Notes under the pieces: model-generated
Seen by the model: only the letters and a program-made list of their open reading frames with translations
Told to the model about the DNA's origin: nothing
Databases searched by the model: none
Program-made: the position numbers and the translations under genes
From: a virus
Taxonomy: Duplodnaviria > Heunggongvirae > Uroviricota > Caudoviricetes
Virus record (IMG/VR): IMGVR_UViG_2541047888_000001
Direction: 5' to 3' (one strand)
DNA length: 20,430 nucleotides
Shown here: one piece after another, positions 1-20,430 of the stretch
Position numbering within the stretch: the first letter of the stretch is position 1
How the letters are laid out: each line of letters begins with the position of its first letter

Positions 1-1254
1 ATGCTGGAACAAATGGGCATTGCCGCGAAGCAAGCCTCGTATAAATTAGCGCAACTCTCCAGCCGCGAAAAAAATCGTGTGCTGGAAAAAATCGCCGATG
101 AACTGGAAGCACAAAGCGAAAGTATCCTCAACGCTAACGCGCAGGATGTTGCAGACGCGCGTGCCAATGGCCTTAGCGAAGCGATGCTTGACCGTCTGGC
201 ACTGACGCCCGCACGGCTGAAAGGCATTGCCGACGATGTGCGCCAGGTGTGCAATCTCGCCGATCCGGTGGGGCAGGTAATCGATGGCGGCGTACTGGAC
301 AGCGGCCTGCGTCTGGAGCGCCGTCGCGTGCCGCTGGGGGTGATTGGCGTGATTTATGAAGCGCGCCCGAACGTGACGGTTGATGTTGCTTCCCTGTGCC
401 TGAAAACCGGTAACGCGGTGATCCTGCGCGGCGGCAAAGAAACCTGTCGCACTAACGCTGCAACGGTAGCGGTGATTCAGGACGCCCTGAAATCCTGCGG
501 CTTACCGGCGGGTGCCGTGCAGGCAATTGATAATCCTGACCGTGCGCTGGTCAGTGAAATGCTGCGTATGGATAAATACATCGACATGCTGATCCCGCGC
601 GGTGGGGCTGGTTTGCATAAACTGTGCCGCGAGCAGTCGACAATCCCGGTGATCACAGGCGGTATAGGCGTATGCCATATTTACGTTGATGAAAGCGCAG
701 AGATCGCTGAAGTATTAAAAGTGATCGTCAACGCGAAAACTCAGCGACCAAGCACATGTAATACGGTAGAAACCTTGCTGGTAAATAAAAACATCGCCGA
801 TAGCTTCCTGCCCGCATTAAGCAAGCAAATGGCGGAAAGCGGCGTGACGTTACACGCAGATGCTGCTGCGCTGGCGCAGTTGCAGACAGGCCCCGCGAAG
901 GTGGTGGCGGTTAAAGCCGAAGAGTATGACGATGAGTTTCTGTCATTAGATTTGAACGTCAAAATCGTTAGCGATCTTGACGATGCCATCGCCCATATTC
1001 GTGAACACGGCACGCAACACTCCGATGCGATCCTGACCCGCGATATGCGCAACGCCCAGCGTTTTGTTAACGAAGTGGATTCCTCCGCTGTTTACGTTAA
1101 CGCCTCTACGCGTTTTACCGACGGCGGCCAGTTTGGACTGGGGGCGGAAGTTGCGGTAAGCACACAAAAACTCCACGCGCGCGGCCCAATGGGGCTGGAA
1201 GCACTGACCACTTATAAGTGGATCGGCATTGGTGATTACACCATTCGTGCGTAA
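1..1254 (+). CDS. proA: gamma-glutamyl phosphate reductase (glutamate-5-semialdehyde dehydrogenase), complete 417 aa
   Basis: Uninterrupted 417 aa ORF starting with ATG at position 1; translation recognised as enterobacterial ProA (begins [16 protein letters not shown]); its position next to a tRNA-Thr matches the E. coli proA-thrW arrangement. Confidence 0.95.
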
Positions 1255-1368
1255 ATAAAACCGGGTGATGCAAAAGTAGCCATTTGATTCACAAGGCCAT
1301 TGACGCATCGCCCGGTTAGTTTTAACCTTGTCCACCGTGATTCACGTTCGTGAACATGTCCTTTCAGG

Positions 1369-1444
1369 GCCGATATAGCTCAGTTGGTAGAGCAGCGCAT
1401 TCGTAATGCGAAGGTCGTAGGTTCGACTCCTATTATCGGCACCA
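1369..1444 (+). tRNA. thrW: tRNA-Thr (anticodon CGT)
   Basis: 76 nt sequence GCCGATATAGCTCAGTTGGTAGAGCAGCGCATTCGTAATGCGAAGGTCGTAGGTTCGACTCCTATTATCGGCACCA with D-loop, anticodon loop TTCGTAA, T-arm GGTTCGACTCC and 3' CCA; lies downstream of proA as thrW does in E. coli. Confidence 0.9.
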
Positions 1445-1447
1445 TTC
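1428..1447. other. attL core (3' end of tRNA-Thr)
   Basis: 20 nt shared (one G indel) with 19921-19939; both copies are followed by homologous sequence CTCCCCAAGTCTAC. Confidence 0.6.
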
Positions 1448-1609
1448 AAACATCTCCCCAAGTCTACTAAAGTCTTTCAAAACCCCTTATAATCCACGTA
1501 TTAAAGCCCCGTTCGTCTTTTGACGTTTACTAAAGCCCCTCAAAATCTACGGTCAGATGGGGGTACTTATGGGGGTATTTGCTGTTCGGTTTAGTGGAGG
1601 TACCCCCAA

Positions 1610-2824
1610 GTGAAACTCAATGCCCGTCAAATAGACACAGCCAAGCCAAAAGAGAAGGCTTACAAGCTGGCCGATGGTGGCGGTTTGTATCTCTTGGTAA
1701 AACCTAATGGAGGTAAATACTGGCGACTTAAATATCGTGTAGCTGGTAAAGAGAAGCTATTGGCACTAGGTGTGTATCCTGAGGTTACTCTAGCCGATGC
1801 TCGGGCAAAACGTGAAGATGCGAAAAGAGGTATCGCTGGTGGTATCGATCCGATGGAAGCGAAACGAGAGGAAAAGATTGCCCGGGAAACGCAGTTAAAC
1901 AACACCTTCAAAGATATTGCCCTTGAGTGGCACAGCAGCAAATTAAAAAAATGGTCTGCTGGTTATGCTTCAGACATCCTCGAAGCCTTCAACAAAGATG
2001 TGTTCCCTTACATTGGCAAAAAACCAATCGCCGAAATCAAACCACTTGAACTTCTGAATGTGCTGCGGCGCATCGAGGGGCGCGGTGCGACAGAAAAAGC
2101 CAAAAAAGTGAGGCAGCGGTGCGGGGAAGTTTTCCGCTATGCAATAGTCACTGGTCGCGCAGAGTATAACCCTGCACCAGACCTTACTAGCGCGATGCAA
2201 GGCCATGAATCTAATCATTACCCTTTCCTTACGACCAAAGAATTACCTGATTTTTTCAAGGCATTATCCAGTTACTCAGGAAGCGCATTGGTTGTTATGG
2301 CGGCTCGTCTACTGATTATCACCGGCTTGCGAACTGGCGAACTACGTGGCGCATTATGGGATGAAATTGATTTCAACAAGGCTATATGGGAGATACCCGC
2401 TTCACGTATGAAAATGCGGCGGCCTCATATTGTGCCATTGTCTGAGCAGGCTCTTTCGCTTATTGGGAAGATTAGAGAAATAACAGGCAATTACCCTCTT
2501 ATGTTTCCCGGGCGCAATGATCCAAGGAAAACAATGAGTGAGGCCAGCATAAACCAAGTGTTTAAGCGCATTGGCTACGCTGGACGTGTAACTGGTCATG
2601 GGTTCCGACACACTATGAGCACGATTTTGCATGAGCAGGGCTATAACACCGCGTGGATAGAAACGCAGCTCGCTCACGTTGATAAGAACTCAATTCGTGG
2701 CACATACAACCATGCGCAATATCTGGATGGACGGCGGGAGATGCTTCAATGGTATGCCGACTATATGGATTCTCTCGAGCATGGCGGAAATGTGGTGCAT
2801 ATGGTGTTTGAAAAACACGCATGA
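1610..2824 (+). CDS. int: P4-type tyrosine integrase (site-specific recombinase), GTG start
   Basis: 404 aa ORF; GGAGG 9 nt upstream of GTG; N-terminal GGGLYLLVKPNGGKYWRLKYR arm-binding-type motif and C-terminal catalytic region (HGFRHT...HV...Y) typical of P4/IntA-family integrases; sits next to the tRNA. Confidence 0.9.
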   Translation: MKLNARQIDTAKPKEKAYKLADGGGLYLLVKPNGGKYWRLKYRVAGKEKLLALGVYPEVTLADARAKREDAKRGIAGGIDPMEAKREEKIARETQLNNTFKDIALEWHSSKLKKWSAGYASDILEAFNKDVFPYIGKKPIAEIKPLELLNVLRRIEGRGATEKAKKVRQRCGEVFRYAIVTGRAEYNPAPDLTSAMQGHESNHYPFLTTKELPDFFKALSSYSGSALVVMAARLLIITGLRTGELRGALWDEIDFNKAIWEIPASRMKMRRPHIVPLSEQALSLIGKIREITGNYPLMFPGRNDPRKTMSEASINQVFKRIGYAGRVTGHGFRHTMSTILHEQGYNTAWIETQLAHVDKNSIRGTYNHAQYLDGRREMLQWYADYMDSLEHGGNVVHMVFEKHA

Positions 2825-3130
2825 AACAACTGGACAAGTATACAGAGGTTTACTAAAGTATAGGGGAGTAGATTGATAAAAACTCACAGAGGATTGCTAT
2901 TTAACAGTTAGCCCTGGAGAAGGGCAATCGCTCTTTTATAAACGAAGGTGTATTGAGCCTTCTACGCTGCTGAAAAGCGGAATGTTCTTTAACAGGCTTT
3001 GGCGCTGACAAAGCGCAATTGTTCTTTAAAACTACTGGATGTCACGCCTAATAGCGTGATCCTGCCGAAATGCAGGGTAGCTCTACCCTTGTGGAGCAAA
3101 CAAACCAAAACAATCTGACTATCTTTTATA

Positions 3131-3165
3131 AAAGACCGCAATATGTTTTTCATATTGTGGTCTTT
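3131..3165. promoter_or_regulatory. Long inverted repeat (15 bp arms, 14/15 complementary, 5 nt T loop) between int and alpA
   Basis: AAAGACCGCAATATG-TTTTT-CATATTGTGGTCTTT read directly from the sequence; could be an int terminator or an operator. Confidence 0.4.
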
Positions 3166-3251
3166 GGCGTATTCGACATTTGACGCAAATAAAACTCTCG
3201 CCATTCGTTGCAGGAGGGGGTTATTGCGTCATTAGTACAGGATATTAATAA

Positions 3252-3455
3252 ATGGCTAATTACAATTCATTAATTCGTCTCTCTGAAGTTCAAAGGCGAA
3301 CTGGTTATAGCAAAGCATGGATTTATCGTCTTATTAGTCAGGGGAGGTTCCCTAAACAGGTAAAAATTGGAAGTCGGGCAATTGCTTTTGTTGAGTCTGA
3401 AATAGATGAATGGATTGAGAAGTGTATATTAGAATCTAGAGACGAGGTGGCCTGA
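3252..3455 (+). CDS. alpA: AlpA-family (prophage CP4-57-type) DNA-binding transcriptional regulator
   Basis: 67 aa; SEVQRRTGYSKAWIYRLISQGRFPKQVKIGSRAIAFVESEIDEWI matches the AlpA/MerR-like HTH pattern; stop overlaps the next start (TGATGG). Confidence 0.75.
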   Translation: MANYNSLIRLSEVQRRTGYSKAWIYRLISQGRFPKQVKIGSRAIAFVESEIDEWIEKCILESRDEVA

Positions 3456-3886
3456 TGGAAAAGAAAAACCGCCCATTACAGGCGGCTAATTCAGATATTC
3501 GCGTATCTGATGTTACGCCCCTGACAAAATCCCTTCAAGCACCAAAGCGCACGCCGAAAAAGCATCGTGCCCGAGTCTATATGCTGCGTACTGGTATAGA
3601 GGGATGGACAGAAAATGACATTCTTCGCTACTGCCGTCTGTCTTCTGGTCGTAACTATGCAACAGAGTTAGAACGCCAGCTCGGAATCACTCTGGAGCGT
3701 ATCGACGAAAAGAATCCTGATGGTATCGGAACACACCTTCGCTACCGTTTCTCCTGCCGTGGTGATGTTCTGAAAGTGATCACTCATATTAACCATCTTG
3801 CGAACATAAATGATCACAACGGACTTTCTCAGCAGGAAATTGCCGACATTCTGAAACTCTACCCGGACGCGTTTAACGCCGCCTAA
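3455..3886 (+). CDS. hypothetical protein (143 aa)
   Basis: ORF translationally coupled to alpA; GAGGTGG RBS; no family recognised by eye. Confidence 0.6.
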   Translation: MEKKNRPLQAANSDIRVSDVTPLTKSLQAPKRTPKKHRARVYMLRTGIEGWTENDILRYCRLSSGRNYATELERQLGITLERIDEKNPDGIGTHLRYRFSCRGDVLKVITHINHLANINDHNGLSQQEIADILKLYPDAFNAA

Positions 3887-3898
3887 CGGAGACTGAAA

Positions 3899-4732
3899 AT
3901 GAACATCGAAAAAAGCAGATTAATTTCTGAGGCTGCCCCTCATCTGAACGCCTCTCTGGGCACAATTAACGGTAATGAATTTGCCGCAATTGTCCCGGTT
4001 ATTCCTGGTCATATCGGTGGGCGTGAAACCAATATTGTTAGCGCAAAAGCGTTACACAAAGCGTTGGGCGTGGGAAAAGACTTCTCTACATGGATCACTG
4101 ATCGCATCTCTGAATATGACTTCACCATTGGGCACGATTACTCAGTCCATAAAACTATTTCCCCAAATTTGGGGAAAATCCCGAATGGCGCGGCTTACAG
4201 CAAGATTAAGCAGTCTGGAAGACCCGGCAAAGACTATCTGTTAAGTGTCGGAATGGCGAAAGAACTGGCAATGATCGAACGCAATGATCAGGGGCGCGCT
4301 ATCCGCCGTTATTTCATCCAGTGCGAGGAAGAATTACAGCGTAGCGTGCCTGAAATCGCCGCCCGCTATCGTCGCCAGCTAAAAGCCCGTATCAGTGCCG
4401 CAAACAACTTTAAGCCAATGTGCGATGCGCTGAATATGGCCCGTGCCGAGATGGGGAAAACGACGCAGCAACACCACTACACAAACGAGAGCAATATGAT
4501 TTCTCGTATCGTTCTTGGTGGGCTAACTGCTAAGCAGTGGGCGCGGATAAATGGCTATTCTGGCGAACCTCGCGACCATATGAACGCAGAACAGCTTGAG
4601 CACCTCTCATATCTCGAAAGCACCAATATCACGTTAATTGATATGGGCATGGAATATGAGCAGCGCAAAGGAGAACTCACCCGCCTGTCGCAACGCTGGC
4701 TCGCTAAGCGTCTGGAGGCGGTCCATGTTTAA
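3899..4732 (+). CDS. phage antirepressor-like DNA-binding protein (AntA/KilA-type)
   Basis: 277 aa; GGAGA RBS; central region (SAKALHKALGVGKDFSTWITDRI ... KDYLLSVGMAKELAMIERNDQGRAIRRYFIQCEEEL) resembles phage antirepressor/KilAC-type proteins; assignment from memory of the family pattern. Confidence 0.55.
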   Translation: MNIEKSRLISEAAPHLNASLGTINGNEFAAIVPVIPGHIGGRETNIVSAKALHKALGVGKDFSTWITDRISEYDFTIGHDYSVHKTISPNLGKIPNGAAYSKIKQSGRPGKDYLLSVGMAKELAMIERNDQGRAIRRYFIQCEEELQRSVPEIAARYRRQLKARISAANNFKPMCDALNMARAEMGKTTQQHHYTNESNMISRIVLGGLTAKQWARINGYSGEPRDHMNAEQLEHLSYLESTNITLIDMGMEYEQRKGELTRLSQRWLAKRLEAVHV

Positions 4733-4907
4733 GCCGACAGGAACACCACAACCTCAAAAACGCTACAAAGATGCCCACGGAGCACTCGTTACTGTCGAAA
4801 GCGTGTCTCACAACCGAGTGACGTTTTATCGCGACGGGTATCAATCGCCATGCGTACAACCGCTGGCACGTTTCATGAAGGAGTTCGCGGAGGTTAACAA
4901 ATGCTAA
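4725..4907 (+). CDS. small hypothetical protein (60 aa)
   Basis: ATG preceded by GGAGG; start overlaps the stop of the upstream gene and its stop overlaps the next start (ATGCTAA). Confidence 0.5.
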   Translation: MFKPTGTPQPQKRYKDAHGALVTVESVSHNRVTFYRDGYQSPCVQPLARFMKEFAEVNKC

Positions 4908-5968
4908 CCGCCCAGAAGAAGACATTTTCACTGGCTGGTATGTCGCCAAAATCCAGCAATATGACAGCAAAGTCAGGCATTAATACAGCAGATACAAGCA
5001 AAGTTTATCATTTGCTGGTGGTAGGAGCGGATGCCTTAACTATGTCAGAAATTACGGTCGATGGTGTTAGCGTTGAGAAGGTCAGCGGCTGCGCCAGAGA
5101 ATTTCTGGTCGTAGATGGCTTTCTCTGCTCGCGTAGTGACTCCACAAAAACCTTCGTCCACGCGCGTGACGTTAACGAAATGAGCGCGATGTACTGTGCT
5201 TCTGGTTCTTCCAATAGTGAGTTTTCGGAGTCCATAAAAAAGAGCTTGCCGTTATGCGGCAACACGGTTTATGGTTATAAGGCACCTCATAAAACGGGTG
5301 CCGGGATTGGCGTCCTGGTAAATCGAATGGCGACATATGACGCGCCGAGCGTCTTTTTTTATGTCGTAGGTCTGACTCACCCATTTTTTGGGCGTTGGTG
5401 TATAATCCAGCGCCTTTGTCAATCAATGGTGGCTCAGGCAGGGGCTTCTTCGGAAGCGCCGGTATCCATTCGAGCCGGTTACGCCAACCCTGTCTGGGCT
5501 ACCACCAGCGAAATTGGCGTTTCCGGTGGTAGCGTTACATGCTATCGAATGGAGGCTGCCACATGCTGGCTACTACCCCTACCCAAAAACCGCAATTTAT
5601 CTGGATTATCGCCGCAGTTCGCCGCGATTGCCCGACAATTACCGCCAAAATTCATCATATTGCTGCCGAGTCTGAACGCGATGCTCGCCGTTCTCTGGTG
5701 CGCGATCACGTCTGCTTTTTTGCTGGTCGTATCCGCATGGAGGTGGCACATGATTAAAACCTACGATGTGCATATGGATCCCCTCGAACGCACAAGCCAG
5801 ATCATCACACTGACAGAAGTGATTAACGACATTCTGGTGAGCAACTCTCCCTCACGAGACGAAAGACTGAAGGCGTTACTCGCGATATTGGATCTCGCCG
5901 TTCGTGACGTTCATTTCCTGCTGGAAGGTGGCGAAATGCCAGTAAAAACGGGGGAAACCAATGAATAA
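4901..5968 (+). CDS. long ORF of uncertain validity (355 aa frame); N-terminal ~220 codons possibly real, remainder overprinted by the icd-like gene and containing an internal start at 5750
   Basis: GGAGG RBS 8 nt before ATG 4901 and coupling to the upstream gene argue for a real start; the segment overlapping 5563-5757 translates to an implausible peptide in this frame; no in-frame stop until 5968. Confidence 0.3.
5563..5757 (+). CDS. Icd-like (host cell division inhibitor-like) small protein
   Basis: 64 aa from ATG 5563 with GGAGG 7 nt upstream; [24 protein letters not shown]...[22 protein letters not shown] resembles Icd-like proteins of P4-type elements; stop overlaps the next start (ATGA). 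Confidence 0.6.
   Translation: MLATTPTQKPQFIWIIAAVRRDCPTITAKIHHIAAESERDARRSLVRDHVCFFAGRIRMEVAHD
5750..5968 (+). CDS. small hypothetical protein (72 aa)
   Basis: ATG 5750 preceded by GGAGGTGGCAC, nearly the same RBS context as the icd-like gene; coupled to the next ORF. Confidence 0.45.
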   Translation: MIKTYDVHMDPLERTSQIITLTEVINDILVSNSPSRDERLKALLAILDLAVRDVHFLLEGGEMPVKTGETNE

Positions 5969-6155
5969 CTCAATTAATACCCCTCGCCTTACGTCCGCAC
6001 TTCAATTAATCGAGCAAGCAGCGGCTGTCCTGGTTGCTGTCAGTCTTTCGGCTGAAGAAATGGACGCTACTGATGTCGTGGATGCGATTAAAGCGTGCTC
6101 ATCTTTGGTTAACGATGCCCGTGCAGAGCTGGTAATTCTTGGGGGTGAAAAATGA
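5961..6155 (+). CDS. small hypothetical protein (64 aa)
   Basis: Overlapping start/stop with neighbours; GGGGGAA RBS. Confidence 0.5.
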   Translation: MNNSINTPRLTSALQLIEQAAAVLVAVSLSAEEMDATDVVDAIKACSSLVNDARAELVILGGEK

Positions 6156-6415
6156 ATATCAACTTAATTTATCGTCATCCGTGTGAGCTGGAAATTGAAT
6201 CATTGCTGAGCCGTGAAGAGCCATATCCAGACACATTCACTCTTGCAGATCGCACGACTGAACGGCTTACCAGAGCGCGCACAGGTCTGGTTCATGTGAT
6301 GAATGAGATTCTTCCATCGGTGGGAGGGGAACAGGCGACAGTAATCACTAGCTGGCTACAAAAAGTTACCTCTCTGATAGATATCAGTTTAATCGATGCG
6401 GAGAGTGCGAAATGA
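6152..6415 (+). CDS. small hypothetical protein (87 aa)
   Basis: ATGA overlap with the previous stop; GGGGGTG RBS. Confidence 0.5.
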   Translation: MNINLIYRHPCELEIESLLSREEPYPDTFTLADRTTERLTRARTGLVHVMNEILPSVGGEQATVITSWLQKVTSLIDISLIDAESAK

Positions 6416-6633
6416 CCAACATCCAGCTCATTGAAGCGCAATGTCGCATCGAACAGGTTCAGACTGTTTTAGGGTTCTGGCTTGAAGGGGCCAGCCCCAG
6501 CAACAGAGACAAGTTAATGATTGGCGCGGTTATGTCACTGCTCAATGGCGTACCAGAAGCTATTCAGGAAGCAGACGAATTGTTGGGCAAATATGAGTTA
6601 CAGAATCATTCAGGCGAGGCGAAACATGAATAA
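6412..6633 (+). CDS. small hypothetical protein (73 aa)
   Basis: ATGA overlap with the previous ORF; same-strand operon. Confidence 0.5.
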   Translation: MTNIQLIEAQCRIEQVQTVLGFWLEGASPSNRDKLMIGAVMSLLNGVPEAIQEADELLGKYELQNHSGEAKHE

Positions 6634-7228
6634 TTTCTTAACTTTCCATGCAGAAGCAACGCCTGACGGCGTAAACATCATGCACCGCAGCAACGATGGC
6701 ATGACAGAACGCGTTGAGACCGTCTCATATATTGATGCCGTAAATCGTCTGGATGCCGGGGATTATGACGATAAACCAGATGAAGGCATGTCAATACATC
6801 TCGCTATAGCCGATGGCGGCAACCAGGGATATTTCGATTACACATCACAGCATAACGTCATTATGTGGAGATGGCTGATCGCAACAGTATTCATGCTGGA
6901 AATGAGAGAGGAAAACGGCACTGTCAGCATCATTGATGATACTGGCAATCCTTCCGAAGTGGCTGTTTATTCCAACGGCATCGTCGCCATGCCGCTGTAT
7001 CCAGTAGCAGAGCGCCTCGCTATGGCAAACAACATTGAGGGCGCGATGATAGAACGTTTTGGCATCGAGTCTGGCACAGAACGCGCCATCATTTTCTACA
7101 GAGCCATGATGGATGTGGAACAAGGAGCACTGACTCCATTTGGTCGTGAAACGCTTGCTGAACTTCACAACAGCTTTATAGCTGAACTGAATGAAAACGG
7201 CATGCCAGCGGAACCAGTGACGCACTGA
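6626..7228 (+). CDS. hypothetical protein (~200 aa from ATG 6626; the ORF track extends to 6521)
   Basis: ATG 6626 overlaps the upstream stop and has GAGG upstream; the N-terminal extension from 6521 looks non-protein-like. Confidence 0.55.
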   Translation: MNNFLTFHAEATPDGVNIMHRSNDGMTERVETVSYIDAVNRLDAGDYDDKPDEGMSIHLAIADGGNQGYFDYTSQHNVIMWRWLIATVFMLEMREENGTVSIIDDTGNPSEVAVYSNGIVAMPLYPVAERLAMANNIEGAMIERFGIESGTERAIIFYRAMMDVEQGALTPFGRETLAELHNSFIAELNENGMPAEPVTH

Positions 7229-7238
7229 GGATGGAGCC

Positions 7239-7580
7239 ATGATTACTAAAAATTTCCGACTGAATGCGCTGGCAAATAAGTATGCGTCGGCACTGTATAA
7301 CCACATTACCTCCACCAGCGGCGGGGACTATTTCATGGTTGATGCGGACGGCGAGGCCGTACGTGTGGAAATCGTCAATGGAGTAAAAGGCGTTCGCAGC
7401 CTGATCGATAGCTACACACTGGCAGCCATGAAAGTGTTCTACCCGCAGTGGGAAACCGTGGGGATCGAGCTTCTTGAGCGTTGCGTCACTAAGGACGGAT
7501 TGACTGACGTCGGGCGTGAGATATGGCAAAGCATGGTTAATGACATGGGCGCAACTGTAGCGGGAGGTTCTCATGCGTGA
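7239..7580 (+). CDS. hypothetical protein (113 aa)
   Basis: GAGGATGGAG RBS; coupled to the next gene. Confidence 0.55.
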   Translation: MITKNFRLNALANKYASALYNHITSTSGGDYFMVDADGEAVRVEIVNGVKGVRSLIDSYTLAAMKVFYPQWETVGIELLERCVTKDGLTDVGREIWQSMVNDMGATVAGGSHA

Positions 7581-7944
7581 AAATGCAGAAATGGCGCTTA
7601 GCTCCGCAATCGGAGAGCAGGTGGCAAAGATTGCTGGTGCTGTGTGGATTCATAACCTTCATTCTACTGGTGAAGAGAAAATGGCAATTCAGACGCCAGA
7701 GGGACGCACCATTACTACATCTCTGAAGCCGTCAGATGTTTGTGATCTGATTTGCGCATTCATGTACCCAGCAATGAGGACTGTCCACGGCGATAAGTGG
7801 AAACTTGCGACAACCGCTGAATTTGATATGTGGCTAAACAATGATGGCATGCTGACTGATTACGGAATAACCAAGTGGCAGATGCTGGTTAGCCATATCG
7901 CAAACGCTATAGACCACGTGGGGTACGGTGATGCGAAACATTGA
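7573..7944 (+). CDS. hypothetical protein (123 aa)
   Basis: GGGAGG RBS; stop overlaps the primase start. Confidence 0.55.
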   Translation: MRENAEMALSSAIGEQVAKIAGAVWIHNLHSTGEEKMAIQTPEGRTITTSLKPSDVCDLICAFMYPAMRTVHGDKWKLATTAEFDMWLNNDGMLTDYGITKWQMLVSHIANAIDHVGYGDAKH

Positions 7945-10687
7945 TCTTATCCGTCAGGTTATCAGTGCGTCTGAAAACAACTGGCCTCATGTGCTGGGCT
8001 GCCTGAACATAAATGTCCCTGACTCTCCGCGCCGTCATGCTCCCTGCCCTGCATGTGGGGGCAAAGATCGATTCCGGTTCGATGACAACGGGCGCGGTAG
8101 CTTCATCTGTAATCAGTGCGGCGCTGGTGATGGGCTGGATTTAATTAAACGCGTAAATAACTGCGACACAACAGAGGCGGCGCTTCTTGCCGCTGATGTT
8201 CTGGGTATTGATTACCGGACAACGGAAACACCAGAAGCCACCAGCCAGAAACGGGAACAACTGGAAACCGAGCGCCAGCGACGCGAACAGGAGCGCCTGA
8301 AAAGGGCAGAGAAGGACGAACAACAAAGACGGGATACGTTTTCCCGTCAGTTTGATGACATGCGCAGAAAGGCTGTAAACGGCAAATCTGATTATCTGGT
8401 TGCGAAAGGGGTAGGTGATTTTACATTCCCCGTGTTGCCCGATGGATCTCTGTTGCTGGCGCTGGTGGATAAATCCGGCGCAGTCACAGCAGCACAGACT
8501 ATTACCTCACATGGTGAAAAAAGACTCCTGAGAGGTTCAGCAAAGCGGGGGGCATATCACGCCATAAACGCGCCAGAAACAACACAGAGCATCTTAATTA
8601 CAGAAGGGCTGGCAACGGCATTATCTGCCCATTTAATTCGTCCAGAGGCGCTGACAGTGGCGGCGATTGATGCCGGGAACCTGTTATATGTCGCCCAGGT
8701 ACTGCGGGATAAATTTCCTTCAGCACAAATCATCATTGCTGCGGATAACGACCACAGCGAAGGAAGACAAAACACGGGGAGAATAGCAGCAGAAAAAGCA
8801 GCTTTATCTGTTTCTGGATGGGTGGCATTACCCCAGACAGATCACAAAGCAGACTGGAATGATTACCACCAAAAACACGGCATTAAATGCGCCACAGAAG
8901 CGTTCAATAAGTCAATGTACCAACCACAGGGTAATGGCGTGAAACAGGAGCCACAGACCATTGAGGGAAGCGATTTTAAGGTTATGGATACCGACCCACT
9001 GAAACCAAGAATAGAAAGCCGCGAGGATGGTATTTATTGGGTATCTCCGAGAGCTGACAGCCAGAGTGGAGAAATCATCAATAACGAAAGCTGGTTATGT
9101 TCTCCGTTAAGCGTTATCGGTACTGGCAGAGACGATAAAGACCAGTATCTCATTCTTCGCTGGCTGTCGTTTGGTTCTGAAACGCCGACAACCGCTGCCA
9201 TTCCACTGGCTGATATTGGTGAACGTGAAGGATGGCGCACACTTAAAGCTGGTGGGGTAAATGTCACGACCAAAAGCAGCCTCAGAGCAATACTGGCAGA
9301 CTGGCTACAACGCAGTGGCTCTCGTGAATTGTGGCGTGTTGCTCATGCCACTGGCTGGCAATGCGGAGCGTACATCATGCCTGATGGGGAAATCATCGGA
9401 ACACCTGAAAATCCTGTGCTGTTCAGCGGGAGAAGCTCAGCCGCAGCCGGATATACCGTCTCAGGGAGCGCGAAAAGCTGGCGTGATAACGTGGCGCGTC
9501 TGGCCTTTGGTAACTATTCAATGATGACCGGGATCGGCGCAGCACTGGCAGCGCCATTGATTGGGCTGGTGGGCGCTGACGGGTTCGGCATTCATTTCTA
9601 TGAGCAGTCGAGCGCAGGTAAGACCACCACGGCAAACGTGGCGAGCAGCTTATACGGCAACCCTGATTTACTGCGGCTGACGTGGTACGGAACCGCGCTG
9701 GGGCTGGCAAATGAGGCCGCCGCCCACAATGACGGACTAATGCCGCTTGATGAAGTTGGTCAGGGCGCTGATCCTGTCAGCGTTTCACAGTCTGCCTATG
9801 CGTTATTTAACGGTGTAGGGAAACTGCAAGGCGCTAAAGATGGTGGAAACCGGGATCTAAAACGCTGGCGTACAGTGGCAATCAGCACCGGAGAAATGGA
9901 TTTAGAAACATTTATCGCTACTTCCGGGCGAAAAACCAAAGCCGGGCAACTGGTGCGACTGCTGAATATTCCGTTGAGTAAAGCAGTACGCTTTCACGAT
10001 TACCAGAACGGAAAACAGCACGCAGACGCACTGAAAGACGCTTACCAGCATCACCACGGCGCGTCCGGGCGTGAGTGGATTAAATGGCTGGCAGACCACC
10101 AGCAACAGGCTATTAAAACCGTTCGTGACTGCGAAAGCAGATGGAGAAGCCTGATCCCATCCGATTATGGTGAGCAGGTTCACCGTGTAGCCGCGCGATT
10201 TGCCATTCTGGAGGCCGCATTGTTGTTAGGCGAGGTTGTAACAGGCTGGGATGCTCAGACATGCCGTGATGCGATACAGCACAGCTATAACGCATGGTTG
10301 CGCGAGTTCGGCACAGGTAACAAAGAGCATCAGCAGATTATTGAACAAACGGAGGCATTTCTTAATGCCTATGGGCTTAGCCGTTTTGCACCATTTCCAT
10401 ACAGCCCGGCAGATTTGCCCATCAAAGATTTAGCCGGATACCGTCAGCGTGGAGAACATGACGAAAGCCCAATGATTTTCTACACATTCCCGGCCACATT
10501 TGAAAAGGAGATCGCATGTGGTTTCAACGCAAAACAGTTTGCTGAAGTGTTGAAAAAAGCCGGGATGCTAACCCCACCAAACAGCGGTCGTGGATACCAA
10601 AGAAAATCACCACGTATTCAGGGACGACAAATAAACGTTTATGTACTCAATTACCAGCCAGGAGATTATAACTCATCTGAAGAATGA
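7931..10687 (+). CDS. P4 alpha-like DNA primase/helicase (N-terminal Cys4 zinc ribbon, Toprim domain, C-terminal P-loop NTPase)
   Basis: ~918 aa; CPACGG...CNQCG zinc ribbon (about nt 8045-8120); Toprim signatures ILITEGLATA and AADNDHSEG; P-loop-like YEQSSAGKTT; start could be GTG 7928 or ATG 7931. Confidence 0.85.
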   Translation: MRNIDLIRQVISASENNWPHVLGCLNINVPDSPRRHAPCPACGGKDRFRFDDNGRGSFICNQCGAGDGLDLIKRVNNCDTTEAALLAADVLGIDYRTTETPEATSQKREQLETERQRREQERLKRAEKDEQQRRDTFSRQFDDMRRKAVNGKSDYLVAKGVGDFTFPVLPDGSLLLALVDKSGAVTAAQTITSHGEKRLLRGSAKRGAYHAINAPETTQSILITEGLATALSAHLIRPEALTVAAIDAGNLLYVAQVLRDKFPSAQIIIAADNDHSEGRQNTGRIAAEKAALSVSGWVALPQTDHKADWNDYHQKHGIKCATEAFNKSMYQPQGNGVKQEPQTIEGSDFKVMDTDPLKPRIESREDGIYWVSPRADSQSGEIINNESWLCSPLSVIGTGRDDKDQYLILRWLSFGSETPTTAAIPLADIGEREGWRTLKAGGVNVTTKSSLRAILADWLQRSGSRELWRVAHATGWQCGAYIMPDGEIIGTPENPVLFSGRSSAAAGYTVSGSAKSWRDNVARLAFGNYSMMTGIGAALAAPLIGLVGADGFGIHFYEQSSAGKTTTANVASSLYGNPDLLRLTWYGTALGLANEAAAHNDGLMPLDEVGQGADPVSVSQSAYALFNGVGKLQGAKDGGNRDLKRWRTVAISTGEMDLETFIATSGRKTKAGQLVRLLNIPLSKAVRFHDYQNGKQHADALKDAYQHHHGASGREWIKWLADHQQQAIKTVRDCESRWRSLIPSDYGEQVHRVAARFAILEAALLLGEVVTGWDAQTCRDAIQHSYNAWLREFGTGNKEHQQIIEQTEAFLNAYGLSRFAPFPYSPADLPIKDLAGYRQRGEHDESPMIFYTFPATFEKEIACGFNAKQFAEVLKKAGMLTPPNSGRGYQRKSPRIQGRQINVYVLNYQPGDYNSSEE

Positions 10688-10712
10688 GCTTCTTCATGTG
10701 CGTAGAAAAGGT

Positions 10713-10823
10713 GTTGGTTCAGTTGGTTCAGTTGGTTCAATTTGTAAAGAGTATTGTTTTATAAGGATTTTATTCTTTTTATTGAACCAACACTGAACCA
10801 ACAACACGGTATTTTGAACCAAC
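10713..10823. repeat. Iteron-like array A: 3 tandem GTTGGTTCA, AT-rich spacer, 3 inverted TGAACCAAC
   Basis: Perfect 9-mers at 10713-10721, 10722-10730, 10731-10739 and inverted copies at 10783-10791, 10794-10802, 10815-10823, separated by ~43 bp of AT-rich DNA; directly downstream of the primase gene. Confidence 0.7.
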
Positions 10824-10875
10824 ACAATGTGACTGAATTGATGCGCACAACACCTGGCTGGCATCAGAGAGTGTT

Positions 10876-10949
10876 TTACGAGACTTTCGTAAAATCCTGT
10901 GTACAAGGGCGTGACGTTTTTGAAAGTGAGCACTACGAAATTTTCGTAG
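10876..10949. promoter_or_regulatory. Two palindromic operator-like sites TACGA-N5-TCGTA
   Basis: TTACGAGACTTTCGTAA (10876-10892) and CTACGAAATTTTCGTAG (10933-10949); identical half-sites and spacing, ~57 bp apart. Confidence 0.4.
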
Positions 10950-11143
10950 TTCAGAAAACAGCCTCTGAGAAGTTGTTATGCCTGTTCAGCAAACCATCCG
11001 CATAGCTGATCGCGAATCAAATTACCAATGGAGCCAGAAGCAAGGGCAGAACTGAAAAGCGCCTGCCGTGAAGAGTAATGCGACACCATAAATATAGTTT
11101 TTAGAGTCCATAAAAAACCTGTCAAAACCTGACACACAGAACG

Positions 11144-11177
11144 ATGCCACCAGCTACTGAGCGGTGGCATTTTTTTG
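11144..11177 (+). terminator. Rho-independent terminator-like hairpin
   Basis: ATGCCACC-(11 nt loop)-GGTGGCAT followed by a T run (TTTTTT at 11171-11176). Confidence 0.6.
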
Positions 11178-11271
11178 TGCTATTTGTTTCATATTTTGCA
11201 ATTACGATGATGAATATTGCGATTTGTGAAACTATAATAACTGTTGTTTTATACAGTTCTAAGGGGGCGTT

Positions 11272-11433
11272 ATGGCTATTTCAGTAAAGCCGGTATTGAT
11301 AAGTGAGAAGCAAATGGAAGCGATAAAGAAAATTCAGGAAGAGCAGCGTAAAAAATCAGGAATTGGAGTAGCGCCAACTCTGCATGAAATTGCACGAGGG
11401 TTAATAGATAAGGCGCTGGCAGGCTGTATGTGA
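11272..11433 (+). CDS. small protein (53 aa), possible ribbon-helix-helix DNA-binding protein; not in the supplied ORF track (<60 aa)
   Basis: ATG 11272 preceded by AAGGGGG; TATAAT at 11233-11238 upstream; sequence MAISVKPVLISEKQMEAIKKIQEEQRKKSGIGVAPTLHEIARGLIDKALAGCM has a beta-strand plus two helices pattern; first gene of the downstream operon. Confidence 0.45.
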   Translation: MAISVKPVLISEKQMEAIKKIQEEQRKKSGIGVAPTLHEIARGLIDKALAGCM

Positions 11434-11449
11434 AAATGGATGGCATCGC

Positions 11450-11911
11450 ATGGAACTAAAATTTATTGATAACCCTGTGCGATTACAGGCCTTTCTTAAC
11501 GAGCCAGGCAATACCGAAAATATTGTTGAGCCGGGGCACACGTACTACATCAAGCCTGATGCGGTATATCTCGGCATCTACGAAGGATTAGTGCTGGCTG
11601 GCGTTCATGAAGTGCGTAACTTCTGGCATAGCGTTGTTGAATGCCATGCGGTGTACGACCCCGGATTCCGTGGTGAATATGCACTGCAAGGACATCGATT
11701 ATTCTGCAAATGGCTTCTCGAAAACTCACCATTCCTTAACAGCATCACTATGGTTCCTGACACCACGAAATACGGACGGGCAATTATCCGTTTGCTTGGC
11801 GCTACCCGTGTTGGTCACCTTGATGATGCTTATATCAGATGTGGTAAACCCGTCGGCGTAACGCTTTATCAGTTAACTCGGCAACAATATAAGGAATTCA
11901 GCGAATGTTAA
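11450..11911 (+). CDS. hypothetical protein (153 aa)
   Basis: ORF with GGATGG upstream; stop overlaps the start of the next gene (ATGTTAA); no family recognised. Confidence 0.65.
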   Translation: MELKFIDNPVRLQAFLNEPGNTENIVEPGHTYYIKPDAVYLGIYEGLVLAGVHEVRNFWHSVVECHAVYDPGFRGEYALQGHRLFCKWLLENSPFLNSITMVPDTTKYGRAIIRLLGATRVGHLDDAYIRCGKPVGVTLYQLTRQQYKEFSEC

Positions 11912-12582
11912 TTACCCATATAGCTCATAAACATCTCAATCGTGCCGTATACGAAAAAGGCGGTGATGGTGGTGCCTCTAAAGCTCAGGCGAAGGCCCAG
12001 CAGCAGGCAATTGATTTGCAGCGCGAGCAGTGGAATACGGTGATGAATAATCTCAAGCCGTATGCAGAAGTCGGATTGCCTGCTTTACAACAACTACAAG
12101 GACTGATGACTCTGGAAGGGCAGAATAAAGCCGCGAATGATTTCTTTGGTTCTGGTTTATATAAAACACAGGCAGATCAGGCCCGTTATCAGAACCTTGT
12201 CTCAGCAGAAGCTACCGGGGGGCTTGGCTCAACAGCTACCAGTAACCAGTTATCTTCCATTGCGCCCATGCTTTATAACAATTGGCTTAGTGGGCAAATG
12301 CAAAATTATGGAAACCTGCTAAATGTCGGGATGAATGCGGCATCAGGGCAGGCAACGGCAGGGCAAAACTACGCCAATAATACCGGACAACTCTTGCAGG
12401 GGCTTGGCGCTATTCGTGCAGGTCAGGCGCAGCAGCCATCCAGTCTTGCGCGTGGTATTGGTGGGGCAGCATCAGGCGCTTTAGCGGGTGCGCAACTTGG
12501 TTCCGTTGTTCCTGGAATAGGAACTGCGGCCGGCGCTATTGGTGGTGGGCTTATTGGTCTTGTTGGGGGGCTTGGATTCTAA
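11905..12582 (+). CDS. low-complexity Gln/Ala/Gly-rich protein (225 aa) with C-terminal glycine-zipper hydrophobic segment; possible phage ejection-protein-like (size comparable to P22 gp7)
   Basis: Translationally coupled at both ends; C-terminus GAASGALAGAQLGSVVPGIGTAAGAIGGGLIGLVGGLGF; the ejection-protein link is an inference from size, order and composition only. Confidence 0.7.
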   Translation: MLITHIAHKHLNRAVYEKGGDGGASKAQAKAQQQAIDLQREQWNTVMNNLKPYAEVGLPALQQLQGLMTLEGQNKAANDFFGSGLYKTQADQARYQNLVSAEATGGLGSTATSNQLSSIAPMLYNNWLSGQMQNYGNLLNVGMNAASGQATAGQNYANNTGQLLQGLGAIRAGQAQQPSSLARGIGGAASGALAGAQLGSVVPGIGTAAGAIGGGLIGLVGGLGF

Positions 12583-14003
12583 TGGCGACATGGCAACTTG
12601 GCGGGCTGCCTAGCATGGCACCGCAAAATGATAATGCTCCTCGTTCTTCCGTTCCTCAGCCTGTGCAGTATCAGCAGCAGCCAAACGTAGGTTTAATGGC
12701 GCTACAGGGGCTAAGAGGCGTTGCTGAGATTAATCAGCAGGCACGTCAACAACAGCGTAAAGCAGAGTTTCAGAAAGCATATGCCGGGGCTTTTGAGTCT
12801 GGAGACAGAAACAAAATGCGCAGTCTTATTTCTGAGTATCCAGAAGAATTTGAAAGCGTTCAGAAAGGGATGGGCTTTATTGATGACGACCAGAGAAATT
12901 CTATTGGTCATCTTGCGACTAGTGCTCAAATCGCATCTTCGCTCGGAACTGGGGCATTTGGAAAATTCATAGCAGATAACGAAGATGAAATGCGTCGCTT
13001 GGGAATTTCTCCTGAGTCTGTTGCCGAAATGCATGTTAATGATCCACAGGGGTTCCAGCGGCTTGCTGGTAGTATGGCACTGTTTTCTCTCGGTCATGAG
13101 AAGTATTTCGATATCAAAGATCAAATGGAAGGTCGGGATATTGAGCGTGGCAAGTTGGCAGAAACAATCCGCAGCAATCAGGCTGGCGAAGCACTTCAGG
13201 CGAGAGGGCAGGATATTAGCCGAGCAAATGCGTTAACGTCAGCATATGCACCAACAGCAGCAATGCAGAATTACAATCAGTACGCTCAAATGTTAAAGGC
13301 GGATCCAGAGGGGGCGGCGGCATTTGCGGCAGCGGCTGGAATTAATACAAACGCCAAAAAATTAATGAGTGTTAGAGAAAACGATGATGGCACTGTCACA
13401 AAATACTACACAGACGGAAGTGAAGAGCAGGGAAAACTAAACCAGCCAATATCTGGAGATGGGTTTCGTCCAATAGCTTTGCCAACAGCCCAAAAGATCA
13501 TGGAAAAGTCGCCAGAAGGGGCTAAAAAAGCTGCTGGATTTGCATACAGGGTTAGGGATGCTCTTGATTCAATAGATACACTGAAAGACCAGCTTAGCCC
13601 ACAGCGAGTGGCGATCATTAATAATGCTTTGGGTAATGGGACGCTGGCTAACTTAACGCTCAGCCCAACAGAACAGCAATACGTTGTTAATGCTAATGAC
13701 GCAATAATGGCAATACTCCGTCAGGAAACAGGGGCAGCCATCGTACCTGCTGAAATGTCAAAATATTATCAAATGTATTTCCCTCAGCCTGGCGACTCCA
13801 CAAAAACCATTGATACCAAGCGCCGGAAGATGGAAAACCAGTTCAATTCGCTGAAAGCTGCTTCTGGTCGAGCTTATGATGCTTTGCGGGTTATTTCAGC
13901 AGTTGACAGAGGAACTTCTTCTTCGTCGCAGACATTGCCGCAATCTGAGCAGGTATCACAGCCAGCAGCCAGCAGTAACTTTTCTTCACTATGGGGTGAT
14001 TAA
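12582..14003 (+). CDS. hydrophilic Gln/Ala-rich protein (473 aa); possible ejection-protein-like (size comparable to P22 gp20)
   Basis: TAATG coupling at both ends; long ORF with protein-like composition; no catalytic motif recognised. Confidence 0.75.
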   Translation: MATWQLGGLPSMAPQNDNAPRSSVPQPVQYQQQPNVGLMALQGLRGVAEINQQARQQQRKAEFQKAYAGAFESGDRNKMRSLISEYPEEFESVQKGMGFIDDDQRNSIGHLATSAQIASSLGTGAFGKFIADNEDEMRRLGISPESVAEMHVNDPQGFQRLAGSMALFSLGHEKYFDIKDQMEGRDIERGKLAETIRSNQAGEALQARGQDISRANALTSAYAPTAAMQNYNQYAQMLKADPEGAAAFAAAAGINTNAKKLMSVRENDDGTVTKYYTDGSEEQGKLNQPISGDGFRPIALPTAQKIMEKSPEGAKKAAGFAYRVRDALDSIDTLKDQLSPQRVAIINNALGNGTLANLTLSPTEQQYVVNANDAIMAILRQETGAAIVPAEMSKYYQMYFPQPGDSTKTIDTKRRKMENQFNSLKAASGRAYDALRVISAVDRGTSSSSQTLPQSEQVSQPAASSNFSSLWGD

Positions 14004-16108
14004 TGGCTAAAGCATGGAAAGATGTTATCGCCTCTCCACAGTATCAGGCGTTAGCACCAGAACAAAAAGCGCAGGCTCAGGAGCAATACTTCAATGAAGT
14101 CGTGGCCTCGCAAGCCGGAGAAAGTGTAGAGCAGGCTAAGCAGGCTTTTTATGCTGCCTATCCACTACCATCAACGAATGAAATAGACCGATCCCAATCA
14201 GCAACTCAAAATATTCAACATACATCATCTGATAATTCTCTTGCGTCAGGGTATGCAAAGTTAGCTACTCAGCAAAGAGAGGGGCTTGAGCGTTCAGCAG
14301 AACAGGGAGCCAGTCTTGGGGCTGCGATGCGCGATGCTATAACAGGCGAAAGCCGAATGACTCCAGAGATGGAGAGACTGCAAAATGTCGACCTTGCCCC
14401 AGAGTTAACCTCACTCAGCATGGATGCTCTAAAAGCTCGATGGTCTCAACTTTTCGGCTCTGACGCATCTCAGGAAAAGATTCTTCAGAGCATGGGAGCG
14501 AAATTAAGGCAGGATGAGAAGGGTAACACTATCGTTTCCCTGCCATCCGGTGATTATGCTCTGAACAAGCCGGGTTTATCGCCGCAAGACGTGGCATCGT
14601 TTCTGGCTAATGCGCTGGCGTTTACACCAGCGGGCAGGGCTGGAACGGTGCTTGGTGCCATAGGAAAATCAGCAGCTACAGATTTAGCACTACAGGGAGC
14701 CACTAGCCTTGCTGGTGGAGAAGATATTGATCCGTTACAAACGGTAATTTCTGCTGGCATTGGTGGTATTGGTAAGGGGCTGGAAAATACAGCGAGTGCG
14801 GTTTCGAGGGCTGTTCGTGGTGATATGTCGCCTGAAGCAAAGGCTGCTGTCGACTTTGCATCGGAAAGAAATCTGCCGTTAATGACCAGTGACATGCTAA
14901 AAGATAAAACCTTTATGCAGAGTCAGGCTCAGACATTAGGCGAAAGAGTTCCTTTTTTTGGAACCGGTAAGAATCGGCTGAATCAACAACAAGCACGAGA
15001 AAATTTAGTCAGAACATTTAGCGATGGTCTGGGTGGCATTTCTGATAAACAGCTTTATGAATCTGCGACTAAAGGGCAACAAAAATTCATTGAGGCAGCA
15101 GGAAAGCGATATAACCGCATAATTGACGCTATGGGGGATACCCCTGTCGATCTCTCAAACACGGTAAAAGCTATCGACAATCAGATTGCCGTGTTAAGCC
15201 GCCCGGGCAAATCTCAGGATAGAGCCGCGGTAAAAGTCTTGCAGCAATTTAAAGACGATATCACCAGCGGACCAAATGACCTGCGTCTGGCGAGGGAAAA
15301 CAGAACCGATCTTCGAAAGCGATTTATGGCGTCATCTGACACTGTTGATAAAGATACGCTCCAGAAAGCCAGCGATATTATCTACAAGGCATATACGGCG
15401 GATATGAAAAAAGCCGTAGCCAAAAATCTTGGAGCAGACGAAGCCATTAATATGGCAAGGGTTGATCGCTCATGGTCTAAATTTAATGACATGATGGGAA
15501 GAACGCGCGTTCAAAAGGCAATAGCCAGCGGCAAGGCCACGCCTGAGGATGTAACAAAACTCGTTTTTAGCCAAAACCCATCAGAACGTTCTCAGCTTTA
15601 CAGGCTTCTGGATGACAATGGTAGGCAAAACGCACGAGCAGCCATAGTTCAGAATGCTGTAGATAAGGCGACTGATCCGTCTGGAAATATCAGTGTTGAG
15701 AAGTTTATTAATGCGTTACACCGGAACAGGAAGCAATCAGCAACTTTCTTTAAAGGCGTACATGGAAAGGAACTGGACGGCGTTATTAAATACCTCAACG
15801 ATACAAGACACGCGGCAAAAGCGAACGTTCAAAACTTAAATGGTCAGCAGCTTTATGGTTTGTTAGTTGGTGGTGGCATCATAAACGCAGCAGTATTAGC
15901 GGGGATGCTAAAAACGGCTGCGTTTGTTGTTCCTGCTGCTGGTGCCGTAGGCGGAGCAGCGAAGGCATACGAAAGCCCTGTTATACGAAATGCCTTGTTA
16001 CGTCTGGCAAATACGCCAAAAGGTAGCACAGCATATGACAGAGCGATCAGTACGGTCACACAATCGCTCACCAGAGTCGCACAGGCATCACAAAAAGAAG
16101 CTCAATAA
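14003..16108 (+). CDS. large Gln/Ala-rich protein (701 aa) with C-terminal hydrophobic Gly/Ala segment; possible ejection-protein-like (comparable to P22 gp16)
   Basis: TAATG-coupled to the upstream gene; C-terminal LYGLLVGGGIINAAVLAGMLKTAAFVVPAAGAVGGAAKAY putative membrane-interacting segment. Confidence 0.75.
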   Translation: MAKAWKDVIASPQYQALAPEQKAQAQEQYFNEVVASQAGESVEQAKQAFYAAYPLPSTNEIDRSQSATQNIQHTSSDNSLASGYAKLATQQREGLERSAEQGASLGAAMRDAITGESRMTPEMERLQNVDLAPELTSLSMDALKARWSQLFGSDASQEKILQSMGAKLRQDEKGNTIVSLPSGDYALNKPGLSPQDVASFLANALAFTPAGRAGTVLGAIGKSAATDLALQGATSLAGGEDIDPLQTVISAGIGGIGKGLENTASAVSRAVRGDMSPEAKAAVDFASERNLPLMTSDMLKDKTFMQSQAQTLGERVPFFGTGKNRLNQQQARENLVRTFSDGLGGISDKQLYESATKGQQKFIEAAGKRYNRIIDAMGDTPVDLSNTVKAIDNQIAVLSRPGKSQDRAAVKVLQQFKDDITSGPNDLRLARENRTDLRKRFMASSDTVDKDTLQKASDIIYKAYTADMKKAVAKNLGADEAINMARVDRSWSKFNDMMGRTRVQKAIASGKATPEDVTKLVFSQNPSERSQLYRLLDDNGRQNARAAIVQNAVDKATDPSGNISVEKFINALHRNRKQSATFFKGVHGKELDGVIKYLNDTRHAAKANVQNLNGQQLYGLLVGGGIINAAVLAGMLKTAAFVVPAAGAVGGAAKAYESPVIRNALLRLANTPKGSTAYDRAISTVTQSLTRVAQASQKEAQ

Positions 16109-16127
16109 CTGGTTAGCCATGGATGGC

Positions 16128-16742
16128 TTAGATATCTCTGCTGTCTCCATTAGGAAATAAAAGATAATATGGATTTGCCTTTCTTGCTCTCCTTGCTTCA
16201 CCTGGATACCTGTTAGTCAGTAGCTTGCATAATGAGCAGAGAACAACACTCAAGAAAATTCCGAATGAGAAGATCAATATCTCACCAAAAATCAATGGCG
16301 ATATTAAATTTTCAGGATTTAATGATAAGTCAATGTTAAAAACATATTGAGCAATACCAGTAAGTATCAATAATATAATCCCTATGGAATACATTGCTGT
16401 TTCCCAAACATCAGACAGTCTATTTTTGAATTGTTCGCTGGAGTAGTAGTTTGTTATAAAGTCAGAAAAATCACTCTCATATGCATCATCTTTAGGTGAT
16501 GTTAGAAATCCTCTGTCTCTCCATACCTTCTCCCAATTAGTCGATTCTTTTTTTAAGGAAAAATAAATATGTATTGCCAAAAGGATAGCCAAAATTGGTG
16601 TTAGCTCTAAAAAATAGAATGTTATGGAATAAATAATACTGCCATGTTCAAACTCATCTGGGACTATCATGTATGCACAAAAATAAATTGAAAAGTACAC
16701 CATGCAGATAGTTAGCAATTCTTTAGTATCTTTTCTGCTCAC
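16128..16742 (-). CDS. AT-rich integral membrane protein (204 aa, ~4 predicted TM helices), unknown function
   Basis: GTG start preceded by AAGGGGG on the minus strand; four hydrophobic stretches (e.g. LLTICMVYFSIYFCAYMIV, IIYSITFYFLELTPILAILLAIHIYF); markedly lower GC than flanking genes; convergent with the 701 aa gene. Confidence 0.7.
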   Translation of the reverse strand: MSRKDTKELLTICMVYFSIYFCAYMIVPDEFEHGSIIYSITFYFLELTPILAILLAIHIYFSLKKESTNWEKVWRDRGFLTSPKDDAYESDFSDFITNYYSSEQFKNRLSDVWETAMYSIGIILLILTGIAQYVFNIDLSLNPENLISPLIFGEILIFSFGIFLSVVLCSLCKLLTNRYPGEARRARKANPYYLLFPNGDSRDI

Positions 16743-16932
16743 ACCAACCCCCTTTAGCGTTGTTTAGAATGGCAATCATCATATATCCAAGACATGGCAT
16801 TTGGTACATAGCTTGGGTCGGGATTTCAAATCCGCCCCCGTTGATGGGGTCGTTACAGTACGCGCATATCCGCTTTATGTGAAACAGGAAGATTTTTCTG
16901 ATATCACTGCCACAGCAAAACACCAATTTCGA

Positions 16933-17232
16933 GACAAGTACGCGCGCGAGGGGTATCAGTTGCAAAATTTTTTGCAGCTGCGTCCGACCAGTACGCACAC
17001 GATGGCGGGGAGCAGCATAAAACTGTTCTCTACATAGACAGAGTGGTGGTGATGTGTTGATTATCGGCGTATATGCGCACAGGACGCGCTATGACGATGT
17101 TTTATGCGGGTACACCAATCACATGTATCTGATGTGATAAATCGTGTTACATGACATCTCATGTTGTGCTGGTGGTTATCACGACGTTCTGAATCTGGCC
17201 TTTGCCTGATATTTTGCGACAAGTACGCGCGC
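16933..17232. repeat. 16 bp direct repeat GACAAGTACGCGCGCG (two copies) within the long non-coding region
   Basis: Copies at 16933-16948 and 17217-17232; palindrome TGCAAAATTTTTTGCA at 16962-16977 lies between them. Confidence 0.4.
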
Positions 17233-17383
17233 GTAGCATCGAAATTATCGGATGGCGTATGCTGCTGGCAATATGAAGACCGATAGTATTAACCGAAAAG
17301 CGATTAAGGAGTGCCAACTTTTCAGTAGAGAAACTAGCCAGCACAGGGAAATGTAGAAATTACCCAATTAATAGGTAAAAGTT

Positions 17384-17500
17384 ATTGACACACCCTGTAG
17401 TGGATAACGATATGAATAAAAACCACATATAGTGGTTTTTCGTTAGTGATGATAGTATCTATGTTAGTTTCCTAAGTAACTGTGCATTGACATGTGGATA
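17384..17500. promoter_or_regulatory. Duplicated TTGACA + DnaA-box-like (TGTGGATAA / AGTGGATAA) elements flanking a hairpin, upstream of the Abi gene
   Basis: TTGACA 17384-17389 with AGTGGATAA 17398-17406; TTGACA 17486-17491 with TGTGGATAA 17492-17500 (reverse complement of the DnaA box TTATCCACA); hairpin AAAAACCAC-ATATA-GTGGTTTTT at 17417-17439. Confidence 0.35.
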
Positions 17501-17612
17501 ACTTCGGATAGAGTTACAATCAACTGAGCCCGGCCCCCTGGCTTTATCTTGTCTTAGATGAGAAATTGTTATGGCCGGGCCTTCTTGTATCTGGAGGTAG
17601 GAAACCTTTTGT

Positions 17613-18575
17613 ATGGCTGTTCCGGTTAAGGTTCATAAAGAATATGATGAACTTGTCGATTTATTGCTGTCTCGGGGTATGGATGTGCCAGATCGCGAAC
17701 ATGCTATCAAGAAAATCTCACAAGTAGGCTACTACCGATTATCAGGCTTTTGGTACCCCTGCCGAATCCCCCATATAACAACAGACAATATTAGAACCAG
17801 ACTCGATCAGGTTCGTCCAGGTACTAATTTTCGCGCAGTATATGACCTCTATTTATTCGATAAAAATCTGCGTTTGCAGATGATGAATGCGTTAGAACGC
17901 ATTGAGGTTTATGTTCGGTCAGTTATTGCTCATGAGCTTGGTAAGATATCTCCTTTAGCATATCTTGATGACTCGCTAATAAATCCAAAACACTTTAGAC
18001 CACGTTCCCATGGTCGCCCAAGCGCCAGAGAAGAATGGATAAATAAACATAATGCCGAGATTGCTAAAAGTCGCGAAGACTTTATCAAATGGCATGAAAA
18101 CAAGTACGAAGGTCTTCCTTTCTGGGTGGTTATTGAAGTGTGGGACTTCGGCTTAATGTCAAAGTATTATGCGATGCTAAAAGACAGCTATCGCAACAGG
18201 ATACTATCTAGGCTAGGGATAGCGGCAGGCAATGGAGCTATCTTCCAAAACTGGCTTAGCGCAATGAATGTGCTAAGGAATCGGTGCGCTCACCATTCAC
18301 GCATCTGGAACAAGGTCAACGAACCAAGATTAATGCCTTTGCCAAATGAGCCGTACTTTGAACAATTAAATATGAATGATGATGCGTACGAAAGAATGTA
18401 CGGAATGATCGCTGTGTTATGGTTTTTAGTGAAAAAAATTGGACCGGGATCTGACTGGATAAAAAAAGTTGCCAACCTTGTAGATAACAAGCCTAACTTA
18501 CCAGGATGTAACCTGACAGCCATGGGATTACCTGATAATAACGGTTTCCCAAGGCATTTATTTGATATTGAATAA
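17613..18575 (+). CDS. Abi_2 family (AbiD/AbiF-like) abortive-infection protein, predicted HEPN domain
   Basis: 320 aa; GGAGG RBS; family-typical motifs ISQVGYYRLSGFWYP, FDKNLR, PFWVVIEVWDFG and the HEPN Rx4H motif RNRCAHH (about nt 18276-18296). Confidence 0.8.
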   Translation: MAVPVKVHKEYDELVDLLLSRGMDVPDREHAIKKISQVGYYRLSGFWYPCRIPHITTDNIRTRLDQVRPGTNFRAVYDLYLFDKNLRLQMMNALERIEVYVRSVIAHELGKISPLAYLDDSLINPKHFRPRSHGRPSAREEWINKHNAEIAKSREDFIKWHENKYEGLPFWVVIEVWDFGLMSKYYAMLKDSYRNRILSRLGIAAGNGAIFQNWLSAMNVLRNRCAHHSRIWNKVNEPRLMPLPNEPYFEQLNMNDDAYERMYGMIAVLWFLVKKIGPGSDWIKKVANLVDNKPNLPGCNLTAMGLPDNNGFPRHLFDIE

Positions 18576-18576
18576 A

Positions 18577-19032
18577 TTATAGCGATGGCGCTGAATGTAG
18601 CGCCACTGATAACTTTTCAGCATTGCTTCCCTGACGCTTCCACGCGCTATAAATATCTTTATCCCATGCCTTACCAGCTTTTGTTTGATAGCCTGCTTCA
18701 TTGATCCGTTCAGCTATCACGCGCCCATTATCAAATCCCTGTCGGATGGTATCGGCAATGATCTTTATAACTGCCGTTTCGTTATATGGCTTTGGTGGGA
18801 TGTTCGGCTTTCCGGCAATAAGCGACGCAGCGGCTTTTTCCATGCGCTCCACCAGCCCAAGCATTCGTGAATCAATAGACTTTTCCGGCTGTCCCAGCTT
18901 CATGCGAATCGCATCAACAAGCCAGGAGGTTTTATCCCCTCCAGAAGCGAGAACAGACCGATTAAACTCATCCTGCAATTCAGATGGGATGCGGAACGCG
19001 ACCAGATTAGATTTGCTCATTGCAAAGACCAT
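18577..19032 (-). CDS. ribbon-helix-helix domain protein (151 aa), putative transcriptional regulator
   Basis: N-terminus SNLVAFRIPSELQDEFNRSVLASGGDKTSWLVDAIRMKL fits the RHH (CopG/Arc/MetJ) pattern; weak RBS; convergent with and abutting the Abi gene. Confidence 0.6.
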   Translation of the reverse strand: MVFAMSKSNLVAFRIPSELQDEFNRSVLASGGDKTSWLVDAIRMKLGQPEKSIDSRMLGLVERMEKAAASLIAGKPNIPPKPYNETAVIKIIADTIRQGFDNGRVIAERINEAGYQTKAGKAWDKDIYSAWKRQGSNAEKLSVALHSAPSL

Positions 19033-19050
19033 ATCAGTGAGTAATATCCA

Positions 19051-19067
19051 TACAGTATACCACTGTA
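19051..19067. promoter_or_regulatory. Palindromic operator-like site TACAGT-N5-ACTGTA upstream of the minus-strand RHH gene
   Basis: Read directly from the sequence; lies ~20-35 bp upstream of the RHH gene start; followed by a CACTGT(T)ATA direct repeat. Confidence 0.35.
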
Positions 19068-19134
19068 TAACACTGTTATACGCTCAAATATTAGCCAGAA
19101 AATAACGGACCAATCACAAAGCTATCGCTGTGTT

Positions 19135-19255
19135 GTTGGTTCAGAGCTGGGCTGTGTTGGTTCAAAATGAGTTGATGTTGGTTCAATATTTCAGAAAAAA
19201 CACAATAAAAACAACGATCTTTACAAATTGAACCAACTGAACCAACTGAACAAAC
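19135..19255. repeat. Iteron-like array B: 3 spaced GTTGGTTCA, AT-rich spacer, 3 tandem TGAACCAAC (inverted relative to array A)
   Basis: GTTGGTTCA at 19135-19143, 19156-19164, 19177-19185; TGAACCAAC at 19229-19237, 19238-19246 and degenerate TGAACAAAC at 19247-19255; the reverse complement aligns with array A including the spacer start ATTTGTAAAGA. Confidence 0.7.
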
Positions 19256-19291
19256 ACCTTTTTGCTTATCTATATAATCTGAGAGGCAGAA

Positions 19292-19579
19292 ATGATAAGG
19301 GACAGGAAAGCTGAAGAACTGGAGTCAAAAGGGCTATACCGGAGAGCTGCCGCACGATGGGCAGAAGTCATGATGCTGGCAGATGGCGATAAAGAACGTG
19401 AACATGCAGCAAACAGACGCTCTGAATGTATCCGTAAGGCGGCACGCCCACCAGCAACTACAGACAGATTCGGAGATTTAAGACAGGCAGTTAAGCGGAC
19501 TCATTCGGCTCTTGGTATGGATGAGGAAGCGAGAGGGTACTTCAGGCGTTATCGCGATAAAGATTGCCAGAGACAGTAA
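19292..19579 (+). CDS. PerC-family transcriptional regulator-like protein (95 aa)
   Basis: N-terminus MIRDRKAEELESKGLYRRAAARWAEVMM resembles the PerC/Pch family pattern (AE.LE.KGL.RRAA.RW.EVM); GAGAGG RBS. Confidence 0.6.
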   Translation: MIRDRKAEELESKGLYRRAAARWAEVMMLADGDKEREHAANRRSECIRKAARPPATTDRFGDLRQAVKRTHSALGMDEEARGYFRRYRDKDCQRQ

Positions 19580-19920
19580 TGCTCTCTCTGTTTTGGCAAA
19601 TTACCCCTCACTTTGAAGGGATCGGAGCTATAAAAATGGTGTTATCCGGCTTCCTGCATTGCAGGTTTTCGAAAGAATCAATGGGTTAGGTCATCGTGCA
19701 AATTTGCACTCTGCCAGCCAACGCAATTTCTCGTTGGCGGAAATATCAGGTATTTACTGAACGAACGGTCTACCCGCCTGTTCAACTACCAGTTGTACAT
19801 GGCTGCTTTATGTGCAAATGGTGGTGAGAGAAAATTGTTTGGGGGTACTTTTGGGGGTGTCTCCAAAGATGTAACGTGAAAATATCTTTATATATCAATG
19901 TATTTTTATTGTTTGTTTTG

Positions 19921-19939
19921 TTCCTATTATCGCACCATT
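19921..19939. other. attR of island 1 / attL of the tandem second island (partial tRNA-Thr 3' end copy)
   Basis: TCCTATTATCGCACCATTC matches tRNA 3' end 1428-1447 with a single G deletion; followed by a sequence homologous to the island-1 int-proximal region. Confidence 0.6.
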
Positions 19940-20091
19940 CTAACGTCTCCCCAAGTCTACTCAAGTATTTAAAAACCTCTTATAATCAGTATATTAATGC
20001 CCCTTTTAGTCTTTTGACGTCTATTTAAGTACCCCAAACTCTACAAGCAATTGAGGGGATTTGCTGTTCAGTTTAGTGGAGATACCCCCAA

Positions 20092-20430
20092 GTGAAACTC
20101 AATGCCCGTCAAATAGACACTGCCAAGCCAAAAGAGAAGGCTTACAAGTTGGCTGATGGTGGTGGTCTGTACCTCCTGGTAAAACCTGGTGGAGGAGAAT
20201 ATTGGCGTCTCAAGTATCGTGTAGCTGGTAAAGAGAAGCTGTTAGCACTAGGTGTGTATCCTGAGGTCACCTTAGCTGATGCTCCTGCAAAACTTGAAGA
20301 AGCTAAAAGAGGTATCTCTGGGGGAATCGATCTGATGGAAGTGAAGCGAGAGGAAAAGATTGCCCGGGAAACGCAGTTAAACAACACCTTCAAAGATATT
20401 GCCCTTGAGTGGCACAGTAACAAATTATAA
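20092..20430 (+). CDS. int: second P4-type integrase, N-terminal portion (GTG start); in-frame TAA at codon 113 at the window edge, possibly disrupted
   Basis: 112 aa, ~92% identical by eye to the island-1 integrase N-terminus; island 1 reads AGC AAA TTA AAA AAA TGG here, island 2 reads AAC AAA TTA TAA. Confidence 0.6.
   Translation: MKLNARQIDTAKPKEKAYKLADGGGLYLLVKPGGGEYWRLKYRVAGKEKLLALGVYPEVTLADAPAKLEEAKRGISGGIDLMEVKREEKIARETQLNNTFKDIALEWHSNKL

Follow-up and report, generated by a model that had tools for sequence, protein, structure and literature searches.

The two iteron arrays studied here, located at positions 10713-10823 and 19135-19255 of a 20,430-nucleotide stretch of DNA (hereafter the window), are probably both origin units for Pri-Rep, the replicase of the phage-inducible chromosomal island (PICI) in which they lie. 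We assign this reading a probability of about 0.6. According to it, unit 1 would be the canonical origin 3' of pri-rep, and unit 2 would be a second origin unit in inverted orientation. The arrays are most likely mirror-image copies of an origin already known from E. coli phage satellites, and it is their split layout, with the copies ~8.3 kb apart, that is unusual for this familiar kind of origin. We base this view on the layout of the arrays, on their conservation among relatives, and on the covariation of the iterons with the replicase.

The island, its replicase and the two arrays

The window holds an EcCIMP1-like PICI integrated at thrW. The attL core (1428..1444, + strand) is the 3' end of the tRNA-Thr(CGT) gene thrW (1369-1444; ARAGORN), and its sequence, TCCTATTATCGGCACCA, is repeated at 19922-19937 in the attR core (+ strand; alignment, blastn), which forms the right end of an island of ~18.5 kb. 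The island encodes a P4-type tyrosine integrase (1610..2824, + strand; Pfam Arm-DNA-bind_3, Phage_int_M and Phage_integrase), and shares with EcCIMP1, the PICI of E. coli MP1, both the thrW site and the int, alpA, antA, ash, pri-rep and perC backbone. The MP1 island (H111) matches the window at 95.7% and also carries both arrays, 8.4 kb apart, but its cargo is different: an SLT-type protein of 906 aa and further genes take the place of the P22 gp16-type protein, the SieA-like protein, Abi_2 and h151 of the window. EcCIMP1 has been mobilised experimentally by the P22-like phage Kapi1 (PMC11773190); that paper contains no analysis of the origin or the iterons. One circular record of 12,152 bp is made up of one such island; together with the mobilisation of EcCIMP1, it gives a circumstantial hint that Pri-Rep and its origin may support autonomous replication. 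A second attL-like stretch followed by a truncated integrase is present to the right of attR in the window (alignment, blastn).

Pri-Rep (7931..10687, + strand) is a zinc-ribbon/Toprim primase fused to a DUF927 helicase (Pfam PF08273, PF13362 and PF06048), and a homolog is annotated in RefSeq as a TOPRIM and DUF927 protein. A phmmer search against the PDB matched residues 403-814 with 8tch, a 'Pathogenicity island protein' (E=1.4e-11), and also gave 5dgk (E=0.011). These PDB matches, together with the DUF927, Toprim_3 and Zn_Ribbon_Prim domains, place the protein among the SaPI Rep-type self-loading helicases that have a fused or adjacent primase.

The 9-mer GTTGGTTCA is present in 11 exact copies in the window, while simple arithmetic predicts ~0.16 for both strands of 20.4 kb; all of them lie inside the two ~115-bp arrays, with no further exact copy in the window. 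With at most one mismatch allowed, 18 matches were found versus 4.9 ± 2.0 in shuffled sequences, and none of the 100 shuffles reached 18. Unit 1 (10713..10823, + strand), the proximal one, starts 26 bp past the Pri-Rep stop codon and consists of a tight triple (10713-10739; copies at 10713, 10722 and 10731, + strand), an AT-rich spacer (10740-10782), and loosely spaced inverted copies at 10783, 10794 and 10815 (- strand). The distal and inverted unit 2 (19135..19255, - strand) has its loose copies at 19135, 19156 and 19177 (+ strand), followed by an AT-rich spacer (19186-19228) and a tight triple (19229-19255) made up of exact copies at 19229 and 19238 and of GTTTGTTCA, an imperfect copy with one mismatch, at 19247 (all - strand). 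Both spacers are exactly 43 bp long and 79-84% A+T; the loose copies are spaced differently, with offsets of 0/11/32 in array 1 but 0/21/42 in array 2. The arrays are mutually inverted, because array 1 aligns with the reverse complement of array 2 (~80% identity over ~130 bp), and the inverted repeat that they form includes a ~40-bp near-perfect stretch with a single mismatch. The preliminary description of two mutually inverted arrays, each with opposed copies around an AT-rich spacer, is thus borne out, except that array 2 contains five exact copies and an imperfect one instead of six exact copies. Its statement that the arrays flank all the accessory genes was incorrect: the perC-family gene (19292..19579, + strand; Pfam PF06069, sequence) lies just beyond array 2, with 36 bp separating its start codon from the tight triple, and the primase gene has antA, ash and the C4 RNA on its left side.

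The SaPI origin is located directly 3' of rep, and its AT-rich region is framed by iterons (PMC9371898); the origins of E. coli PICIs are built in the same way, with pri-rep and ori driving plasmid replication (PMC6092414). With three plus three copies each, both units in the window show this arrangement of opposed short iterons around an AT-rich region, as do the origins of SaPIbov1, SaPI1, SaPI5 and EcCICFT073, which likewise lie 3' of rep or pri-rep and depend, in an allele-specific manner, on a self-loading helicase initiator with a fused or neighbouring primase (PMC9371898, PMC6092414). Unit 1 is positioned directly 3' of pri-rep; unit 2, 8.4 kb from pri-rep in the window, takes a comparable position only in those relatives in which the two units are adjacent. 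The island differs from these systems in having a second complete, inverted unit 8.3 kb away, with an accessory module in between. Our literature search found no mention of a double, split or bipartite origin in PICIs, and a search for GTTGGTTCA returned unrelated papers only. The bipartite origin of Helicobacter pylori, in which oriC1 and oriC2 flank dnaA, also has two clusters of initiator sites with coding DNA between them, but its initiator, DnaA, is unrelated and, as far as the accessible part of the source describes it, the unwinding element is in one sub-region instead of there being an AT-rich spacer in each unit (PMC3479198).

Covariation of the iterons with the Pri-Rep C-terminus

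An iteron array is present 25-57 bp past the Pri-Rep gene in 79 of 80 relatives, which were picked by Pri-Rep protein homology and do not represent independent lineages. Between them, these relatives have at least six iteron sequences (GTTGGTTCA, ACGGGTTA, ACGGGTTCA, GTTGTCTC, CGTGGTTCA and TCGGTTCA), each accompanied by a distinct C-terminal motif, and it is with the last ~30 residues of Pri-Rep that the iteron type varies. The motif of the window protein (SGRGYQRKSPRIQGRQINVYVL) is kept in all loci that have GTTGGTTCA, down to 60% overall identity, and is replaced in the loci that have any of the other five iterons. The iteron type tracks the C-terminus although the replicase of L197 is 90-97% identical to the window Pri-Rep over most of the helicase region. 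Locus L004 provides a natural domain swap: residues 1-345 of its replicase, the N-terminal primase, are all that it has in common with the window protein (85% identity) and are followed by a DUF5906 helicase in place of DUF927, and its proximal iterons are GGTACAGG/GGTATAGG; the swap of the helicase half goes with a change of iterons. The variant-iteron loci that contain both units, all of them cases in which the units are adjacent, have the same double inverted architecture with their own iteron in each unit, so that the covariation of both units is seen in adjacent double origins and not in split ones with variant iterons.

These comparisons suggest that Pri-Rep is the iteron-binding initiator of the island, and that the segment encoded by its last ~40 codons (10565..10684, + strand), which contains SGRGYQRKSPRIQGRQINVYVL and covaries with the iteron sequence when the C-termini of relatives are compared, is the probable determinant of iteron recognition. 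SaPI Rep binds its iterons via a C-terminal winged helix (PMC9371898). A single-sequence AlphaFold2 model of the last 139 residues of Pri-Rep had a pLDDT of 48.5, which is too low for a fold search.

Replication of the island could then proceed as follows. After induction of the helper phage and excision of the island, the C-terminal 30-40 residues of Pri-Rep would recognise the 9-mers, and the protein would assemble to the left and right of each 43-bp spacer, open the spacer and load itself. The ~18.5-kb circle would thereby have two Pri-Rep assembly sites, ~8.3 and 10 kb apart. The sequence features of unit 2 point to a role as an origin unit, in which it might fire itself or merely assist unit 1.

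The second unit and the DNA between the units

Among the 80 relatives, a second unit has inverted orientation wherever it occurs; it adjoins the first in ~30 of them, lies 4.8-15 kb away in at least ~19, and is not seen within 10 kb in ~30. In the scan of the genome contig collection, which gives its output in fixed 8-kb blocks, array pairs were assembled by joining adjoining blocks of one contig. A compact double origin of two inverted units, ~260-320 bp in length, is the commonest form of the two-unit loci in the Pri-Rep family, and the E. coli lineage is one of several in which an accessory module separates the units. In 17 different distal units, which come from several genera, hardly any change affects the 9-mers or the 43-bp spacer length, while the DNA between the iterons varies. 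Unit 2 is also found beside perC in ~160 E. coli genomes, where the islands or remnants lack the cognate DUF927 Pri-Rep; those intact islands with such orphan units that we examined have a DUF5906 replicase instead, and three of the five orphan units examined have a damaged copy. The occurrence of these orphans fits hitch-hiking or a Pri-Rep-independent role.

The preliminary description had proposed sites like the ori and crr of P4 for the adjacent primase-helicase. As far as binding sites for the adjacent replicase are concerned, this proposal is well supported by the position of the array 3' of the replicase gene in nearly all relatives, the covariation and the L004 swap. The layout is indeed P4-like: crr consists of two 120-bp units that start 46 bp downstream of the alpha gene (P4 annotation), each with tandem iterons at a 9-bp period, a ~35-bp spacer and inverted copies, and the same iterons are present at ori, 4.7 kb away. 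The window island shares with P4 the presence of one iteron at two cis sites kilobases apart, a 120-bp unit just 3' of the replicase gene, the duplication of a unit, a P4-type integrase and AlpA/Vis-like regulators. In the circular form, moreover, the units bracket the arc from perC through int and alpA to pri-rep, as ori and crr bracket the alpha operon of P4, and the variation in unit distance from 0 to 15 kb would suit a distance-independent element. One unit could therefore initiate while the other acts as a cis-required enhancer, bridged by Pri-Rep with the intervening DNA looped out. We consider this possible but unlikely. The absence of a second unit within 10 kb in ~30 of the 80 relatives indicates that it is not essential to the replicon, making a strict crr-like requirement doubtful, and the pri-rep gene of EcCICFT073 together with the adjacent ori sufficed for plasmid replication (PMC6092414). 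Both units contain a complete AT-rich spacer of equal length and, therefore, neither looks like a bare binding site; for the same reason, unit 2 does not resemble the copy-control (handcuffing) iterons of the P1 incA type, which have no unwinding element, although Pri-Rep might still pair the two units. Furthermore, the two crr units of P4 are direct repeats accompanied by a third, separate ori, whereas the units in the window are inverted; the P4 iteron, TGTTCACC, has only the core GTTCA in common with GTTGGTTCA; and the helicase half of alpha belongs to another family than the SaPI Rep-related DUF927 helicase of Pri-Rep.

A more speculative reading, which we hold to be rather unlikely, is that the double inverted origin constitutes a two-part device that, in this lineage, now has the helper-matched DNA-delivery module inside it. 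Pri-Rep would pair the units and loop out the cargo, the units would serve as portable homology for swapping cargo, and the orphan units would be replicated in trans. If this were true, looping could couple initiation to the cargo, for instance through local over-replication or control of flanking promoters; the conserved units would let satellites of the same Rep specificity exchange helper-specific cargo by double crossover; and orphan units next to a non-cognate replicase could let islands be replicated by a co-resident DUF927 island.

Unit 2 might instead be a passive relic, a duplicated origin half that rides with the right-end module (h151 and perC) and has lost its function. This is improbable, even though the orphans in DUF5906-replicase islands and degraded remnants, the damage in most of those examined, the lack of the unit in many relatives and the one mismatched copy in the window would all agree with it. 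Distal units of Escherichia, Cedecea, Pantoea, Leclercia, Rosenbergiella and Erwinia all keep the 9-mers, a 43-bp spacer and 0/21/42 spacing, while their inter-iteron DNA drifts. In L127, unit 2 (window positions 19134-19262) is the sole similarity to the window in the region and is surrounded on both sides by unrelated DNA without perC or h151. In the adjacent double origins, moreover, the iteron of the second unit changes along with that of unit 1 and the Pri-Rep C-terminus.

It is still less probable that the arrays are mainly operators, at which Pri-Rep or another island protein bound to the 9-mers would regulate perC, h151 and the cargo operon through their promoters. Both arrays are intergenic, a TATAAT lies in the 36 bp between the tight triple of unit 2 and the start of perC, unit 2 precedes h151 by ~100 bp in the window and by much the same distance in several further genera, and orphan units persist beside perC. 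However, a consensus scan detected no sigma-70-like promoter in either array, perC and h151 are missing beside unit 2 in L125, L127 and L132, and composite origins consist of two facing units without an intervening gene. A perfect palindrome of h151 at 19065-19081 is the likelier operator. We also considered h151 as the iteron binder and rejected it, given its absence beside unit 2 in the same three loci, its own palindrome, and the lack of any family or structure match in Pfam, PHROGs and a structure search.

The DNA between the units (10824..19134; Pfam, PHROGs) comprises h53 (11272-11433), P22-like gp14, gp7, gp20 and gp16 genes (11450-16108), a SieA-like gene (16128-16742, - strand), Abi_2 (17613-18575) and h151 (18577-19032, - strand). 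Comparison of related islands, as the preliminary description had suggested, confirmed that the cargo between split units is entirely different between lineages while the arrays are conserved. A ~120-bp inverted repeat with a near-perfect stretch bounds this variable DNA, and one homology breakpoint lies inside unit 2 (window position 19155, in L125 and L003). These features would suit an invertible or transposable cassette with the arrays as its terminal inverted repeats, close to the second alternative in the preliminary description. Such a cassette is very improbable and largely refuted among assembled genomes: the inverted junction was found in none of 553 matching E. coli genomes, and h53, the first cargo gene, has the orientation of pri-rep wherever it occurs, which is in 18 loci. 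The ORFs of 10.8-19.6 kb, which include the 10.8-19.3 kb segment, yielded no domain of an invertase, a transposase or a second recombinase, and the sole recombinase is the island integrase (1610-2824). Furthermore, the cargo is outside both units in the ~30 relatives with adjacent units wherever downstream sequence was available, and the repeats track the replicase, not the cargo. The lack of inversion and of a segment-associated recombinase argues for Pri-Rep origin units rather than transposon or invertible-cassette ends.

Implications for satellite replication

The origins of PICIs and SaPIs have been described as one iteron-AT-iteron unit beside rep. The Pri-Rep family commonly has two inverted units, which can be kilobases apart with the variable, helper-matched module of the satellite between them. 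The covariation of at least six iterons with the last ~30 residues of Pri-Rep amounts to a directly testable recognition code. The arrays also provide easy sequence landmarks for the origin and, in split lineages, they delimit the EcCIMP1-like accessory module, which is blank in current annotation. If the second unit is active, this would change the picture of satellite replication and of satellite engineering, including the design of minimal replicons, incompatibility, and the cross-replication of co-resident islands.

Two iteron arrays in a relative of EcCIMP1

The window holds an island of ~18.5 kb, inserted at thrW in E. coli, with the tRNA-Thr gene at 1369-1444 and its 3' core recurring at 19922-19937. 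From the left, its genes encode a P4-type integrase, AlpA, an AntA-family protein, an Ash-family protein and a replicase of 919 aa (Pri-Rep; 7931..10687, +) that combines a zinc ribbon, a Toprim domain and DUF927. Array 1 (unit 1, 10713-10823) begins 26 bp 3' of the Pri-Rep gene and is followed by genes for P22-like gp14, gp7, gp20 and gp16, a SieA-like protein, an Abi_2 protein and the 151-aa h151; array 2 (unit 2, 19135-19255) and then perC come next. Closely related to the island is EcCIMP1, the phage-inducible chromosomal island (PICI) of E. coli MP1, whose induction and mobilisation by the P22-like phage Kapi1 have been shown experimentally in a study that does not discuss an origin (PMC11773190). 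The MP1 island contains both arrays, spaced 8.4 kb.

The preliminary description had reported two mutually inverted iteron arrays with an AT-rich spacer, and these are real and clearly non-random, with small details corrected. An exact search of the whole window returned 11 copies of the 9-mer GTTGGTTCA, confined to the two sites. Array 1 consists of a tight tandem triple (10713-10739, +) and inverted copies at 10783, 10794 and 10815 (-), all exact, and array 2 of exact copies at 19135, 19156 and 19177 (+) and inverted copies (-) at 19229 and 19238, both exact, and 19247, with one mismatch. When up to one mismatch to GTTGGTTCA is allowed, the window contains 18 matches versus 4.9 expected, and 0 of 100 shuffles came to 18. 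Both arrays combine a tight triple (9-bp period) with three inverted copies across a spacer of exactly 43 bp (79-84% A+T), and array 1 aligns with the reverse complement of array 2 at ~80% identity over roughly 130 bp. The loosely spaced copies opposite the triple have offsets of 0/11/32 (array 1) and 0/21/42 (array 2). The proximal units of EcCIMP1 (locus L132, 13414-13534), NC101 and NGF1 (genome matches H101-H113) have the distal-type 0/21/42 spacing, caused by a 10-bp duplication (AACACGGTATTTTGAACCAAC repeated); therefore, the two geometries can interconvert.

Other features of the island concern its regulation and its ends. Rfam matches to isrK and C4 antisense RNA lie within the long 'ash' ORF (5282-5359 and 5422-5509), downstream of antA and adjoining a gene that RefSeq annotates as Icd-like in relatives, a combination resembling the c4-icd-ant immunity module of phage P1. 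Between array 1 and the small gene h53, a non-coding stretch (10830-11270) is conserved, with 93% identity in L004, an island with a DUF5906 replicase; it includes a terminator-like hairpin (11153-11178) and is a possible source of a small RNA. At 19065-19081, between array 2 and the start of h151 (18577-19032, -), the sequence forms a perfect palindrome of 17 bp, GTATAACACTGTTATAC. Family and structure searches with h151 gave no match; its N-terminus has, judged by eye, a ribbon-helix-helix-like motif, which would suggest self-regulation. In the last part of the window (19922-20430), attR gives way immediately to a second attL-like stretch, ~85% identical to 1428-1640, and then to the beginning of a further integrase gene, cut off by the window end; this DNA looks like a tandem or remnant element. 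In E. coli 510016, a related island (L125, 6796-7206 and 25646-26282) interrupts a prophage DNA methyltransferase gene instead of occupying a tRNA gene, an insertion reminiscent of the published helper-embedded PICIs.

A probable PICI-type origin beside Pri-Rep

We predict, with a probability of roughly 85%, that the arrays are recognition arrays of origin type for Pri-Rep. In position and layout, array 1 fits the origin of PICIs and of Staphylococcus aureus pathogenicity islands (SaPIs). The SaPI origin lies directly 3' of rep and has oppositely oriented iterons on both sides of an AT-rich region, the iterons being recognised by the C-terminal winged helix of Rep (PMC9371898). In E. coli PICIs the origin is built alike, and plasmid replication is supported by pri-rep together with ori (PMC6092414). 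The DUF927 part of Pri-Rep (residues 403-814) matches the solved structure of a 'Pathogenicity island protein' (8tch, E=1.4e-11), and the helicase 5dgk at E=0.011.

Comparison of 80 IMG/VR loci, picked by Pri-Rep protein homology (52-99% identity) and viewed within the 10 kb available, connects the repeats with the replicase. An array of the GTTGGTTCA type is located 27-57 bp 3' of the Pri-Rep gene in 73 loci, including variants in L149 (CGTGGTTCA) and L165 (TCGGTTCA), and six further loci have an array of another repeat at the equivalent place (GTTGTCTC in L148; ACGGGTTA in L163, L164 and L197; ACGGGTTCA in L195; CGTGGTTCA in L201). Among these relatives, the iteron type tracks the last ~30 residues of Pri-Rep. 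The motif …SGRGYQRKSPRIxGRQINVYVL… accompanies GTTGGTTCA down to 60% overall identity, and the L197 protein, which is 90-97% identical to the window protein over most of the helicase region, has the C-terminal motif …SQDRYKRKALKKIGGKQHTFYIL… and the iteron ACGGGTTA. The natural chimera L004 points the same way: residues 1-345 of its replicase, with the zinc ribbon and Toprim part, are common with the window protein (85% identity; window 7931-8965 versus L004 22471-24822) and are followed by a DUF5906 helicase, and its proximal iterons (GGTACAGG/GGTATAGG) have been exchanged along with the helicase half. In this DUF5906 replicon, two small genes are bracketed by a pair of arrays of its own iteron, ~1 kb apart. 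Of the computational evidence available, the covariation of iteron and C-terminus speaks most strongly for recognition of the 9-mers by Pri-Rep.

The proposal that the arrays correspond to ori and crr of P4 holds for the architecture. In the P4 record, crr begins 46 bp 3' of the alpha gene and comprises two 120-bp units of tandem iterons (9-bp period), a ~35-bp spacer and inverted copies, and the crr iterons recur at ori, 4.7 kb distant. Unit layout and two-site arrangement thus match the arrays of the window, but the iteron sequence and the helicase family differ, P4 has a third site, and its units are direct whereas those of the island are inverted. Therefore, the island would work like P4 in outline without belonging to the P4 system. 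On all features testable here, the predicted origin is of the PICI/SaPI type.

The second unit

The relatives with variant iterons always have a double origin, in which a proximal unit is followed by an inverted one, each built from the relative's own iteron. The units are adjacent in ~30 of the 80 protein-selected loci, forming a composite of 250-350 bp, an arrangement that a separate genome-collection scan also found in Erwinia, Rahnella, Pectobacterium, Citrobacter and Apirhabdus. Split units, 4.8-9.7 kb apart, occur in 19 of the 80 loci, a count that includes one with the second unit 12.2 kb upstream; the spacing ranges from 2.0 to 13.8 kb among further islands of E. coli and is 6.8 kb in Cedecea, 14.1 kb in Leclercia and 15.5 kb in Pantoea. 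Wherever a second unit is present it is inverted, and the distal-type geometry (43-bp spacer, offsets 0/21/42) is kept across genera, with nearly invariant 9-mers and drifting DNA between the iterons. In L127, a locus whose primase is 72% identical to that of the window and whose cargo and right end are unrelated, the similarity to the window breaks off precisely where array 1 ends, and array 2 alone is similar in the distal region.

Two observations count against unit 2 being essential. No second unit was seen within the 10 kb available in ~30 of the 80 loci. Array 2 is also present without a cognate DUF927 Pri-Rep in roughly 160 E. coli genomes, in some adjoining perC in DUF5906-replicase islands and in others within degraded remnants; of five such orphan units inspected, three contain a damaged copy. 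Taken alongside the shared iteron and geometry, these one-unit loci and orphan units make unit 2 look like a functional but dispensable Pri-Rep site. It may fire, assist unit 1 by P4-like looping, or limit copy number; that it is itself an initiation site we consider slightly short of an even chance.

In Pantoea coffeiphila (L044, 4429-7029), the distal unit and an h151 homolog are present in three tandem copies with a 1251-bp period, the third being degraded. One whole island with Pri-Rep makes up a circular record of 12,152 bp (L129, NZ_CP148430.1, 1-12152) that was deposited as a plasmid. It runs from perC and int through alpA to pri-rep and unit 1, followed by a truncated gp20, h151 and unit 2, with only about 1.8 kb between the units; it may represent an excised or episomal form.

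The DNA between the units

Comparing islands bears out the prediction of variable cargo with conserved arrays, as the DNA between split units is wholly different from lineage to lineage. In the window it has genes for ejection proteins of P22 type and for SieA-like and Abi_2 proteins; in other islands it has an IS3-family element or genes for SLT-type proteins, a single-strand-binding protein, toxin-antitoxin, a tape measure protein or baseplate-hub-like proteins. Only h53 (11272-11433) recurs between islands, always in the same orientation, and one true recombination breakpoint lies within array 2 (window position 19155, in L125 and L003). The further idea that the arrays are the ends of a mobile or invertible cassette is very unlikely, since a chimeric query found the inverted state in 0 of 553 matching genomes, a domain search of the ORFs between the arrays found no invertase or transposase, and relatives with adjacent units have their cargo outside the pair wherever the sequence further downstream could be viewed (in Rahnella, genes for capsid, protease and portal; in Apirhabdus, one for a Dit-like tail protein). 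The repeats go with the replicase and not with the cargo.

Pri-Rep islands without their own capsid genes encode proteins for DNA delivery or the tail tip, a different set in each lineage (window 11450-16742; L170 15413-18091; L168 11200-12303; L180 8399-12410; L173 15077-18334; L127 20354-27337; L094 3126-3680). The set of the window consists of P22-like gp14, gp7, gp20 and gp16 with the SieA-like gene, and the helper of EcCIMP1 is a P22-like phage; the sets elsewhere include SLT transglycosylases, tape measure protein, baseplate-hub gp41-like proteins and a Dit-like protein.

This kind of element is already known; its double inverted origin, the accessory-module split and the iteron/C-terminus code are without description in the literature searched. 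The best explanation of the arrays is a pair of origin units, mutually inverted, in an EcCIMP1-like PICI.

Follow-up and report, generated by a model that had tools for sequence, protein, structure and literature searches.

Organization of the thrW island

The window examined here, a 20,430-nucleotide stretch of viral DNA (IMG/VR record IMGVR_UViG_2541047888_000001), contains an E. coli mobile island inserted at thrW. The island spans positions 1428-19931 (~18.5 kb) and is a phage-inducible chromosomal island (PICI) of the EcCIMP1 family, a phage satellite. The integrase, AlpA and primase genes lie in one orientation, and the island is flanked by att direct repeats, with the attL core (TCCTATTATC; 1428..1437, + strand) within the 3' end of the tRNA-Thr gene (thrW, 1369-1444) and a second exact copy, the attR core (19922..19931, + strand), at the right end. 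The window has 2 exact copies of this core against 0.08 expected by chance, and the same core is found in EcCIMP1 (PMC11773190). The 5' end of a second integrase gene begins at 20092, beyond attR.

The backbone includes three rightwards-transcribed genes for a tyrosine integrase (1610..2824; the A34 locus, 98% identical, carries the annotation tyrosine recombinase/integrase for this gene), an AlpA-family regulator (3252..3455; Pfam Phage_AlpA, E 7e-20), and a primase/replicase with zinc ribbon, Toprim and DUF927 domains (7928..10687; Pfam; PHROG 1139 DNA primase, E 3e-178). In EcCIMP1, alpA is the master regulator and is required for excision and transfer (PMC11773190). A probable replication origin (10711..10825) follows the primase; in it an AT-rich spacer is surrounded by three GTTGGTTCA iterons and three copies in inverted orientation, and its sequence differs in islands with a different replication module. 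The initial annotation described the element as lacking capsid, portal and terminase genes, and Pfam and PHROG scans of the remaining island open reading frames agree, with no capsid, portal, terminase or tail families; the same scans identify no lysis genes, and the sole virion-related genes are those of the ejection-protein cassette described below.

The closest described relative is EcCIMP1 of E. coli MP1, reported by Pick, Stadel and Raivio (ISME J 2025; PMC11773190), which shares the integration site (thrW, between proA and yagU), the att core and the order of modules. The two are 98.4% identical over window positions 1-12742, a segment including int, AlpA, AntA/B, the primase, a 53-aa gene, gp14 and gp7, but the alleles and cargo diverge from within gp20 onwards: the gp16 homologue is a 701-aa protein in the window and a 906-aa SLT-domain protein in MP1, the C-terminal half of gp20 is also of another type, and MP1 has other genes in the places occupied here by a SieA-like gene and an Abi_2 gene. 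The P22-like phage Kapi1 induces and transduces EcCIMP1, packaging it in helper virions, and helper-dependent excision, replication and transfer have been demonstrated for this pair (PMC11773190); with 98% identity over 12.7 kb to an island transduced by Kapi1, the earlier suggestion of a satellite of P22-like phages holds. In strain NRZ14408 a separately assembled 19.2-kb copy of the island is circularly permuted, which is compatible with excision.

The ejection-protein genes

The segment at 11450-16108 is composed of four rightwards-transcribed genes which, judged by their sequences, are homologues of P22 genes 14, 7, 20 and 16, arranged in the P22 order and translationally coupled. The initial annotation had called these open reading frames (153, 225, 473 and 701 aa) with the same strand and boundaries, and had noted overlapping stop/start codons, which are present at the three junctions GCGAATGTTAATTAC (ATGTTAA), ATTCTAATGGCG (TAATG) and GATTAATGGCT (TAATG). 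It had also given sizes of roughly 229, 471 and 609 aa for P22 gp7, gp20 and gp16, with gene 14 in front, and P22 (NC_002371) does encode genes 14, 7, 20 and 16 in that order with products of 151, 229, 471 and 609 aa. The resemblance to the P22 ejection module is true homology by Pfam, PHROG, BLASTP and tblastn, and extends to the 153-aa gene.

The gene 14 homologue (11450-11911, 153 aa) matches Pfam DUF2824 (E 1.5e-61) and PHROG 651 (E 1e-66), a family that PHROG labels 'head morphogenesis', and its product is 84% identical to Kapi1 gp14 and 23% identical to P22 gp14. The gp7 homologue, the outer-membrane part of the conduit (11905-12582, 225 aa; PHROG 598), matches Pfam PF25688 P22_gp7 with 245.8 bits (cut-off 28; E 6.6e-73) and is 56-58% identical to P22 and Kapi1 gp7. 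The gp20 homologue, the periplasmic tube (12582-14003, 473 aa), contains Pfam PF16928 Inj_translocase at residues 34-213 (197 bits, cut-off 29.7; E 4.5e-58) and matches PHROG 917 over its full length (E 5e-112); its C-terminal half is mosaic, with recombination junctions within the gene. The homologue of P22 gp16 and Sf6 gp13, the inner-membrane part (14003-16108, 701 aa), has no match in Pfam and is assigned through PHROG 770 (E 8e-161). It aligns with P22 gp16 at 30% identity over 482 columns (BLASTP, E 3e-52) and with Sf6 gp13 at 33% over its full length (tblastn), and it retains G532 and the C-terminal motif YES..IRN.LLRLANT. It is 67% identical to its counterpart in phage N7, and E. coli 20AR0300 carries a complete P22-like prophage whose gp16 matches it at 94% identity. 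PDB sequence searches with all four cassette proteins gave no matches.

The gp7, gp20 and gp16 homologues had been described as rich in Gln, Ala and Gly, and these residues make up 42%, 29% and 29% of the 225-, 473- and 701-aa proteins respectively, relative to about 21% in an average E. coli protein. Terminal glycine-zipper segments had been proposed for the first and third of these. The 225-aa protein does end in a Gly-rich hydrophobic tail (residues 201-225, ...GIGTAAGAIGGGLIGLVGGLGF), but the Gly/Ala-rich hydrophobic segment of the 701-aa protein is at 616-650, about 50 residues short of the C-terminus.

The operon leader and its first gene

The operon is preceded by a non-coding leader (10873..11271, + strand) that is conserved between islands, with at least 95% conservation between those whose upstream replication modules are unrelated, and occurs in 500 of the 5,426 complete E. 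coli genomes surveyed. A strong intrinsic terminator lies at 11135-11178 (folding energy -26.2 kcal/mol, z -6.2); downstream of it are a consensus -10 element (TATAAT, 11235-11240), paired with a weak -35, and a ribosome-binding site. Comparison with the Kapi1 Q/late-promoter region and with the region upstream of the island alpA gave chance 8-10-mers only. The weak -35, the strong upstream terminator and the lack of similarity to the Kapi1 late region were counted against a role of the cassette products as virion components. There are exact leader matches in IMG/VR, and these were left out as evidence of packaging; from their UViG identifiers they are presumably prophage calls in isolate genomes.

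The first gene of the operon (11272..11433, + strand) is a conserved open reading frame coding for a 53-aa protein, possibly a small DNA-binding protein. Identity of the protein is 87-100% across every E. coli island sampled and 85% in Leclercia, with a dN/dS of 0.03. Its AlphaFold model (pLDDT 78) has an extended N-terminus and two helices. The earlier description of this gene as RHH-like is unconfirmed, with no Pfam, NCBIfam or PHROG match for the protein and nothing found by Foldseek against the PDB with the model; NCBIfam gave no match for any window protein tested.

A SieA-like gene downstream of the cassette

A leftwards-transcribed gene immediately beyond the gp16 homologue (16128..16742) codes for a SieA-like inner-membrane protein of 204 aa, with the position and orientation of P22 sieA; like SieA, it is a multi-pass membrane protein whose gene comes straight after gene 16 on the opposite strand. 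It is 29% identical to P22 SieA (BLASTP, E 8e-8 in a single comparison), in an alignment that ends in a shared RYPGEA, and it matches PHROG 7745 'SieA-like' weakly (E 4e-4). Its hydrophobic stretches fall into three regions (residues 8-65, 109-141 and 144-178). The SieA C-terminal motif is FxRYPxEAxxFNK (PMC10883804), of which the island protein has the core RYPGEA (residues 178-183, opposite P22 147-152 in the alignment) but lacks the flanking F and FNK. A tblastn search of phage genomes with this protein found nothing, and its relatives in a large protein database are from E. coli and Citrobacter only; a Citrobacter homologue with 50% identity is encoded in a P22-like prophage, with gp16 on one side and the Arc/Ant region on the other. 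The targets of SieA-type exclusion proteins are the C-terminal portions of gp20 and gp16.

The SieA-like protein would exclude incoming P22-like phages, and the superinfection exclusion proposed in the initial annotation is a better fit for this adjacent gene than for the ejection proteins. We consider it very unlikely that ejection proteins inside an uninduced cell are themselves an exclusion or decoy device against incoming P22-like phages, although EcCIMP1 does increase the superinfection immunity of Kapi1 lysogens (PMC11773190) and most EcCIMP1 genes are reported to be expressed by RNA-seq (PMC12922286). Exclusion is explained more simply by the gene in the adjacent slot, which encodes either a dedicated SieA-like protein or another small membrane protein; the ejection proteins have no obvious export signal, yet would have to reach the periplasm; and the fact that the islands keep the assembly factor gp14, and gp20 and gp16 as matched pairs, points to virion assembly.

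A candidate packaging site

The left part of the island contains a 107-bp fragment (5049..5155, - strand) of the pac region of P22 gene 3, the small terminase gene, which is 88% identical to P22 nt 4-110 and a candidate packaging site. The fragment starts exactly at the annotated 22-bp pac site of P22, and agrees with the P22 pseudo-pac pattern at 16 of 17 positions (PMC10996546). The same 107 nt are matched by 117 P22-like phage records, and the matches listed fall in the small-terminase gene. It is kept in all eight islands whose fetched sequence spans the region, whereas neither Kapi1 nor the reduced island of isolate 23 has it; no pac site is reported in the EcCIMP1 paper (PMC11773190). 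The fragment would allow packaging of the island by a P22-type terminase, and its absence from Kapi1 could explain the very low transfer by that phage and points to better helpers.

Distribution, mosaicism and selection

In the survey of 5,426 complete E. coli genomes, the cassette is present behind the one conserved leader in 475 of the 501 leader-bearing genomes, either as 14-7-20-16 (258 genomes) or as 20-16 only (217 genomes), and is a core part of the island family. In the other 26 genomes (~5% of islands) it is replaced by an unrelated HEXXH peptidase, so the cassette is not indispensable. Insertions occur in at least two places in the chromosome, thrW and the yicC-yicG interval; the integrases are of three or more types, and the cassette adjoins three kinds of replication module. 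A gp20-alignment scan of species-representative genomes gave two loci only, one of them from Leclercia, where the island carries both leader and cassette. Carriers include the pathogens 042, H10407 and O26 strains, and the islands carry defence and PerC-type cargo; as they are common and bear such cargo, their spread matters for gene flow in E. coli.

The island-borne cassette is under purifying selection, with dN/dS values of 0.08-0.3 within E. coli and 0.03-0.09 against Leclercia (dS above 1.2). The open reading frames are intact in most islands sampled, and decaying copies include an H10407 gp20 with an internal stop and a frameshift in one NRZ14408 record. As their similarities indicate, the alleles are exchanged mosaically with those of real P22-like prophages and are part of the pool of functional genes in P22-like phages. 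The gp20 of the H10407/EcPF7 island, for example, is 74% identical to that of Kapi1; in MP1 the island gp20 and gp16 are of another type than the helper's, with identities of 26% and 24% respectively.

These patterns bear on the proposal, also raised in the initial annotation, that the genes are a captured phage fragment. The 14-7-20-16-sieA genes form a contiguous block in P22 (NC_002371), and the island lies at thrW, the P22 attachment site, where the second integrase remnant shows that elements occur in tandem; together with the occasional pseudogenes, this could suggest a P22-like prophage that deletion or recombination has reduced to a non-functional remnant, or a mere patch of homology for recombination with helpers. 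An inert fragment is contradicted by dN/dS values of 0.03-0.3 with mostly intact genes, and by the recurrence of the same leader and cassette elsewhere in the chromosome, alongside different integrases and replication modules, as well as in Leclercia. We regard it as the least probable of the readings considered, and a prophage remnant at the P22 attachment site was rejected on distribution and selection. The homology to phage ejection proteins is strong, and the operon occurs some 475 times in an island context rather than solely in intact prophages.

Possible roles in helper particles

The presence of an intact ejection-protein set on an island with no capsid genes suggests that it alters DNA delivery by helper particles. 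The reading we rank first, and think probable, is one that the initial annotation did not propose: the cassette proteins would be working virion components loaded into helper capsids. Induction of the island by a helper would lead to expression of the operon behind its conserved leader, and the island gp7, gp20 and gp16 would be loaded into helper procapsids together with the island gp14, which is so similar to that of Kapi1. On infection the released proteins would form a channel, with gp7 in the outer membrane, gp20 in the periplasm and gp16 in the inner membrane, and particles from island-bearing cells would thus use the island allele of the DNA-delivery conduit. P22 can take up foreign 7/20/16 blocks in functional form, with gp7 interchangeable and gp20 and gp16 needing to be a matched pair (PMC10883804), a requirement mirrored by the minimal island variant that retains 20 and 16 only. 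Counting against this reading are the islands with a peptidase in place of the cassette, the decaying copies, and the entry of ejection proteins into procapsids ahead of the DNA, by which the island could not reserve them for its own particles.

The same requirement could be turned against the helper. P22 hybrids with foreign gp16 alone or foreign gp20 alone are non-viable (PMC10883804, Table 4), the island gp20 and gp16 differ in type from those of Kapi1, and helper manipulation is the usual role of the module immediately behind the replication genes in other PICIs (PMC11773190, discussion); mixing with mismatched helper alleles might therefore yield helper progeny that cannot inject, protecting the bacterial population. 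We think this unlikely. Kapi1 titres after induction are unchanged by EcCIMP1 (PMC11773190, text on Fig. 4B), which also disfavours the decoy or interference module first proposed for these genes. Because ejection proteins are loaded ahead of the DNA, a poison would equally disable the transducing particles of the island. Moreover, some island alleles are near to real phage alleles, as with the 94%-identical gp16, and would be compatible rather than poisonous.

If the proteins are virion components, the most speculative step is the benefit to the island, which may be entry into cells guarded by SieA-type exclusion proteins; for a satellite, no recipients are more useful than helper lysogens. 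Mutations that escape SieA lie in gp20 and gp16, and partial resistance comes with the ejection proteins of HK620 (PMC10883804); evasion of SieA-type exclusion is a plausible benefit. Kapi1 has no recognisable sieA, however, and a benefit from bypassing exclusion is not applicable as stated to EcCIMP1 and Kapi1, the one characterised pair. More tentatively, and with rather less confidence than in the loading of the proteins, we propose as a possibility that this satellite family exchanges the ejection proteins of helper virions for its own gp20 and gp16, with or without gp14 and gp7, passes SieA blocks to reach helper lysogens, deploys a SieA-like block of its own, and borrows the helper pac site. 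If so, this family, present in ~9% of complete E. coli genomes, would act on a step of the helper life cycle that no characterised satellite is known to affect, and would draw satellites into the arms race of ejection proteins with superinfection-exclusion proteins. The pac-like site of P22 terminase type and the SieA-like gene outside a prophage also provide leads for the packaging and superinfection immunity of EcCIMP1.

Comparison with known systems

The cassette and its neighbour resemble the 14-7-20-16-sieA block of P22 and genes 11-13 of Sf6 in having homologous proteins of similar sizes, in the same order and with stop/start coupling, and in the SieA-like gene just downstream of the gp16 homologue on the opposite strand; the gene-by-gene mosaicism is also that described for P22-like phages (PMC8954989, PMC10883804). 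The context is different. Coat, portal, head-completion and tail-needle genes do not precede the island cassette as they would in a phage late operon; it follows a satellite primase and origin, behind its own leader and the 53-aa gene. The island has no coat, portal, tail or terminase genes, and the cassette is only 23-56% identical to that of P22.

Like other satellites, the island is integrated, encodes an integrase, a regulator and a primase, needs a helper virion, and has a short module that would act on virion assembly. The systems compared include P4, which resizes capsids with Sid and Psu, SaPI and EcCICFT073-type PICIs, which form small capsids and redirect packaging with Rpp, and capsid-forming PICIs, which steal only tails. 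Homologues of sid, psu, delta, rpp, capsid and terminase-subunit genes are absent from the island open reading frames in Pfam and PHROG scans. With P4 the island shares only the P4-type primase architecture and C4/isrK RNAs, and unlike a capsid-forming PICI it has no capsid, portal or terminase genes of its own. Its virion-related cargo is instead a set of internal ejection proteins with a pac-like site, and no description of a satellite combining these was found in the literature searched. Known satellites hijack capsid size, packaging specificity or tails; with a satellite that provides the conduit, entry would become a further step on this list.

Organization of the island

The window starts inside proA (1-1254), followed by the tRNA-Thr gene thrW (1369-1444), and TCCTATTATC occurs twice without mismatch, at 1428-1437 and 19922-19931 (0.08 copies expected by chance), delimiting the island. 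The integrase gene (1610-2824) is the first gene of the island, followed by genes coding for an AlpA regulator (3252-3455; Pfam, E 7e-20) and an AntA/AntB antirepressor-like protein, a set of small ORFs that includes the isrK and C4 antisense RNA genes, and a Toprim/DUF927 primase gene (7928-10687; Pfam). Directly 3' of the primase gene, at 10711-10825, there are three GTTGGTTCA iterons with 9-bp spacing and three inverted copies flanking an AT-rich spacer; this array is probably the origin of replication, and the repeats at this position differ in islands with a DUF5906-type replication gene. To the right of the iterons are the ejection-protein operon and a minus-strand membrane-protein gene, and the right-end cargo comprises an Abi_2 abortive-infection family protein gene (17613-18575, +; Pfam), a gene for a 151-aa protein with no assigned function (18577-19032, -), and a PerC-family regulator gene (19292-19579, +; Pfam), for whose EcCIMP1 homologue LEE repression has been reported. 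Beyond attR, a further integrase gene, represented by its 5' end and about 86% identical to the first in DNA, starts at 20092; this junction (19932-20430) is the same in E. coli MP1 (99.8%), and the element past attR is another thrW island, either in tandem or as a remnant. This gene content is consistent with that annotated by RefSeq in a locus of 98% identity, where two genes already carry the names 'phage DNA ejection protein' and 'injection protein'.

By sequence comparison, the island is a phage-inducible chromosomal island of the EcCIMP1 type. EcCIMP1, published from E. coli MP1, shares the integration site and att core and is 98.4% identical over window positions 1-12742. It excises and circularizes only upon induction of its P22-like helper phage Kapi1, a process requiring alpA and int; Kapi1 transduces it at low frequency, its presence leaves Kapi1 titres unaltered, and it contributes to superinfection immunity (PMC11773190). 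A further member of the family is a separately assembled 19,226-bp record from E. coli NRZ14408 (NZ_LT599831.1, 'phage_14408_2'), which is circularly permuted: PerC adjoins the integrase within the record, the arrangement that an excised circle should have. A chromosomal copy is present in this strain as well.

A P22-type ejection-protein operon

The four ORFs of the operon (11450-16108, +) have exactly the lengths and overlapping stop and start codons given in the initial annotation, which had suspected, but could not verify by eye, homology to the P22 ejection proteins; family and sequence comparisons establish it. The P22 set given there was also correct, with genes 14, 7, 20, and 16 coding for 151, 229, 471, and 609 aa in that order. 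The first gene (11450-11911, 153 aa) belongs to the P22 gene 14 family (DUF2824, E 1.5e-61) and its product is 84% identical to Kapi1 gp14 and 23% to P22 gp14; the second (11905-12582, 225 aa) matches Pfam P22_gp7 (E 6.6e-73), with 56-58% identity to gp7 of P22 and Kapi1. The third (12582-14003, 473 aa) contains the gp20 N-terminal domain (E 4.5e-58) and matches PHROG 917 over its full length, its N-terminal ~220 aa being 35-38% identical to gp20 of P22 and Kapi1, and the fourth (14003-16108, 701 aa) matches PHROG 770 (E 8e-161), with identities of 30% to P22 gp16, 33% to Sf6 gp13 (full-length), and 67% to phage N7. Many O157:H7 and O55:H7 chromosomes contain 92-98% matches to the middle of the gp14 gene, and a DUF2824 gene is all that is annotated beneath these matches.

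The richness in Gln, Ala, and Gly that had been noted for the three larger proteins is real (42%, 29%, and 29% of residues). Of the glycine-zipper ends described for two of them, the 225-aa protein does have a C-terminal hydrophobic tail resembling a glycine zipper, but the similar segment of the 701-aa protein (616-650) lies before its very end. The small upstream gene is present as a 53-aa ORF (11272-11433), but its RHH-like character found no confirmation. Family scans detected no capsid, portal, terminase, or tail family elsewhere in the island, in agreement with its description as capsid-less.

Starting 19 bp past gp16 is a leftwards-transcribed gene (16128-16742, -) for a SieA-like inner-membrane protein of 204 aa, with hydrophobic stretches in three regions (residues 8-65, 109-141, and 144-178). 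It is 29% identical to P22 SieA (E 8e-8 in a single comparison), and the alignment ends in a common RYPGEA, the core of the published SieA motif (PMC10883804). In P22, sieA is also on the opposite strand after gene 16, and a Citrobacter relative, 50% identical to the 204-aa protein, is encoded where sieA would be in a classical P22-like prophage. Judged by gene order, the SieA alignment, and the position of the Citrobacter relative, the whole 14-7-20-16-sieA block is syntenic with that of P22. The same slot codes for unrelated small membrane proteins of 129-132 aa in other islands and for a 232-aa protein in MP1. Exclusion could alternatively be exerted from within the cell by the ejection proteins themselves, but this is the less economical reading, as the adjacent membrane-protein gene would be a simpler source of exclusion.

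Distribution and selection

The ~400-nt leader and small ORF (10873-11440) are found in 500 of 5,426 complete E. coli genomes, with genes 14-7-20-16 downstream in 258, 20-16 directly downstream in 217, and an unrelated HEXXH peptidase gene in 26. The shorter cassette, as in the islands of Ec-050, H10407, PK-F-10122, and EcPF7, consists of a 57-aa ORF, gp20, and gp16, and lacks gp14 and gp7. In the peptidase variant, about 5% of leader-bearing islands (e.g. locus L019 of E. coli P21_SE1_04.20, 9157-10001), the small ORF is followed by a gene for a 223-aa protein with a HEAGH zinc-protease motif, and there are no ejection-protein genes. The sampled islands occupy at least two chromosomal sites, thrW and the yicC-yicG interval, with a third integrase type used by insertions near yicG/ligB (EcPF7), and carry either a Toprim/DUF927 replication module, a DUF5906 one, or none at all. 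The leader is at least 95% identical across islands with unrelated replication modules; its non-coding part (10873-11271) contains a perfect palindrome, CTACGAAATTTTCGTAG (10926-10942), and a strong terminator (11135-11178; -26.2 kcal/mol, z -6.2), where a small RNA could possibly have its 3' end, followed by a consensus TATAAT with a weak -35.

The same architecture, including the coupled starts, is present in an island of Leclercia adecarboxylata MGG-10dp, with identities of 68% for the primase and 82-85% for the small ORF, gp14, and gp7; four additional ORFs (152-329 aa) separate the primase from the small ORF, and there is no gene for a coat, portal, or terminase protein within 20 kb. Its protein in the gp16 position (898 aa) aligns with P22 gp16 over a short N-terminal stretch only and weakly with Kapi1 gp16, as does the 906-aa SLT-domain protein of MP1. 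Island-borne copies have dN/dS values of 0.08-0.3 within E. coli and of 0.03-0.09 against the Leclercia copies, where dS is saturated; a few carry stops or frameshifts, such as the internal stop in H10407 gp20. The cassette belongs to the selected core of the island family, and the alternative of an inert prophage remnant is contradicted by its selection and distribution.

Among islands, gp14 and gp7 are nearly invariant, and gp20 and gp16 occur in several types: that of the window, that of MP1 with the 906-aa SLT-domain protein, and a Kapi1-like type in H10407 and EcPF7 (74% and 41% identical to Kapi1 gp20 and gp16, respectively). Breakpoints lie inside gp20 near residues 70 and 213 and in gp16 near residue 69. 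Because the window gp16 has 94% identity to its counterpart in a P22-like prophage of E. coli 20AR0300 that is complete and has gp14, gp7, and gp20 of other types, island ejection genes and functional phage genes belong to one exchanging pool.

A pac-like fragment

A 107-bp segment (5049-5155, -) is 88% identical to P22 nucleotides 4-110, within small-terminase gene 3; the match starts precisely at the annotated 22-bp pac site. The same 107 nt are matched by 117 P22-like phage records, with the listed matches within the small-terminase gene, and no terminase ORF survives around the fragment. It is kept in all eight islands with fetched sequence covering the region, and neither Kapi1 nor the reduced island of isolate 23 has it. 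Of the 17 positions in the pattern for P22 pseudo-pac sites that function (PMC10996546), the island version, AAGGTTTTTGTGGAGTC, fits 16, and we infer that it would let a P22-type terminase recognize the island; this candidate packaging site is not reported in the EcCIMP1 paper (PMC11773190). If it is the recognition site, Kapi1 would be ill suited as a helper, in keeping with the low frequency of transfer reported.

The fragment overlaps a 355-aa 'ash family' ORF (4901-5968), inside which are also isrK (Rfam, 67 bits) and the C4 antisense RNA (Rfam, 79.5 bits), a pair at 5282-5359 and 5422-5509 (+). These overlaps make the ORF doubtful, and it may be no true protein gene here. P1/P7-type immunity regions (icd, ant) likewise combine isrK and C4 RNA.

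A proposed role and comparison with known systems

The family has been published and two of the genes are automatically annotated, so the existence of the island is not new. Our literature search found no paper treating satellite-encoded ejection proteins as such, and in the literature found the cassette is undescribed as a complete P22 14-7-20-16(-sieA) block, as the dominant conserved module of a satellite family in ~9% of complete E. coli genomes, as subject to purifying selection and mosaic exchange with helper-type phages, or as accompanied by a P22-type pac fragment.

We propose that the island expresses the operon, presumably late, during the helper-induced cycle, and that its products, including gp7, gp20, and gp16, would be loaded into helper procapsids, such that particles from island-bearing cells would inject via the island's conduit. 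A possible gain would be entry into cells protected by SieA-type proteins, helper lysogens included. The lack of a recognizable sieA in Kapi1 counts against such a bypass, and the ~5% of islands without the cassette and the disrupted copies count against the proposal. The MP1 island and Kapi1 differ in gp20 and gp16 type (26% and 24% identity, with 83% for gp14), and it is mechanistically possible that mismatched gp20/gp16 poison helper virions, but this conflicts with the unaltered Kapi1 titres and would cripple the island's own particles too.

The proposal that the island supplies a conduit draws on the published exchange rules and on island variants that match them. Foreign 7/20/16 gene blocks enter P22 virions and work, gp20 and gp16 are required as a matched pair with gp7 alone being swappable, HK620 ejection proteins give partial resistance, and escape mutations are located in the C-terminal regions of gp20 and gp16 (PMC10883804). 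Islands with 14-7-20-16 and islands with 20-16 only both agree closely with the matched-pair rule. All sieA genes examined in that study were in P22-like prophages, whereas the SieA-like gene of the window is on a satellite.

Follow-up and report, generated by a model that had tools for sequence, protein, structure and literature searches.

A probable distant homologue of the SieA superinfection exclusion proteins in an exchangeable slot after gene 16 of an EcCIMP1-type PICI

The SieA protein of phage P22 was reportedly the subject of a study by Hofer et al. in 1995. SieA is among the few defences known to work while phage DNA is being injected, and the way in which it recognizes very different ejection proteins is still a question (PMC10883804). 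Its effect on growth is minimal and it prevents entry, and escape from SieA maps to gp16 and gp20 (PMC10883804). The three types of SieA, A, B and C, share about 25% identity and have the motif FxRYPxEAxxFNK in common; type A has three TM helices, and types B and C have four with a cytoplasmic N-terminus (PMC10883804). Types A and B, very different as they are, share a broad specificity against divergent ejection proteins, and the type B SieA of prophage HS1 is experimentally active (PMC10883804). In E. coli and Salmonella only types A or B are reported, in P22-like prophages in every case examined, and MU9_2893 and HMPREF1563_1315 are the examples of type C named by Leavitt et al. 2024 (PMC10883804).

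Another described system close to the locus presented here is the phage-inducible chromosomal island (PICI) EcCIMP1 of E. coli MP1 (Pick, Stadel and Raivio 2025), for which induction and transfer by Kapi1, a phage closely related to P22, were shown (PMC11773190). EcCIMP1 adds superinfection immunity against Kapi1, and no known system was detected in it with PADLOC or DefenseFinder; SieA is unmentioned in that paper, and the ejection proteins are loosely identified (PMC11773190).

The stretch of DNA analysed in this work, 20,430 nucleotides of the IMG/VR virus record IMGVR_UViG_2541047888_000001 (the window), carries an island of the same kind. The 3' end of tRNA-Thr(CGT) with some downstream bases forms attL (1428-1478, forward strand) and is repeated over about 50 nt at attR (19922-19975, forward strand), such that the island spans about 1428-19975 (18.5 kb); in genomes without it, tRNA-Thr is joined directly to the second integrase. 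The island genes include those for an integrase, AlpA, the AntA antirepressor, an Ash protein and a TOPRIM/DUF927 primase, together with the isrK and C4 antisense RNAs, and it also holds a DUF2824 gene, three ejection-protein genes, the sieA-like gene that is the subject of this work, an AbiD-family gene and PerC. Genes for coat, portal, terminase, tail or lysis functions are absent from the window and from its E. coli relatives. The carrier is an 18.5-kb EcCIMP1-type PICI at tRNA-Thr, not a prophage, and residence in a P22-like prophage, a contextual and not a molecular feature of SieA, does not extend to the window.

From the integrase to the start of the gp20 gene (1254-12742), the window is 98.1% identical in DNA to EcCIMP1 of E. 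coli MP1 (PMC11773190), and both have the proA/tRNA-Thr site, the 510-bp spacer, the PerC homologue and the second integrase. Unlike the window, EcCIMP1 has another C-terminal part of gp20, a 906-aa type of gp16 and, after gp16, a co-oriented gene for a 232-aa lipoprotein instead of the sieA-like gene. Since EcCIMP1 lacks the sieA-like gene and has the lipoprotein gene in its place, its immunity is not attributable to a sieA-like protein.

The sieA-like CDS is an intact ORF of 204 aa located at 16128-16742 on the minus strand. It starts with GTG, and the Shine-Dalgarno sequence AAGGGGG (16748-16754, minus strand) lies 5 nt before it; the minus-strand bases that lead into the start are TAAAGGGGGTTGGT, followed by the GTG. 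An upstream ATG is in frame in the allele P0105 (218 aa) and out of frame in this window. The K/R-rich N-terminal segment and E7 of the protein are conserved in homologues from other genera, and GTG is the sole start common to both kinds of allele; for these reasons the GTG appears to be the right start. The AAGGG(A/G)GG-GTG junction is shared with the cassettes that stand in for the gene in E. coli 042 and EcPF7. The gene has a GC content of 0.330 (GC3 0.307) vs 0.472 for the window and 0.47 for the neighbouring gp16 gene; of all 615-bp stretches in the 20.4 kb it has the lowest GC (z = -3.3; 0.04% are as low), and the fall in GC matches the borders of the ORF. Its stop codon and that of the convergent 701-aa gene are 19 nt apart. 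Thus, what the initial annotation had read from the letters, namely a GTG-start gene with a strong ribosome-binding site, of lower GC than its neighbours and placed immediately downstream of and convergent with the 701-aa gene, was borne out on each point.

About four hydrophobic helices had also been proposed, and a prediction of the TM topology agrees with it. The hydrophobic segments at residues 9-27, 36-61, 115-135 and 147-172 (Kyte-Doolittle) coincide with helices 2-25, 34-75, 101-134 and 146-175 of an AF2 model, and from the numbers of K+R per loop, 3/0/8/0/7, the protein is predicted to be N-in/C-in. The predicted cytoplasmic loop (62-114) ends in YSSEQFKNRLSD and the predicted cytoplasmic C-tail contains TNRYPGEARRARK; the prediction thus puts the NRxSD helix as well as the RYPGEA tail on the cytoplasmic side. 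With a pLDDT of 72, the AF2 model is only of moderate quality; it gave no meaningful matches against BFVD and PDB, and therefore it provides no independent evidence on the fold, for or against. The profile of the protein found no relatives among the PDB sequences.

We then searched for remote relatives of the protein. BLASTP aligned 108 aa of it with P22 SieA at 29% identity (pairwise E 8e-8) and found a match to the type B SieA of prophage HS1 at 34% over 118 aa (E 2e-9), and hhalign of the profile of its clade against the P22-type (type A) SieA profile gave a probability of 96.1% (E 3.3e-9, 99 columns). The sole PHROG matched was phrog_7745, 'SieA-like' (4.4e-4), which was also matched, as the only PHROG, by the relatives P0003 (2e-6) and P0019 (5e-4). 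A phmmer search with the protein retrieved 22 proteins among 1.84 billion representatives; distant matches, such as P0022 (E 4.7e-9) and P0034, carry PF26849, a family that is precomputed on P22-type SieA also. The precomputed Pfam field is blank for the cluster of the sieA-like protein (P0001, P0002 and P0003) and filled for most other members of the family. No family reached the threshold in our own search of Pfam, in a copy without PF26849 that left P22 SieA likewise matchless, or in a search of NCBIfam, and 'hypothetical protein' is the NCBI name of every member of the clade. P0004, a chimeric ORF on an ENA contig of 670 bp, was left out of the analysis.

The invariant residues of the family point in the same direction. 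Only five or six columns are invariant in alignments of 24 and of 53 members of the SieA family, and the sieA-like protein keeps every family-invariant residue. N106, R107 and D110, in the NRxSD helix that directly precedes the penultimate TM helix, are invariant in both alignments, types A and B included, and R177, P179 and A182 of RYPGEA are invariant in the alignment of 53 sequences. Compared with the published motif FxRYPxEAxxFNK, the corresponding TNRYPGEARRARK keeps RYPxEA and the final K, and F1 and FN are changed. The similarity to SieA is confined to the C-terminal ~110 residues, and the first two helices of the sieA-like protein are unaligned. The initial annotation had proposed an analogue of P22 sieA; the hhalign, BLASTP and phmmer results, the match to phrog_7745, the kept motifs and the synteny point further, to a true homologue, and we consider it highly probable that the gene is a distant member of the SieA family.

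In comparison with P22 SieA (type A), the protein has the same C-terminal module, composed of YSxExxxNRxSD, two TM helices and RYPGEA...K. Both are small inner-membrane proteins, in the case of the sieA-like protein by prediction, and both genes are convergent with gene 16, ~20 nt after it, and of low GC (0.337 in P22 vs 0.330). On the other hand, the sieA-like protein is only ~28% identical to P22 SieA over ~108 aa; it has one additional TM helix at the N-terminal end, its N-terminus being cytoplasmic by prediction, and its tail is longer by ~9 residues, and it is carried by a PICI instead of a P22-like prophage. The type B SieA of HS1 (EcHS_A0321) is like the sieA-like protein in its four TM helices, its N-terminal extension and its slot after gene 16; in the type B protein and in a Morganella group of sequences (P0027) the motif reads FNRYPGEAxxFNK vs TNRYPGEARRARK.

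Pairwise scores place the clade of the sieA-like protein at 30-44 bits from type A, type B and the Morganella group (35-44 bits in the comparison made for type B and the Morganella group); A and B score 70-77 bits with each other, and B scores 103 bits with P0027; thus the clade is farther from types A and B than A is from B. The motif FxRYPxEAxxFNK fits types A and B and the P0027 group, and the clade has TNRYPGEARRARK instead. As the published motif fits P0027 along with A and B and does not fit the clade, the Morganella group probably corresponds to type C, and the clade itself probably represents an undescribed fourth type of SieA.

The neighbourhood of the gene follows the genetic configuration of P22. 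In P22, sieA is located 22 nt after gene 16 and is convergent with it. The initial annotation had pointed to the place of P22 sieA next to the ejection-protein genes and had read an ejection-protein-like operon in the window, and the matches of the neighbouring genes confirm the nature of that operon. The 701-aa product of the adjacent gene (14003-16108, forward strand) is a P22 gp16-type ejection protein (phrog_770, 8e-161), and it is preceded on the same strand by genes for a gp20-type (12582-14003; PF16928, 4.5e-58) and a gp7-type ejection protein (11905-12582; PF25688, 6.6e-73) and for a DUF2824 protein (11450-11911; PF11039, 1.5e-61). DUF2824 occupies the position of gene 14 in the P22-like prophage HS1 and in the related locus L008, where the gene in this position is 81% identical to P22 gp14; the island copy of DUF2824 gave no match to P22 gp14 by tblastn. 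In the 19-nt gap between the sieA-like and gp16 genes there is a short hairpin, AGCCA-TGGA-TGGCT (16115-16128), which is kept in islands with other cassettes; a terminator scan found no canonical terminator there.

Relatives of the sieA-like protein were found in Citrobacter freundii (P0003, 50% identity), Serratia fonticola (P0019, 41%) and Providencia and Proteus (P0020, 35%). These, together with two IMG/VR contigs, sit in genuine P22-like prophages, with gene 16 on one side and mnt/arc/ant/tailspike on the other, and the slot after gene 16 is the same for the relatives at L004, L007, L008, L017 and L019 (33-50% identity). The island gp16 is 76% identical to the gp16 beside the 50%-identical SieA of Citrobacter and 30% identical to the gp16 of P22 and HS1. 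Over the series of loci, gp16 identities of 76, 65, 51, 35(-37) and 30% stand beside SieA identities of 50, 41, 33, 35 and about 28%, that is, the divergence of SieA tracks the type of the adjacent gp16. At the positions of gp16 where P22 escapes SieA, the equivalent of G532 is conserved and the position of P546 is variable in all lineages, a comparison that is uninformative at only 30% identity.

The slot after gp16 is filled by one or another of several small membrane-protein cassettes, which are interchangeable, and the sieA-like gene is among these. Strain A34 (NZ_CP028741) is an example of a natural carrier of the gene. The conserved region of 510 bp upstream of the gene was found in 523 of 5426 complete E. 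coli genomes; the sieA-like gene itself was found in 102 of the 5426, all copies being full-length at >=99% identity, a cassette of the 042 type, coding for an unrelated membrane protein of 129 aa, in 227, and a cassette of the EcPF7 type, coding for a small membrane protein of 131 aa, in 87. The junctions of the slot are sharp, with the hairpin after the gp16 stop on one side and the shared SD-GTG on the other. The cassette proteins of the 042 and EcPF7 types were considered as hidden relatives of SieA and rejected (hhalign probability 1.3%), and they gave no phage matches. At six related loci that were inspected, the sieA-like ORF was intact in all six, one of them with an in-frame deletion of 3 nt. 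The E. coli alleles are separated by one to three differences and distant pairs are saturated, so that dN/dS is not computable. In the O111:H8 strain 8E, gp16 is truncated by an IS3 element, the sieA-like gene is intact and there is no Abi_2 gene beside it; the persistence of the gene despite the truncated gp16 speaks in favour of a role that does not depend on the ejection-protein genes.

Outside this setting the gene was not encountered. A megablast search with the region and a tblastn search with the protein found nothing in 50,697 phage records, from which it appears that no sequenced phage isolate carries the clade, and the gene was absent from 185,579 species-representative genomes; all its occurrences were in mobile elements, next to gene 16. 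Two points of the initial annotation can be taken up here. Absence or pseudogenization in most related islands had been named as a finding that would speak against the proposal: the gene is indeed absent from most of them, with other genes in the slot, and at the loci examined the gene is intact, not pseudogenized. A separate horizontal acquisition, proposed from the base composition, is favoured by the exchangeable cassette with its sharp borders; on the other side, the divergence tracks the gp16 type, and low GC is found in other sieA genes as well (P22, 0.337; HS1, 0.363), being a trait of sieA genes generally.

Fixed slots with conserved flanks in which unrelated anti-phage cargo is swapped are also described for the defence hotspots of P4-like satellites and P2-like phages (Rousset et al. 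2022; PMC9122126), and in this respect the slot after gp16 is alike. Those hotspots belong to a different element family and to a different slot; the cargo of the slot described here consists of small membrane proteins, only one of them with a recognisable relative.

On the basis of its family membership and position, we think it likely that the sieA-like gene codes for an exclusion protein of the SieA family that would block DNA injection by P22-like phages at the inner membrane. By extension from what is described for SieA (PMC10883804), the resident island would express the protein in small amounts, and the protein would be inserted into the inner membrane. The gp20/gp16 conduit of an incoming P22-like phage would then be kept from delivering DNA across the inner membrane, and K+ likewise would not cross; the cell would survive with the phage genome left outside. 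Because the carrier is of a type mobilised by a P22-like phage, the gene would protect both the host and the island against superinfection by the kind of phage that the island parasitises.

A homologue of SieA could instead serve the life cycle of the island, by discriminating between conduits made of the gp16/gp20 of the island and those made of the gp16/gp20 of the helper, excluding competing islands or modulating the entry of island DNA, and not the defence of the host. The island does have its own gp14/7/20/16 genes, the divergence of SieA follows that of gp16, and SieA escape maps to gp16 and gp20 (PMC10883804); however, types A and B are equally broad against divergent ejection proteins, the same type of gp16 is accompanied by an unrelated cassette in E. 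coli 042, and in 8E the sieA-like gene persists where gp16 is destroyed, such that we regard a life-cycle role as unlikely. The retention of the gene in 8E bears also on the possibility that it is an inert passenger, the leftover of a captured P22-like segment (gp16 plus sieA) without a current function. Its presence in only ~20% of the islands with the conserved leader (102/523) would suit a passenger, as would an allelic variation too small for dN/dS, but the ORF is intact in 6/6 loci and full-length at >=99% identity in its 102 genome copies, its length and all the motif residues are kept in four genera at 33-50% identity, and the slot is otherwise filled by other intact membrane genes and not by debris; such a relic seems quite improbable to us.

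An abortive-infection membrane effector had been offered as an alternative to exclusion. In such a reading the protein would act at the membrane, as an abortive-infection or a toxic effector, to kill or depolarise infected cells, perhaps in concert with the Abi_2 gene nearby, and a small, multi-pass, low-GC membrane protein in a cargo region, beside an AbiD-family gene, would have the appearance of one. The Abi_2/AbiD-family gene (17613-18575, forward strand; PF07751, 3.6e-52; PADLOC AbiD, 2.7e-57) is nevertheless an independent variable cargo, on the opposite strand, 870 bp off across the conserved spacer, and absent in 8E. The sieA-like protein matched no PADLOC model, a result to be read with the fact that P22 SieA also lacks a PADLOC match, and hence that PADLOC does not cover SieA; its sole family tie is to SieA, which acts by blocking entry and affects growth minimally (PMC10883804). 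The effector alternative thus found no support, and we give it a very slim chance. As for a housekeeping transporter or an ordinary membrane protein unrelated to phages, homology to a transporter family had been named beforehand as the finding that would contradict the exclusion proposal, and all that could be cited in its favour was sub-threshold noise from Pfam and NCBIfam (MnhB, 0.018), with MnhB scoring 15.7 bits vs a cut-off of 22.5 and TIGR00943 13.9 vs 139.75. No Pfam or NCBIfam family reached its threshold, there are no PDB relatives, and the gene is restricted to mobile elements and missing from the 185,579 species-representative genomes. The transporter reading is effectively refuted by distribution and homology, and its probability is negligible.

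The likely role of the gene as a SieA-type exclusion protein can be extended to a wider scheme, which is doubtful and is put forward here as a tentative idea. The clade would be a fourth type of SieA and the first outside P22-like prophages, and the PICI slot after gp16 would serve as a hotspot in which envelope proteins that block injection are interchanged (the sieA-like, 042-type and PF7-type proteins and the EcCIMP1 lipoprotein), the cargo of which might explain the immunity of islands to P22-like helpers, with a specificity tuned to the gp16/gp20 type. A sieA-like gene on a PICI links two recent papers (PMC10883804; PMC11773190), and it is a candidate for the satellite-encoded exclusion of the type of phage that acts as helper, a phenotype described for EcCIMP1. 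In addition, the residues that can matter in SieA are narrowed down by a much more divergent clade in which the NRxSD helix and the RYPGEA tail alone are retained. Given the 'hypothetical' label, the blank precomputed Pfam field and the lack of a PADLOC model, annotation pipelines miss the gene in complete E. coli genomes, about 2% of which carry it.

The DNA upstream of the gene has a structure of its own. The conserved stretch of ~510 bp (16743-17250) is non-coding, >95% identical in islands with different cargo, and separates two variable cargo slots, the cassette after gp16 and, on its far side, the AbiD-family gene. Folding of this region on both strands gave z-scores of 0.02 and -1.16, with no signal of a structured RNA, and no Rfam family matched it. 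A promoter scan found no convincing site directly upstream of the sieA-like gene, and sites were not more frequent than in shuffled sequence; one match of 10/12 was located at 17271-17244 on the minus strand, ~500 nt upstream of the gene. The ORF at 16723-16998 (minus strand, 91 aa) is most likely spurious, having no family matches and being broken by indels among islands. An upstream ORF of 19 codons (MMIAILNNAKGGWCEQKRY; 16723-16782, minus strand) lies inside the conserved leader and overlaps the GTG of the sieA-like gene; in other alleles, e.g., P0105 (218 aa), it continues in frame into the cassette gene. Finally, the 510-bp region contains five same-strand repeats of the sequence (C/A)AGTACGCGC, at 16856, 16936, 16989, 17080 and 17221.

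The island (window 1428-19975) is a PICI of the EcCIMP1 type, an element for which yicC/dinD is a further site, and in its 'packaging module' clear homologues of genes 7, 20, and 16 of P22 are joined by a DUF2824 gene occupying the gene-14 position. Of the 5426 complete E. coli genomes, 398 cover at least 80% of the gp16-like gene. When the window is compared with the EcCIMP1 locus of E. coli MP1, the two are 98% identical as far as codon ~54 of gp20, whereas beyond this point they are unrelated up to the conserved spacer (differing region, 12743-16814). Because the identity ends near codon 54 and resumes at the spacer, the C-terminal part of gp20, gp16, and the downstream gene appear, from the alignment, to have been exchanged as a single block. 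The gp20 C-terminal part and gp16 are exactly where the SieA-escape mutations of P22 map.

Different genes follow gp16 in other islands. In the 042-type island, the gene encodes a small multi-TM protein of 129 aa (L011:8654-9043; 227 genomes), and in the EcPF7-type island one of 131 aa (L012:8649-9044; 87 genomes), the two proteins being weakly related to each other. EcCIMP1 itself has a gene co-oriented with gp16 for a lipoprotein of 232 aa with a LAGC lipobox (L022:11749-12447). None of the three matched a known family or a phage protein; all three are candidates for further entry-blocking proteins, and the immunity reported for EcCIMP1 may stem from the lipoprotein. As for the sieA-like gene, relatives with 37% identity were found in two IMG/VR contigs (L018:8001-8528 and L016:628-1155). 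The neighbours of the former resemble c2, gene 18, and gene 12, and gene 16 is not among them; this suggests that lambdoid phages have a second genomic site for SieA-like genes. L016 yielded no match to a P22 gene.

The non-coding conserved spacer (16743-17250, ~510 bp) is more than 95% identical across islands with different cargo on either side, and is contained in 523 of the 5426 genomes. It carries five iteron-like copies of (C/A)AGTACGCGC, all on one strand; a search of the spacer for an RNA-structure signal found none, and it has no ORF consistent among the islands. Its role could be that of an origin or crr-type site, of a region for regulator binding, or of a recombination anchor for the exchange of cargo. 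Across it, the second variable cargo slot is filled by an Abi_2/AbiD-family gene (17613-18575; PF07751, 3.6e-52; PADLOC AbiD, 2.7e-57), in place of which other islands have HTH or hypothetical genes.

The PICI also bears an RNA immunity module of the P1/P7/P4 type: isrK (5282-5359) and C4 antisense RNA (5422-5509), both above the Rfam gathering score, lie within or adjoining the Ash-family ORF and downstream of the AntA antirepressor. Directly after attR, a second integrase gene starts (20092-20430), and therefore the integrative elements at tRNA-Thr form a tandem array; the equivalent neighbour in MP1 is a degraded island carrying vat and marR.

Follow-up and report, generated by a model that had tools for sequence, protein, structure and literature searches.

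The 870-base gap between a leftward 204-aa ORF (16128-16742) and a rightward Abi_2 gene (17613-18575), as read from the sequence, is probably a mosaic of four pieces within an 18.5-kb satellite-type island: the RNA front end of the Abi gene, a backbone block with putative pac mimics, a leftover of an ES18-type small-terminase gene (terS) and cassette DNA. A single switch is discounted. All coordinates refer to the window, i.e. the whole 20,430-nucleotide stretch of DNA that was analysed. An earlier note on this DNA had described the gap (16743-17612) as long, non-coding and dense in repeats and palindromes, and this description holds: the ORF listing has none above 91 aa inside it, RefSeq annotates nothing across it in an identical E. 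coli copy, and the repeats and palindromes are present, with some coordinates shifted by 1-2 bases. The further suggestion, that all 870 bp act as one switch for the genes on either side, is unsupported, as the left 500 bp constitute a backbone module of a mobile island, retained where other cargo replaces Abi. Since this block persists after such replacement, neither its repeats nor its palindromes have to do with Abi. Long "structured" intergenic regions of mobile islands can, on this reading, be piles of unrelated parts. The features are as follows, with the strand where one applies:

16128-16742, minus strand: gene for a SieA-like inner-membrane protein (superinfection exclusion; PHROG 7745 "superinfection exclusion SieA-like", E=4.4e-4)
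16743-17242: conserved non-coding island backbone block, from the E. coli genome comparison
16821-16833: palindrome GGATTTCAAATCC, read from the sequence
16926-16948, plus strand: repeat copy A, ATTTCGAGACAAGTACGCGCGCG, a putatively terS-derived element, 17/18 identical to Sf6 terS nt 165-182
16961-16976: palindrome TGCAAAATTTTTTGCA, between repeat copies A and B
16986-17005, plus strand: degenerate repeat copy B, GACCAGTACGCACACGATGG, 80% identical to copy A and 11/12 to the Sf6 core
17211-17233, plus strand: repeat copy C, ATTTTGCGACAAGTACGCGCGCG, at the right end of the block, compared with Sf6/HK620 terS nt 163-182
17246-17303, plus strand: ES18-type (Terminase_2) terS fragment at the left edge of the variable cargo slot, from relaxed blastn
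17304-17486: Abi-cassette upstream DNA with a terminator-like hairpin
17366-17383, plus strand: box AATTAATAGGTAAAAG (consensus ATTGATAGGTAAAA), common to the Abi cassettes of five genera (alignment A9)
17418-17440: hairpin AAAAACCAC-ATATA-GTGGTTTTT, from sequence and fold
17487-17514, plus strand: predicted sigma-70 promoter for the Abi leader RNA, TTGACA-16-TAGAGT, from a promoter scan
17520-17590, plus strand: Abi-associated structured RNA matched by model R1, with a 53-nt hairpin inside the motif
17594-17612, plus strand: abi ribosome-binding region GGAGGTAGGA, from sequence and minimum-free-energy fold
17613-18575, plus strand: Abi_2/AbiF-family HEPN protein, the presumed toxin (Pfam Abi_2, E=3.6e-52)

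The structured RNA upstream of abi

The guess that the gap might encode a non-coding RNA was borne out by a conserved structured RNA, which covariation and synteny tie to the Abi defence gene and which has the second TTGACA as its predicted promoter; it lies at 17520-17590 and coincides with none of the features that the note had listed. Model R1, which was built without the window's own RNA copy, has this stretch as its sole match in the window (47.1 bits, E=1.4e-13), ending 22 nt before the abi ATG. The fold comprises an outer stem (17528-17535 paired to 17573-17580), a CCC bulge and an inner hairpin, followed by the tail CUUCUUGUAU. Covariance analysis across homologues, which the note had proposed as a check, gave a strong signal: in the 43-sequence seed 95.8% of the cells are paired, 13/17 pairs have changed on both sides and the covariation score is 0.544 (slid controls at most 0.138; 0/500 shuffles as high), and an enlarged set of 69 distinct RNA sequences gives 94.9% paired and a score of 0.513. 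Two E. coli Abi alleles differ by a compensatory G-C to A-U change. A search with R1 of 858 kb from 82 sources returned 78 matches, one per source, 77 of them directly upstream of abi, and the Abi homologues with the RNA upstream come from several phyla.

The two TTGACA elements lie at 17385-17390 and 17487-17492, and a good -10 accompanies the second only. The equivalent promoter ends 11-14 nt before the outer stem of the RNA in 61/66 homologous loci (12-13 nt in 59), and neither sequence reading nor the promoter scan revealed a second promoter between the RNA and abi. A U-rich tail follows the RNA stem ahead of abi, whose ribosome-binding region can base-pair with the RNA's CCUUC tail in the minimum-free-energy fold. 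With the covariation-backed structure clear and the promoter fixed, the leader RNA is ready for experiment.

The same promoter bears on the other idea in the earlier note, a DnaA- or regulator-controlled switch in which boxes beside the TTGACA elements would set the expression of the flanking defence genes. Each TTGACA indeed adjoins a DnaA-box-like 9-mer: the first has a one-mismatch box (17399-17407), and the second has the sole perfect box of the 20-kb window (17493-17501, minus strand), placed inside the spacer of the abi/RNA promoter, with the one-mismatch box 94 bp upstream in the same orientation. Boxes with at most one mismatch are also enriched window-wide (11 versus 4.95 expected; 1/100 shuffles reached 11). 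However, the orthologous promoters of Edwardsiella, Rahnella, Photorhabdus, Xenorhabdus and Raoultella retain the -35, the -10 and their spacing around unrelated spacers that lack the box, the first TTGACA has no acceptable -10, and the left-hand gene is separated from the boxes by the 500-bp block, which travels independently of Abi. As the perfect box is not conserved in the orthologues, DnaA control of the flanking genes is unsupported and we regard such a switch as quite unlikely; the box, common to the window and a second E. coli allele that share this DNA, may be a local E. coli feature.

The Abi protein matches PDB 8VZ6 chain A (Abi family protein; PbAbiF) with E=7.5e-34 over residues 10-307, and in its RNRCAHH motif, of the Rx4-6H type, every residue is invariant (R222, N223, R224, A226, H227, H228) except C225, which is almost so. 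An RNA-antitoxin mechanism has been published for AbiF systems (PMC12373285, PMC12737573, PMC13064643). The stretch 17487-17612 would form the front end of a type III-like toxin-antitoxin/abortive-infection cassette: the constitutive-looking sigma-70 promoter would start transcription near 17521, the first ~60 nt of the transcript would fold into the conserved two-stem hairpin with its fixed bulge nucleotides, and the U-rich tail could serve as a leaky terminator or hide the ribosome-binding site, with read-through past it yielding the abi mRNA. By homology with PbAbiF/AbiFr and AbiFCd/RCd22, the RNA is predicted to bind the HEPN RNase and to hold it inactive until infection upsets the balance.

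Rfam searches over the gap, at the gathering score and at E<=10, gave nothing relevant. Specifically, RF03085 (abiF; gathering score 37 bits) had no match at E<=10 in window positions 16600-17750 or in the Pseudomonas orthologue; as a positive control it scored 37.6 and 19.5 bits upstream of the abiF of phage phiC2, and R1 had no match at that phiC2 locus, so that neither model detects the other's RNA. Given the lack of an Rfam abiF match to the window RNA and to the Pseudomonas orthologue, the identification of the 17520-17590 RNA as a putative AbiF-type antitoxin draws on protein homology and synteny. The arrangement is that of the AbiF/Abi_2 type III systems (PbAbiF-AbiFr, PDB 8VZ6; C. difficile AbiFCd-RCd22), to whose toxins the HEPN protein is homologous: a short structured RNA with a predicted sigma-70 promoter of its own and a U-rich tail lies immediately upstream of the toxin ORF on the same strand. 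Its outer stem is GC-rich and its internal loop asymmetric, with unpaired bases that are conserved, and there is an inner hairpin, all as in AbiF RNA. It belongs to a different sequence and structure family: whereas the 37-nt RF03085 has a 6-bp outer stem and a larger internal loop (CAAAUC) on the 3' side, the present RNA has an 8-bp outer stem, a conserved CYC bulge on the 5' side and a motif of 43-65 nt, and is found as one copy where RCd22 has two. The AbiF RNA-antitoxin principle is the proposed ancestor of Cas13 guide RNAs; the present RNA would extend this principle, adding a widespread family absent from Rfam and spread over Proteobacteria, Desulfobacterota and cyanobacteria.

The backbone block and its terS-like repeats

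Of 5426 complete E. coli genomes, 545 have the block (16743-17242) at 95-98% identity, and the genes on either flank vary; matches to the gap query end at query positions 500, 536, 553-561, 790 or 870. Database records of the block labelled Salmonella are the same E. coli-type islands, and a "distant" blastn found no diverged copies in E. coli genomes. On the left, the SieA-like gene is a variable cassette, with different ORFs at that place in other islands, and comes after P22-like genes 14/7/20/16 in the same arrangement as in P22; the C-terminal TNRYPGEARRARK of its product fits the SieA motif FnRYPnEAnnFNK (PMC10461980). The left edge of the block holds the Shine-Dalgarno sequence of this leftward gene (16748-16754, minus strand), and the block would supply the cassette with this ribosome-binding site and probably a promoter. 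Both palindromes of the earlier note are present, with their positions corrected from ~16823-16835 and 16962-16977 to those listed above. Judging from its sequence, the first, which overlaps a weak leftward TTGAAA -35-like hexamer and is largely conserved (one base changed in 1/16 copies), may be a candidate operator; the second varies at its centre from copy to copy. Some island variants (P0123, P0124) lack the A-B interval, which spans 18 codons of the protein alignment, and one island copy (L120) has an IS insertion at 17005.

A small coding gene, the alternative that the note itself had named, was rejected. Some islands do have an intact plus-strand ORF of 105-123 aa: a 123-aa form occurs in some strains (e.g. 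L088 5029-5400), there are 105-aa in-frame variants too, and in several genomes RefSeq places a "hypothetical protein" under the match. That the block encodes such a protein is nevertheless extremely improbable. In the window the ORF has a frameshift (78 aa), and its commonest database forms are truncated; its homologues, from E. coli and Salmonella records only, are inconsistent in length and frame; Pfam and PHROG searches returned no match; no ribosome-binding site is seen upstream of the ATG at 16767; and the repeated DNA motif is read in more than one frame of the ORF. The copies vary by indels of 1-2 nt, and comparison of 16 distinct copies places frameshifting ones after 16839, 17006 and 17035, a pattern from which the block is judged non-coding.

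The 16 bp direct repeats described earlier are real, with the second copy moved by one base from 17217-17232: GACAAGTACGCGCGCG occurs exactly at 16933-16948 and 17218-17233, and the match extends to 23 nt at 91%. Three weaker copies lie at 16856, 16989 and 17080, and AGTACGCGCG with up to 2 mismatches has 14 matches window-wide, 5 of which fall within 375 bp on one strand. By our own calculation the chance expectation of an exact 16-mer repeat within 870 bp is about 1e-4; in IMG/VR the exact 16-mer has mostly chance single matches, along with about 20 loci that represent the island. Within the Sf6/HK620 small-terminase gene, nt 163-183 are a close match to the block repeat, ATTTYGNGACAAGTACGCG(CGCG). 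For copy A, whose 17/18 match has a chance expectation of about 6e-4 (again our calculation), the translation reads AKHQFRDKYAR versus AKHEDFRDKYAK in Sf6 TerS, and a second haplotype, TTTCGTGACCAGTACGCG, with two linked polymorphisms, shows 18/18 identity to a prophage terS allele (L183). Copy C matches 19/20 Sf6 positions with one gap, including an exact 14-mer, and is invariant in 16/16 distinct copies, and islands of one type (L127) have a fourth copy right after PerC. The matched stretch is among the best conserved of the otherwise divergent 5' half of terS, and beyond these 18-20 nt the repeat flanks have no significant homology to Sf6 terS (95-604/2000 shuffles scored as well).

Candidate packaging signals and the ES18-type fragment

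The three to four direct copies of this 18-20-nt element may derive from the DNA-binding-domain end of an Sf6/HK620-type terS and, we infer, serve as mimics of the helper pac site, which would let a P22-like helper terminase package the island. The Sf6 pac site is said to have been placed, by Leavitt et al. in 2013, within the part of gene 1 that codes for the DNA-binding domain. As with the pac sites inside P22-like terS genes (P22 gene 3; Sf6 gene 1), the repeat corresponds to a terS stretch, nt 163-183 of Sf6/HK620 gene 1, but here it lies outside any functional terS gene. [quoted passage not shown] The ejection genes of the island point to P22-like podoviruses as its helpers. Prophages with a full-length Sf6/HK620-type terS are present in 229/5426 E. 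coli genomes, and strain 14614 (NZ_CP077460.1) has both such a terS and the block.

Packaging mimicry is familiar from phage satellites: the P4 cos is identical to the P2 cos, SaPIs have pac and cos sites, and E. coli PICIs have cos sites. Here, likewise, a putative recognition sequence of the helper terminase lies in a non-coding stretch by accessory/defence cargo, and the block stands between structural-type genes and a cargo hotspot, resembling the P4 cos in its position relative to the P4 hotspot. In contrast to those satellites, the putative signals are short pieces of helper terS coding sequence, three to four in number, which have diverged and correspond to different phage alleles; beside them is a fragment from a second terminase family, and the island combines P22-type ejection proteins with the absence of its own terS and of capsid-size genes.

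That second fragment (17246-17303) has 34/39 nt identical to codons 24-36 of ES18 gene 1 (E about 1e-3), matches terS genes only, and aligns in tblastn as YRMAYAAGNMK with YRTAYAADKMK. It surfaced only under relaxed blastn, the whole gap having no match among 50,697 phage records at the default threshold; one island (L088) has a longer frameshifted remnant that matches phage terS with E=9e-9. The fragment would be the leftover of a second, ES18-type terS gene, either as a second mimic or as a relic. An alignment of 17177-17245 with the N-terminus of ES18 TerS was discarded; this stretch fits the Sf6-type motif better, though weakly.

Tentatively, and as a possibility that we hold to be short of even, the island may represent an undescribed E. 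coli satellite family parasitising P22-like podoviruses (HK620/Sf6 type), with its own ejection proteins, a SieA-like gene and no terminase, in which a pac-mimic array cut from the DNA-binding-domain-coding part of the terS of at least two terminase families, with copies tracking helper alleles, sits between two defence-cargo slots, e.g. one with an AbiF-type RNA-toxin pair. If the repeats are packaging signals, a helper would be identified for an island family in about 10% of complete E. coli genomes, a satellite would be seen collecting recognition sites for several terminase variants, and the location of the Sf6-type pac site would be easier to find. Weighing against pac mimics are the shortness of the Sf6 terS homology (18-20 nt) and the broad region of Sf6 packaging starts; moreover, the high identity of the copies could mean recent spread with no need of selection, and copies at the edges of variable cargo fit recombination scars as well.

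The last two objections correspond to distinct readings of the block. In one, the gap apart from the Abi leader is dead DNA, i.e. decayed phage-gene remnants (terS fragments and a broken upstream ORF) from successive cargo replacements, which look conserved through recent spread of the island. The frameshifting indels and the many truncated ORF versions agree with decay, as does the stepwise erosion of the ES18-type fragment across island classes (breakpoints 17242, 17278 and 17298-17303, with the longer remnant in L088); neighbouring genes show about the same level of identity as the block (95-98%), and a divergent homologue outside E. coli-like genomes was not found. This reading is somewhat unlikely in view of a block that stays intact while the genes on either side swap, a copy C unchanged in all 16 distinct copies, copy A haplotypes that match living phage alleles, and the retention of the same 18-20-nt terS piece three to four times, in different reading frames, with the remaining terS absent.

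In the other, the repeats are recombination sites or homology anchors for swapping defence cargo, thus boundary elements instead of packaging signals. Copy C ends exactly where one island class ("1-500") diverges (17242), the fourth copy in L127-type islands lies before another variable stretch, variants without the A-B interval are what recombination between copies would give, and in two different prophage fusions the junction with the block falls on one and the same base (about 17126), within a CACAT-N7-ATGTG palindrome. Yet a dedicated recombinase beside the slot is not evident, the right border of the slot (18610) has no repeat copy, the left cargo breakpoints are scattered over the positions given above instead of falling at a single site, and the identity to terS alleles is left unexplained; we therefore consider recombination sites unlikely.

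Cassette DNA and the island

In the upstream DNA of the Abi cassette, the hairpin of the earlier note was recovered, at 17418-17440 instead of 17417-17439, and the cassettes of Rahnella and Raoultella conserve its sequence in part. An automated terminator scan of the gap flagged nothing, this hairpin included; from its sequence, a bidirectional intrinsic terminator insulating the Abi cassette is possible.

The island as a whole, with att repeats at 1439-1513 and 19932-20006, is inserted at tRNA-Thr and encodes an integrase, a primase, the P22-like ejection genes 14/7/20/16 and the SieA-like gene; capsid, portal and terminase genes are absent from it. A replication origin in the gap was considered and rejected: the replication iterons, GTTGGTTCA repeats, lie outside it in P4-like inverted clusters at 10706-10826 and 19130-19262, and the gap repeats differ from them in sequence. 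The inverted arrangement of these clusters, comparable to the P4 ori/crr, suggests a primase-dependent ori/crr pair. The island is found at several chromosomal sites, namely thrW and yicC-dinD, with a remnant near ykgL.

The island and the modular build of the gap

The window comes from E. coli, at proA-thrW. An island of ~18.5 kb is inserted there at tRNA-Thr (1369-1444) and carries genes for an integrase, a small HTH protein, an AntA/B antirepressor, Ash, an Icd-like protein and a TOPRIM/DUF927 primase. Its landmarks are:

1439-1513 and 19932-20006: att-like direct repeats bounding the island
5282-5359 and 5422-5509: isrK and C4 antisense RNA (Rfam gathering-level matches), adjoining the Ash and Icd-like genes
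11450-16742: homologues of P22 genes 14, 7, 20 and 16 (ejection proteins), then a SieA-like gene
after the ejection genes, in order: leftward gene for a 204-aa membrane protein, the gap (16743-17612), Abi_2 gene, leftward 151-aa ORF, PerC
17243-18609: cargo slot
17487-17514: promoter of the Abi RNA, TTGACA-16-TAGAGT
from 20092: start of a second integrase gene

The att-like repeat and the second integrase start show that thrW holds a tandem of two P4-type islands. The isrK and C4 RNAs with the Ash and Icd-like genes are a P1/P7-type immunity cassette within the island, which is of the satellite type, with capsid, portal and terminase genes absent. The 204-aa membrane protein matches a SieA-like PHROG (E=4.4e-4) and has the SieA signature ...RYPxEA... 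described in PMC10461980; thus, the island gene order mirrors that of P22 (16, then sieA). A literature search found no description of satellites with P22-type ejection proteins and a SieA-like gene. Inverted clusters of GTTGGTTCA repeats, whose 55-nt arms are 93% complementary, lie at 10706-10826, directly after the primase gene, and at 19130-19262, before PerC. They look like a P4-style ori/crr pair for the island, which places its replication origin outside the gap. Among side observations, the start of the second integrase gene is 88% similar to that of the first (1570-1869 and 20052-20351), and the gp16 homologue in NC101 and in the comparison locus L177 has an extra lytic transglycosylase domain.

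Searched by megablast against 5426 complete E. coli genomes, the gap was matched in 545, with at least 80% of it present in only 127. In the others the match ends at query position 500, 536, 553-561 or 790, and these end-points mark 16743-17242 as a constant block of 95-98% identity. The cargo to its right varies by island (Abi, a second Abi allele, small HTH genes or unknown ORFs), and the gene to its left is also variable, some matches beginning only at query position 73 or 84. In Rahnella (locus L007), Xenorhabdus (L009), Raoultella (L014) and Rodentibacter (L081), too, Abi cassettes belong to islands that have a related primase, integrase, PerC or 151-aa ORF; across genera, the cassette seems to move together with this type of island.

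The RNA ahead of the Abi gene

The earlier note had suggested that the gap might encode a non-coding RNA, and a conserved structured RNA is indeed present at 17520-17590, within the Abi leader (17487-17612). Nearly all of 80 loci gathered for their Abi homologues (identity 88-40%; from Enterobacterales, Pseudomonas, Vibrio, Desulfobacterota, cyanobacteria and other groups) share one order of elements ahead of the abi start codon. From 5' to 3', AAUNGN precedes an 8-bp stem rich in GC, which is followed by unpaired CYC; then come an inner hairpin, variable in length, with U-A and G-U as its first pairs, a single unpaired pyrimidine, the arm that closes the outer stem, and CUUCUUGUUU. When 43 distinct sequences were aligned with MAFFT, 95.8% of cells paired, 13 of 17 pairs had changes on both sides, and covariation was strong (score 0.544, against at most 0.138 with slid partners and reached by none of 500 shuffles). 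A covariance model seeded with this alignment, which includes no enterobacterial sequence, matches the window at 17520-17590 (47.1 bits, E=1.4e-13) and nowhere else in it. Run on 858 kb from 82 sources, it gave 78 matches, one per source, 77 of them directly upstream of an Abi gene; the 69 distinct matches show 94.9% pairing and a covariation score of 0.513. A second E. coli Abi allele, its protein 50% identical, has upstream DNA in common up to 17532 and divergent beyond, and retains the hairpin via a G-C to A-U exchange. The remaining model match (Candidatus Electronema, L052 2984-3044) lies ~3 kb upstream of the Abi match that fetched the locus, where there may be a second Abi cassette.

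PDB 8VZ6 (Abi family protein, PbAbiF) is a homologue of the Abi protein (E=7.5e-34), in which the HEPN motif RNRCAHH is retained. In published work, AbiF proteins act as HEPN RNase toxins that an upstream ncRNA keeps inactive, in the style of type III toxin-antitoxin systems (PMC12373285, PMC12737573, PMC13064643). From this homology and the published mechanism we assign an antitoxin-type role to the window RNA, which would hold an AbiF-type HEPN toxin inactive. The structured RNA is real, and the system is of an already known kind. The RNA is distinct from the Rfam abiF motif (RF03085), a search for which at E<=10 gave no match in the window or in the Pseudomonas orthologue, the known target in phage phiC2 being matched at 37.6 bits as positive control; conversely, our model found nothing on the phiC2 target. 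The two are alike in having a GC-rich outer stem, an asymmetric internal loop and an inner hairpin; their sizes are different, and so is the side that carries the loop.

A sigma-70-type promoter precedes the RNA in 61 of 66 loci, its end 11-14 nt (12-13 nt in 59 loci) from the first paired base, which places the predicted transcription start ~6 nt ahead of the stem. The only perfect DnaA box of the window (17493-17501) falls in the spacer of this promoter, as a DnaA-controlled switch, the other proposal of the note, would have it; but orthologous Abi promoters keep both hexamers and their spacing around unrelated spacers, so that DnaA control is not a conserved property of the Abi cassette and the switch is not borne out. 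DnaA may have a local role in E. coli. The first TTGACA has no usable -10.

The AT-rich stretch at 17304-17486 travels with Abi. Its box ATTGATAGGTAAAA (17366-17383), at variable distance from the RNA promoter, is common to the Abi cassettes of five genera (also upstream of abi in loci L006, L007, L008 and L014), and in cassettes of other genera the hairpin sequence of 17418-17440 is found again. With an A-run ahead and a T-run behind, this hairpin could terminate transcription both ways, as a bidirectional terminator.

Putatively terminase-derived repeats in the constant block

The features listed in the earlier note are all present, with coordinates correct to 1-2 bases, and chance is very far from accounting for the 16-mer repeat or for the clustering of its weaker copies. 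Because the ejection genes point to P22-like podoviruses, we compared the gap with the small terminases (TerS) of Sf6 and ES18. In protein alignment, repeat copy A (16926-16948; AKHQFRDKYAR) corresponds to residues 51-62 of Sf6 TerS (AKHEDFRDKYAK), and copy C (17211-17233) aligns with WL...FCDKYAR. Against Sf6 gene 1, copy A is identical at 17/18 positions (nt 165-182) and copy C at 19/20 with one gap, an exact 14-mer included; by calculation, ~6e-4 matches of 17/18 are expected by chance when a 423-nt gene is compared with 870 nt on both strands. The similarity to Sf6 terS does not extend into the repeat flanks. Compared across five Sf6-type terS alleles, whose 5' half is divergent, the repeat stretch ranks with the best conserved parts of that half. 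Copy A has two haplotypes among 16 distinct copies, TTTCGAGACAAG... in 10 and TTTCGTGACCAG... in 5, the latter 18/18 identical to a prophage terS allele in E. coli 08_3323. No variation was seen in copy C, which agrees with the Sf6/HK620 allele. Of the 5426 E. coli genomes, 229 hold a full-length terS of the Sf6/HK620 type, strain 14614 (NZ_CP077460.1) being among both the terS-bearing and the block-bearing genomes. A fourth repeat copy follows PerC in islands of the L127 type.

Leavitt et al. (2013) reportedly located the pac site of Sf6 within gene 1, in the part that encodes the TerS DNA-binding domain. On the simplest functional hypothesis the repeats would be pac-site mimics, through which the island might be recognised by a helper terminase. 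The P22 pac site is a 22-bp sequence within P22 terS (PMC9611059).

Other readings of the block can be entertained. A small protein gene could be sought in its 123-aa plus-strand ORF, intact in some islands; this ORF is frameshifted in the window and without match in Pfam or PHROG, its database "homologues", from E. coli and Salmonella records only, mix truncated and shifted forms, and 1-2-nt indels are polymorphic among the 16 distinct block copies. We judge that the block is not protein-coding. Alternatively, the repeats might be recombination sites: in some island variants (proteins P0123 and P0124) the A-B interval (16949-17002), an in-frame stretch of 18 codons that contains the TGCAAAATTTTTTGCA palindrome, is missing, a loss consistent with recombination between copies. 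The left part of the gap could also be a pure relic. The terS allele matches are less well explained by any of these, or by a DnaA switch, than by pac-site mimicry. The putative terS-derived array is the more novel part of the gap, compared with the structured RNA.

Next to the block, 17246-17303 matched only the small-terminase genes of ES18 and its relatives in relaxed blastn against phages (34/39 nt, E about 1e-3). In islands of the L088 type a longer, frameshifted version matches phage terS at E=9e-9, reading ...RLLDNGKGAELRGEIKQ against ...KLQDNPKIALRIKELRGEIKQ in ES18, and the length kept differs by island class. Two readings apply to this piece: another fragment for terminase recognition, or a relic worn down as cargo was exchanged. 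No pac site is known for ES18 (PMC11260489).

At its left edge the constant block holds the Shine-Dalgarno sequence of the leftward gene and, in other islands, the first codons of that gene too. In IMG/VR contig L120 an insertion sequence with a transposase-like ORF (9240-9817), presumably of the IS66 family, breaks the block at the equivalent of window 17005. In two E. coli genomes (L091 and L092, both ~6000) CPS-53-like prophages at thrW, truncated at different points, are fused to the block at one base, ~17126, within the palindrome CACAT-GTATCTG-ATGTG (CACAT-N7-ATGTG); this junction may mark a site for a recombinase or a hot spot of DNA breakage.

Follow-up and report, generated by a model that had tools for sequence, protein, structure and literature searches.

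The abi gene and its island

The stretch of DNA analysed here, referred to as the window, is the 20,430-nucleotide IMG/VR virus record IMGVR_UViG_2541047888_000001, and it carries a phage-inducible chromosomal island (PICI) of the EcCIMP1 family from E. coli (Table 1). The island measures 18.5 kb between direct repeats of TCCTATTATC at 1428-1437 (within tRNA-Thr) and 19922-19931, and contains genes for an integrase, AlpA, AntA/B, a primase, P22-like ejection proteins and PerC, together with the isrK and C4 RNAs. When the window is compared with E. coli MP1 by blastn, it aligns at 98.3% identity over 608-12742 and at 95% over 16815-17298, with nothing further until 19155. The segment between these alignments is a cassette made up of an AT-rich upstream region, a promoter, an RNA, the abi gene and a convergent gene for a 151-aa protein, with a GC content of 0.426 versus 0.474 in the rest of the island. 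No Abi gene is annotated in MP1, and the absence of the cassette from the otherwise 98%-identical EcCIMP1 bears out the preliminary description of this DNA, which had called abi island cargo.

The two islands share the proA/tRNA-Thr site, the att core, an adjacent second island and a backbone that is 98.3% identical over 12 kb. The window island differs in its gp20 C-terminus and gp16 alleles and in a SieA-like gene, as well as in its cassette; in EcCIMP1 itself, the authors found no PADLOC or DefenseFinder system (PMC11773190). The helper phage of EcCIMP1 is Kapi1, induction and transfer are known for MP1/Kapi1 only (Pick et al., 2025, PMC11773190), and the superinfection immunity reported for EcCIMP1 concerns an island without the abi cassette (PMC11773190).

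Table 1. Features of the window discussed in the text.
Feature	Coordinates	Strand	Basis or remark
EcCIMP1-family PICI, E. coli, in tRNA-Thr(CGT)	1428..19931	.	Repeats, gene content, blastn
Cargo cassette relative to EcCIMP1	17299..19154	.	blastn
Sigma70-like promoter: -35 TTGACA 17487-17492, spacer 16 nt, -10 TAGAGT 17509-17514	17487..17514	+	Consensus scan
Allelic transcription unit, just after -10 box to just past stop codon	17518..18621	+	Alignment, blastn boundaries 17532 and 18622
AbiFr-like small RNA/leader element, 75 nt (model R1)	17520..17594	+	Covariance model, covariation, MFE fold
R1, 5' single strand UCAACUGA	17520-27	+	
R1, P1 closing helix, 8 bp (GCCCGGCC with GGCCGGGC)	17528-17535 with 17573-17580	+	
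R1, internal loop CCC opposite U17572	17536-38	+	
R1, P2 outer pairs	17539-42 with 17568-71	+	
R1, variable inner hairpin	17547-53 with 17557-63	+	
U-rich tail CUUCUUGUAUCU	17581-92	+	Ends ~20 nt before abi start codon
Shine-Dalgarno-like purine run GGAGGUAGGAA: GGAGG 17593-97, AGGAA 17599-603	17593..17603	+	Read from sequence, 10-15 nt before ATG
abi, predicted AbiF/AbiD-type HEPN RNase toxin, 320 aa	17613..18575	+	Pfam, PADLOC, PDB matches, AF2 model
Convergent gene, 151 aa	18577..19032	-	ORF

The preliminary description had placed the abi product in the Abi_2 (AbiD/AbiF-type) HEPN family, and profile searches agree: Pfam Abi_2 (PF07751) matches the ORF over positions 3-184 of 184 with 177.8 bits (E 3.6e-52; curated cut-off 25.6 bits), and the PADLOC AbiD model matches the protein with E 2.7e-57. 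PADLOC files AbiD as a single-gene system. The Rx4H motif RNRCAHH, also named earlier, is found at residues 222-228 (nt 18276-18296), and R222, N223, H227 and H228 are invariant among 33 aligned homologues, PbAbiF among them. Residues 10-307 match PDB 8VZ6_A (PbAbiF) by sequence (E 7.5e-34), at a protein identity of only 28-34%, and the AF2 model of Abi (pLDDT 93.4) retrieves the same chain in a Foldseek search of the PDB (E 4e-16, TM 0.76/0.82) as its sole significant match, the next having E 1.6. The 8VZ6 entry, in which PbAbiF is bound to its own ncRNA, is the single solved relative of Abi. Among GenBank phages, megablast of the locus matched nothing, and tblastn returned just relatives in Firmicute phages with identity of 32% or less. 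By analogy with its family, the product of 17613-18575 would be expected to have anti-phage activity.

A covarying RNA element between promoter and abi

The sigma70-like promoter upstream of abi agrees with the consensus at 10 of 12 positions, and transcription is predicted to start at about 17521-17523, some 92 nt upstream of the abi ATG. The R1 element occupies the start of the leader, and the MFE fold recovers both of its helices, P1 and P2. Support for P1 is strong because the helix is conserved and covaries across homologues, not because of the folding energy of the single sequence, which is just mildly unusual in the window leader (z -1.7 to -2.6). The R1 covariance model, built from 33 other sequences with the window left out, matches 17520-17594 with 49.8 bits (E 6.6e-13) as its single match in the window. 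In the window-free seed alignment, pairing is found in 96.1% of cells, versus 29-44% in slid registers, and 13 of the 17 pairs show compensatory (two-sided) changes; the observed values for pairing and covariation were reached by none of 500 shuffles. An enlarged alignment of 73 distinct sequences gives 94.9% pairing, with two-sided change at 14/17 pairs. The three lowest P2 pairs are conserved without covariation and may for that reason belong to an internal loop rather than to a helix.

The element has a fixed position relative to abi. Homologous loci, 84 in number and spanning 40-88% protein identity, come from Gamma- and Betaproteobacteria, Desulfobacterota, Cyanobacteria and Nitrospirae, and R1 is present upstream of abi on the same strand in 81 of them, 10-68 nt (median 24) from the start codon. 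When both strands of 588 kb were searched, R1 gave 82 matches, 81 of them immediately upstream of abi. In 73 of 78 distinct homologous loci, a comparable -35/-10 pair has its end 4-5 nt ahead of R1 position 1, and each of the 71 distinct loci counted has 5-8 U in the 10 nt that follow P1. In the window, the U-tract opens with CC and is interrupted, and a simple terminator scan made no call at 17581-92. The conserved nucleotides of the leader (CAAYNG, CYCUG, UYAYG and CCUUCUU) fall in the internal loop and 5' tail, and the CYC/Y internal loop is kept.

The preliminary description had noted a long-range stem at 17527-17534 and 17572-17579; the helix is real and covaries across homologues, with each arm lying one base further on (17528-35 and 17573-80). 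The stem does not stand alone as a regulatory hairpin; it closes a small RNA that is conserved, promoter-proximal and provided with a U-rich tail. It is scarcely credible that the stem has nothing to do with abi, whether as an inverted repeat arisen by chance or as a generic terminator serving the genes upstream. The modest single-sequence z would fit this idea, which is already contradicted by the way the element accompanies abi across phyla with compensatory changes; in addition, no gene on the + strand directly precedes the stem, which is abutted by the promoter.

The same description had called the 5' region repeat-rich, and this does not hold up: the only repeat is a 9-mer, GTGGATAAC, that occurs twice (17400 and 17494), making one pair where shuffles give 1.3 as the expected number. 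Being at chance frequency and not conserved in other genera, these repeats were discarded as candidate operators or tandem promoters.

An upstream ORF had also been suggested from 17557. Such an ORF is present, running over 23 codons from an ATG at 17558 to a TAA at 17629 and overlapping the abi start, but it encodes no conserved peptide. As a regulator it finds no backing, given that it begins inside the variable inner hairpin and that leader ORFs in the family differ in start and frame. The Shine-Dalgarno role of 17593-17603 is likewise putative; a GGAA/GGAG element stands at the same place in many, not all, homologous loci. It is very improbable that the leader is a translational switch in which the ORF at 17558-17629 or a fold masking the ribosome-binding site blocks abi translation until infection. 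A precedent for such a switch would be lactococcal AbiD1, where a phage protein activates translation (PMC13064643), and besides the ORF itself, MFE folds allow CCUUC or ACCUUU to pair with the GGAGG run. However, an ATG ORF of at least 10 codons overlaps the start in only 39 of 73 loci, at varying positions and in varying frames; the overlapping ORFs mostly translate the conserved 3' arm of the RNA (MFGPS...), where AUG alternates with ACG; and in some loci the start codon is 10 nt from P1. Sequestration by CCUUC/GGAGG pairing, which appears in one MFE fold, was rejected in particular, as conservation does not extend to the sequence downstream and a Shine-Dalgarno sequence that could be masked is missing from many loci.

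Alleles, phage copies and the proposed module

A second E. coli allele encodes an Abi protein 51% identical to the one in the window, and exchanges exactly the leader and the gene between flanks that are 95-99% identical (Table 1). It retains P1, with one G-C pair changed to A-U and one C-G pair to U-G. Among 5426 complete E. coli genomes, the window allele occurs in 54-55 and the second allele in 73. The convergent 151-aa gene is 93% identical beside both abi alleles, and its product has an N-terminus that looks like a ribbon-helix-helix domain and no match in Pfam or PADLOC. By tblastn against about 85 abi loci, it was found in E. coli, Raoultella and, in part, Rahnella loci only; being confined to enterobacterial islands, where it is co-inherited, it was rejected as a conserved partner of abi. 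The neighbouring SieA-like, 91-aa and PerC genes were dropped as defence partners, PADLOC matching none of them.

Intact copies of the R1 RNA (50-74 bits) also occur on eight IMG/VR phage contigs, seven of them distinct, from which the abi gene is absent. Examples lie between terminase and portal genes and right after the major capsid gene, in which place large amounts of the RNA would be made in the late phase of infection. Of 23 viral pattern matches, four (L097, L100, L106 and L110) were dismissed as chance matches in GC-rich coding sequence, and the R1 model finds none of these four. Phage contigs that hold the RNA without abi suggest that it may be a stand-alone, trans-acting AbiF antidote captured by phages, which would use it as a decoy antitoxin disarming AbiF-type abortive infection, a tentative reading that we consider possible rather than probable. 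The joint exchange of leader and gene between the E. coli alleles and the orphan copies in phages are both indirect pointers to an RNA antitoxin.

The protein family and fold, the presence of the RNA with its placement, conservation and covariation, the promoter geometry, the U-tract and the cargo status are established directly, and the locus as a whole is likely to be an AbiF-type type III toxin-antitoxin or abortive-infection module carried as cargo of a phage satellite. Here, by analogy with PbAbiF-AbiFr and AbiFCd-RCd22, to which it is related by homology, the RNA would bind and neutralise the protein, and termination, trigger and phage phenotype would be of the same kind. Transcription would be initiated constitutively at about 17521 by the sigma70 promoter at 17487-17514, and the first 60-75 nt would form a hairpin of two helices, P1 and P2, including the conserved CYC/Y internal loop, and would be followed by the U-rich tract. 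The majority of transcripts would probably end at this tract to give an abundant small RNA, with read-through transcripts bearing a poorly initiated abi ORF. Abi would act, probably in dimeric form, as a HEPN RNase that has RNRCAHH at its active site, and the small RNA bound to it would block the catalytic groove and keep the enzyme inert. Infection could then halt or destroy the labile RNA, or a phage product could displace it, and the freed Abi would cut cellular and phage RNA and so abort the infection. The preliminary description had proposed that the leader may be a switch silencing a toxic RNase. Its core intuition is supported; a switch based on the upstream ORF or on repeats is not. 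The stem closes a conserved small RNA placed and built like the neutralising AbiFr and RCd22.

Termination at the U-tract could also be the whole function of the leader, which would then be a cis-acting attenuator or terminator with no antitoxin in trans, leaving Abi a single-protein system. This is unlikely, even though a hairpin and U-rich tail stand between promoter and ORF in every locus, RCd22 represses abiF in cis via premature termination (PMC12373285) and PADLOC has a single AbiD model. Conservation of the internal-loop and 5'-tail nucleotides goes well beyond the needs of a terminator, homologous toxins bind their upstream RNA (solved structure 8VZ6 and biochemistry), RNA and protein are replaced jointly between the E. 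coli alleles, and the intact phage copies have no abi to attenuate.

The same addiction logic that the toxin-antitoxin module would follow during infection would also stabilise the island. As the selected role of the module, in place of defence against unrelated phages, island addiction or stabilisation or competition between elements is rather unlikely. The module is cargo in a variable slot of a mobile PICI, two divergent alleles circulate in that slot, and prophage maintenance has been raised for AbiFCd by Saunier et al. (PMC12373285). On the other hand, it was an anti-phage phenotype that led to the discovery of lactococcal AbiD, AbiD1 and AbiF (PMC13064643), the orphan phage RNAs are easier to explain if phages face the toxin as a defence, and addiction is compatible with defence, the two roles not being exclusive.

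Relation to known AbiF RNAs and other RNA antitoxins

As relayed in PMC12737573, PMC13064643 and PMC12373285, AbiFr binds and neutralises PbAbiF, and AbiF with its RNA makes up a toxin-antitoxin system of type III that is likely ancestral to Cas13 (Zilberzwige-Tal et al., Cell 2025). The AbiF RNAs described correspond to the Rfam abiF motif of Bacteroidota and Firmicutes. In an Rfam 15 scan of the entire window and of the leader, no family matched the leader at E <= 10; this motif (RF03085) was absent from 16950-17750 at E <= 10, and it gave no match at E <= 1 in eight related abi loci; it does match the positive controls phiC2 (37.6 bits), Prevotella ruminicola (38.1 bits) and the PbAbiF locus (L086; 58.5 bits), where it is followed by a U-tract and, 18 nt on, by the ATG. 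Conversely, on the PbAbiF leader the R1 model reaches just 12.7 bits (E 0.086), and on the phiC2 leader it has no match. As RF03085 misses the window leader and R1 is weak on the PbAbiF leader, homology between the two RNA types is plausible rather than demonstrated. The window leader is counted as a variant of a known RNA-antitoxin system that is undetected by Rfam, because RF03085 marks the PbAbiF leader and not this one; the supplementary ncRNA catalogue of Zilberzwige-Tal et al. (2025) may already contain it.

The analysis shows a large AbiF clade in Proteobacteria, Desulfobacterota and Cyanobacteria whose RNA is similarly placed, differently built and missed by Rfam. Catalogue calls of single-gene "AbiD/Abi2" systems in these bacteria probably miss an RNA partner, which matters for cloning and toxicity tests. 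Two naturally occurring alleles that each have a leader RNA of their own offer a model native to E. coli for RNA-protein specificity, and a variable slot holding the putative defence cassette is identified in a satellite of the EcCIMP1 family, which is amenable to experiment. If functional, the abi-less phage copies would be a new anti-defence strategy against a toxin family thought ancestral to Cas13, and with an AbiFr class of Proteobacteria present in E. coli, the decoy idea would be open to direct testing.

PbAbiF-AbiFr of Prevotellaceae (8VZ6) shares with the window a full-length homologous toxin with the Rx4H motif and, just upstream in the same orientation, a one-copy hairpin RNA, after which come a U-tract and, within about 20-30 nt, an ATG. 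The RNAs have sequence signatures in common (5' CA(A/C)UAG, a CCCG...CGGG closing stem, CUCU and an A/U-rich 3' strand), and a relative in Prevotella (L087) has a 36-nt insertion, a variable hairpin after CUCU, at the place of P2 here. Unlike AbiFr, the window RNA has a P1 of 8 bp instead of 6 and a small CYC/Y internal loop beneath a long variable P2, and lacks the AGC/GCU mini-helix and the 6-nt CAAAUC bulge; its host is a Proteobacterium and its promoter is of sigma70 type.

In the AbiFCd-RCd22 system of Clostridioides difficile prophage phi027/phiC2, an Abi_2 toxin is again carried on a mobile element, and RNA and gene are co-transcribed from a single promoter and separated by a terminator; the RNA works by attenuation in cis and by binding in trans (PMC12373285). 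RCd22 binds and neutralises AbiFCd (Saunier et al., 2025, PMC12373285). However, RCd22 comprises two tandem RF03085 motifs and a separate terminator hairpin, with a start site 168 nt upstream of the ATG, whereas the window has, about 92 nt upstream of the ATG, one motif that would supply its own terminator in the form of its closing stem and U-tail. In the lactococcal AbiD/F group, AbiD, AbiD1 and AbiF as well as AbiD-like proteins belong to the same Pfam family and require a conserved upstream sequence for function or clonability, and are plasmid-borne in Firmicutes (PMC13064643).

ToxIN, AbiQ, CptIN and TenpIN resemble the proposed module in pairing an RNase toxin with a cis-encoded RNA antitoxin, in a terminator that sets the RNA:toxin ratio and in abortive infection. 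They differ in that their toxin folds are unrelated and their antitoxins consist of tandem repeats processed by the toxin; TRF found no ToxI-like tandem repeats in 17000-18700. Phage escape from ToxIN can occur by RNA mimicry, through the pseudo-ToxI of PhiTE (PMC3475682), and the orphan phage RNAs, if decoys, would be a similar case of natural RNA-based anti-defence.

The Abi protein and its leader

The assignment of the abi product to the Abi_2 / AbiD-F family can be regarded as secure. It matches Pfam Abi_2 over the full profile length (177.8 bits, E 3.6e-52) and the AbiD model of PADLOC (2.7e-57), which together with the RNRCAHH motif bears out the HEPN family named in the preliminary description. 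The sole match among all PDB sequences is 8VZ6 chain A ("Abi family protein"; E 7.5e-34, residues 10-307). That chain, described as "PbAbiF dimer bound to ncRNA", is likewise the one PDB structure that an AlphaFold2 model of the protein (pLDDT 93.4, pTM 0.89) matches significantly (E 4e-16, TM 0.76/0.82).

The long-range stem reported 5' of abi exists, but its coordinates were one base off; the arms lie at 17528-35 and 17573-80. Since a sigma70-like promoter (TTGACA, 16-nt spacer, TAGAGT) is located just upstream, the hairpin would sit at the transcript's extreme 5' end. When the leader is folded on its own, this hairpin comes back with a z-score of just -1.7 to -2.6, and the case for it therefore depends on comparison with other sequences. 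The proposed upstream ORF is present, but was rejected: it starts inside the variable inner hairpin, and leader ORFs of other loci vary in start and frame and mostly translate the conserved 3' arm. The supposedly repeat-rich 5' region contains one 9-mer pair, equal to chance expectation, and no tandem repeats were found at the leader/abi locus. The preliminary description was largely right in what it observed and right in spirit in how it read the locus.

The AT-rich region (GC 0.36) 5' of the abi promoter features a perfect 9-bp inverted repeat, AAAAACCAC-ATATA-GTGGTTTTT, with A and T runs on its flanks. It is kept beside both abi alleles of E. coli and looks like a bidirectional terminator.

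Conservation of the leader RNA

With each species represented by a single genome, a scan yielded 80 loci from several phyla encoding relatives of Abi (40-88% identity), and almost all share a leader arrangement 10-68 nt (median 24) 5' of the start codon. From 5' to 3', it consists of a single strand yAAyhGh, helix P1 (8 bp), CYC, helix P2, one pyrimidine, the 3' arm of P1, and CCUUCUUGUUU; P2 opens with U-A and then G·U, followed by a hairpin of variable length. The seed alignment comprised 33 short-form sequences and left out the window and all enterobacterial copies; 96.1% of its cells form standard pairs, against 29-44% when the 3' partner is slid by 1-3 columns. Two-sided changes occur in 13 of 17 pairs, and none of 500 shuffles equalled any observed measure.

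The covariance model built from this seed (R1) was searched against both strands of 588 kb. It gave 82 matches, 81 of which immediately precede abi on the same strand as the gene, and it recognizes the window leader at 49.8 bits (E 6.6e-13). The 73 distinct matched sequences show 94.9% pairing, with covariation in 14 of 17 pairs; the bottom three pairs of P2 show conservation without covariation and may belong to an internal loop rather than the helix. A -35/-10 pair ends 4-5 nt before R1 position 1 in 73 of 78 distinct loci, and the RNA is therefore predicted to start at +1 of a promoter belonging to it. Just after P1, a stretch of 10 nt holds 5-8 U in each of the 71 distinct loci counted. 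That the leader is a conserved structured RNA is nearly certain.

Within E. coli, ~75 further complete genomes carry the upstream 200 nt at 95% identity followed by a different Abi (allele 2; 325 aa, 51% identical to that of the window, allele 1). Identity is lost directly after the -10 box and regained just beyond the stop codon, and the convergent gene downstream of both alleles is 93% identical, so that leader and abi together make up precisely the unit exchanged. In the allele 2 leader the closing stem is maintained, with one G-C replaced by A-U and one C-G by U-G, and the U-tract is clearer (CUUUUAUUAUCUUUUGUUU). Among 5426 E. coli genomes, allele 1 occurs in 54-55 and allele 2 in 73. In E. 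coli Z1323CEC0013, a G to A change produces an A·C mismatch in P1, and abi has a premature stop at codon 27. No other copy with a disrupted P1 was seen, and this one case would be consistent with toxin and antitoxin decaying together.

The host island

The window reads proA, tRNA-Thr(CGT), an 18.5-kb island between TCCTATTATC repeats, and a second integrase. The island encodes an integrase, AlpA, an AntA/B anti-repressor, isrK and C4 RNAs, a primase, P22-like gp14, gp7, gp20 and gp16 ejection proteins, a weakly SieA-like gene, the abi cassette, and PerC. Over 12 kb it is 98.3% identical to EcCIMP1, the E. coli MP1 PICI that the P22-like phage Kapi1 mobilises (PMC11773190), and it has the same att core and integration site. 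Unlike the window island, EcCIMP1 lacks the cassette, and those who described it detected no known defence system there (PMC11773190). The cassette also occurs in related islands at other chromosomal sites. abi is therefore cargo, as first proposed, and occupies a variable slot with the ejection-protein module on one side and perC on the other.

The satellite itself carries the ejection-protein genes. Compared with MP1, the gp20 C-terminus and gp16 (within 12742-16815) are divergent alleles, whereas the rest of EcCIMP1 is ~98% identical, which suggests that the satellite exchanges ejection proteins of its helper's virions. The SieA-like ORF directly follows the gp16-like gene, presumably the place of sieA in P22; a 91-aa ORF overlapping it had no match. 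The Phage_ASH match of the ash-family ORF overlies the Rfam matches to isrK and C4, so this 'ash family protein' may be a translated RNA-immunity locus; the MP1 annotation treats the ORF as a pseudogene, truncated, and places an Icd-like gene beside it. A C4 antisense RNA (60 bits) also lies ~220 nt downstream of an abi homologue in a Pseudomonas sp. MAG, which hints that elements with P4/P1-type immunity carry this clade of abi beyond the Enterobacteriaceae as well.

In E. coli and Raoultella, the convergent 151-aa gene is inherited together with the cassette. It is missing from other abi loci, which rules it out as a family-wide partner. Beyond attR the post-tRNA region is repeated, and at 20092 begins the gene of the second integrase, which has an Arm-DNA-binding domain. 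This end of the window belongs to another island, arranged in tandem with the first at the tRNA-Thr site they share, as also described for MP1 (PMC11773190).

Features of the window and of comparison loci (L numbers)
Feature	Location	Strand	Remarks
ash-family ORF	4901-5968		355 aa
Phage_ASH match (Pfam)	5270-5596		residues 124-232
isrK (Rfam)	5282-5359
C4 antisense RNA	5422-5509
gp14 (DUF2824), gp7, gp20, gp16	11450-16108		P22-like
SieA-like ORF	16128-16742	-	204 aa; weak PHROG match, superinfection exclusion, E 4.4e-4
91-aa ORF	16723-16998	-
Cassette	17299-19154		includes promoter, RNA, abi, convergent gene
Inverted repeat	17418-17440
Promoter	17487-17514	+	sigma70-like
R1 match	17520-17594
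Upstream ORF	17558-17629
abi	17613-18575	+	320 aa; RNRCAHH, residues 222-228
Convergent gene	18577-19032	-	151 aa; N-terminus resembles ribbon-helix-helix domain, LVAFRIPSELQDEFNRSV...SWLVDAIRMKLG
Second island	19922-20430
Z1323CEC0013 leader	L004:6181-6259
Z1323CEC0013 abi	L004:6272-7249
Pseudomonas sp. MAG C4 RNA	L058:2030-2120
abi-less RNA	L092:5800-5865	+
abi-less RNA	L093:4136-4201	+	same in L094
abi-less RNA	L096:1454-1519	-
abi-less RNA	L099:5956-6020	+
abi-less RNA	L104:3020-3084	-
abi-less RNA	L111:12707-12771	-
abi-less RNA	L113:1034-1098	-

RNA copies without abi and relation to AbiF-AbiFr

An unconditioned pattern search of IMG/VR returned 23 loci, 19 of them confirmed by R1, and in 11 of the 23 abi starts within 20-32 nt of the RNA. 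Eight loci (7 distinct; RNA 50-74 bits) gave no Abi_2 homologue in a six-frame profile search (E <= 0.01) of the few kb of flank inspected per locus. The surroundings of these RNAs are truly phage: they are located between terminase and portal/adaptor genes, just after the major head protein, or upstream of an anti-repressor or tail-fibre-like gene. Together with a T4-like cyanophage on record with a lone motif of the Rfam abiF family, RF03085 (PMC9964418), such copies argue that the RNA has its own function, in trans. By analogy with the phage decoy antitoxin pseudo-ToxI (PMC3475682), this suggests the hypothesis that they may be decoy antitoxins against AbiF.

AbiD/F proteins are described as two-component systems with an RNA upstream (PMC12373285, PMC12737573, PMC13064643). 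The ncRNA AbiFr is reported to neutralise PbAbiF, its single-stranded bulge obstructing the HEPN site (PMC12737573). In C. difficile, RCd22 comprises two Rfam abiF motifs and a terminator; it represses abiF in cis through termination, and in trans it binds the toxin and so neutralises it (PMC12373285). The most likely account of the window locus is an AbiF-type toxin accompanied by an RNA that is encoded in cis and serves as antitoxin/attenuator. Judged against these systems, the leader RNA probably acts as an antitoxin, and an anti-phage role of the module is favoured somewhat less strongly. Rfam 15 does not catalogue this RNA variant, and the carrier of the module is an EcCIMP1-family satellite.

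RF03085 has no match in the window (E > 10) or in eight other R1-type loci. The leader of the exact PbAbiF gene, which was recovered, is the RF03085 motif (58.5 bits), then CGUUUUAUUUUUAU, then ATG; R1 scores it at just 12.7 bits, yet at exactly the corresponding place. The window RNA resembles this leader in position, orientation, one-promoter organisation and U-tail, and both contain CA(A/C)UAG, CCCG...CGGG, CUCU and an A/U-rich 3' strand. A variable hairpin after CUCU is a further shared signature; a Prevotella relative has the same RF03085 motif with a 36-nt insertion directly after CUCUC. The helices of the two RNAs differ. Given this common layout with differing helices, the window locus is classed as one that works like AbiF-AbiFr through a variant RNA, rather than as an RF03085 member.
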